Position numbers and translations under genes: made by a program
Notes under the pieces: generated by a model
What the model was told of the DNA's origin: nothing
Database searches by the model: none
Seen by the model: only the letters and a program-made list of their open reading frames with translations
Shown here: positions 1 to 32,000 of the stretch, one piece after another
How the letters are laid out: each line of letters opens with the position of its first letter
How positions within the stretch are numbered: the stretch's first letter is position 1
Origin: a virus
IMG/VR virus record: IMGVR_UViG_3300045988_073130
Coordinates: 64,069-96,068 of that record
DNA: 32,000 bases
Reading direction: 5' to 3' (one strand)

Positions 1-10353: not shown

Positions 10354-10479
10354 TTGACAAGTGAGCATTTTGGTGGTAAACTGGACTTGTCCAGTAGGAC
10401 AGAGACAAAAGCACGGCACTTTGAAAATTAAAAAAATTTCAAAAAAGGTATTGACAAACTGCTAAAGGTTTGATACAAT
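10354..10479 (+). promoter_or_regulatory. Two tandem strong sigma-A-type promoters with A-rich upstream elements
   Basis: TTGACA (10354-10359), N17, TAAACT (10377-10382); and TTGACA (10451-10456), N17, TACAAT (10474-10479). Both are preceded by TTTCAAAAAA. A TTGTGCAA-N-TGCACAA palindrome lies upstream at about 10285-10302. Confidence 0.65.
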
Positions 10480-10532
10480 ACAGACAGAACAAAAGAGAAC
10501 CACACCACAAAAAGAAAGGGAGTCAAAAGAGT

Positions 10533-10907
10533 ATGAAAAAGATTGATTTTACCAATGAAGATCGAGCCATTATTATGGAGTATATGGCCGCTAAGATGGC
10601 TAAGTCTGCGGCGGAGGCGGCGGAGAAAGCAGCTAAGGCTAAGGCTAAAGAGCTATTCTCCAGATTAGGTAAGGCTTTTAAGGCTACGGACAAAACAAGT
10701 TATCTATATGGCACGGTACAAATGCAGGGTAAGGCGAAAGCGGTGGTATATAAAGAAACTACCGCAAAAGGAACGGTTGACTGGAAAGCCTATGCTATGG
10801 CATTAGGTGGAACGGAAGCCGAAGCAGAGCAATTCCGCAGACCTTCCGATATTCGTACCTCTTTTGATTGGGCGACAAAGACCCAAGAAGAAGAAATTAG
10901 AGGATAA
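10533..10907 (+). CDS. Hypothetical protein (124 aa), Ala/Lys-rich helical N-terminus
   Basis: ATG follows AAAGGGAG; the track ORF starts earlier at a non-ATG codon inside the promoter region. TAA stop, then a hairpin. Confidence 0.6.
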   Translation: MKKIDFTNEDRAIIMEYMAAKMAKSAAEAAEKAAKAKAKELFSRLGKAFKATDKTSYLYGTVQMQGKAKAVVYKETTAKGTVDWKAYAMALGGTEAEAEQFRRPSDIRTSFDWATKTQEEEIRG

Positions 10908-10916
10908 CAGTTTATA

Positions 10917-10952
10917 AACCCTGCCTTGCAAAACACAAGGCAAGGCAGGGTT
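10917..10952 (+). terminator. 12-bp hairpin, probable terminator
   Basis: AACCCTGCCTTG (10917-10928) pairs with CAAGGCAGGGTT (10941-10952). The T-tract is weak. Confidence 0.5.
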
Positions 10953-10981
10953 ATAATAATTAAAAGAAAGGGGTATACTAT

Positions 10982-11128
10982 ATGTATCAATTACAGGTTT
11001 TAGCCAATGAGAAAATGCGCTATTATGAACCATCCACCCTTTCAATGGCAAGATGGAAAGCCAGTCACGAGATAGTCAATCCCAATCATTGGATTGTAGA
11101 TTTATCCAGTGGAGAAATCGTAGATTAA
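10982..11128 (+). CDS. Hypothetical small protein (48 aa)
   Basis: ATG follows AAAGGGG; TAA stop. Below the 60-aa track cutoff. Confidence 0.4.
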   Translation: MYQLQVLANEKMRYYEPSTLSMARWKASHEIVNPNHWIVDLSSGEIVD

Positions 11129-11174
11129 AAAGAAGCTGACCTAACGGCTATACGGGGAGAAAGGATAAAAGACT

Positions 11175-11477
11175 ATGAACAATTATATTAAGTGGTTCGT
11201 TGGGCCTACTTTTAGAAAGCGTGAATTTATTAAACTTTTGCGGTATAAGATGAATGTGCGTTCCGCAGAGGTAGAGGACGGCATCATCTTAGACCTGGAT
11301 GCTTTTAATGCCATGCGAGTGGCCTATATGCCACACTGGGCTTATATCAATAGAAAGTTTATCAATAGCAATCTGCATACCAGAATTGCAAGCGAAGACG
11401 AATATAAGGTTGCTATGGTCGGAGATACAATCGGTACTGAATGGGTTAAAGAACAGGAGGCAAAGAAATGGAAATGA
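11175..11477 (+). CDS. Hypothetical protein (100 aa)
   Basis: Track ORF; GAAAGGA RBS; TGA stop. Confidence 0.6.
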   Translation: MNNYIKWFVGPTFRKREFIKLLRYKMNVRSAEVEDGIILDLDAFNAMRVAYMPHWAYINRKFINSNLHTRIASEDEYKVAMVGDTIGTEWVKEQEAKKWK

Positions 11478-11620
11478 GAATTATTAAGCGGATAGGAGGC
11501 GGCATTTGTGCCGCTCTCCTACTCTGGGCAGTTCTTAGTTGGGCTGATATAGTGGCGGATAACTGTGAGCCAAACCCACAGCACAGCGAATATAATATGT
11601 TCGTTCTCATGACTAAATAA
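11468..11620 (+). CDS. Small membrane protein (50 aa)
   Basis: The ATG overlaps the end of the previous gene. One hydrophobic helix, GGGICAALLLWAVLSWA. TAA stop. Confidence 0.4.
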   Translation: MEMRIIKRIGGGICAALLLWAVLSWADIVADNCEPNPQHSEYNMFVLMTK

Positions 11621-11633
11621 TAGGAGGAAAAAA

Positions 11634-11867
11634 ATGTATAGAGGGACTTATATCGACGCCATTGGCCGCAAGCGCAGAGAGATGGGATATTTCAGTCTTA
11701 ATAAGCCCACTCTGAATAAACTCCATATACCAGTAATTGTCCAAGCGAGAGATAAGACAAGTGCGGCGAATAAAATCAATAGGAAATATAAGTTGCGTAT
11801 AAGTCCCAGCAATCTACGGGAGGTGCCGATGGGCACAGGCTATCTCATGGAAACCATGGAGCTGTAA
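11634..11867 (+). CDS. Hypothetical basic protein (77 aa)
   Basis: Track ORF; TAGGAGG RBS 7 nt upstream; TAA stop followed by a terminator. Confidence 0.6.
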   Translation: MYRGTYIDAIGRKRREMGYFSLNKPTLNKLHIPVIVQARDKTSAANKINRKYKLRISPSNLREVPMGTGYLMETMEL

Positions 11868-11877
11868 AGGAATAAAA

Positions 11878-11916
11878 ATGACTGGCAATCTGCACAAAGA
11901 TTGCCAGTCATTTTTA
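11878..11916 (+). terminator. Rho-independent terminator
   Basis: 13-bp stem (ATGACTGGCAATC with GATTGCCAGTCAT) followed by TTTTT. Confidence 0.75.
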
Positions 11917-11943
11917 TGCACTTTTCCATATTGACTTTTCGCC

Positions 11944-12080
11944 GGGCCGCCAGCGTGCGCCGCGGCCCAAATTTTTATTTATCCGGCAGTTTCAACAATT
12001 ATATGATCGAAAGTCTGTGCAATTCGACAAAAGATTTTCTCCCGAAATTACTTGACATTCCTCTTGTCATGTGTTATTAT
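11944..12080 (+). promoter_or_regulatory. Repeated regulatory cassette, copy A
   Basis: GC hairpin GGGCCGC/GCGGCCC (11944-11968) plus T-tract; half-sites TTCAACAA (11991) and TGTGCAA (12016); TCTCCCGAAA (12038); TTGACA (12052), N17, TATTAT (12075). Followed by a CTTGTCC..GGACAAG leader hairpin and the SD AAAGGAAGTAAA. Confidence 0.6.
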
Positions 12081-12134
12081 ATACTTGTCCAGAGGGACAA
12101 GGTCACAAAAAGAATTTGAAAGGAAGTAAAAGAA

Positions 12135-12374
12135 ATGACTTTGAAAATGATTGCAGGTCTGCTTTCTCCGCTCGCAGAAGATACCATGTTCTTTGACGGG
12201 GAAGGGGTCGAAATTATCAATGAGAATACTCAAGCTCATTACCATGAGCTACCTGATCACAAGATAACCCTGGGAGGAGACGTCATTGAGGCGTCTAAGG
12301 AATGGGTGCTGGGACTTCCGGTAACTGGCATTAAAGCAAGAGGCAACAATCTAATCATTTATGTAGATGGTTAA
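12135..12374 (+). CDS. Hypothetical protein (79 aa)
   Basis: Track ORF; SD AAAGGAAGTAAA; TAA stop. An 11-bp hairpin (12385-12413) follows. Confidence 0.6.
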   Translation: MTLKMIAGLLSPLAEDTMFFDGEGVEIINENTQAHYHELPDHKITLGGDVIEASKEWVLGLPVTGIKARGNNLIIYVDG

Positions 12375-12437
12375 GAAAACCTGCGGGAGTGGAGGTTTAT
12401 GGCCTCCACTCCCCACGATAAAAAAGGAGAAATAAAT

Positions 12438-12653
12438 ATGATTGCTGTTATTAAATTTGAAAGTGCAGAAAAGTCTGTGGAGTTTGGAAACACAATTTGT
12501 AATATGGCTGGTTGGTGTTTGAGTCATCCTCTCAATTCCAATGTTACCGGCTGTGTTCGTACGCTTGATTTTAATGCCGGCGACAAGCAAGATAGAGCCT
12601 TATATAATTATCTGCTAAAAATTGGAGCTTTCGAGGAGGTGGAATTAAAGTGA
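12438..12653 (+). CDS. Hypothetical protein (71 aa)
   Basis: ATG follows AAAAGGAGA. The track start at 12399 lies inside the preceding hairpin. Confidence 0.55.
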   Translation: MIAVIKFESAEKSVEFGNTICNMAGWCLSHPLNSNVTGCVRTLDFNAGDKQDRALYNYLLKIGAFEEVELK

Positions 12654-12781
12654 GTATTGAGCGTTTACCGCACACATATCCCATTGGCTCCACTGTTTGG
12701 ACAAATAAGGGATATGGCACAGTTCTACTTCACATTGGTAAATACCATCTGGTTTGGTTACAGAGATTAGGGTTGGCGTAA
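12650..12781 (+). CDS. Hypothetical small protein (43 aa)
   Basis: GTG start overlaps the previous stop (GTGA) and follows GAGGAGG. TAA stop. Confidence 0.4.
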   Translation: MSIERLPHTYPIGSTVWTNKGYGTVLLHIGKYHLVWLQRLGLA

Positions 12782-12854
12782 TGCCGGCCCTATTGATTTT
12801 TTCAAAAAAATATATTATAATAATTATAGAAAAATAAAGAAAGGAGTTTTTCTA

Positions 12855-12992
12855 ATGACCTTAGAAGTGCTGAAAGCACTCGCGGTTATTTTGGAGTTCT
12901 GTTTGAACTAGGATTCTTGTAAAAATTGTCCTATGTCTCAGTTCTGCCAGAAATGCCTTGCGAGTGGTAAATGTTCCTTCCGATTGTTCTAA
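12855..12992 (+). CDS. Small Cys-rich protein (45 aa) with 1 in-frame TAG
   Basis: TATAAT-type promoter and AAAGGAG RBS. Translation MTLEVLKALAVILEFCLN-Q-DSCKNCPMSQFCQKCLASGKC; TAG at 12909-12911; TAA stop. Confidence 0.45.
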
Positions 12993-13058
12993 ATCGGCGA
13001 TTCCCGTGATGGAGTCGTTTTTCGCACGAGCCTAGGTCACTAGAATTTATTTATCAAA

Positions 13059-13292
13059 ATGCAAGAAACTACTTTCTCTCGCAAATTAGATTCAAGTGGT
13101 AGAATTATGATTCCGATTCGCTTGCGTGAACAAATGGGACTTACTTCCGGTTAGGAATACTATTTTACTACTATGGTAAAAGATGGTAGAAAATATATCT
13201 GTATTGACTGCGGATCGGTTGATTCCTCGCTTGAAGAAGCTATGAAAATTATCCAAGCAAACGGATTAAAGATTGTTGAAAATGCCGATTGA
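13059..13292 (+). CDS. AbrB/SpoVT (MazE-like swapped-hairpin) DNA-binding protein with 1 in-frame TAG
   Basis: The N-terminus reads RKLDSSGRIMIPIRLREQMGLTSG-Q-EYYF, which matches the AbrB-type fold. TAG at 13152-13154 is in frame; TGA stop at 13290-13292. No clear SD. Confidence 0.55.
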
Positions 13293-13334
13293 CTTCTCAA
13301 AAGAAAGGGAGTTGTTGGTATGCAGAAATTAATG

Positions 13335-13367
13335 ACCTCCTGAAATTCAGGAGGTTCTTTTTTTTTA
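13335..13367 (+). terminator. Rho-independent terminator
   Basis: ACCTCCTGA pairs with TCAGGAGGT, followed by a T-run of about 10. Confidence 0.75.
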
Positions 13368-13376
13368 TTCGTTCGC

Positions 13377-13493
13377 CCGGCCGTGCACCACAGGCGCGGC
13401 CGGAATTTTTTATCAAGAGGCAATTTGCACAATTTTCCAGCCGAAATTTTGTGCAGTTTGCCTCTTGTTTTCTATCCCGAAATCTGATATACT
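13377..13493 (+). promoter_or_regulatory. Repeated regulatory cassette, copy B
   Basis: GC hairpin CCGGCCG/CGGCCGG (13377-13403) plus T-tract; TTGCACAA (13425-13432), N16, TTGTGCA (13449-13455); TTGTTT (13465), N17 containing TCCCGAAA, TATACT (13488). Confidence 0.6.
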
Positions 13494-13525
13494 TTAATCA
13501 ACCTAAAGAAAGGAAGTAAATCAAA

Positions 13526-13990
13526 ATGAAAAAGATGCTCTGCTTTGATATGGATGGAACAATCGCTGACCTGTACGGCGTGGATGATTGGTTAAAAGAT
13601 TTAATGAATGAAAATCCCTATCCATATACAGTCGCCAAACCTCTTTGCGATATAGAAGAATTGAATACCGTTCTTAATAAACTCATTGAGCAGGGCTGGG
13701 AAATTCGGGTTATCAGTTGGCTTGCAAAAGACAGTTCTAACTCATATAAAACTGCTGTTCGTGACGCAAAGCGCACTTGGCTTGCAAAATACAACTTCCC
13801 CGCACATAAAGTCCACCTTGTGGAATATGGCACAACAAAAGCAAATTGTGTGCGGAAACACTTTGAGCCGGGAATTAGCAATTTCATTTTGATTGATGAT
13901 AATAAAAGTGTGCGGGATGGCTGGCATTTAGGGGAAACAATCGAGCCACATGAAGATTTACCTACGGCCTTATGGCGACTGGTAGAGTAA
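13526..13990 (+). CDS. HAD-superfamily phosphatase, 5'(3')-deoxyribonucleotidase-like
   Basis: Contains the DxDGT motif (CFDMDGTIAD) at the N-terminus and LIDDN late in the protein. Size is 154 aa. SD AAAGGAAGTAAA. Confidence 0.6.
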   Translation: MKKMLCFDMDGTIADLYGVDDWLKDLMNENPYPYTVAKPLCDIEELNTVLNKLIEQGWEIRVISWLAKDSSNSYKTAVRDAKRTWLAKYNFPAHKVHLVEYGTTKANCVRKHFEPGISNFILIDDNKSVRDGWHLGETIEPHEDLPTALWRLVE

Positions 13991-14030
13991 TCCACCAGTC
14001 AATCTTAAAATAAGAAAGGAAGTTTTGTAA

Positions 14031-14219
14031 ATGAAGATTAGAAAGGTTAATAGGCTTATCCTCAGCGAGGAAGAGCGACAAGTATTGAAAAATGCGTCCA
14101 TTCTCATTGGTCAAATTGATCAGGTTATGGCCGACAATGAAATTGATGACGATATTTCGCTTGAAGATTTGAGCTATTGGCTTGACGAGATTATCAATAA
14201 AGAATATCTTGGATATTAA
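14031..14219 (+). CDS. Hypothetical acidic protein (62 aa)
   Basis: Track ORF; GAAAGGAAG RBS; TAA stop inside the terminator stem. Confidence 0.55.
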   Translation: MKIRKVNRLILSEEERQVLKNASILIGQIDQVMADNEIDDDISLEDLSYWLDEIINKEYLGY

Positions 14220-14243
14220 GAGGGCTTCGGCCCTCTTATTTTT
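14218..14243 (+). terminator. Rho-independent terminator
   Basis: AGAGGGC-TTCG-GCCCTCT followed by TTTTT. Confidence 0.75.
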
Positions 14244-14263
14244 ACTCTTTAATATCGTTTGGG

Positions 14264-14380
14264 CGGCTCGCTGGCGCACGCGGCGAGCCGAGTTTTTGTT
14301 TTTGTCGATGTTGCACAATTTTGGCTTGCAAATTTTGTGCAATTTGCCATCTTGTAATTATCCCGAAAGTATGGTATTAT
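14264..14380 (+). promoter_or_regulatory. Repeated regulatory cassette, copy C
   Basis: GC hairpin CGGCTCG/CGAGCCG (14264-14290) plus TTTTT; TTGCACAA (14311-14318), N16, TTGTGCAA (14335-14342); TTGTAA (14352), N17 containing TCCCGAAA, TATTAT (14375). Confidence 0.6.
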
Positions 14381-14545
14381 ATATTTGTCAAGAGGGGAAG
14401 GCCAAGAAATCAAGAGGTCGCGAACTCTTAGAAAGTAAAGGAAGTAAATTTATATTGTGTCGTAAGTCGAGTGAACGCCGTTAGAATAGGCCGTTCTAAT
14501 GCCCAGTAGCTTGCAGTAAATCGCAATAAAAATTTCCTTTTCCTC

Positions 14546-14574
14546 TTGACATCAAGCATGATATGTGCTATAAT
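14546..14574 (+). promoter_or_regulatory. Consensus sigma-A promoter
   Basis: TTGACA (14546-14551), N17, TATAAT (14569-14574), 33 nt upstream of the exonuclease start. Confidence 0.7.
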
Positions 14575-14606
14575 AAACTCAACAAGAGGAAAGGAAGTCA
14601 AAGATT

Positions 14607-15398
14607 ATGATTGATAAGCGTAGACACTATGTTTTGGTGGTTGATACTGAAACTGCTAACACACTGACTGAAACTGACGAAAACGGCAAAGCCCGCATGG
14701 ATATGAGTTGCGTTCTTGTCTATGATTGCGGATGGGCGGTAGTGGATACCAAGGGCAATATTTATGAAACTGCCAGTTTTGTAAATAGGGACATTTTCAA
14801 CGATGAGCGGGATCTCATGCGGACTGCTTATTATAATTGGAAAATTCCCCGCTATATTGAGGAACTGCGGGCCGGCACTCGTAAAATGGCTACCACTTAT
14901 GAAATCCGCCAAGCTATGCTCAATACCATTGAGCGATACGGCATTAAGGAAGTTGCGGCTTATAATGCCAGATTTGACGATAATGCCTTGAGAGTTACAC
15001 AGCGTTATGTGACCTACTCCAAGTGGCGTTATTGGTTCCCGTTTGACAGCGTGGAGATTTGGGATATTATGAAGATGACACAGGATGTTATCTGCAATAT
15101 GCCCACTTATAAGAAATTCTGTCAGGAAAACGGATATGTCCAGGCTAATGGTGTCCCCCGCAAGACTGCGGAAATCGTGTGGCGGTTTATCTCTGGCAAT
15201 ACCGATTTTGAAGAAAGTCATACGGGGCTTGAGGATGTTCTGATTGAGGCGGAAATCATGTGGTATTGTATGCGTCAGCATAAGCCCATGAGAAAGGCCC
15301 TGTATGAGAATAAAAGAGAGTTTCCGTCTATGACAGATTTTCAGCGTCAACTTTCCGCAAGTTTGAAAAATAATCCGACAATTCGGGTAGGGGCTTAA
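14607..15398 (+). CDS. DEDDh-family 3'-5' exonuclease (DnaQ/RNase T-like)
   Basis: Exo I VVDTET, Exo II AYNARFD, Exo III ESHTGLEDV (H-x4-D). Length 263 aa. The large antisense ORF 14598..15350 is its shadow. Confidence 0.7.
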   Translation: MIDKRRHYVLVVDTETANTLTETDENGKARMDMSCVLVYDCGWAVVDTKGNIYETASFVNRDIFNDERDLMRTAYYNWKIPRYIEELRAGTRKMATTYEIRQAMLNTIERYGIKEVAAYNARFDDNALRVTQRYVTYSKWRYWFPFDSVEIWDIMKMTQDVICNMPTYKKFCQENGYVQANGVPRKTAEIVWRFISGNTDFEESHTGLEDVLIEAEIMWYCMRQHKPMRKALYENKREFPSMTDFQRQLSASLKNNPTIRVGA

Positions 15399-15425
15399 AG
15401 CCCCGCCCGATAGAAAGGAAAAGAA

Positions 15426-15611
15426 ATGTTTTCAAGACAGTTTACCACTAACCATCTTGACCCCGATTATGTCTATGAGGTTATTCACCTTATGCAGCGA
15501 CTGGGATGGTTTGTTGATGGGCCGACAGAAACCGGACTTTTGACTGTAAATATCCTTCTGGATGATATGCCGCTTTGGGATATGGTTTATAGTTATATGA
15601 TTGATATTTAA
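15426..15611 (+). CDS. Hypothetical protein (61 aa)
   Basis: Track ORF; GAAAGGAAAAG RBS; TAA stop followed by a terminator. Confidence 0.55.
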   Translation: MFSRQFTTNHLDPDYVYEVIHLMQRLGWFVDGPTETGLLTVNILLDDMPLWDMVYSYMIDI

Positions 15612-15641
15612 GAGGGCTTTACAGCCCTCTTATTTTTTTTT
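15610..15641 (+). terminator. Rho-independent terminator
   Basis: AGAGGGC-TTTACA-GCCCTCT followed by a T-run of 9. Confidence 0.75.
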
Positions 15642-15657
15642 ATATCTAAAAGGTCGA

Positions 15658-15817
15658 CGGCCCGCGGATGGCTGACGCGGGCCGAATTTTTCAATGGTAA
15701 TGTTGCACAAAAATTTCGTCCCGTTTTTGTGCAGAATTTTGCACAAAAACTCTCTCCCAAAATTCCGATTTTTTGTGCAATTCGACGCTTGCAATCTGCT
15801 TTTGCTTGTGGTAAAAT
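15658..15817 (+). promoter_or_regulatory. Repeated regulatory cassette, copy D (double operator)
   Basis: GC hairpin CGGCCCGCG/CGCGGGCCG (15658-15684) plus TTTTT. Two inverted-repeat pairs: TTGCACAA 15703 with TTGTGCA 15727, and TTGCACAA 15739 with TTGTGCAA 15773. TCTCCCAAAA at 15753. TTGCAA (15789), N17, TAAAAT (15812). Confidence 0.6.
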
Positions 15818-15888
15818 ACATTCAGAAAGTGAGAGAGACGAACGGCAGACAGTGACAGCGAATTTCTCAAAAATCTTTCAAAAACCTC

Positions 15889-16089
15889 TTGACAAGCCTT
15901 TGAAGATGTGCTATAATAAGTACAGAAAACAAGGCAATGTACCTTGAAAATTAAATAAAAAGGGCTTGACAAACTTTCCAAAGTGTGTTACACTATAAGG
16001 GAGGTTGAGAGGGCAAACAAGTAAAGGGCAAAAGTTCTTGAAAAAAGTTTGAAAAACCTCTTGACAAGTACCAAATAGTGTGGTACAAT
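15889..16089 (+). promoter_or_regulatory. Three tandem strong sigma-A promoters
   Basis: TTGACA 15889, N17, TATAAT 15912. TTGACA 15966, N17, TACACT 15989. TTGACA 16061, N17, TACAAT 16084. The first and third share the upstream motif AAAAACCTC. Confidence 0.7.
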
Positions 16090-16137
16090 ATAATCAAAGG
16101 ACAAGGACAGTCCTAAAAACCAGAAAGGATGTATATT

Positions 16138-16539
16138 ATGGACGAGAAGAAAATCCGCATTACTAAGGCCCAGCGTTTTGAAGACATTAAGGCCCTCTTG
16201 ACTGACGGCGAGGTAAAGTATGGCACTACCATCGAGGTGGCTATTACTATCATTGACCATGAGCTGGAGCTTCTGCGTAAGAAGAATAGCTCTAGCGGTG
16301 ACAAGAAGCTGACTCCCACCCAGCAGGAGAACGAGAATTTTAAGGAGCAGATTATGGAGTATCTGGCTGATCTGGATGCCGATACCGATGGCGTGACCTG
16401 CACGGAAATTTTTAAGGCTATTCCTGATCTGACGGCCTATTCTAACCAGAAGGTCGCCGCCCTTGTGCGGCAGTTGAAACTCGATGGTCGAGTGGTCTGC
16501 ACGGAAAAGAAGGGCAAGTCCCTTTTTAAGATGGCGTAA
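16138..16539 (+). CDS. Putative winged-helix DNA-binding protein (133 aa), paralog of 25927..26367
   Basis: ATG follows AAAGGA. It shares an architecture with 25927..26367: a helical N-terminal part containing HE[LV]ELL, then a C-terminal T..EI.KA......Q.V.A...QL segment. Confidence 0.5.
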   Translation: MDEKKIRITKAQRFEDIKALLTDGEVKYGTTIEVAITIIDHELELLRKKNSSSGDKKLTPTQQENENFKEQIMEYLADLDADTDGVTCTEIFKAIPDLTAYSNQKVAALVRQLKLDGRVVCTEKKGKSLFKMA

Positions 16540-16547
16540 CCCCGTAT

Positions 16548-16572
16548 AGGGCGGGGTGAAAATCCCCGCCCT
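16548..16572 (+). terminator. 9-bp GC hairpin, probable terminator
   Basis: AGGGCGGGG-TGAAAAT-CCCCGCCCT. No clear T-tract. Confidence 0.5.
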
Positions 16573-16596
16573 AACTTATAATATGGGGGTGATATT

Positions 16597-16995
16597 ATAT
16601 CCAGTCGTATTAGTGACGCTGAACGGATTGCAAGGTATAAAGCCCTGCAATTAACGCCGGAAGAGGAGGCAGATTTATTGGCCTATGATAAAGCGGTAGA
16701 GGCTGATAAAAAGACTAAATACGATTTACCGCCAGAAAAGGCGAAAATCGCTCAAAAGTTTGCCCATGCTGGAACGCGCAAACAGCCAACCGCATATAAG
16801 TTCACTACACGGCAACGCAAGCCAAACGCCACGAAAGGCGGTATAATTGCGGAATTGGCAGAGTTTTTGGAAAAAAACAGTCAATTCTCTATCGCTGACT
16901 TGTCTATTACTAACAAGGAAAGACAGATTGCGTTTTCTATTGGTGGGGATAGTTTCGAGTTGACGCTTGTGCAAAAGCGTAAACCGAAGAAATAA
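16597..16995 (+). CDS. Hypothetical basic protein; start codon unresolved (no in-frame ATG/GTG, first TTG at 16678)
   Basis: The frame is open from 16582 and reads protein-like (SSRISDAERIARYKALQLTPEEEADLL) before the track's TTG at 16678. GGGGGTGA lies at 16585-16592, with ATT at 16594 and ATA at 16597 just after it. TAA stop at 16993-16995. Confidence 0.4.
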   Translation: MSSRISDAERIARYKALQLTPEEEADLLAYDKAVEADKKTKYDLPPEKAKIAQKFAHAGTRKQPTAYKFTTRQRKPNATKGGIIAELAEFLEKNSQFSIADLSITNKERQIAFSIGGDSFELTLVQKRKPKK

Positions 16996-16997
16996 CG

Positions 16998-17027
16998 TGG
17001 TAGGGTCGGCCTACCCCGGCCCTACCA
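16998..17027 (+). terminator. Hairpin with two alternative pairings
   Basis: TGGTAGGG (16998-17005) can pair with CCCTACCA (17020-17027), or GGTAGG with CCTACC (17010-17015). Confidence 0.45.
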
Positions 17028-17079
17028 GAAAAGAGGTAAGTTATAGTTAGTTTACAGACAAGGGGAAAAGAGTTTCTAT

Positions 17080-17402
17080 ATGTCGGACATTATATCGACA
17101 AAAAGGGGCGCTATATTCTCAAGATTGGCACGACAAATGATCTTGAGCGCAGAGCCGCAGAACATACGAGAAATTATAAGCGGGCTCCAGATTACACCAT
17201 GCCGGAAGATGGTTCCTTTATCTATGATTGGCATATCAAACTTTCCAAGTATAATACCCTCCGATATGAGGATGTAAACCGGACTTTGTGGCAGAATATG
17301 GGAATTGGTCGTTTTATCAGAAATGACCGTTTCTTGTGCGACACTCCTCCGGCCATGGTTACGGTGGTTATTCGCAAGGCATACCCGATAATTCTCAATT
17401 AA
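17080..17402 (+). CDS. T5orf172/GIY-YIG-like domain protein whose ATG and catalytic-domain frame differ by one nucleotide
   Basis: ATG at 17080 follows AAAAGAG and is in frame 1. The recognisable domain (KKGRYILKIGTTNDLERRAAEH...) is in frame 0 from about 17079 to TAA 17400-17402 and has no canonical start before 17199. The two frames meet at the run A5G4 (17100-17108). Confidence 0.45.
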
Positions 17403-17406
17403 AGAA

Positions 17407-17435
17407 AAATCTCCCCTTATGGGGAGATTTTTTTT
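17407..17435 (+). terminator. Rho-independent terminator
   Basis: AAATCTCCCC-TTAT-GGGGAGATTT followed by TTTTT. Confidence 0.8.
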
Positions 17436-17450
17436 ACGCAAAATTTTGGG

Positions 17451-17567
17451 CGGACCGCTTGCGTGCGCCGCGGTCCGATTTTTTCTTCTATTGTCATTTT
17501 CAACAATTTTGAATTGAAAATCTGTGCAACTTGACAGCTTGACTTTCTCCCAAAAATGTGGTATCAT
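17451..17567 (+). promoter_or_regulatory. Repeated regulatory cassette, copy E
   Basis: GC hairpin CGGACCGC/GCGGTCCG (17451-17477) plus TTTTTT; TTCAACAA (17499), N16, TGTGCAA (17523); TTGACT (17539), N17 containing TCTCCCAAAA, TATCAT (17562). Confidence 0.6.
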
Positions 17568-17593
17568 TTAACTATGGAAAGGAGATAAAAGAA

Positions 17594-18046
17594 ATGGAAA
17601 GTCTGAAACAATTTCGTGTTAATTTTCAAGTTACCTTTTGGTGTGAAGGTCGCAAGGGTATTTTCTCTAAGAAGCCTTATAAATTTACGGTATCATTTTG
17701 TGATGATATTATACTTTCTACCTTTTTAATCAATGCTCGAACCGAAAAAGAAGCGGTTAAAACGGGGAAAAACTATGTTGAAAATATAGTTCAATGTTGG
17801 GTTGAACAGTCAGAAGAAAATCAAGCCACAGGCGAATATATGATTTTAACTGGAAATATGGCTGATACAAAAAGATTTGAGTGGTCGCCTAAAATCTACG
17901 CCATTACCGGGTATGAAATTAAATTTATTTCTTGTGAAATGGTTTGCGACTGGGCAAAAGAAAGGGTCGAGAGAGCGGCAAGAGAACTGACTATGGAGCA
18001 ATTTAAGCAAGTTTTTAGTGAAATTCCGGCTGAGATTTTTCATTAA
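17594..18046 (+). CDS. Hypothetical protein (150 aa)
   Basis: ATG follows AAAGGAGA; the track start at 17558 overlaps the -10 element. TAA stop. Confidence 0.6.
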   Translation: MESLKQFRVNFQVTFWCEGRKGIFSKKPYKFTVSFCDDIILSTFLINARTEKEAVKTGKNYVENIVQCWVEQSEENQATGEYMILTGNMADTKRFEWSPKIYAITGYEIKFISCEMVCDWAKERVERAARELTMEQFKQVFSEIPAEIFH

Positions 18047-18063
18047 AGAAAGGAGATTTTTAG

Positions 18064-18315
18064 ATGGTTGATATTGATTTCAACAAACTGAATGACGAGG
18101 AGTTGCAATGGTTGAGTGCTACAGCCTATAAAGAAGTGGCACTTAGAAAACAAAAAGCGCGAGAGAAAGATTGGAATAGTCTAATCGAAGAGATAGACGA
18201 GTATTGTAAAAAGTATGGAGAAATAACTATCGTTGAATATGGAGATAAATTTGTTCTTGAATTTCCGATACGGTGTAACTGTATAGGAGAAATCAATTTA
18301 GAAAACGAGGATTAA
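18064..18315 (+). CDS. Hypothetical protein (83 aa)
   Basis: Track ORF; AAAGGAGA RBS; TAA stop followed by a terminator. Confidence 0.6.
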   Translation: MVDIDFNKLNDEELQWLSATAYKEVALRKQKAREKDWNSLIEEIDEYCKKYGEITIVEYGDKFVLEFPIRCNCIGEINLENED

Positions 18316-18317
18316 GA

Positions 18318-18344
18318 AAAGAGAGGCTTTGGCCTCTCTTTTTA
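18318..18344 (+). terminator. Rho-independent terminator
   Basis: AGAGAGGC-TTTG-GCCTCTCT followed by TTTTT. Confidence 0.75.
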
Positions 18345-18365
18345 TTTTATATTTTCTAAACTCGA

Positions 18366-18397
18366 CGGGCCGGTCGCGGGCGACTCGGCCCGAATTT
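18366..18397 (+). repeat. Sixth copy (F) of the GC-rich cassette hairpin, followed by different boxes
   Basis: CGGGCCG/CGGCCCG, with the same TCGACGG left flank as copy D. The downstream boxes are CATAGCGCAA, TCATAGCAA, CATAACGCAA instead of TTGCACAA. Confidence 0.55.
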
Positions 18398-19130
18398 CCC
18401 CGATCGGACCATAGCGCAAAATTTTCATAGCAACTTGGCCATAACGCAACTTCATAGCAATTTTCCCAAAATTCATAACGCCATCTTTCAAACACCGATC
18501 GGCCCTACTTTACTTCTTTCTTTATCTAGTTCCGATCGGTCCAGCAATATTGGCTCTCTCGTCCAATTTTTTATAATAAAAATCTTAAAATTGTCAAGTA
18601 TTCACAGTACCAAAACTTTCTAAAATACAACTAGCAATAGCAAAGATATAGCTATGAAAAACAAATACGACCAGAGATTTCTTTCGCGGAACCGATCGGT
18701 TTAACACGATTTTATGATAAAAAATAGCTCAAAAATAGAGATTTTAGCTAGATAAACCGATCGGCCCGCGATCTTTTACCTCTTGTTATCGCAAAATATA
18801 ACAAAAAACCTCTAAAATCTTGCAAAAATGCGCGTTTTTCTAACAAATTTACTTAAAAATAAGCAAAAAATGCCTCGTTTTTCTCAAAATTTCTTGATAT
18901 TCACAGAATTAAAACCATTAAAGATACAGCAAACAATAGTAAAGATGTTGCTAACTATTTGAAAAGGAAAAATCTTTTCCGCGGGATTCCGTTAAAGCGA
19001 TCTTTTTATCTAGACCCGATCGGTTCGACAATATATAAAAAATATAATATAATATATACATAAGATAAAGAAAAGGAGGATTTTAGTTTAAGAAGCATCA
19101 TAACGCTTTTTCTAACTAAAAGAACTTATT

Positions 19131-19586
19131 ATGAATAGTTATGAGATTATGATTCGTGATGCAATGCAGAATGGTTCTACTCAGGAGGAGATTGCAAAGG
19201 CATTTACTGATGCTATGAATAGAATCTCCGAGGCTAACGCCGCAGACCATGAACGAGATATTCTTCTGGATGAGATTGAGTCTACTTTTTATGGCAATGT
19301 TGATGATTTGTCTCTCACTGAGGATGACGTTGGTCGTGTAGCTGCGCTGGTTTATAGCAAGAGCAATCCTAAGTGGACAGCAAATGATATTAAGCAGTTT
19401 ATGCAGGCTATGACTGTAACTGCTAAGACTTCCGCTCGAGTAGTCAATGCAAAGAGTCTTGATGAAGTAATTGACATTGCTGTTGACTCTATTTCTGATG
19501 CTCTCGCAAAGAGTGTGCCTCAGGTTAAGGGTAATACTAAGTCTGATGAAGATAGTATTATGGAGTTTTTGAAGCATTTAAAGTAA
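19131..19586 (+). CDS. Hypothetical acidic protein (151 aa)
   Basis: Track ORF with a TAA stop and terminator, but a poor SD. The antisense ORF 19116..19577 is its shadow. Confidence 0.55.
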   Translation: MNSYEIMIRDAMQNGSTQEEIAKAFTDAMNRISEANAADHERDILLDEIESTFYGNVDDLSLTEDDVGRVAALVYSKSNPKWTANDIKQFMQAMTVTAKTSARVVNAKSLDEVIDIAVDSISDALAKSVPQVKGNTKSDEDSIMEFLKHLK

Positions 19587-19605
19587 CAAGAGGAAAAAGA
19601 TTAAA

Positions 19606-19640
19606 GGAGAGAGAAGTATTGTAGCTTCTCTCCTTTTTTA
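19606..19640 (+). terminator. Rho-independent terminator
   Basis: GAGAGAAG (19609-19616) pairs with CTTCTCTC (19625-19632), followed by TTTTTT. Confidence 0.7.
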
Positions 19641-19830
19641 TATATATTATAATCGCGGAAGGCTAGGTTTACGATCGTTGTGACGAGTGTTGTGATGGTT
19701 CGTACCTAGACCCGATCGGCACCCAACTCCATCATTTTATAAACTTCTTTTAATTTCCTTTAATTTCTTTCAATCTTCATATCTACATCTCTATCCAGTT
19801 CTATTTATCTCTCTTATCCTTCCAACCAAA

Positions 19831-19983
19831 TCATATTTTATCTCGATTTTTCAATTCGATTTCTCTAAAACCTTCTTCTAACTTTTCAATTCGTTTTTCT
19901 AAATCGGTTATAGAGTCCTCTAAATCTTGAGTAAAAACATCTATACTTATCTACTTCTTCCTTCTACCTTTAAATACTTCCAT
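19831..19983 (-). CDS. Small coiled-coil protein (50 aa) with 1 in-frame TAG
   Basis: ATG at 19983 follows GGAGGA. Translation MEVFKGRRKK-Q-ISIDVFTQDLEDSITDLEKRIEKLEEGF...; TGA stop at 19831-19833. Confidence 0.45.
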
Positions 19984-19999
19984 GCCTTAATCCTCCTAC

Positions 20000-20328
20000 T
20001 CATCGCTTTTTCACAAATACATAAAAAAGTCGCGACTGTTATCTTAACTCTGTTATCTAATATATGTTATATTTGTTGTATTGTCAGAATACCATGAAAT
20101 GGATTTTTATTTACTTTCATGGTATTGTCAGAATACTATGACATGGTATTGTTGGAAAGCTATGAAAATCCTTTTTATTTAATTTCATAGTATTATCAGA
20201 ATACCATGAAAACAATTTCATCGTTTTCCAACAAATACATGAAAATTTCATAGCTTTTTCACAATATGATGAAATCATAGTATTCTCAGAAATACATGAA
20301 ATTTTTCATAGTATTGCAGAAATACGAT
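20000..20328. repeat. Array of about nine 27-30 bp palindromic units
   Basis: Consensus TTTCATGGTATT-GTCAGA-ATACCATGAAA. Units start at about 20000, 20073, 20115, 20139, 20183, 20216, 20246, 20274 and 20304. Units 20115 and 20183 are near-perfect inverted repeats. No unique spacers lie between units. Confidence 0.75.
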
Positions 20329-20717
20329 TAAAAAGAAAATTTCTCTCCATCTGGAGCTATATAATTATACTTATCGTCGTCACTATCAATAGGAATCTCG
20401 TAAAAATCGTAATATCCTTTTCTCTCAACTGGAACTAAATATCCCTTTTTTACCAATCCATCTACTGCACTTGTATATTTCGCTCTCTTTATACCAAGCT
20501 CTTTTTCTATAATAGTAGGCCCAAAATCATAATCAGTTAACCTCTCAGATTGACTAGCAAAAAATATCCACAAAGAGAACTCTCCATCTGTCAACTCTCT
20601 ACGGGCCGCAAATAACGCTTCCTTATTAATCCTAGCATATATATTATTAGTATCACATGGTTCCTTATGAATATGATTAATAGTTCGCTAATTAGGACTT
20701 CTTCTTTTGTCTGCCAT
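20328..20717 (-). CDS. Winged-helix DNA-binding protein (129 aa), paralog of 30314..30814; 1 in-frame TAG
   Basis: ATG at 20717 follows GGAGGA; TAG at 20688-20690. It aligns by eye with 30314..30814: PNQR...I[HN]..H, [IY]FAS, KKGYL/DKGYL, YDFYE[IT]P. TAA stop at 20328-20330, abutting the palindrome array. Confidence 0.55.
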
Positions 20718-20913
20718 GGCAATCATCCTCCAATAGCGAACTTATCCCTTTATACTTCTAAACTGCATCCCTTAAATCCTAACTATCTTCAAAAAGATAA
20801 ACATTTAACCAAGGTTTCTAAACATTAGGAACAGTTCCAACAATAATAAAACCAAGATCACAAAGTTTGCGTGCTAACTTTACCGTAAAAACTTTATAAG
20901 TATCATTAGTCAT
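20692..20913 (-). CDS. DUF5659-like small protein (73 aa) with 3 in-frame TAG
   Basis: ATG at 20913 follows AAGGAGA. Translation MTNDTYKVFTVKLARKLCDLGF....VYLFEDS.DL. TAA stop at 20692-20694 overlaps the next gene. The family call is from memory only. Confidence 0.4.
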
Positions 20914-20928
20914 TTAGTTTAATCTCCT

Positions 20929-21072
20929 TTAGTCTATTTTATTTTTCTCAATATATTCTTTAACAGCCTTTCTAATTACCTAAGACATTGTTAAATCACA
21001 ACTCTTAGCAAAGACTTCCAAATCTTTCTTCTCTTCCTCTGTTAATCTAACAGAAACAGTGGAATAATTCAT
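20929..21072 (-). CDS. Ribbon-helix-helix (CopG/Arc-type) repressor (47 aa) with 1 in-frame TAG
   Basis: Translation MNYSTVSVRLTEEEKKDLEVFAKSCDLTMS-Q-VIRKAVKEYIEKN, the classic RHH pattern. GAGGTGA RBS. TAG at codon 31. Confidence 0.65.
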
Positions 21073-21125
21073 AAAATCACCTCTCTACTATTCTTTACTT
21101 TTATTATAACATAATTTTCCGGTTT

Positions 21126-21265
21126 TGTCCTAAAATTTGTTAAACTTTTTTCTAAAATTATAAACAATAGAACAATCAATACATTAGAAAATTTTGGACA
21201 AGTCATTAGAAAAAATCGGACACTTTATTAGAAATTTTTGGACACTCGTTAGAAAATTTTGGACA
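21126..21265. promoter_or_regulatory. Operator array: four tandem TTAGAAAATTTTGGACA repeats plus one inverted copy
   Basis: Direct copies at 21184, 21206, 21228 and 21249 (spacing 22, 22, 21 bp). The inverted copy at 21126-21143 overlaps the -35 region of a minus-strand TGnTATAAT promoter upstream of the RHH gene. Confidence 0.65.
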
Positions 21266-21443
21266 AAAATACCTCTATGACCATTTTATTAAAATTACCG
21301 CGGAATTGTCAATTTCTCTGCCTAAAAAATTCCCGCATCCCCGCGAGAAATTATGACGGTTCGTTATAATCCATAAGATTTACTTGCGTATCTTAATAAA
21401 ATATGGTAATATATTTATATAAATAAGAAAAGAGGTTTTACTT

Positions 21444-21950
21444 ATGCCATTAGCTATTGGATTCTTTATATTACTCATGGTTACATCTCTTATAGTATTA
21501 TATAAAGACTGTGACTCTTTTGCAGAATATCTATTCTCTACAATTCTCGGAGTTGTACTTTCAGCATTTATCGCTTTCTTATTTGCGATTATAATTTGTG
21601 GTATTGTTATTTTTGTTGAACCCGCAACCTATTCTGCGAAAACCACTCAAACATATTCTATTACTGCTTTGAGTGATAATTTTAGTTCTTACGTAGGCCG
21701 TTATTATACAGAAGATGGGCTCTATTACTCATTCCTGTATCAAACCGATAAAGGTGTAACCGCCAAATCTATTGAGGCAGATCAGTCCTATATTAAGAAT
21801 ACAGATGATGCCCCATACATAGAAGAAAACAAAATCCGTTTTAAAAACCCAGTTTTGAATTTCCTGCTTGGACCCTGGTCTACTGAGTATACCATCTATA
21901 TTCCAGAAGATTCATTTATCCAAGAGAATTATGTAATCGACCTTGAGTAA
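21444..21950 (+). CDS. Membrane protein (168 aa), two N-terminal TM helices
   Basis: Track ORF. Promoter TTGCGT-N17-TAATAT upstream. Hydrophobic stretches are AIGFFILLMVTSLIVL and LGVVLSAFIAFLFAIIICGIVIFV. Confidence 0.6.
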   Translation: MPLAIGFFILLMVTSLIVLYKDCDSFAEYLFSTILGVVLSAFIAFLFAIIICGIVIFVEPATYSAKTTQTYSITALSDNFSSYVGRYYTEDGLYYSFLYQTDKGVTAKSIEADQSYIKNTDDAPYIEENKIRFKNPVLNFLLGPWSTEYTIYIPEDSFIQENYVIDLE

Positions 21951-21953
21951 AAT

Positions 21954-21987
21954 AAAGACGCTCTTAAAAGAGCGTCTTTATTTTTTT
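21954..21987 (+). terminator. Rho-independent terminator
   Basis: AAAGACGCTCTT pairs with AAGAGCGTCTTT, followed by a T-run of 7. Confidence 0.75.
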
Positions 21988-22039
21988 ATAAAATTATTAT
22001 ATAATATATATAGAAAGTTAAGGAAAGGAAGTAAAAGTT

Positions 22040-22474
22040 ATGAAGATTAGTGAACTGATTAAATCAGAAGGATATAAGAACTCCACTGTAAGAATCTGCG
22101 AGTTCCTCGGCTTTTCTGATACAGACCAACTCAAAAGAGCTAAATTCTTCGCTATTCAAGAAACTTATAGTCCTATTCCGATTCTTGGGGTTAGTATTAG
22201 TAATGGAGACCCAACTTGGCGGTTATGCGAAGTAGATAATAATGTAAGAGATCTCTATTCTGTTGATGAAGGATATAAAATTCGCCTTAAAATTTGCAAC
22301 GAGTTCGGAGGTCGTACTTACTATCAAAGTGACTTTCTTTCCTTGCTAAAAAGTGGACATATTGTTTACTGTCCCGATGAAAATAAATATGAAATTAAAC
22401 ACATCATTTGCGCAGAAAAAATCAGCAATGGAGCAATCTTAATTCATGAGTTTGATTCTGTAGAGGAGGTATAA
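22040..22474 (+). CDS. Hypothetical protein (144 aa)
   Basis: Track ORF; TATAAT promoter with the ATATATAGAAAG leader; SD AGGAAAGGAAG. Confidence 0.6.
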   Translation: MKISELIKSEGYKNSTVRICEFLGFSDTDQLKRAKFFAIQETYSPIPILGVSISNGDPTWRLCEVDNNVRDLYSVDEGYKIRLKICNEFGGRTYYQSDFLSLLKSGHIVYCPDENKYEIKHIICAEKISNGAILIHEFDSVEEV

Positions 22475-22477
22475 AAT

Positions 22478-22669
22478 ATGGATATGTCATTTTTCGCATA
22501 CACTGGCGCTTTTGAACTGGCTGCTCGAGAATTGGCTTCAAAGCCATGGGCTATGAATGATCCATCTCAGCAAGCTCAAATCTGCGCAAAATACGGCATC
22601 TTTTTTGATAACATAACAGATGATGAAATTGATATGCTTTCTCAAATGGTTGAAGAGTATTCTAATTAA
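22478..22669 (+). CDS. Hypothetical acidic protein (63 aa)
   Basis: Track ORF; GAGGAGG RBS. Confidence 0.55.
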   Translation: MDMSFFAYTGAFELAARELASKPWAMNDPSQQAQICAKYGIFFDNITDDEIDMLSQMVEEYSN

Positions 22670-22685
22670 AGAAAGGAAGAGAAAT

Positions 22686-23222
22686 ATGATTGGTGAGACT
22701 ATTACTGTAAATGGAGTAAAGTGCCTTGTTCTTGACGAAATTGATGGTAACCCCTTCGTAATTGCACTTGAAGTGGGAATTGATTTTGTCTTTGGAAATT
22801 CTAATAACTATAAAGAGAGTACATTGCGGAAGGGCGCTGAGGCTTGGCTTAAGAAAACTGGCATCAAGGCTATTCCGCGCGATGTTGACCTGACTGCAAT
22901 GGATGGATATAAAGGATATGGTTCGCTAAATACCACTGTTGCACCACTTACCTTCGATGAACATCGAAAGTATAATCATATCCTAACCCCTCATATCAAG
23001 GATTCGTTCTGGCTTGTTACTCCTTGGGGAAGCCCTGAAAAGGATAATTGGGCCTCGATCTACGTTTGCGGTGTCTACACCGATGGATCTGCGGACTACA
23101 CCTACTACGGCGGCAGCATCGGGCTGGCGCCGGCTTTCATTCTTGATAAAAATGGGAAATCTCTTAGTGACTTTACTAACGAGGAGCTAATTGCTGAACT
23201 CAACAAGAGACTGAAGGTATAA
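22686..23222 (+). CDS. Hypothetical protein (178 aa), DUF6273-like
   Basis: ATG follows AAAGGAAGAG; the track start at 22620 is inside the previous gene. Motifs FWLVTPWGSP and GLAPAFIL recall DUF6273, from memory only. Confidence 0.5.
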   Translation: MIGETITVNGVKCLVLDEIDGNPFVIALEVGIDFVFGNSNNYKESTLRKGAEAWLKKTGIKAIPRDVDLTAMDGYKGYGSLNTTVAPLTFDEHRKYNHILTPHIKDSFWLVTPWGSPEKDNWASIYVCGVYTDGSADYTYYGGSIGLAPAFILDKNGKSLSDFTNEELIAELNKRLKV

Positions 23223-23225
23223 GAT

Positions 23226-24101
23226 ATGTATATCCTCAATTCAAGTCTTATAAATCTTATCCTTACCGAATACGCCGAAAAAGTTAAATTCGGTTATAAT
23301 AAAATTTCGTATGATTCGTGGAGAACCCTAAAGAAACTAAGTAATACTAGTACCGATTATATAGTCAAAATAGAGATTACAGATAAAAACTCTATGCTCT
23401 ATTTAACTGACACCGGAACCGATATTACCAGCGCGATCCCTGTAACTGATGGATTCGCTTATCTTGTTAAAGAAAGGACTATTCATATGGTTGACACCAA
23501 TTCTAACATCAATGCGCCTATGCCCAACAAAAGCGGAAACACTACTCGAAAAGGCTTTAATATGAACTTTGATTTTGGCCCTTGCGGAGATGAGGTGGCC
23601 TTTTCTCCTTATGGCTTGGCTATTCGTAATTCTAAGGGTGAATATTTTACCTATAATCCTACCTCTAAGCAGACCATTGATGTGACTGGTTTTACTTTCA
23701 CCTTCCAGAATATGGTATATCGTATGCCTGTCGCGGCTTCTGCTGTAAAGGAAGGCGACATGATTATTCATAAGCATCACCCCATGTTCGTTTCGTCAAT
23801 TTCTGAAGGTAACATTGAAGTCATTGATATCCTTGAGTCTGAGGTTAAAACTGTAATTCCCACCTCTAATCCCTTTGGCTTTAACTTTATTACCAAGATT
23901 ATGCCTATCGTAAACTTTGGTAATACTGCACCTTCTCCTGACCAGCCTTTTGGCAATCTCATGCCTATGATGATGGCAAGCATGGTGTTTGGCAATAATG
24001 ATGGCAATAATGGAAACGATATGGGTAAAATGTTTATGCTTTCTGCTATGATGGGCAACTCTAATCCTTTTAGCTTCCTCACTGGAGACACATCTAAGTA
24101 A
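23226..24101 (+). CDS. Hypothetical protein (291 aa) with Met/Asn/Gly-rich C-terminal tail
   Basis: Track ORF. The tail reads PFGNLMPMMMASMVFGNNDGNNGNDMGKMFMLSAMMGNSNPF. Three antisense track ORFs are shadows. Confidence 0.6.
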   Translation: MYILNSSLINLILTEYAEKVKFGYNKISYDSWRTLKKLSNTSTDYIVKIEITDKNSMLYLTDTGTDITSAIPVTDGFAYLVKERTIHMVDTNSNINAPMPNKSGNTTRKGFNMNFDFGPCGDEVAFSPYGLAIRNSKGEYFTYNPTSKQTIDVTGFTFTFQNMVYRMPVAASAVKEGDMIIHKHHPMFVSSISEGNIEVIDILESEVKTVIPTSNPFGFNFITKIMPIVNFGNTAPSPDQPFGNLMPMMMASMVFGNNDGNNGNDMGKMFMLSAMMGNSNPFSFLTGDTSK

Positions 24102-24107
24102 TCCTAA

Positions 24108-24140
24108 TAGGCGAGATTGGAGAATTTCCAATCTCGCCTA
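24108..24140 (+). terminator. 13-bp hairpin, probable terminator
   Basis: TAGGCGAGATTGG pairs with CCAATCTCGCCTA. A T-run begins about 15 nt later. Confidence 0.55.
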
Positions 24141-24229
24141 CCCGCGCATCTTCTATTTTTTTCTTTTGTTGCAATTATATTTATTATAATATATAATAAA
24201 TATATAAAATAAGAAAGGAAGTAAATGCC

Positions 24230-24460
24230 ATGACTGCTATTATTACTTGCTCTATTGAAAATAAAACTTTTGAGAGCCATTTCCCTATTGATAGAGAAAC
24301 TCCTGAGTATATGATCGCGGACGAGGCATATAGGCTTGCTATTCTTTTCGCACAAACTCAATTTATCGCAAAATTCGGTAGAATTATTTCTGGATATGAT
24401 TTTGGCGAATTTCTCAAAAATCTTGATTATGATTATAAAATCAAAGAAGAGGCATCTTAA
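24230..24460 (+). CDS. Hypothetical protein (76 aa)
   Basis: Track ORF; SD GAAAGGAAGTAAA. Confidence 0.55.
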   Translation: MTAIITCSIENKTFESHFPIDRETPEYMIADEAYRLAILFAQTQFIAKFGRIISGYDFGEFLKNLDYDYKIKEEAS

Positions 24461-24476
24461 AACTTTATTAACTAAC

Positions 24477-24510
24477 AAAGAGCTTCCTTAAAGGAAGCTC
24501 TTTTTCTTTT
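24477..24510 (+). terminator. Rho-independent terminator
   Basis: AAAGAGCTTCC pairs with GGAAGCTCTTT, followed by a T-tract. Confidence 0.75.
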
Positions 24511-24570
24511 GCAAAAATTAAAAAATAATGATATAATAATTATAGAAGATGAGGAAAGGAGTATCAAAAG

Positions 24571-24792
24571 ATGAAGAATTACTATGAATACGAGGTAGAA
24601 ATGTTCGAGGAGTTTCAAGTAAAGACTTATCAGGGCATTACATACGGTAACGACTTCGCTGAAGCTCTCAGAAATGTAGCTGATTACTACGGCGAGGAAA
24701 ATTTAAATTCTGTAAAAATTATCCCCTGGGATTGCGAAGGTTGTATTAGCTTGAGCAAGAACGCGCTTAATGAAATTCGTGAAAATCATTAA
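24571..24792 (+). CDS. Hypothetical acidic protein (73 aa)
   Basis: Track ORF; GGAAAGGAG RBS. Confidence 0.55.
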   Translation: MKNYYEYEVEMFEEFQVKTYQGITYGNDFAEALRNVADYYGEENLNSVKIIPWDCEGCISLSKNALNEIRENH

Positions 24793-24805
24793 GGAGGTTT
24801 AAATT

Positions 24806-25288
24806 ATGCCTGTTGCACCTAGTTTTCAGTCCTATAAGCGCATTACTGAAGAGCCTTTTATTAAAAATGGTAAATATTATGTTACTGTAGAGCATCCAAA
24901 TACTAAGAATCATCGAGATGTTCGCTACTATAGCGATGCAGAATATGCAAAAGCCTATGGTAAGAAGATTGTTGATACCGATAAAGGCTATGATGGTCTA
25001 AAGCATGCTCGCGGCTTTGACAATGGGCCTATTCTTGTAATTCGTGGAAATAAGGCCGCTGACGAAGATTGGTTGCGGGAGTCCGTAGCTAGATATGCCG
25101 TAGGGATTGGTTGGTATATCGCTTCTACCGATATTTTCCCTGATGATGCTCCTGAGCATCTGAAGTATCTCCTGCTCGGTTGGGATGAATTCCGTGATGG
25201 AGATGACCGTCATATGAAGAAACCTGCGGATTTGTCTACCTTACTCGATAAAAAAGCTAGAAATAAGGAATGGGTTAAAATGAAATGA
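24806..25288 (+). CDS. Hypothetical protein (160 aa)
   Basis: Track ORF; TAAGGAGG RBS; TGA stop. Confidence 0.6.
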   Translation: MPVAPSFQSYKRITEEPFIKNGKYYVTVEHPNTKNHRDVRYYSDAEYAKAYGKKIVDTDKGYDGLKHARGFDNGPILVIRGNKAADEDWLRESVARYAVGIGWYIASTDIFPDDAPEHLKYLLLGWDEFRDGDDRHMKKPADLSTLLDKKARNKEWVKMK

Positions 25289-25440
25289 AAACTACTCTGC
25301 TGCTAATACTATATATGTTCCTTGTCTTTTCGTCTCTAATACTTCTGTATTCTTCACCAACAATGCTTCACGCAGTCTTATATAGCATCTCCGCAACTTG
25401 TTGGATTACAAATCTAATCCTTTTCATTAGAGATATTTGA
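25285..25440 (+). CDS. Small membrane protein (51 aa, two hydrophobic helices)
   Basis: The start overlaps the previous stop (ATGA). Translation MKTTLLLILYMFLVFSSLILLY...ISATCWITNLILFI. Confidence 0.4.
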   Translation: MKTTLLLILYMFLVFSSLILLYSSPTMLHAVLYSISATCWITNLILFIRDI

Positions 25441-25535
25441 CATAAAAATTACCACTTTAGTCAAGGAATCGGTTTGCAAAAAACAAAAAAATAAGTTATA
25501 ATAAATATAGAAAGTAGGAAAGGAGATTTCTTGTA

Positions 25536-25844
25536 ATGAGCGTTAGCTATTTTACTAAAATCGTCTATGGAGTTCGTCTTGAAAATGACGAAATCAATGT
25601 CTTAAATCAGAAGGATGATGAATTTTGTGATAAAAATTGCGATTTTATTCACAGAGCTAACTACTATGATAATGATGAAGATATTGTAATTGGTATTCAA
25701 GTAGGCGATGACGTTGAAGAAGGGACAATTAGAGAAATCACTTTCTCTAATAACAATCTTGAAACCAGTGAACTTAAAAACATTTTGGGCGCGTTAAACA
25801 TTACGCGAGAACCTAAATGGTATGTAGTCCATTGTGTTTTGTAA
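25536..25844 (+). CDS. Hypothetical acidic protein (102 aa)
   Basis: Track ORF; promoter TTTGCA-N18-TATAAT; GGAAAGGAG RBS. Confidence 0.6.
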   Translation: MSVSYFTKIVYGVRLENDEINVLNQKDDEFCDKNCDFIHRANYYDNDEDIVIGIQVGDDVEEGTIREITFSNNNLETSELKNILGALNITREPKWYVVHCVL

Positions 25845-25926
25845 ATTACAAGAAATTTTCTTGACTTTACTCAAAAAATATCATATAATATAAATACAAT
25901 AAAACAAGAGAGGAATTGATTAAATT

Positions 25927-26367
25927 ATGTCTAACACTGTAAAGAAGCCCACAAAGAAAGCCAATTATAATGCTATTTTGAGCATTTTGTCTGTCGCTGA
26001 GAACGAGGGTCTTGTCCTCGAGTCCAGTGAAATTACTTATGATAGTCTGCGCGAGTTCGTCGAGCACGAGGTCGAGTTGCTTGACAATAAGGCTGCTGCT
26101 GCCGCTAAGAGAGCTGCTGCTAAGAAGGTCGAGGGAGATGCTCTTCGCGAGAAGATTTATGAAGTCCTTGGTGATGAGCCTATGACTATCAATGATATTG
26201 TAAAGGCTTTGAACGACGAGGACATTTCTGCTCAGATGGTTACTGCTCGTCTAACCCAGCTTGCTTCTCCTGAGGTCAATCGTGTTGCTAAGGAGACCGT
26301 AAGTGTTCCTGCTTCCACTGAGGGTGGAAAGTCTAAGAAGCTCTCTGCTTACCGCAGAATTGGCTAA
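25927..26367 (+). CDS. Putative winged-helix DNA-binding protein (146 aa), paralog of 16138..16539
   Basis: Track ORF. Contains VEHEVELLDNK, an Ala/Lys-rich linker, and a C-terminal MTINDIVKAL...AQMVTARLTQL segment. Confidence 0.5.
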   Translation: MSNTVKKPTKKANYNAILSILSVAENEGLVLESSEITYDSLREFVEHEVELLDNKAAAAAKRAAAKKVEGDALREKIYEVLGDEPMTINDIVKALNDEDISAQMVTARLTQLASPEVNRVAKETVSVPASTEGGKSKKLSAYRRIG

Positions 26368-26522
26368 TTAAAACCTTTAGAAAGGTATCTACGAAAAGTA
26401 GATACCTTTCTTTTTAGCCATACTTTAGTACAAATTGCAAATCCAGAAGGGCCACCTGGAAAATTCATAATATGAAATGCCGCGAATAATATTACGCAAA
26501 TAGCGATAATAATAAAAACCAC
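26349..26522 (-). CDS. Small hydrophobic peptide (57 aa if TAG is read through, 52 aa to the TAG)
   Basis: GTG at 26522 lies 8 nt after AAGGAG and downstream of a perfect minus-strand promoter. Translation VVFIIIAICVILFAAFHIMNFPGGPSGFAICTKVWLKRK... The 3' end overlaps the stop region of 25927..26367. Confidence 0.4.
26380..26416. terminator. 13-bp hairpin between convergent transcripts
   Basis: GAAAGGTATCTAC pairs with GTAGATACCTTTC, with TTTTT on the plus strand. Confidence 0.7.
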
Positions 26523-26552
26523 AGTTAAAACTCCTTTTTTATTTATATATTT

Positions 26553-26631
26553 ATTATAACAAAAACAAAAGGATGTGTCAATTTGGCATTTTCATCTCAA
26601 GATTGACGGATTTTTTATTATATGCTATAAT
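26553..26631. promoter_or_regulatory. Back-to-back consensus promoters
   Basis: Minus strand: TTGACA (complement of 26576-26581), N17, TATAAT (complement of 26553-26558). Plus strand: TTGACG (26603-26608), N17, TATAAT (26626-26631). Confidence 0.7.
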
Positions 26632-26660
26632 AAATATATAAATAAAGGAGGGCTTATTTA

Positions 26661-27437
26661 ATGATATTTAGTGTAAATTATCATTCCAGCAATATAAAAA
26701 TGGCTGGAGAGATACGTTGCCCCTACAATCAATTAGGAACAATCATTAAATTTCTTAAAGAAAATCCAAATAAAAGGTGTAATATAATTATTCCAGATGA
26801 ATTAACTCAGGTGCAATTAACAAGATTGGCTGAGCAGGTTGAGATAATTAAAACAATAGCAAATGATTACACTATTCAATGCGGAAACATATATCAATTA
26901 AATGATTTAAAAGATATGGGATATAATAGATATTTGCGGTTCCCGGTTACTGATTGGGAAACTTTTCAAGAATTGCGGGAGGCCAAGATTAGTGACATCT
27001 ATATAGATGGACCACTAGGATTTCAAATGGAGTTATTAGAAAAGGTTAAAGGAGATATTAAGATAAGAGTATCACCCACCATTTCCCCTAATGTCTCCCT
27101 ATCCGCAGAAAGAAAACCTTCAAGTTTTTTTATTCGCCCGGAGGATCTCCATTTATATTCTGCTATTGATGTAATAGATTTTAAGCAACCTAATTTAGAA
27201 AAAGAAGATACTTTGTTTAATATCTATAATAGAGGTTCATTTAATTATGATATAAATCTTCTTATTGATGGCTTACCGGCAAGAAATAATCTAACATTTA
27301 AAGAAACATTTGCAAAAACTCGTTTAAACTGTGGGCAAAAATGTAATATACCCGGTCATTCTTGTCATTATTGTGATACTTATTTTTCAGTAATCTCGCA
27401 TTTCCATGAACTTGCTAGACTTAGCAAAAAGAAATAA
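26661..27437 (+). CDS. Hypothetical protein (258 aa) with C-terminal Cys/His cluster
   Basis: Track ORF; AAAGGAGGG RBS. The C-terminus reads CGQKCNIPGHSCHYCDTYF. No family recognised. Confidence 0.6.
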   Translation: MIFSVNYHSSNIKMAGEIRCPYNQLGTIIKFLKENPNKRCNIIIPDELTQVQLTRLAEQVEIIKTIANDYTIQCGNIYQLNDLKDMGYNRYLRFPVTDWETFQELREAKISDIYIDGPLGFQMELLEKVKGDIKIRVSPTISPNVSLSAERKPSSFFIRPEDLHLYSAIDVIDFKQPNLEKEDTLFNIYNRGSFNYDINLLIDGLPARNNLTFKETFAKTRLNCGQKCNIPGHSCHYCDTYFSVISHFHELARLSKKK

Positions 27438-27502
27438 TTAGATTTTATTATTTTTATATATTATAATATTATTATAAAGATAATAAAAGGAGTGTTTCTA
27501 AA

Positions 27503-28216
27503 GTGAAATGGTCGGAAATTCTTCCTCAAGAGGCACTGGATTTAAGTGTTCAACTTGAAAATCATGCTTTAGAAGAGCGCTCTAAAGGAAAGATTTTATT
27601 TCCAGAATAGGATAAAATCTTTAGAGCGCTTAATCTTACGCATCCAGAAGATGTAAAAGTTTGTATTGTAGGACAAGACCCGTATCATACCCCAGGCGCA
27701 GCAAACGGGTTAGCATTTTCTATTTCTGATGGGAGCCCCATTCAACCATCTTTAAGAAATATTTTTAGCGAACTTAATAGCGATTTAGGGATTCCAATTC
27801 CGCAGTCTGGAGATTTAACATCTTGGGCAGAAAGAGGAGTATTGCTTCTTAATGCAAGTTTAACTGTCTATGAACATCAAGCCAATAGCTGCGTTAATTG
27901 GGGATGGAGTAGGTTTACGACAGCGGTGCTGAAAGCCGCAACCCAGTTGGCACAACCTATTGTTTTTATGCTGTGGGGAGCTAATGCTCAAAATTTATTA
28001 AAAGATTTAAATTCTAGTCCTATGGTATGGGATGGACCTGGAGTTGCCAGAGAGAATTTAATTAAGAAGGCTTATATTTTATCTTCCCATCCAAGTCCTT
28101 TTAGTGTAAGTAAACCATGCAAAGGAACTCCTGCGTTTAAAGGTAGTAAACCGTTTTCAACAGCAAATAATTTACTGCTTTCTATGGGTGGAGAACCGAT
28201 TGATTGGAGTTTATAA
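27503..28216 (+). CDS. ung: Uracil-DNA glycosylase (family 1) with 1 in-frame TAG
   Basis: GTG follows AAAGGAG. Motifs seen: VKVCIVGQDPYH, GLAFS, LLLNASLTV, SSHPSPFS. TAG at 27608-27610 (codon 36) aligns with the Gln in the E. coli Ung segment IYPPQKDVF, as I recall that sequence. Confidence 0.85.
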
Positions 28217-28237
28217 GATGGGAGATATAATGTATAG

Positions 28238-29542
28238 ATGATAGAATTACAGAAGTTACAAAATGATTTTGAATCTGTACTTGTTCATTCTCAAGATTAT
28301 CCATTTTATCTCGATTCAAAAAATTTAATCGAACAATGGGCAGAAGCGAAAAAAGATATAATAAATCTTTTTGGCGGAGAATTGATATTAAGAAGCAAGG
28401 AACCAATTAAAATTCTTTTGACAGAAGAGCAGAAGAATAAAAGATTTGAAGAGTTTATTCAAGCTCTTGATGAAAACGGAATCTTAACTACTGATCTCGA
28501 ATTATTTTTGAGAGATAATAAAGGAGGATTTTTTGATAACAGAGTTTTATTACCATATCCTTCTTTTAATATTCCACTAGGTTCTAAATTATCCAAATCT
28601 TTTAAGCGATTTATTAATAGTCAAGAGATTGTTAGATGGGCACAAGATACTGCTTCAAGATATATGCAAGAAAATAAAATAGAAGGATATTTATATCTTT
28701 CTATTCATCCTCTTGATTTCTTAACTATTTCAGAAAACAATGAAAATTGGTGGTCATGTCAGTCTCTTGATGGAGATTATAGAAGTGGAAATCTTAGTTA
28801 TTTAGTAGATAAAACAACTATTGTTGCTTATTTATCTAATGGTAAACAAGAGCATCTAAAATGTCTTCCATTAGGAATGAAATGGAATAGCAAAAAATGG
28901 AGAATGTTAGTCCATACAGATGGTATCAGAAATATTTATTATAATAGACAATATCCATATGAATCAAGAGATTTACTCGCTTGTGTACATAATATGTTAC
29001 TTAAATTGATTAAATTTGATATGTCTCTTCCTCTTGATTATGGATTTAAAGTAATCCAAACTCAATGGGGTAGTGAGCAACTTATATATAATCAAATAAA
29101 TGCAGGTGGACGTATTCATGATACGAGAGATGTAATTGATATGAGTGATTATTTAGGATATTCCGATTTAGTTATTTCTAGTACATACGCACCGATTATA
29201 TCAGTGAATAATGGAAAGTATGAGGATTATACAAAGCATTTAGATCAAAATAAATATGTGGAAGAACTATATTTTAATGATGTTTTTCAAATTAAAATTG
29301 GTGAAAGACCAATTTGCCCCTGTTGTGGAACAGAACATATAAATAGAGAAGATTCATTTTTATGTAATTTCTGCATATCAGAGAAAGAGGCAGATGAAGA
29401 TTTCTTCTTGACTTGTAATAGTTGTTATCGTAGAATATATGATGAAGATAAAATTTATTGGATGGATGGTAGGCCGTATTGTAAGACTTGCCATAATCTA
29501 ATGAAACAAGAGGATAGATTAATCGAGGAGGACGATGAATAA
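28238..29542 (+). CDS. Hypothetical protein (434 aa) with C-terminal double zinc ribbon
   Basis: Track ORF. Contains CPCCG...CNFC and CNSC...CKTC, and a central SIHPLDFLTISENNENWWSCQS motif. Confidence 0.6.
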   Translation: MIELQKLQNDFESVLVHSQDYPFYLDSKNLIEQWAEAKKDIINLFGGELILRSKEPIKILLTEEQKNKRFEEFIQALDENGILTTDLELFLRDNKGGFFDNRVLLPYPSFNIPLGSKLSKSFKRFINSQEIVRWAQDTASRYMQENKIEGYLYLSIHPLDFLTISENNENWWSCQSLDGDYRSGNLSYLVDKTTIVAYLSNGKQEHLKCLPLGMKWNSKKWRMLVHTDGIRNIYYNRQYPYESRDLLACVHNMLLKLIKFDMSLPLDYGFKVIQTQWGSEQLIYNQINAGGRIHDTRDVIDMSDYLGYSDLVISSTYAPIISVNNGKYEDYTKHLDQNKYVEELYFNDVFQIKIGERPICPCCGTEHINREDSFLCNFCISEKEADEDFFLTCNSCYRRIYDEDKIYWMDGRPYCKTCHNLMKQEDRLIEEDDE

Positions 29543-29850
29543 TGGCAGTTAGACGAGGAGATGCCGCGAAAGACCTAATTACAAAGACAATTCTTTCAAC
29601 ATTTGAAGGCTCTTTTGTTTCGGATAAAAAGATTTACATTTCAGTAAAAGATGGAGCGAGTGGAGAAGTTGTTCAGATTGCTGTATCACTTACAATGCCT
29701 AAGACACCGATTGCGGGCGGAGGAGATAGTACGCTCTCTACATCAAGTTCTGATACTCCATCCGCAAATAGTTTTACTCCAACTGAGTTGGCTCCAGAGG
29801 ATAAAGCTAAGATTGAGGAACTTAAAGTCAAGTTGGGAATTACTGATTAA
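29542..29850 (+). CDS. Hypothetical protein (102 aa) with Ser/Thr/Pro-rich linker
   Basis: The start overlaps the previous stop (TAATG). Track ORF. Confidence 0.55.
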   Translation: MAVRRGDAAKDLITKTILSTFEGSFVSDKKIYISVKDGASGEVVQIAVSLTMPKTPIAGGGDSTLSTSSSDTPSANSFTPTELAPEDKAKIEELKVKLGITD

Positions 29851-29921
29851 AAATTTTGGGTATGGGTAATTAAGATATTTAATATAAAGTTTAATAATAG
29901 TACAAACTTCCTTACTAAAAG

Positions 29922-29962
29922 GGAAGCGTAAGAGAAATATTTTCTAGAACTTACGCTTCCTT
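29922..29962 (+). terminator. 11-bp hairpin, probable terminator
   Basis: GGAAGCGTAAG pairs with CTTACGCTTCC. An alternative small hairpin lies at 29907-29926. Confidence 0.55.
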
Positions 29963-30051
29963 GAAAAATAAAAAAAATTATTATATAATATATATAGAAA
30001 GTGAGAGAAAACTCAACTTTCTAATAAAAATTAAACGAAAGGAGCTGACTT

Positions 30052-30309
30052 ATGAGCAGCCTTGAAGTAAGCGCAAATTCTTTTCTTCGTGCGCTAACGA
30101 TTTATGTAGACACTCCCAGCAGCGACACAAAATTTCAGTTGCAGCGCCGTGCGAATGACTTTGTCAGAGCGGTTATTGAGCATGAGAACACCATAGAGCA
30201 GCGCGTCACCGATAACGTGCTGAAAGCCTTATCTGTCCAATTTGAAACAGGTGACGCCATCAAGCAAATTGACTGTCTAAAGAGCGCCCTTGACCGTTTG
30301 GGGGAGTAA
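30052..30309 (+). CDS. Hypothetical protein (85 aa), first gene of the GC-richer module
   Basis: Track ORF. TTGAAA-N17-TATAAT promoter with the ATATATAGAAAG leader at about 29962-30010. AAAGGAG RBS. Confidence 0.6.
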   Translation: MSSLEVSANSFLRALTIYVDTPSSDTKFQLQRRANDFVRAVIEHENTIEQRVTDNVLKALSVQFETGDAIKQIDCLKSALDRLGE

Positions 30310-30313
30310 CGCC

Positions 30314-30814
30314 GTGCCGAATACTGTACCCAATCAAAGAGTTGTCGCCATTCACCGCGAACACGCCTCGTCCGACTTCCTCGGCATCAAAAATGAGCAT
30401 TGGCAAGCGGCGGCACGCGATTTGGGCGCACACGCGCTCATGCTCTACCTCTATTTCGCATCCAACGCAAACGGCTACGTGTTAGCGTTGTCTCCCGCCG
30501 CCATCCGTCAGGCGGTTGGAATGGCGGCATCCACCTACCGCGACCAATTTTTGAAGCTCGTTGACAAAGGTTATCTTGTTCAGCGCGGCAGCGGCAATAC
30601 ATACGATTTCTATGAAACGCCGCAGCGGGAGACGCGTTTACACAATGAGAATACGCCTGTTGGCCTTGACTTTACGGCAGCCGTCCAGAAGCAAACGCAA
30701 GCCGTTCAGAATGGAACGCCTGAGGATATAGAAATAAATATAAATAATACAAATATAAAAAATACGGGCGTGGAGAAACAAGTTTCTCCAACGCCATCCG
30801 AATTTTATTTTTAA
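30314..30814 (+). CDS. Winged-helix DNA-binding protein (166 aa), paralog of 20328..20717
   Basis: GTG lies 7 nt after GGGGAG and after the upstream TAA. The similarity is described under 20328..20717. Confidence 0.55.
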   Translation: MPNTVPNQRVVAIHREHASSDFLGIKNEHWQAAARDLGAHALMLYLYFASNANGYVLALSPAAIRQAVGMAASTYRDQFLKLVDKGYLVQRGSGNTYDFYETPQRETRLHNENTPVGLDFTAAVQKQTQAVQNGTPEDIEININNTNIKNTGVEKQVSPTPSEFYF

Positions 30815-30824
30815 GGAGAAAAAC

Positions 30825-31037
30825 ATGTCCAAGAGTAAGAAAATGACCATTGAAGAAATGGTCAATTGTTTCCGCATTATGTTCAGTTAGGCAGTTGCAG
30901 AGCGTTCCCAAGACTACGGTGTTGTGATGGAAGAAGCGTATAACCTTTGGGCGCTGCTGTATTATGACCTTGGTATTGAATACCCACCCTACGACCTACC
31001 GCAGGGACACAGCAAAAATGAACCTTTCGTTTTTTGA
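30825..31037 (+). CDS. Hypothetical protein (70 aa) with 1 in-frame TAG
   Basis: ATG follows AAGGAGA. TAG at codon 22 (MFS-Q-AVAERS). TGA stop at 31035-31037. Confidence 0.45.
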
Positions 31038-31470
31038 GCAGCGGATTTATCAATCCTTAAAGCGCAAAGGGCTAGCACCGCAATTCGAGCGGGCGGGCAT
31101 TTACGCTATCCTGTTGGACGGAAAGACTGTCTATATCGGAAAAAGCGTCAATATGCTCGCGCGCATGGCGCAGCACTATGCGTAGCTCTCCCGTCCAAAA
31201 GCACACAAATATGAAATACTGGCGGAAGCATCGCGGCGCGGCCATCGCATACGCTTTTGCGTTCTGTATGCCGCTCGCAGCACGACGCCCGCCGCAATTG
31301 AAGAAGAAATAGGCGAGAAAGAGGGCGAGTTCATCCGCCGCCATCTCCCGCCGCTCAATTATCAGATTCCAAAGGTGGAAAACTGGCGATAGTTCACCAC
31401 CAATCCCGCCGCACTCACAATTACATTAGGAGAAATTATAAAGGAGCATTACGATGACTCAAAACTATAA
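31018..31470 (+). CDS. GIY-YIG nuclease-domain protein (150 aa) with 2 in-frame TAG
   Basis: Contains AGIYAILLDGKTVYIGKSVNMLARMAQH, i.e. GIY..(10)..YIG then R..H. TAGs at 31183 and 31390. TAA stop at 31468-31470. The second TAG could alternatively be the real end. Confidence 0.5.
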
Positions 31471-31504
31471 TAACAATTTAACTTTATTAAAAGGAGAAAC
31501 TACT

Positions 31505-31690
31505 ATGAACGTATTTCATTTAAGCAAGAAGCAAATTAAAATTTTAAAGGGTATGTACCTGTCTGAAATGCAGCCCGATATTTCATGGGGCGAACTTGCC
31601 AATGCAGACAAAATCGTGTCAGACAAAGAAATCTATGAGCACTATGCGAATACTGACTTCTGCGACGAAGATTTCGAGGTAGGAATGTAA
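31505..31690 (+). CDS. Hypothetical protein (61 aa)
   Basis: ATG follows AAAGGAGA; the track start at 31454 has a weaker context. TAA stop. Confidence 0.5.
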   Translation: MNVFHLSKKQIKILKGMYLSEMQPDISWGELANADKIVSDKEIYEHYANTDFCDEDFEVGM

Positions 31691-31696
31691 ACAATC

Positions 31697-31728
31697 GGGA
31701 GAGCTGCATAAAATGCGGCTCTCCCTTT
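31697..31728 (+). terminator. Hairpin, probable terminator
   Basis: GGGAGAGC pairs with GCTCTCCC, followed by TTTG. Confidence 0.55.
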
Positions 31729-31817
31729 GCTATTGCGCTATCAGCGGGCAATTCGAATCAATCCAAAAGCATACTGTTTCAATAATGATGAAAATGAAAC
31801 TAAAAGGAGATACCCCT

Positions 31818-32000
31818 ATGAATACAGATATGACGAACCTTTACAGATCACGCGGAATGATACCCAATCGCTATTGGTATCAACTGAACGGGCAATCCGC
31901 ACAGGCGAATTGGTTGGAGCAACGCGAGGCGATATATTCCCGCATTCAGGAGCAGGAAGAAGAGGTCGTCCCCCAGATCATCTTTACAAGCGAGGTGAAG
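31818..32000 (+). CDS. Hypothetical protein, 5' part only (runs off the window)
   Basis: ATG lies 8 nt after AAAGGAGA. The frame is open to the window end (61 codons). Confidence 0.45.
   Translation, partial: MNTDMTNLYRSRGMIPNRYWYQLNGQSAQANWLEQREAIYSRIQEQEEEVVPQIIFTSEVK

Follow-up and report, generated by a model that had tools for sequence, protein, structure and literature searches.

Judging from its sequence, the early region of the phage analyzed here appears to consist of small gene modules separated by a recurring joint, which is composed of an RNA terminator hairpin, a symmetric protein-binding site, and a promoter. We favor the view that this cassette is a portable transcription-unit joint that doubles as a recombination joint between early units. 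The phage is a large one from gut Clostridia; it has an SPbeta/YonF-type terminase and reads TAG as a sense codon. In the window, by which we mean the entire 32,000-nucleotide stretch of DNA that was analyzed, the cassette is present in six copies, A to F (Table 1). Its parts and their order were as described in a preliminary description of this DNA, and a GC-rich hairpin with a T-tract was found at the start of each copy. The terminator of the upstream gene that was said to precede each hairpin was also found in all six copies, as a separate element (T1; fold z score, -3.9 to -9.8) located 10 to 30 nt before the GC-rich hairpin (T2). Hairpin and operator starts were 45 to 48 nt apart within the window, and overall identity among the six cassettes was only ∼53%.

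Table 1. Coordinates of cassette elements and associated genes in the window
Feature	Position	Strand	Basis
Upstream gene terminator; partial seventh cassette without GC hairpin	10054-10088	+	stem 10054-10080 and T run
Extra half-site TTGTGCAA (10283-10290) and full operator CTGCACAA-N16-TTGTGCAA (10292-10323)	10283-10323		pattern match
Two tandem near-consensus sigma-A promoters (10354-10382, 10451-10479) before gene 10533	10354-10479	+	families D8, D14
A, T1, upstream gene's own terminator	11880-11918	+	-29.6 kcal/mol, z -9.75
A, T2 hairpin GGGCCGC/GCGGCCC and T-tract	11943-11981	+	pattern, covariation alignment
A, degenerate operator TTCAACAA-N16-CTGTGCAA	11991-12022		3 mismatches
A, box TCTCCCGAAA (12038-12047); promoter TTGACA-17-TATTAT with TG (12052-12080)	12038-12080	+	
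B, T1 terminator	13334-13367	+	fold
B, T2 hairpin, 10-bp stem, 7-nt loop, then AATTTTTT	13377-13411	+	pattern, fold
B, operator TTGCACAA-N16-TTGTGCAG	13425-13456		pattern match
B, promoter TTGTTT-17-TATACT with TG; box TATCCCGAAA (13473-13482) in spacer	13465-13493	+	
C, T1 terminator	14217-14243	+	fold; sequence resembles T1 of D
C, T2 hairpin	14264-14298	+	pattern, fold
C, operator, exact TTGCACAA-N16-TTGTGCAA	14311-14342		pattern match
C, promoter TTGTAA-17-TATTAT with TG; box TATCCCGAAA (14359-14368) in spacer	14352-14380	+	
D, T1 terminator	15609-15641	+	fold
D, T2 hairpin CGGCCCGCG/CGCGGGCCG	15658-15692	+	pattern, fold
D, double operator: 15703-15734 (N16); half-sites 15739 and 15773 (N26)	15703-15780		pattern match
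D, promoter TTGCAA-17-TAAAAT with TG, 8 nt past second operator	15789-15817	+	
Three tandem near-consensus promoters without operator, directly before winged-helix gene	15889-16089	+	family D8
Winged-helix protein, candidate operator binder	16138-16539	+	family, structure model
Conserved partner gene, always (by family count, usually) 3' of the winged-helix gene or its homologues in relatives	16594-16995	+	
E, T1 terminator	17405-17440	+	fold
E, T2 hairpin CGGACCGC/GCGGTCCG	17451-17488	+	pattern, fold
E, degenerate operator TTCAACAA-N15-CTGTGCAA	17499-17529		read from sequence
E, promoter TTGACT-17-TATCAT with TG; box TCTCCCAAAA (17546-17555) in spacer; ATG 17594	17539-17567	+	
F, T1 terminator	18316-18350	+	fold
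F, T2 hairpin CGGGCCG/CGGCCCG, short T run	18366-18400	+	pattern, fold

The pattern CSGNNCG-N13-CGNNCSG-RNTTT (≤2 mismatches) had only six matches in the window, all of them T2 hairpins, compared to 0.21 expected by chance, and the stem sequences listed previously were found in all six copies. Compared with shuffled versions of these GC-rich sequences, T2 fold energies were only modestly more favorable (z, -0.9 to -2.8), and the T run of cassette F was poor. When 22 nonidentical hairpins from this and other phages were aligned, 87.7% of cells were paired versus 67.3 ± 2.3 in shuffles (0 of 500 reached 87.7%), and pairing fell to 30 to 42% when the partners were slid. Compensatory changes were present at 8 of the 10 stem pairs, and RNAalifold independently predicted the same helix. 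The stem covariation that had been noted is thus real and points to a folded single strand. Of the two forms that had been suggested, RNA and cruciform, the cruciform is disfavored because the inner stem had 14 G·U cells and 1 A·C cell, an asymmetry indicating that the hairpin folds as sense-strand RNA; all copies lie on the coding strand. T2 is therefore most likely an RNA terminator.

The inverted repeat downstream, TTGCACAA-N16-TTGTGCAA, matched six times in the window with ≤3 mismatches versus 0.20 expected. Five matches were taken as sites, four of them good (10292, 13425, 14311, and 15703) and one degenerate (11991); the sixth, at 11890, is probably a chance match. The reported N16 spacer was present in B, C, D, and the degenerate copy in A, but the spacer in E is N15. 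The operator in D is doubled, as had been reported, and F has CATAGC-type direct repeats instead of an operator, also as reported. What had been considered a lone palindrome upstream of the promoter at 10354 is an extra half-site adjoining a complete operator. The inverted repeat is two-fold symmetric, and a site for a putative dimeric factor, as originally suggested, remains the best reading of it.

The box previously given as TCTCCC(G/A)AAA was found as TYTCCCRAAA in all six copies, within the promoter spacer in B, C, and E and, in D (TCTCCCAAAA, 15753-15762), between half-sites 15739 and 15773. As a loose pattern it was only marginally enriched (22 matches versus 14.6 expected); in related phages it is strand specific and located at fixed positions. 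The Shine-Dalgarno sequence AAAGGAAGTAAA, described as often identical among copies, is so in A, B, and C but not in the other cassettes, and it also occurs outside any cassette at 22023 and 24213. In A it precedes an ATG at 12135; the gene of B, starting with ATG at 13526, encodes a HAD-like nucleotidase.

With strict promoter scoring across the family, the -35 element started 8 to 9 nt past the operator in 73 cases, 18 to 19 nt in 22, and 29 to 30 nt in 14. These offsets amount to same-face spacing, as for upstream activators. Within the window, the distance was 29 to 30 nt rather than 8 to 9 nt in cassette A and at 10292 (30 nt at promoter 10354). All four window promoters at an offset of 8 to 9 nt had an imperfect -35, and all six operator-less promoters had TTGACA. 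Among 90 operator-linked promoters in the IMG/VR set, TTGACA was present in only 21 and the TG extension in 58.

These features suggest the following mechanism. T1 and then T2 (stem, ∼10 bp; loop, ∼7 nt; R-N-TTT) would block read-through and insulate the next unit. The 32-bp operator, ∼20 nt past T2, would be bound by a dimeric or tetrameric phage protein. Next comes a predicted host sigma-A promoter in which the -10 is extended and the -35 is usually imperfect; it begins 8 to 9 bp past the operator, or at that distance plus one or two helical turns. This spacing would put the bound protein and RNA polymerase on one face of the DNA, with the protein centered near an estimated -60, -70, or -81, where it could aid polymerase recruitment from upstream. 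An activator of delayed-early units seems more likely than a repressor.

The best candidate for the operator binder is the unannotated winged-helix family to which gene 16138 belongs, possibly acting with the product of gene 16594, a gene that apparently starts with ATT or ATA. In the AlphaFold model of the 16138 protein (pLDDT, 88.5), the C-terminal part is predicted to be a winged helix resembling the DNA-binding domains of Fur/PerR, ArsR, MarR, and TubR; the family sequence had no match in Pfam, PHROG, or the PDB. The family is large (2,540 clusters at 50% identity), and a paralogue is located at 25927-26367. Among 27 related loci there were 36 copies, usually followed by a 16594-family gene, and 16 of the 36 lay ≤1.5 kb downstream of an operator, an association that consists only of co-occurrence within ∼10-kb loci. 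In the present phage, gene 16138 would be driven by the three operator-less consensus promoters, whereas an operator usually precedes the corresponding operon of relatives. AbrB/SpoVT-like proteins also recur (15 loci). The AbrB/MazE-like gene at 13059 has an in-frame TAG and lies behind a second promoter class. TAG is absent from every gene behind a cassette promoter, which fits early expression. Genes for T5orf172, HNH, and GIY-YIG proteins adjoin cassettes.

Comparison with nine close relatives showed that module gains, losses, and replacements end inside cassettes, in agreement with an earlier proposal that the cassette is a shuffling unit. Cassettes, which make up 17% of the region, contained 19 of 30 breakpoint clusters, an enrichment that overstates the number of recombination events because HSP ends partly reflect faster intergenic divergence. 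A 1.6- to 1.9-kb module in L156, L157, L160, L163, and L164 is flanked by two copies of operator B, and its switch point is TTGCACAATTTT, the left half-site of operator B plus TTTT. L161 and L162 have a replacement of module E, and L157 and L158 lack it; the ends are at cassettes E and F, and the junction of the loss in L157 and L158 is the cassette F hairpin; the L157 orthologue of this hairpin retains the stem and has a different loop. Recurrent synteny breakpoints fell at 10070-10074 (the upstream terminator) and 15608-15616 (T1 of D), and L158 lacks one unit of the tandem promoters at 10354-10479. Five of the small inter-cassette genes that were checked had no homologue among 155 other loci by ORF clustering. 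The ∼53% identity among cassettes leaves very short homology for ordinary homologous recombination. It may be that short conserved cassette stretches serve as crossover points, by which whole modules (promoter, genes, T1, and T2) would be gained, lost, or swapped between related phages. Regulation and shuffling had been posed as alternatives, but the evidence fits both together.

Contrary to what had been supposed, the cassette is not specific to this phage. A large clade of phages from gut Clostridia shares the operator and its spacing, and dozens of related contigs have the layout hairpin, 45 to 48 nt, operator, 8 to 9 nt, and -35, with the same hairpin-to-operator spacing in L049, L051, L095, L123, L128, L133, and L154. 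The layout is also present in phages without other detectable DNA similarity.

The operator-promoter spacing would also be compatible with a repressor or with a host factor. It is possible, though we consider it doubtful, that the anatomy is as proposed and the operator-bound factor is a repressor. Such a factor would turn the early units off, perhaps by preventing alpha-CTD/UP contacts or by forming a loop that joins paired operators. The AbrB-like protein, with its in-frame TAG and different promoter class, or the winged-helix protein could be made later and silence cassettes whose TAG-free genes fit early expression. The doubled sites in D and near 10283 suit cooperative binding or looping, and many operator-linked promoters of relatives are near-consensus, so that no activator would be needed there. 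However, the operator lies entirely upstream of the -35 without overlapping core promoter elements, and offsets in steps of about one turn, combined with mostly imperfect -35 and extended -10 elements, are typical of upstream activation. It seems unlikely that the inverted repeat is recognized by a host protein shared among gut Clostridia and that the phages exploit a host regulon. In favor of this reading, the half-sites are found in contigs that vary widely in size and in MAGs from several families of Clostridia, they stay constant in phages in which other phage-specific repeats are interleaved in the N16 spacer, and one match in Coprococcus catus looks chromosomal. Against this, 37 of the operator-bearing loci have early genes in common with the present phage, which makes much of the spread one phage clade; exact pattern matching in a very large collection was the basis for choosing the loci, among which chance matches are expected, by rough estimate, to number on the order of 100; an RHH-linked temperate group and the Coprococcus locus each represent a single lineage; and no known bacterial regulator emerged when the literature was searched for the motif.

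We think it quite improbable that the hairpin acts as DNA, as a cruciform or folded single strand recognized by a structure-specific recombinase or nuclease in an integron-like array. Its conserved structure, variable sequence, and fixed geometry, its location at the 3' end of each module, the indel junctions at some hairpins, the altered loop in L157, and the neighboring T5orf172, HNH, and GIY-YIG genes would suit such a role. However, an RNA terminator is what the G·U excess and the 3' T run, invariably on the coding strand, are consistent with; the crossover that was resolved best falls in an operator rather than a hairpin; and the ∼20 window proteins scanned included no integrase or recombinase Pfam match. 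Least credible is that the copies are functionless remnants of one tandemly duplicated intergenic region, which was already disfavored. Order and spacing are common to the copies, as in duplicates, but stem changes are compensatory, spacing is kept though the intervening sequence is not, and the layout recurs in phages lacking other DNA similarity.

The proposed activator joint has parallels in several known systems. As in class I (CRP-type) activation, the predicted site centers (near -60, -70, and -81) are spaced by roughly one turn of the helix and lie upstream of promoters with a weak -35. The operator is 32 bp long, however, and the distance between its half-sites is 24 bp, versus 22 bp for CRP; no CRP/FNR-family protein was found. 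T1 and T2 resemble tandem intrinsic terminators in that a sense-strand GC-rich stem and T run follow a first terminator; here, however, many phages have a fixed length and a fixed register relative to the next promoter, and the T run starts 2 nt past the stem and is short in copy F. The p4 sites of phi29 (CTTTTT-15 bp-AAAATG), between the early A2b/A2c and late A3 promoters (PMC3100819), likewise have two short inverted half-sites ∼15 to 16 bp apart with A/T-rich inner flanks. The operator described here also lies upstream of a sigma-A promoter, many relatives have it between divergent promoters, and its expected reader is again a small phage-encoded dimer. The half-site sequence differs, the candidate binder is a winged-helix rather than a p4-type N-hook protein, and the site occurs at every unit boundary instead of in one switch region.

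The PeSL (promoter-early stem-loop) cassettes of T4-type phages (Arbiol et al. 2010, PMC2839356; Comeau et al. 2014, PMC4122927) are also small composite terminator/promoter elements repeated in the intergenic DNA of a variable, ORFan-rich early region. The cassettes described here, known from sequence, differ in belonging to an unrelated lineage and host, in an additional 32-bp symmetric operator that is helically phased with the promoter, in a hairpin fixed 45 to 48 nt upstream of that operator after a separate gene terminator, and in stems that vary by covariation with much shorter homology between copies. In both systems, host-sigma-type promoters lie beside a GC-rich stem-loop, and cassettes contain the endpoints of the insertions, deletions, and replacements that distinguish close relatives.

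The six cassettes (A to F) are packed into 6.5 kb of the window and share most, not all, of the parts in the preliminary description. The six GC-rich hairpins with T-tracts (T2) that it had listed were recovered with the pattern CSGNNCG-N13-CGNNCSG-RNTTT, which at up to two mismatches matched exactly those six sites against 0.21 expected; all six lie on the plus strand, which is the coding strand. As had also been proposed, each hairpin is preceded by a separate terminator of the upstream gene (T1), which folds strongly and overlaps or follows the stop codon (fold z-scores, -3.9 to -9.8). The inverted repeat, here called the operator, has the form TTGCACAA-N16-TTGTGCAA, with half-sites that vary across the clade between ATGCACAA...TTGTGCAT and TTGCACAA...TTGTGCAA. 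It held up in part: six matches were found against 0.20 expected (N16, up to three mismatches), one of them probably due to chance, and cassette F has no operator. What had been taken for a lone palindrome at 10283 is an extra half-site adjoining a complete operator, and together they form a seventh unit, without a hairpin. The T(C/A)TCCCRAAA box was confirmed in all six copies; in B, C, and E it falls between the -35 and -10 elements. The sigma-A type promoters claimed for the cassettes are predicted in A to E from -35 and -10 matches, with a TG extension.

Features of the window and related loci (window positions unless a locus is named)
Feature	Position	Remark
Cassettes A to F (starts)	11944, 13377, 14264, 15658, 17451, 18366	T2, operator (none in F), predicted promoter (A to E), in order; T1 precedes each start
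Good operators	10292, 13425, 14311, 15703	N16, ≤3 mismatches
Degenerate operator	11991	N16, ≤3 mismatches
Probable chance operator match	11890	N16, ≤3 mismatches
Second half-site pair, cassette D		26-bp spacer
Cassette E operator		15-bp spacer
HAD-like nucleotidase	13526	Shared early gene
Exonuclease-like protein	14607	Shared early gene
Winged-helix protein and paralog	16138, 25927	Shared early gene
Partner protein	16594	Shared early gene
Nuclease-type genes, window	2452-2808, 17043-17402
Nuclease-type gene, related locus L157	11442-12056
Nuclease-type gene, related locus L158	1689-2402
AAAAAATAtATTATAATAaTTATAGAAA repeat	6846, 12795, 19027, 21384, 21979, 24180, 24508, 25476, 25863, 26614, 27441, 29960	AT-rich, promoter-like

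The six window hairpins were aligned with 16 nonidentical hairpins that lie at an equal distance upstream of the operator in other phage contigs, none of which is detectably similar to the window at the DNA level, and the alignment was almost gapless. In the 10-bp helix, 87.7% of cells were paired, compared to 67.3 ± 2.3 in shuffled columns (0 of 500 reached the observed value) and 30 to 42% with slid partners, both of which are controls that are not corrected for phylogeny. Pairing was retained through compensatory, both-sided changes in 8 of the 10 stem pairs, in agreement with the covariation first noticed in the window, and RNAalifold independently predicted the identical helix. The inner stem contains 14 G·U cells and a single A·C cell, and in every copy, those of the nine close relatives included, the T run lies 3′ of the stem on the coding strand. 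The G·U versus A·C asymmetry favors a hairpin that forms in RNA, or at any rate one that folds in that strand only; combined with the strand bias, it was the basis for rejecting a symmetric cruciform. The layout of an intrinsic terminator (GC-rich stem, short loop, 3′ T run, coding strand) is present in all six T2 elements, with only TTT in copy F, and hairpins B and C ranked top in a terminator scan. Single-sequence fold z-scores of the hairpins were modest for GC-rich segments, and comparison of the hairpin with curated Rfam covariance models gave no match at gathering score. The most economical reading is that T2 would serve as a second intrinsic terminator.

With strict promoter scoring, the -35 element starts 8 to 9 nt (n = 73), 18 to 19 nt (n = 22), or 29 to 30 nt (n = 14) after the operator; in the window, cassettes B to E have the 8- to 9-nt offset, and cassette A and the unit at 10292 have the 29- to 30-nt offset. 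Because the offsets differ by steps of one helical turn, the center of the site falls near -60, -70, or -81, on a single face of the DNA, and this whole-turn spacing of site centers upstream of the -35 is that of class I type activators. The -35 was imperfect in all four window promoters with the 8- to 9-nt offset, and in an unbiased set of 90 operator-linked promoters, TTGACA occurred in only 21 and an extended -10 in 58. The phage phi29 protein p4 activates from upstream at CTTTTT-15 bp-AAAATG sites (PMC3100819); the imperfect -35, the extended -10, and the helical phasing favor upstream activation of this kind for the cassette promoters, by an operator-bound factor. Repression by such a factor is a serious rival. 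A host factor as the reader of the operator is less likely, its case being weakened when the loci were grouped into lineages by common proteins: the Coprococcus chromosomal match and the temperate-phage group linked to an RHH gene represent one lineage each.

The most consistent companion of the operator, as assessed on flanks of approximately 10 kb, was the family of the winged-helix protein encoded at 16138, which we infer to be the candidate operator reader. Related loci contained 36 copies in 27 loci, nearly always followed by a member of the 16594 (partner) family and often present as two or three such pairs in one locus. An operator lies ≤1.5 kb upstream of 16 of the 36 copies, and the typical operon order was exonuclease, winged-helix, partner. 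The AlphaFold model of 16138 was confident (pLDDT, 88.5), and its C-terminal 70 residues superposed on the winged-helix domains of Fur/PerR, ArsR/SmtB, MarR, and TubR, with weak Foldseek E-values. Sequence searches of Pfam, PHROG, and PDB gave no matches to the family, which comprises 2,540 clusters at 50% identity and is thus a large, unannotated candidate regulator family. Three near-consensus promoters directly upstream of 16138 are operator-less, which would fit a factor that is made early and then acts on the cassette promoters. The partner gene (16594-16995) and the consecutive gene for a T5orf172-domain protein (17043-17402) have no ATG, GTG, or TTG where the start is expected behind the Shine-Dalgarno sequence (SD) and seem, from their sequence, to start at ATT or ATA.

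The regulon had been described as phage specific. However, an exact operator scan of IMG/VR gave at least 118 loci, some by chance, and many of the loci listed have the full layout of GC hairpin with T run, operator, TTGACA-like -35, and TATAAT or TATACT. A scan of species-representative genomes for the operator followed by a -35 yielded 37 stretches, nearly all from metagenome-assembled genomes (MAGs) of gut Clostridia (Acutalibacteraceae, Oscillospiraceae, Lachnospiraceae, Ruminococcus, Coprococcus, and Christensenella), several of them on contigs of 130 to 160 kb that resemble binned phages. When the open reading frames (ORFs) of all loci were clustered, 37 loci had early genes in common with the window. 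In the window, the hairpin start precedes the operator start by 45 to 48 nt, a spacing repeated in at least seven other loci. The TCCCRAA box in relatives was strand specific (19 versus 3), with peaks in the promoter spacer or within the N16 spacer. In literature searches, the half-site sequence matched nothing but unrelated eukaryotic or primer entries. Many relatives (L085, L102, L023, L003, L076, and others) have an opposite-strand TTGACA-17-TATAAT between hairpin and operator that points straight into the hairpin, which there often looks bidirectional, and a mirror-image -35 (TGTCAAT/G) is found left of the operator in relatives. Such a backward promoter would yield an RNA of ∼45 to 60 nt antisense to the upstream 3′ end. 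In the window, cassettes B to E hold only 5-of-6 vestiges of the mirrored -35 and no -10, so that no active backward promoter is claimed there.

The host of the phage is probably a member of the gut Clostridia. ORFs of 275 to 583 amino acids on the minus strand at 1-6850 are open only with TAG as a sense codon, and the late genes among them include terminase, a portal-like gene, and others. The terminase, of the SPbeta/YonF type, had its top matches in Enterococcus, Geobacillus, and phAss-1-like phages, with identities of 62% to a human-fecal contig, ∼50% to Enterococcus phages of 134 to 142 kb, and 44% to phAss-1, a TAG-recoding gut phage. The phAss-1 paper, which deals with related phages that also recode TAG, is silent on regulation, including promoters, terminators, and repeats (PMC10607447). 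From ∼7000 onward, the window genes lie on the plus strand and are mostly small and without annotation. Two of them (12856-12993 and 13059-13292), one AbrB/MazE-like, contain one in-frame TAG each, and no gene behind a cassette promoter contains any. Among ∼20 window proteins searched against Pfam and PHROG, weak AbrB/MazE and winged-helix hints were the only signs of a regulator. Against 50,697 phage records, neither megablast with 10 kb nor sensitive blastn with one cassette gave a meaningful match; the whole window had no Rfam match at gathering score, and a scan for tRNA and tmRNA genes found none. In uncultured TAG-recoding phages of gut Clostridia (∼130 to 150 kb), whose early genes are almost all ORFans, the cassette layout offers a testable regulatory code.

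Nine close relatives were gathered via homologs of the winged-helix protein (76 to 98% identity), and their corresponding regions contain between three and six hairpins and between four and eight operators each. When they were compared with the window, alignment ends formed 30 clusters in the segment 11700-18450, and 19 of these fell inside cassettes, which represent 17% of the sequence (binomial P, ∼2e-8); part of this enrichment reflects faster intergenic drift, and three events are clean. This distribution supports the alternative in the preliminary description that the cassettes are shuffling units. An extra module of 1.6 to 1.9 kb, consisting of three or four small genes with a T1 and T2 of their own, lies between two cassette copies in L156, L157, L160, L163, and L164, with an AbrB-like gene in the first two. 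The left copy matches window cassette B up to TTGCACAATTTT and the right copy from TTGCACAATTTT onward, so that the window has the single copy produced by recombination, and the crossover point falls within the left half-site. Both genes of module E are swapped for unrelated genes in L161 and L162, the replaced segment running exactly from the start codon that follows cassette E to the T1 of cassette F. Module E is missing in L157, where an HNH endonuclease gene takes its place, and in L158, with the junction at hairpin F; the L157 ortholog of that hairpin has kept the stem with a different loop. Five of the small inter-cassette genes were checked (10533, 11634, 14031, 15426, and 17594), and ORF clustering found no homologs of them among the other 155 loci clustered. 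The exchange of modules at regulatory junctions helps account for the turnover of early-gene repertoires, and the cassette pattern can mark early-region unit boundaries in metagenomic contigs.

The hairpin and operator might instead form a dedicated, protein-guided exchange site, a phage counterpart of an integron attC or gene-cassette system, at which the winged-helix/16594 pair or a neighboring nuclease would promote module capture and excision. If so, promoter-equipped modules would be exchanged throughout a large clade of phages from gut Clostridia independently of chance homologous recombination, a proposal that we consider very improbable. An integron attC-like site proper was rejected, since none of the scanned proteins matched an integrase domain and the best-resolved crossover is in the operator; a MITE/REP-like element appears unlikely, as terminal inverted repeats and target duplications were not evident on reading the cassette sequences. 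The intergenic slots that contain free-standing nuclease-type genes (HNH, GIY-YIG, and T5orf172) differ between close relatives.

Several other repeats and leader-like segments were observed. After the cassette C promoter, ∼150 nt (14381-14545) without a convincing ORF contain a small hairpin (GAACGCC...GGCCGTTC) followed by the next promoter; this segment, which may encode a small RNA or leader peptide, is shortened or replaced in L160, L163, and L164. A leader motif or hairpin directly follows the -10 of cassette promoters at 12085-12110 and 10383-10400 (TTGTCCagagGGACAA), with comparable elements in L004, L076, L085, and L109 (TTGTYCAAGGGGA in relatives), and may be a 5′ stabilizer or a further control site. 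Near-consensus TTGACA-17-TATAAT promoters are clustered at 10354-10479, 14546-14574, and 15889-16089, with a common upstream AAAAA(N)TTGACAA, repeated leaders of ∼45 nt, and no ORF between tandem copies; L158 has one tandem unit fewer at 10362-10430. The AAAAAATAtATTATAATAaTTATAGAAA repeat is followed by an SD, has neither a -35 box nor an operator, and may represent a middle/late promoter class or the target of another polymerase or sigma factor. Eight CCGATCGG palindromes (0.13 expected) occur at 18400-19023, 8794, and 19712, six of them within a noncoding stretch of ∼620 bp right after cassette F, and five CATA(G/A)C(GC)AA direct repeats lie at 18409-18480. The palindrome-rich stretch, which could be an origin, partition site, or packaging site, differs from one relative to another, with breakpoints at 18508 and 19542. 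At 20000-20335, a ∼30-nt iteron (TTTCATAGTATTnTCAGAATACCATGAAA) is repeated about seven times, in forward and reverse orientation, in an arrangement that looks origin-like, and an RHH-type gene is close by in relatives. Three copies of TTAGAAAATTTTGGACAA are present within 83 bp (21184-21266).

Among described systems, the PeSL cassettes of T4-type phages come closest; these composite terminator/early-promoter motifs recur in hyperplastic regions, flank ORFans, and mediate modular shuffling (PMC2839356, PMC4122927). Like PeSLs, the window cassettes (A to E) have a predicted promoter of the host sigma-70/sigma-A type within the repeated element, as do 90 related copies; they too are present in many copies in a variable region flanking ORFans, and indels and replacements between close relatives end inside them. 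The adjacent stem-loop, seen in folding and covariation, would be the counterpart of the PeSL stem-loop if it acts as a terminator or attenuator. However, the phage lineage, which is not that of a T4-like myovirus, the host phylum, and the sequence all differ, and the cassettes therefore do not belong to the PeSLs by descent. Three features of the window element have not been described for PeSLs: a symmetric operator that is conserved and helically phased, a hairpin that is conserved in structure and kept in fixed register, and a gene terminator preceding the hairpin. The cassettes would offer compact insulated expression units for Clostridia. Shuffling of the PeSL type, described so far for T4-like phages of Gram-negative hosts, also appears in an unrelated lineage of Firmicute phages.

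Follow-up and report, generated by a model that had tools for sequence, protein, structure and literature searches.

Between positions 18366 and 19720 of the window (the whole stretch of 32,000 nucleotides of viral DNA analysed here) lies a non-coding control module of 1.35 kb, consisting of a hairpin, copies of an 8-bp palindrome, short boxes, promoters, one small gene, a terminator and a last palindrome copy. As judged from sequence comparison, the functional motif of the palindrome is CCGRYCGG, that is, the half-site CCGR twice. With a probability of about one half, we consider that the CCGATCGG copies are operators and that a DNA-binding regulator, probably a repressor, binds them as a symmetric dimer. 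The module is shared by many uncultured TAG-recoded Bacillota phages, which make up a large clade and come mostly from the human gut. Its features in the window are listed below, with the strand where one applies.

18316–18343: bidirectional intrinsic terminator, a 12-bp stem followed by a T-run, with an A-run on the left serving leftward transcripts; it ends the upstream rightward early operon and is the left boundary of the module
18366–18392, plus strand: GC-rich hairpin CGGGCCG-GTCG-CGGG-CGAC-T-CGGCCCG
18400–18407: site S1 (CCGATCGG), always 3–7 nt past the hairpin's A/T-TTT tail
18410–18481: five CATAGC/CATAAC boxes, which in relatives take the form of (C)CATATGC-AAAATTTT boxes
18495–18502: site S2
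18532–18539: site S3, preceded by TTTATCTAG; lost in L128 through a 10-nt deletion
18550–18597: overlapping face-to-face promoters, rightward TTGGCT-16-TATAAT (18550–18577) and leftward TTGACA-16-TATAAA (18597 to 18570)
18583–18654, plus strand: copy 1 of a diverged direct repeat of 72 nt, which fills the module in a lineage-specific way
18692–18699: site S4, part of the 12-bp palindrome AACCGATCGGTT
18757–18764: site S5, preceded by TTTAGCTAGATAAA
18882–18953, plus strand: copy 2 of the 72-nt direct repeat
19016–19023: site S6, 1 nt upstream of the -35 element of P2 and spanning about -44 to -37
19025–19053, plus strand: promoter P2, TCGACA-17-TATAAT (11/12 matches), which drives the small gene
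19073–19080, plus strand: orphan Shine-Dalgarno sequence AAAGGAGG in the P2 leader
19131–19586, plus strand: gene of a small acidic all-helical protein (151 aa, pI 4.5), the sole gene of the module
19609–19632: bidirectional terminator, 3' of the small gene
19660–19700, plus strand: diverged counterpart of GATAACG-type short repeats, which in relatives precede the last site
19712–19719: site S7, with conserved flanks CTAG-N2-3-CCGATCGG-(G)CACC..CAC; the most constrained site
19720–19850, plus strand: G-poor stretch (3 G in 141 nt) of short phased repeats, which varies between relatives and where many assemblies break

The CCGATCGG palindrome occurs eight times in the 32 kb, against 0.13 copies expected, and none of 100 shuffles gives eight copies. 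The exact copies stand where the original prediction had placed them, at 18400, 18495, 18532, 18692, 18757, 19016 and 19712, and a lone outlying copy at 8794 lies inside a PARG/macro-fold gene (PF10021). Seven of the eight fall within 18400–19719, and the motif is not found at similar density elsewhere. When one mismatch to CCGATCGG is allowed, just two extra sites appear (10 in total against 4.7 expected). The CTAG noticed 2–5 nt upstream of four copies is also present (18532, 18757, 19016 and 19712). Among relatives, CCGATCGG, CCGACCGG, CCGGTCGG and CCGGCCGG co-occur in single loci in either orientation and are interchangeable at orthologous positions, and this symmetric degeneracy of CCGRYCGG is as expected for a dimer reading CCGR half-sites. 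A full-text literature search for CCGATCGG returned primers and unrelated uses only. A gapped-pattern scan of viral contigs for palindrome pairs was swamped by high-GC chance matches and yielded L057, L123 and terminator-like pairs.

In the hairpin, 89% of cells are paired across 11 lineages, five pairs are compensatory and 0 of 500 shuffles are as good. It stands in many relatives directly after a consensus promoter, P0 (TTGACA-17-tgGTATAAT), and the homology of the window with two relatives (L002 and L126) begins at this hairpin (18366). The first site in 111 distinct modules is CCGATCGG in 46, CCGACCGG in nine and CCGCCCGG in six. CATATG boxes follow the sites by 3–9 nt in nearly all lineages; in the window they correspond to the CATAGC-type boxes that had been pointed out earlier and that indeed occur at 18410–18481, where TTTTCCCAAAATT corresponds to a conserved motif, TTTCCCGAAA. 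Of the face-to-face promoters, only the leftward -35 element is retained in L130, a diverged relative, which also keeps P2; in close relatives P2 is identical. The direct repeat is real, 72 nt long rather than about 65 nt, with 71% identity between its copies, and its units showed no RNA structure signal when folded (z +0.2 to +1.5). The Shine-Dalgarno sequence AAAGGAGG had rightly been called an orphan, as an in-frame TAA (19113–19115) comes before the ATG at 19131; in other lineages the equivalent Shine-Dalgarno sequence is directly before the ATG. No tRNA was found in the window, and the Rfam search gave no family at the gathering threshold, with noise only at permissive E-values.

The region upstream of the small gene had been described as a 730-bp stretch free of open reading frames. 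It is gene-free as described, and its length, from the terminator at 18316–18343 to 19130, is about 790–815 bp. The mechanical reading frames are 18298–18495 on the minus strand (65 aa), 18435–18623 on the plus strand (62 aa) and, with TAG read as sense, 18479–18856. None is convincing or translated in relatives: indels of 1, 10, 11, 14 and 19 nt, which are not multiples of three, break the frames there, and coding potential is therefore ruled out. The small acidic gene is monocistronic, between P2 and the terminator. Its product is homologous across all lineages and belongs to a family of 2147 unnamed members; the direct phmmer comparison with the L123 protein was unsupportive, and this homology was established via a chain of intermediates. 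The protein had no match in Pfam, PHROGs or a PDB sequence search, and its predicted fold (AlphaFold2, Foldseek) had no match and resembles no known anti-restriction fold or anti-defence family.

The conservation of the sites goes deeper than that of their surroundings. The non-coding block is about 99% identical in close relatives, against about 90% for the adjacent gene, and L130, in which the small protein is 46% identical, has retained all six sites upstream of the small gene. Clusters of 4–8 sites (0.06–0.23 expected) are found at the equivalent place in loci with a GC range of 38 to 49%, whose winged-helix marker is 29–54% identical. The module persists beside neighbouring proteins whose identity has fallen to 29–46%. 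Cassettes are gained or lost precisely at the promoter-hairpin elements; for example, window positions 17483–18365 are missing from L126 and L002. DNA searches against GenBank phages gave no match, and cultured phages lack both the small protein and the winged-helix family. By TerL only, the phage is placed near Enterococcus, Geobacillus and SPbeta-like large phages.

Further evidence of selection comes from genomes that have lost GATC. A locus was considered GATC-purged when observed/expected GATC was below 0.2 with the sites masked. Purged loci have 24 CCGATCGG copies and 48 GATC-free variants, while other loci have 358 and 29 (odds ratio 0.04). The single GATC in 19 kb of L151, where 57 are expected, is site S7, and the three GATCs in 6.2 kb of L176 are every one a site. 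In purged genomes the sites have thus either changed to CCGACCGG or CCGGTCGG or remain as the sole GATCs, which shows that they are under strong purifying selection. The fate of the sites under GATC purging demonstrates selection on a cis-element from sequence alone and illustrates a trade-off between restriction avoidance and regulatory constraint.

The sites also keep a register with promoters. In 38 of 770 site-strand instances the -35 element of a strong promoter starts 0–5 nt after the site, about 9-fold above the 0.53% of controls; in 23 of the 38 it starts exactly 1 nt after the site and in 10 it starts 4 nt after. The S6/P2 pair of the window belongs to the 1-nt register, together with L130, L134, L139, L142 and many metagenome loci. 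Two further lineage groups have the site embedded in the spacer, as in TTGACA-CCGATCGG-N9-TATAAT (L195, L199, L245 and L290), its CCGACCGG version (L198) and TTGACA-N6-CCGATCGG-N3-TATAAT upstream of a winged-helix paralog (L057).

From the symmetric degeneracy, the purifying selection and the fixed promoter register we infer that a protein binds the sites, and they support the original prediction insofar as it envisaged, in general terms, a site where a sequence-specific protein loads. The module combines several strong promoters of the host RNA polymerase (sigma-A type) with one small acidic early protein gene. Because the sites stand 1 or 4 nt before the -35 element, in spacers or just past the promoter-proximal hairpin, a bound dimer would be expected to occlude sigma region 4, the alpha subunit or the spacer, turning the module promoters off. 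P2 and its equivalents are so near consensus that they need no activation, and repression is assumed; class II activation of the promoters by a dimer at about -41 is less likely. With several sites in the unit, and S1 and S7 at its two ends, binding across 1.3 kb may be cooperative or looped. Several observations count against such operators. A typical bacterial operator is longer than an isolated site of 8 bp, and near-uniform exact copies are unusual for transcription-factor sites: all seven clustered window copies, and the great majority of sites in GATC-tolerant relatives, are exactly CCGATCGG. S1–S5 and S7 of the window adjoin no recognisable promoter, and promoter occlusion therefore accounts for only some of the sites.

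The regulator is probably phage-encoded, and the window offers the following candidates.

13059–13292: AbrB/MazE-like protein
16129–16539 and 25927–26367: winged-helix family
20929–21072: ribbon-helix-helix (RHH) protein, a less likely candidate

All of them carry an in-frame TAG and would be made at full length only after the TAG-to-Gln recoding switch, so that under the operator model the early unit would be shut off late. Among lineages rich in sites, 9 of 13 have AbrB-like genes, and among those poor in sites none of 7 does, counting 20-kb loci only; this is a weak phyletic hint for an AbrB-like binder and rests on one or two independent losses. The RHH gene has likely operators of its own, four 22-nt tandem repeats at 21177–21263.

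It is unlikely that the module is instead a replication origin, or a transcription-primed origin similar to the T7 primary origin or T4 oriF, in which the CCGRYCGG sites and CATATG boxes would bind an initiator and the tandem ORF-less promoters would give primer or activating transcripts. The non-coding block is highly conserved and repeat-rich with AT-rich stretches, some relatives (L158 and others) have several consensus promoters in succession with no ORF, and the half-site of the CATAGC boxes, TTCATAG(C/T), is common to a nearby iteron array. That array is itself the better candidate: at least eight palindromic 29-nt iterons at 20071–20333, some 350 bp further right and immediately 3' of a gene for a winged-helix, HTH_36-like protein (ORF 20328–20717), and the origin proposed earlier for the palindrome cluster would fit better there. 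GC skew is flat at the module, between oppositely skewed regions, and its pattern tracks gene orientation and strand switches. Furthermore, isolated 8-bp palindromes in a fixed -35 register are not an origin feature, and the conserved module has no replication gene.

Another reading, to which we give a similarly low probability, takes the module as a cis-acting landmark found throughout a clade of large uncultured Bacillota phages of the gut, new to description and not a simple operator array. Its parts would be the hairpin, the CCGRYCGG sites, the CATATG boxes, the ORF-less tandem promoters, the acidic gene and the extended S7 with the G-poor tract. Together they might serve as a genome-entry or first-transcribed control region or as a transcription-primed origin. 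The 8-bp palindromes would then signal a dedicated protein to load or to stop, and the first anti-host product would be the acidic protein. In favour of this reading, the persistence of sites as the sole GATCs of otherwise GATC-free genomes suggests that they are indispensable and physically protected during infection.

Quite unlikely is a DNA-processing locus, whether a pac/terminase loading site, a partition centromere or an injection/first-entry region comparable to the left end of T7 or the first-step-transfer region of T5; on that reading the first anti-defence product would be the small acidic protein. The strong tandem host-type promoters and the small acidic protein resemble the T7 A1-A3/ocr layout; the protein itself, as described above, resembles no known anti-restriction fold. 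S7 has its extended conserved flanks beside the G-poor repeat tract, a contig end lies 2–9 kb downstream of the marker gene in 16 of 36 related loci, and several independent assemblies end just past S7. This enrichment of contig ends is real, but the ends are scattered over many positions, inside repeats of tandem or low-complexity type where assemblies are expected to break, and they were rejected as termini. Two relatives, about 105 and 146 kb long, have the module in an internal position. Neither a ParB nor a terminase gene is near, TerL being 14 kb from the module on the opposite strand; the motif has 8 bp as against the 16 bp of a parS-like site, and no ParB domain was found among the approximately 35 window proteins scanned. 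Direct evidence for the pac or partition role that had been suggested earlier was not found.

It is also quite improbable that the copies act as nucleic acid, the self-complementary 8-mers pairing into 8-bp GC-rich stems that, in one transcript or in single-stranded DNA, would form long-range hairpins, terminators or processing sites. In three unrelated low-GC phages from the same metagenome (L035, L059 and L099) two copies stand 17–18 nt apart and are followed by a T-run, while the site pairs of the window have no T-run. When window segments that hold two sites are folded, the sites pair with each other (z -1.7 and -2.1). Complementary partners occur as CCGACCGG with CCGGTCGG in L151, L187 and L262, and as CCGCTCGG with CCGAGCGG in the L150 clade, but L194, L213 and L250 hold same-orientation, non-complementary pairs, with CCGACCGG at both S1 and S2. 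RNA pairing of S1 with S2, hinted at by the former, is contradicted by the latter. GC-rich 8-bp palindromes of other sequence are found in sister lineages, where such palindromes serve as true hairpins: GCCCGGGC is present 14 times in L166, and GGCGCGCC occurs as hairpin pairs in L148 and L151. This could point to a structural rather than protein-specific role of GC palindromes. The sequence of the sites, however, is invariant across lineages, whereas the nearby true hairpin drifts with compensatory changes, as a purely structural element should, and many sites are upstream of promoters and hence untranscribed from that promoter.

The weakest alternative, very improbable in our view, makes the sites targets or decoys of a restriction-modification or methylation enzyme on CGATCG or GATC, as had been proposed from the classic CGATCG core and in keeping with a twofold under-representation of GATC in the window; it is contradicted by the orthologous CCGACCGG and CCGGTCGG sites of GATC-free genomes, which need neither GATC nor CGATCG and exclude methylation or restriction at these sequences as the conserved function, by the clustering of seven of eight copies in 1.3 kb instead of genome-wide, by the retention as the only GATC of what as a harmful target would be purged, and by the lack of a methyltransferase among the window proteins scanned. 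The degenerate form CGRYCG, a known specificity (BsiEI), is still present in the CCGACCGG and CCGGTCGG copies, unlike GATC and CGATCG, so that the argument from sequence does not reach this one specificity.

The motif and module provide a conserved regulatory landmark for a widespread uncultured clade of TAG-recoding human-gut phages of about 100–150 kb, whose early region is without any annotation, and the pattern can anchor such annotation. They also flag the adjacent candidate origin at 20071–20333. If the sites are operators of a TAG-containing regulator, the recoding switch would be linked to early-gene shut-off.

Several known systems resemble the module in part. The P1 pac site contains seven Dam-methylated TGATCA/G hexamers, and HIP1 is the cyanobacterial GCGATCGC. 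What they have in common with the phage module is a short palindrome that contains GATC and recurs about seven times within non-coding or regulatory DNA. Unlike both, the phage motif has functional variants with no GATC; unlike HIP1, the phage sites are clustered in one module and not genome-wide, and unlike P1 pac they span 1.3 kb rather than 160 bp, outside any terminase gene.

MetJ, a ribbon-helix-helix dimer, reads met-boxes, which are palindromes of 8 bp (AGACGTCT), and AbrB/MazE-type antitoxins have palindromic operators. The predicted recognition unit of the phage regulator is likewise an 8-bp palindrome for a small dimer, and the window encodes both RHH and AbrB-like proteins. Met-boxes are tandem and adjacent, whereas the phage sites are solitary or tens of bp apart. 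Sites of the S6 type, centred at about -40.5 and abutting the -35 hexamer, are similar to those of class II activators and lambda cI at OR2. Here the phage promoters differ in being already near consensus, and the spacing of 0, 1, 2 or 4 nt, with some sites in the spacer, fits repression better.

The mobile PeSL cassettes of T4-like phages reportedly consist of a promoter and a stem-loop flanking shuffled early genes. In the phage module, too, a promoter and GC hairpin recur at early gene cassette boundaries, with gain and loss exactly there. This likeness covers the hairpin and the P0 context and not the CCGRYCGG sites, which in this lineage are restricted to one module.

Finally, the acr promoter is said to be controlled by an Aca repressor through inverted repeats flanking the -35 and -10 elements. 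The phage module differs from acr-aca in that its operon has no HTH repressor gene, its sites are of 8 bp, isolated and six or seven over 1.3 kb of non-coding DNA, and its small protein matches no known anti-defence family. It shares with acr-aca a very strong promoter, palindromic sites on or beside the -35 element and spacer and a small acidic early protein, and the logic in the phage module would be the same, a burst of expression followed by shut-off.

The 8-bp GC-rich palindrome CCGATCGG has eight exact copies in the window, where dinucleotide-preserving shuffles give an expectation of 0.13. One is at 8794, and the other seven (S1 to S7) are at 18400, 18495, 18532, 18692, 18757, 19016 and 19712. 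The motif is very sharply defined, because a search tolerating one mismatch gains only two sites (10 in total vs. 4.7 expected), and all CGATCG occurrences in the window except one fall within its context. Several features described in the original prediction were seen again in the sequence, namely CTAG 2-5 nt upstream of four copies, the CATAGC-type boxes (CATAGC/CATAAC), an orphan SD (AAAGGAGG, 19073-19080) and a diverged direct repeat, which measures 72 nt with 71% identity. The claim that the region has no genuine ORF, even with TAG as a sense codon, also held: indels of 1, 10, 11, 14 and 19 nt in relatives interrupt the mechanical ORFs and the TAG-sense frame, so the DNA between the terminator (18316-18343) and the ATG at 19131 does not code for protein. 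The eighth copy (8794-8801) lies within a microbial-type PARG/macro-fold gene (8529-9359, PF10021) and is kept in three related metagenome phage loci (L126 at 537, L132 at 962, L137 at 2419); L142 and L148 each have a conserved copy inside another gene.

The source phage is uncultured, and no DNA-level match was found among GenBank phages; related contigs measure 98-147 kb and come largely from human-gut metagenomes. The late genes at 1-6852 (-), including portal and TerL, are open only with TAG as sense, and the window has Bacillota-type promoters and ribosome-binding sites. TerL shares about 50% identity with those of large Enterococcus phages (VRE9_4, H1, EF1) and Geobacillus E3, and its kinship to SPbeta-like phages is more distant. 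Among the early and middle genes (7403-9769, 27467-28216 and 30928-31470, all +) are the following.

FolD-like domain (PF02882), PARG and peptidyl-tRNA hydrolase PTH2
Uracil-DNA glycosylase-like protein and GIY-YIG-like ORF, both assigned by eye from the translation rather than by family search

Three close relatives keep all seven sites, with a non-coding block about 99% identical vs. about 90% for the neighbouring gene. For L130 and L131, identity falls to 46% in the adjacent protein but is still about 80% in the non-coding DNA, and L130 has exact copies of the six upstream sites. A winged-helix protein encoded in the early operon (16129-16539) served as marker to collect 36 loci (marker identity 29-99%). 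Most of these have 4-8 copies of CCGATCGG, where 0.06-0.23 are expected, in clusters lying 1.3-5 kb downstream of it. The element order is the same in all lineages compared, and the sites belong to a conserved module.

Elements of the module, in order
1, consensus promoter P0 (TTGACA-17-tgGTATAAT), often present
2, GC hairpin
3, A/T-TTT tail, with S1 next
4, (C)CATATGC-AAAATTTT boxes and TTTCCCGAAA motif
5, S2 and an additional CATATG box
6, AT-rich promoters with more sites
7, site adjoining the -35 of promoter P2
8, small acidic protein gene, then terminator
9, GATAACG-type repeats
10, S7 as the last site (flanks conserved), followed by a G-poor repeat tract

Homologues of the all-helical small protein (151 aa, pI 4.5) occur in all lineages, and it belongs to a family of 2147 unnamed members. 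It had no match in Pfam, PHROG, PDB or fold comparison and was not found among cultured phages.

Over all low-GC related loci, 770 site-strand instances were taken, and in 38 of them the -35 of a strong sigma-A-type promoter begins 0-5 nt past the site (control positions, 0.53%), the distance being exactly 1 nt in 23 and 4 nt in 10. Leftward and rightward promoters of one locus may both show this register, and S6 with P2 (19025-19053) is one such pair (CCGATCGG-T-TCGACA-17-TATAAT, site centre at about -40.5). In other lineages the site is embedded in the spacer of P0 itself (TTGACA-CCGATCGG-N9-TATAAT; in the CCGACCGG form in L198), and L057 has TTGACA-N6-CCGATCGG-N3-TATAAT in front of a gene paralogous to the winged-helix marker. 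We predict, with a probability of about 0.5, that the sites serve as operators through which a dimeric regulator controls the promoters of the early module. Repression is favoured as the sign of regulation, given the near-consensus promoters and the position of some sites within spacers. The Spo0A box is TGTCGAA, and the -35 region of P2 (19025-19031, TTCGACA) is its reverse complement, possibly by coincidence given its likeness to TTGACA.

Candidate binders and other genes of the leftward operon 19831-21072 (-)
13059-13292 (+), candidate, AbrB/MazE-like protein
16129-16539 and 25927-26367, candidates, winged-helix family
20929-21072 (-), candidate, RHH protein (PF01402/DUF6290)
20692-20913, leftward operon, DUF5659-like protein
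20328-20717, leftward operon, HTH_36-like winged-helix protein
19831-19983, leftward operon, 50-aa coiled-coil protein

Nine of 13 site-rich lineages and none of the 7 site-poor ones have genes for such an AbrB/MazE-like protein, a weak signal. Against the RHH protein, four tandem 22-nt repeats in its own promoter region (21177-21263, ..ATTAGAAAATTTTGGACA), upstream of its gene and between leftward promoters at 21312 to 21283 and 21131 to 21103, look more like RHH operators and are likely such. In-frame TAG occurs in all four small leftward genes and in the AbrB/MazE-like ORF, which belongs to an otherwise standard-code early operon. These regulators appear to depend on a TAG-to-Gln recoding switch; they would be complete only past it, which could provide a simple timer for early shut-off.

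A replication origin at the sites, as the original prediction had entertained, is unlikely: the module does hold repeats, AT-rich DNA and promoters without ORFs, but the skew pattern tracks gene orientation and the adjacent iteron array (20071-20333) is a better candidate for an origin or operator array. This array has at least eight palindromic iterons of about 29 nt (TTTCATGGTATTGTCAGAATACCATGAAA) directly 3' of the HTH_36-like ORF. Its half-site TTCATAG(C/T) is found again in the CATAGC boxes at 18410-18481, and two related contigs end within it.

At orthologous positions in some lineages the sites read CCGACCGG or CCGGTCGG, occasionally CCGGCCGG, in either orientation and often together with CCGATCGG. 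These variants make the functional consensus CCGRYCGG with two CCGR half-sites, a degeneracy to be expected of a symmetric dimeric protein. The variants are inconsistent with the copies pairing as RNA or single-stranded DNA, since L194, L213 and L250 have same-orientation, non-complementary CCGACCGG at both S1 and S2 positions; such pairing is unlikely here, although it is thermodynamically favoured in the window and real in unrelated phages. Terminator-like hairpins made of two copies 17-18 nt apart and followed by a T-run occur in other low-GC phages from the same metagenome (L035 3131-3164, L059 42-74, L099 4644-4677, L050 12034-12067), and their flank CCGATCGGCACC resembles that of S7. Unlike the sites, the neighbouring GC hairpin drifts with compensatory changes (five pairs); with 89% pairing over 11 lineages and 0 of 500 shuffles equal, it is evidently a genuine structural element.

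A pac site, terminus, partition or entry landmark is similarly improbable, contig ends being enriched nearby but scattered and within repeats. The tract 3' of S7 (19720-19850) is strand-asymmetric, with 3 G in 141 nt, and contains short repeats, phased or in tandem. It has equivalents at the ends of L148, L150 and L157, and several independent assemblies end in it (L127, L128 and L129 at window 19752-19756).

Lineages with variant sites are those with genomes purged of GATC. With sites masked and loci split at a GATC observed/expected ratio of 0.2, loci below it have 24 CCGATCGG and 48 GATC-free variants, and the others 358 and 29 (odds ratio 0.04; nominal p 5e-27, the lineages not being independent). 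In L151 the one GATC in 19 kb (57 expected) is the S7-type site at 14506, the other sites having become CCGACCGG or CCGGTCGG, and S7 seems more constrained than the remaining sites. All three GATCs in the 6.2 kb of L176 lie in CCGATCGG (2682, 2909, 3614). Because the sites survive the purge, either kept or altered at the central RY step only, they are under strong purifying selection. The GATC-free variants also show that what is conserved is not a role in GATC/CGATCG methylation or restriction, which largely refutes the earlier suggestion of an enzyme target or decoy and leaves it very improbable.

Other GC-rich 8-bp palindromes occur in sister lineages. In the 13 kb of L166 there are 14 copies of GCCCGGGC (0.26 expected), with nearly every terminator-to-promoter spacer holding one, and in L148 (7643, 9618, 14481) and L151 (246-270, 4177) GGCGCGCC forms hairpin pairs with 8-bp stems that directly follow the -10 element in early promoters. 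L126, L127 and L002 lack a two-gene cassette (17558-18046 and 18064-18315; window 17483-18365), whose junctions coincide with GC-rich hairpins (17449-17482, 18366-18392) 3' of terminators, and a second indel of about 1.6 kb lies at about 13422-13455. Cassette gain and loss at hairpins recalls the way PeSL-like elements shuffle early genes as modules. A literature search for CCGATCGG gave nothing relevant. Operators at phage early promoters are an already known kind of element; what appears new is the motif, its razor-sharp form, the 1.35-kb conserved non-coding arrangement, and its survival through GATC purging in a large uncultured clade.

What the first reader, a model, noticed from the sequence alone, without database searches (positions are those of the whole stretch)
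20000..20717. Array of about nine 29-bp palindromic units abutting a winged-helix protein gene
What is seen:
- Units of consensus TTTCATGGTATT-GTCAGA-ATACCATGAAA are packed head to tail over 330 bp with no unique spacers. Two are nearly perfect inverted repeats.
- The array starts at the stop codon of 20328..20717 and ends at the RBS/promoter region of the small coiled-coil gene at 19983.
- The adjacent protein has a paralog at 30314..30814 in the GC-richer module, which suggests a family of sequence-specific binders.

The arrangement resembles iteron-type origins next to their initiator gene. It also resembles a high-copy operator or sink for a dimeric regulator.
Basis: partly seen in the sequence, partly recalled or inferred. 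Interest (0 to 1): 0.65.

Follow-up and report, generated by a model that had tools for sequence, protein, structure and literature searches.

The report
Phage iteron array beside initiator-like gene
A gut phage that reads TAG as glutamine carries nine copies of a 29-bp palindrome directly after a small DNA-binding gene related to phage replication initiators, so this is most likely an unstudied but ordinary kind of replication origin with its binding protein.

Summary
The array is real. Nine units of TTTCATGGTATT-N5-AATACCATGAAA lie at window 19998-20332. They run from the stop codon of the winged-helix (WH) gene 20717..20328 (-) to the RBS of a 50-aa gene. The motif occurs nowhere else in the 32 kb.

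- **Genetic code:** The phage reads TAG as Gln, and the WH gene has a TAG at codon 10.
- **Conservation:** All 22 other loci examined that encode a close homologue (at least 74% identity) keep the array directly after the gene, with 6-9 units where the array is complete.
- **Co-variation:** Four divergent homologues (about 38-49% identity) also carry an array at or after the gene's 3' end. The outer TTTCAT half-site is kept in three of them, and the unit sequence is different in each.
- **Not hairpins:** The two arms of the units show no compensatory changes, so these are dyad protein sites.
- **Family:** 45 of the 62 nearest cluster representatives match PHROG replication-initiation families.
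- **Origin-like layout:** An AT-rich stretch with AGATAACA repeats interrupts the array, and a similar element recurs in the relatives.

My best reading is an origin-like site bound by WH dimers, comparable to lambda O with ori-lambda. Binding by the WH protein is about 0.8 likely and origin function about 0.5. Nothing here shows replication. The "paralog" belongs to a cassette 95% identical to bacterial integrative elements and has no array.

The parts
19998..20332 (-). Array of nine 29-bp dyad-symmetric units (u1 at 20332..20304 down to u9 at 20026..19998, read in the direction of the operon). u1 overlaps the stop codon of the winged-helix gene. u6 and u7 overlap each other (24-nt spacing).
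   Evidence: the arms show no covariation
20027..20070 (-). AT-rich spacer between u8 and u9. It holds AGATAACA twice (20044..20037 and 20058..20051) and ATATAACA, then the palindrome GTCGCGAC. It is a candidate DNA-unwinding element, a promoter -10, or both.
   Evidence: Duplex stability is in the least-stable 2% of the window but is not its minimum. There is a promoter-like CTGACA-17-TATATT at 20087..20059. A similar element follows arrays with different units in L031 and L087, and a variant AGAATACA element follows the L030 array.
20328..20717 (-). Gene for a 129-aa winged-helix protein with TAG (Gln) at codon 10. It has an N-terminal strand, a wHTH at residues 32-106, and a disordered acidic tail ending in the conserved tip DGEKFSF.
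20692..20913 (-). 73-aa DUF5659-like gene (3 TAG codons) that overlaps the start of the winged-helix gene.
20929..21072 (-). 47-aa ribbon-helix-helix (CopG/Arc-like) gene, first in the operon (1 TAG codon).
21103..21131 (-). Promoter-like site of the operon (AGGACA-17-TATAAT with an extended TG). It is conserved in L002.
19831..19983 (-). 50-aa coiled-coil ORF (TAG at codon 11) directly after u9. Its sequence is mosaic and variable among relatives.
19744..19865 (-). The most purine-rich stretch of the window on the transcribed strand (80% A+G in an 80-nt window starting at 19744). It is repeat-rich and variable in relatives.
19651..19737 (-). Nearly invariant non-coding element, 92-96% identical where the flanks are about 79%. 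It contains CGATCG twice and CTAGG/CCTAG. Its function is unknown.
19608..19633 (.). Bidirectional terminator-like hairpin that closes the operon.

Best explanation
The array is a cluster of binding sites for dimers of the adjacent 129-aa winged-helix (WH) protein. Together they form an origin-like nucleoprotein complex of the phage.

**Shown:**
- Nine dyad-symmetric units occur at a single locus.
- Gene and array stay linked in close relatives. In divergent relatives the unit sequence changes together with the recognition helix.
- The protein is related to the DNA-binding N-terminal domains of phage replication initiators.

**Inferred:**
- WH dimers coat u1-u8 and u9. A-tract spacers bend the DNA.
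- The AT-rich AGATAACA-repeat spacer between u8 and u9 is where strands open.
- The disordered acidic tail with its conserved C-terminal tip ([DN]G[EK]xF[ES]F-COOH) recruits a partner such as a helicase, a loader or a polymerase.
- Transcription entering from the operon promoter, or from the promoter-like site in u8, may help activate the site. The transcript of the adjacent tract is very purine-rich.
- All four operon genes contain TAG codons. The complex can therefore form only after the phage has switched the cell to reading TAG as Gln.
For: - **Array significance and single locus:**. The strict unit pattern occurs at only one locus in each of the 98-, 114- and 163-kb IMG/VR contigs.
- **Protein sites, not hairpins:** 75.6% of arm cells pair, against 77.8% in shuffles, and only one pair shows changes on both sides.
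- **Linkage in close relatives:** every one of the 22 other loci that encodes a homologue of at least 74% identity has the array directly after the stop codon. Complete arrays have 6-9 units and a conserved spacing pattern of 44/45, 24, 44, 69-73.
- **Co-variation in divergent relatives:**
  - L030 (P0122, 49% identity) has units TTTCATGTACCTCTGAGAGGATTATGA.
  - L031 (P0123, 47%) has TTTCATAGGTACAAAATGACCCTATGA.
  - L087 (P0124, 48%) has GGGTTCAAAATGAACCC.
  - L033 (P0278, 38% in the alignment) has TATATGAAAAwTTCATATA.
  - All these arrays start in or just after the gene's 3' end. The recognition-helix residues differ between lineages.
  - L033 has no RHH or DUF5659 gene upstream, so the array goes with the WH gene.
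- **Family:** 45 of the 62 nearest cluster representatives match phrog_270 (replication initiation protein), 28 match a DnaD-like loader family and 25 an O-like family. Only two match regulator families. 22 of 63 match Pfam HTH_36.
- **Gene-internal arrays:** in relatives the units encode the protein's linker repeats, for example QNDPM. Ori-lambda likewise lies inside gene O (PMC6022878), and SPP1 oriL lies inside gene 38 (PMC6316719).
- **Second cis element:** an AT-rich element with A[GT]ATAACA repeats follows or interrupts arrays whose units differ.
- **Operon order:** an RHH gene precedes the WH gene, and the RHH protein has sub-threshold matches to plasmid copy-control proteins.
Against: - No experiment or marker-frequency data show replication starting here.
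- The protein itself has no significant PHROG hit and only a sub-threshold Pfam hit (HTH_36, E 0.005). The family assignment goes through its relatives.
- It lacks any helicase-loader or other second domain. No helicase, primase or polymerase gene was recognised in the 32-kb window.
- The AT-rich spacer is unstable but is not the least stable point of the window.
- GC skew in the window follows gene orientation and gives no independent origin signal.
- TAG codons in all operon genes imply expression only after the code switch, which is late for a primary initiator.
- More distant family members, about 200 aa or of the integrative-element type, have no array.
- The structural match to solved proteins is only to generic wHTH regulators.
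Confidence: 0.5

Rival explanations
1. Operator or roadblock array. The WH protein would be a transcription regulator. By coating the array it would switch off, or time, a promoter inside the array that drives the small coiled-coil gene and the conserved non-coding element downstream. Alternatively the array would act as a sink that titrates the protein.
For: - A promoter-like CTGACA-17-TATATT has its -35 in the centre of u8. u9 lies between this -10 and the RBS of the small gene.
- The -10-like AT-rich element is conserved in relatives.
- The fold resembles MarR/GntR/Zur-type regulators.
- A few family members hit regulator PHROGs.
Against: - Eight or nine sites over 330 bp is far more than one small promoter needs.
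- No sites occur elsewhere in 32 kb.
- In L030 no unit lies next to the RBS.
- In relatives the arrays lie inside the coding 3' end of the gene, which is not where operators sit.
- The downstream gene is variable and is replaced between lineages, while the array is kept.
- The nearest relatives overwhelmingly match replication-initiation families.
Confidence: 0.2
2. Another DNA-transaction site organised by a late-made protein. It could be a replication-fork barrier that triggers the theta-to-sigma switch, as proposed for gp38 bound at SPP1 oriR. It could also be a packaging-recognition site (pac or cosB-like) read by a winged-helix protein, as lambda gpNu1 reads cosB.
For: - All operon genes need TAG suppression, so the protein is probably made after the code switch.
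- The SPP1 precedent for an origin-binding protein acting as a fork barrier is in PMC6316719.
- Several metagenomic contigs end inside the array (L004, L025, L031 and L032).
- A nearly invariant 87-nt element lies about 260 nt further on.
Against: - The contig ends fall at different units, and no contig ends at the invariant element. This looks like assembly breakage at repeats.
- Other contigs, and the window itself, read straight through the array.
- The large terminase gene is 15 kb away (2812-4557) with its own upstream partner gene.
- The protein hits no terminase family.
Confidence: 0.12
3. Centromere-like partition site. Its adaptor protein would be the WH protein, as TubR binds tubC or ParR binds parC, serving a plasmid-like prophage state.
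For: - A small WH protein sits next to an array of repeats.
- Its conserved C-terminal peptide could capture a filament-forming NTPase.
- The RHH gene in the operon weakly resembles plasmid maintenance proteins.
Against: - No ParA, ParM or TubZ-type NTPase gene is in the operon or anywhere in the window.
- The same gene-array pair occurs in a compact integrase-carrying element.
- The family matches replication-initiation families, not partition families.
Confidence: 0.06
4. RNA-level element. The palindromes would act as hairpins in the operon transcript, for example as mRNA stabilisers, processing sites or attenuators.
For: The 352-nt transcript folds far better than shuffles (z = -7.0). The array lies between two co-directional genes.
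Against: - There is no compensatory variation between the arms. Pairing is no better than in shuffled partners.
- Several units (class TTTCATGTATTT...AAAGCGATGA) have non-complementary inner arms.
- The centres of orthologous units flip orientation between lineages.
- There is no Rfam match.
Confidence: 0.03

Closest known systems
Phage lambda ori-lambda with O protein (and lambdoid 'O-like' initiators)
   Same: - Ori-lambda has several iterons, each an inverted repeat bound by a protein dimer. They are joined by A-rich DNA and sit beside an AT-rich unwinding region of about 40 bp (PMC6022878).
- The sites lie in or next to the initiator gene. In relatives of this WH protein the units lie inside the gene and encode its linker.
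- 25 of 62 close relatives match an O-like PHROG.
   Different: - Units here are 29 bp rather than 18-19 bp, and there are nine rather than four.
- One unit lies beyond the AT-rich region.
- The protein is 129 aa with only a short C-terminal peptide, where O has a P-binding domain.
- No P-like loader gene is adjacent.
- In this phage the array lies outside the ORF.
Bacillus phage SPP1 gp38 (replisome organizer) with oriL/oriR
   Same: - An origin-binding protein has its repeats and an AT-rich DUE within or next to its own gene.
- The tightly bound protein is also proposed to act later as a fork barrier (PMC6316719).
   Different: - SPP1 uses direct repeats and has adjacent loader (gp39) and helicase (gp40) genes. 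None is seen here.
- No direct sequence match to gp38 was tested.
Iteron plasmids with winged-helix Rep proteins (pPS10 RepA, F RepE, R6K pi); cop-rep operons such as pMV158 copG-repB. This comparison rests on my own knowledge.
   Same: - A WH initiator sits beside an iteron array.
- A small RHH gene heads the operon. It has sub-threshold matches to the ORF56 plasmid copy-control protein.
   Different: - Plasmid iterons are direct repeats bound by monomers, and inverted repeats serve as operators. Here every unit is a dyad.
- No significant sequence match to Rep_3 or RepA families was found. The only hit was RepC at E 0.009, for the paralog.
TubR-tubC / ParR-parC centromere complexes (own knowledge)
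   Same: A small DNA-binding adaptor coats an array of repeats next to its gene and uses a terminal peptide to hold a partner.
   Different: No NTPase gene is in the operon, and the family relationship points to replication initiators.

Membership tests
Iteron-type replication origin with cognate initiator (lambda O / SPP1 gp38 type) | A cluster of repeated initiator-binding sites at one locus | tested here: met
   There are nine units at 19998-20332, and none elsewhere in the window or the flanking loci.
Iteron-type replication origin with cognate initiator (lambda O / SPP1 gp38 type) | The sites are specific to the adjacent protein, so gene and repeats stay linked and change together | tested here: met
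   Linkage holds in 22 of 22 other loci with close homologues. Four lineages at about 38-49% identity have arrays with different unit sequences at the same position. Physical binding was not tested.
Iteron-type replication origin with cognate initiator (lambda O / SPP1 gp38 type) | The DNA-binding domain is homologous to those of known initiators | tested here: inconclusive
   The protein itself has no PHROG hit and only a sub-threshold Pfam hit (HTH_36, E 0.005). Its relatives do match: 45 of 62 hit phrog_270, others hit DnaD-like or O-like families, and 22 of 63 hit HTH_36. PHROG names are annotations, not tested functions.
Iteron-type replication origin with cognate initiator (lambda O / SPP1 gp38 type) | An adjacent AT-rich DNA-unwinding element | tested here: inconclusive
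   The spacer 20027-20070 is among the least stable 2% of the window but is not its minimum. A similar ATAACA-repeat element follows the arrays of L031 and L087, and a variant follows that of L030. The same DNA also looks like a promoter.
Iteron-type replication origin with cognate initiator (lambda O / SPP1 gp38 type) | The initiator has a domain, or a neighbouring gene, that loads a helicase | tested here: not met
   The protein is 129 aa: a WH domain plus a 20-aa tail. No loader, helicase or primase gene was recognised in the window. The conserved C-terminal tip is only a candidate recruiting peptide.
Iteron-type replication origin with cognate initiator (lambda O / SPP1 gp38 type) | Replication starts at the site | not testable with these tools
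   This needs marker-frequency data, 2D gels or plasmid replication assays. GC skew in the 32-kb window only follows gene orientation.
Partition centromere with adaptor protein (ParR/TubR type) | A cognate NTPase (ParA, ParM or TubZ) is encoded in the same operon | tested here: not met
   The operon encodes RHH, DUF5659, WH and a 50-aa ORF. No NTPase family was hit in the window.
Structured RNA / repetitive extragenic palindromes | Pairing between the arms is maintained by compensatory changes | tested here: not met
   Arm cells are 75.6% paired against 77.8% in shuffles, and the covariation score is below the shuffles. There is no Rfam family match.
Terminase small subunit with pac/cosB site | The protein matches a TerS family and is encoded next to the large terminase, and genome ends map at the site | tested here: not met
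   No terminase family was hit. TerL lies at 2812-4557, 15 kb away. Contig ends fall inside the array at different units, and other contigs read through.

The most novel reading that the evidence does not exclude
This could be the founding example of a minimal origin-binding protein family in phages and small integrative elements of gut Clostridia. Each member would consist of a winged-helix domain, a disordered linker encoded by the protein's own iterons, and a C-terminal F-x-F tip that tethers the replication machinery. In this phage the conserved TAG at codon 10 would make origin firing, or a late switch of replication mode, depend on the phage's change of the genetic code. That would link stop-codon recoding to the control of DNA replication, and not only to lysis.
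Probability: 0.15. Interest if true: 0.7.

Novelty: new variant of a known kind. Interest (0 to 1): 0.45.

Why it matters
Origins of replication are unknown for nearly all uncultured gut phages, including the stop-codon-recoded ones. A sequence signature would let origins be predicted directly from metagenomes. The signature here is a small HTH_36-type winged-helix gene with a dyad-repeat array at its 3' end and an ATAACA-repeat AT-rich element. It also gives a concrete protein-DNA pair to test.

The TAG codon near the start of the gene is conserved in every sequenced close relative. If the site is an origin or a replication switch, it offers a way to test whether code switching times DNA transactions as well as lysis. 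If the array proves to be only an operator set, the finding is ordinary.

Tried and rejected
- **Annotated phages:** a blastn search of 19000-22000 against INPHARED phages found no match.
- **Structured RNA:** Rfam gave nothing above threshold, for the region or for the whole window. There are no tRNAs in the window.
- **Solved structures:** a sequence profile against PDB gave only E of about 1 to generic wHTH proteins. A Foldseek search of the AF2 model (pLDDT 72) found only generic MarR/Zur/GntR-type WH domains at E of at least 0.085. There is no specific structural relative.
- **Hairpin hypothesis:** rejected, because the arms show no covariation.
- **Arrays beside other family members:** none next to the paralog, next to integrative-element-type members, or next to about 200-aa members L035 and L037.
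- **Collection searches that found nothing:** the WH gene in species-representative genomes, and P0122 and P0124 in IMG/VR.
- **AGATAACA as a phage promoter motif:** rejected. There are only 3 copies in 32 kb, two of them in the spacer.
- **Contig ends as genome termini:** the ends are scattered, and the 98-kb contig that ends in the array lacks the WH gene. Assembly breakage is the simpler reading.
- **GC skew and duplex stability:** neither gave a decisive origin signal.
- **Invariant 87-nt element:** it is too conserved for covariation analysis.

Full report
**1. What is in the sequence.**

Window 19998-20332 holds nine copies of a 29-bp hyphenated palindrome, with consensus TTTCATGGTATT-CTGAC-AATACCATGAAA. 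The operon is transcribed on the minus strand. Read in that direction, the units start 31, 27, 30, 33, 44, 24, 44 and 73 nt apart.

- Some units abut and one pair overlaps.
- Two gaps are 15-nt A-rich spacers.
- A 44-nt AT-rich stretch separates unit 8 from unit 9.

The 12-nt half-site with at most 1 mismatch occurs six times, all inside the array, against 0.95 expected. A position-weight scan finds no unit anywhere else in the 32 kb.

**2. Genetic code and gene models.**

The window comes from a phage that reads TAG as glutamine:

- The portal, large terminase and sigma-like genes at 3-6852 (minus strand) contain 5-14 in-frame TAGs each. They become ORFs of 275-583 aa only if TAG is read as sense.
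- The paralog has PNQR where this gene has PN-TAG-R.
- Relatives exchange TAG with CAA or CAG at homologous codons.

With that code the array sits inside a small minus-strand operon:

- a promoter-like site at 21131..21103;
- a 47-aa ribbon-helix-helix gene at 21072..20929;
- a 73-aa DUF5659-like gene at 20913..20692;
- the 129-aa winged-helix (WH) gene at 20717..20328;
- the array;
- a 50-aa coiled-coil ORF at 19983..19831;
- about 220 nt of non-coding DNA;
- a bidirectional terminator at 19608-19633.

All four genes contain TAG codons.

**3. Protein sites or hairpins?**

The transcript would fold strongly (z = -7), but any palindrome array does that. I compared the two arms across 29 distinct units from three lineages. 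They are no more complementary than when partners are shuffled (75.6% against 77.8%), and there is essentially no compensatory change.

- Several units have non-complementary inner arms while keeping the outer TTTCAT...ATGAAA.
- The centres of orthologous units flip orientation between lineages.

This is the behaviour of dyad-symmetric binding sites for a dimeric protein. It is not the behaviour of a selected RNA or DNA hairpin.

**4. Does the array belong to the adjacent gene?**

Close relatives come from human-gut viral and metagenome contigs of up to 163 kb, with 74-99% protein identity. All have the array directly after the stop codon:

- 22 of 22 other loci carry it.
- Complete arrays have 6-9 units (two contigs stop inside the array).
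- The distal spacing pattern is conserved.

More telling is an exhaustive search, which found homologues of roughly 38-49% identity whose DNA I could retrieve. Each again has an array that begins in or just after the 3' end of the gene, with a different unit:

| Locus (protein) | Unit sequence |
|---|---|
| L030 (P0122) | TTTCATGTACCTCTGAGAGGATTATGA |
| L031 (P0123) | TTTCATAGGTACAAAATGACCCTATGA |
| L087 (P0124) | GGGTTCAAAATGAACCC |
| L033 (P0278) | TATATGAAAAwTTCATATA |

- The outer TTTCAT half-site is kept in three of the four lineages. The inner bases change, as do the residues of the predicted recognition helix.
- L033 has no RHH or DUF5659 gene upstream, so the array travels with the WH gene and not with its operon partners.
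- In L031 and L087 the DNA units lie inside the ORF and encode the peptide repeats of the protein's linker, for example QNDPM.

I take binding of the units by the WH protein as about 0.8 likely. It is inferred, not shown.

**5. What kind of protein is it?**

The AlphaFold model has mean pLDDT 72. It shows an N-terminal strand, a four-helix winged-helix domain and a disordered tail. Its matches to solved structures are only to generic wHTH regulators.

The protein itself has no significant family hit. Its nearest relatives do. Of 62 cluster representatives, the numbers matching each family are:

- phrog_270 (replication initiation protein): 45
- a DnaD-like loader family: 28
- phrog_428 (replication initiation protein): 27
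- an O-like family: 25
- regulator families: 2
- Pfam HTH_36: 22 of the 63 sequences scanned, which include the query

The homologous region is always N-terminal, in proteins of 100-380 aa.

The closest relatives share a layout: WH domain, low-complexity linker, and an invariant C-terminal tip [DN]G[EK]xF[ES]F-COOH. By analogy this looks like a partner-recruiting peptide. That is inference only.

**6. Origin-like features of the DNA.**

The array is interrupted by an AT-rich element holding ATATAACA and two copies of AGATAACA, followed by a short GC palindrome and then one more unit.

- A similar ATAACA-repeat element, followed by a GC-rich hairpin, occurs after or inside the arrays of L031 and L087. 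L030 has an AGAATACA variant. This holds even though their palindromic units differ.
- The motif is not a general promoter word of the phage. It has 3 copies in 32 kb, two of them in this spacer.
- The stretch is in the least stable 2% of the window but is not its minimum.
- It also matches a sigma-70-like promoter whose -35 lies in unit 8.

Downstream lie two further features:

- The transcribed strand at 19744-19865 is the most purine-rich stretch of the window (80% A+G in an 80-nt window).
- An 87-nt element at 19651-19737 is 92-96% identical in relatives whose flanks are about 79% identical.

The overall layout is dyad iterons joined by A-rich DNA, an AT-rich repeat element, and a position in or next to the gene of the binding protein. 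[quoted passage not shown] SPP1 oriL within gene 38 is similar (PMC6316719).

**7. What argues against a simple origin.**

- Nothing here shows replication.
- The protein has no second domain. No helicase, loader, primase or polymerase gene was recognised in the 32 kb.
- GC skew only follows gene orientation.
- All four operon genes need TAG suppression. In recoded phages early genes are thought to be readable in the standard code, although use of the alternative code in replication genes is described as variable (preprint 10.1101/2021.08.26.457843). A protein made only after the code switch fits a late role at least as well as primary initiation. Such roles include a second origin, a switch of replication mode, or a fork barrier like gp38 at oriR.
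- Unit 8 and unit 9 bracket a promoter-like site, so regulation of the downstream transcript remains possible.
- More distant family members have no arrays.

**8. The paralog.**

The protein at 30314..30814 is a true homologue (33% identity). However, window 29973-31428 is 95% identical in DNA to small integrase-bearing elements in bacterial chromosomes. The best isolate match is Hominicoprocola fusiformis at 93% amino-acid identity, and the other matches are almost all gut Clostridia.

This segment is a horizontally acquired cassette. It has no array. It does give a clue to the host.

**9. Verdict.**

- The protein-array pairing is well supported by comparative evidence.
- The kinship with initiator DNA-binding domains is supported through relatives.
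- Origin activity is untested and carries real caveats.

I put origin-like function at 0.5, operator or roadblock at 0.2, another late DNA-transaction site at 0.12, a centromere at 0.06 and an RNA element at 0.03.

This is a new variant of a known kind. It is moderately interesting, mainly as a predictable origin signature for uncultured gut phages and because of the conserved early TAG codon in the gene.

Noticed in passing
window 1-6852 (minus strand) and the whole window: The phage reads TAG as Gln. The portal, large terminase, sigma-like and neighbouring genes carry 5-14 in-frame TAGs each, while the + strand genes at 21444-27437 carry none. No suppressor tRNA is encoded in the window.
   Followed up: partly
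window 20688-20690 (codon 10 of the winged-helix gene) and codon 11 of the small ORF 19983..19831: Both genes have a TAG about 10 codons after the start. The TAG at codon 10 is kept in every sequenced relative of at least 74% identity, although other Gln codons switch between CAA, CAG and TAG. The 49%-identity homologue P0122 has CAG there. It may act as a translational gate.
   Followed up: partly
window 19651-19737: This non-coding element is 92-96% identical in relatives whose flanks are about 79% identical. It contains CGATCG twice and CTAGG/CCTAG. It has no Rfam match and is too invariant for a covariation test.
   Followed up: partly
window 19744-19865: This is the most strand-asymmetric stretch of the window: 80% pyrimidine on the + strand in an 80-nt window starting at 19744, so its transcript would be 80% purine. 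Relatives have variable short tandem repeats at the same place (L002 6984-7028, L004 about 7660-7720, L031 3700-3785).
   Followed up: no
window 21182-21266: A 22-bp tandem repeat of 3.9 copies (GTCCAAAATTTTCTAA core) lies upstream of the operon promoter. It is absent from L002, which keeps only one inverted copy next to the promoter. It could be the binding site of the RHH protein.
   Followed up: partly
window 29973-31428: The GC-richer cassette (85-aa, 166-aa and 73-aa genes) is 95% identical in DNA to small integrase-bearing elements inserted next to selB in gut Clostridia. The best isolate match is Hominicoprocola fusiformis. This indicates recent horizontal transfer and gives a host clue.
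   Followed up: partly
window 24457-24547: A second short stretch is 95.6% identical to L001, while its flanks are 72-81% identical.
   Followed up: no
window 10000-17500: This region has higher G+C (40-45% against about 30% elsewhere). ORF calls at about 11.5-13.5 kb are poor and overlap on both strands. There is no Rfam or tRNA hit, and its nature was not examined.
   Followed up: no
window about 21865-21986 (ends of L017, L020, L026 and L029): Four independent metagenomic contigs end within about 120 nt of each other, near the 3' end of gene 21444-21950. The neighbouring stretch 21421-21709 is highly divergent between lineages. This is probably assembly breakage at a variable region.
   Followed up: partly
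window 8592-9359: The phage encodes a microbial-type poly(ADP-ribose) glycohydrolase domain protein (Pfam PF10021, E 3.5e-26). FolD-like and uracil-DNA-glycosylase-like genes lie elsewhere in the window (7229-8014 and 27503-28216).
   Followed up: no
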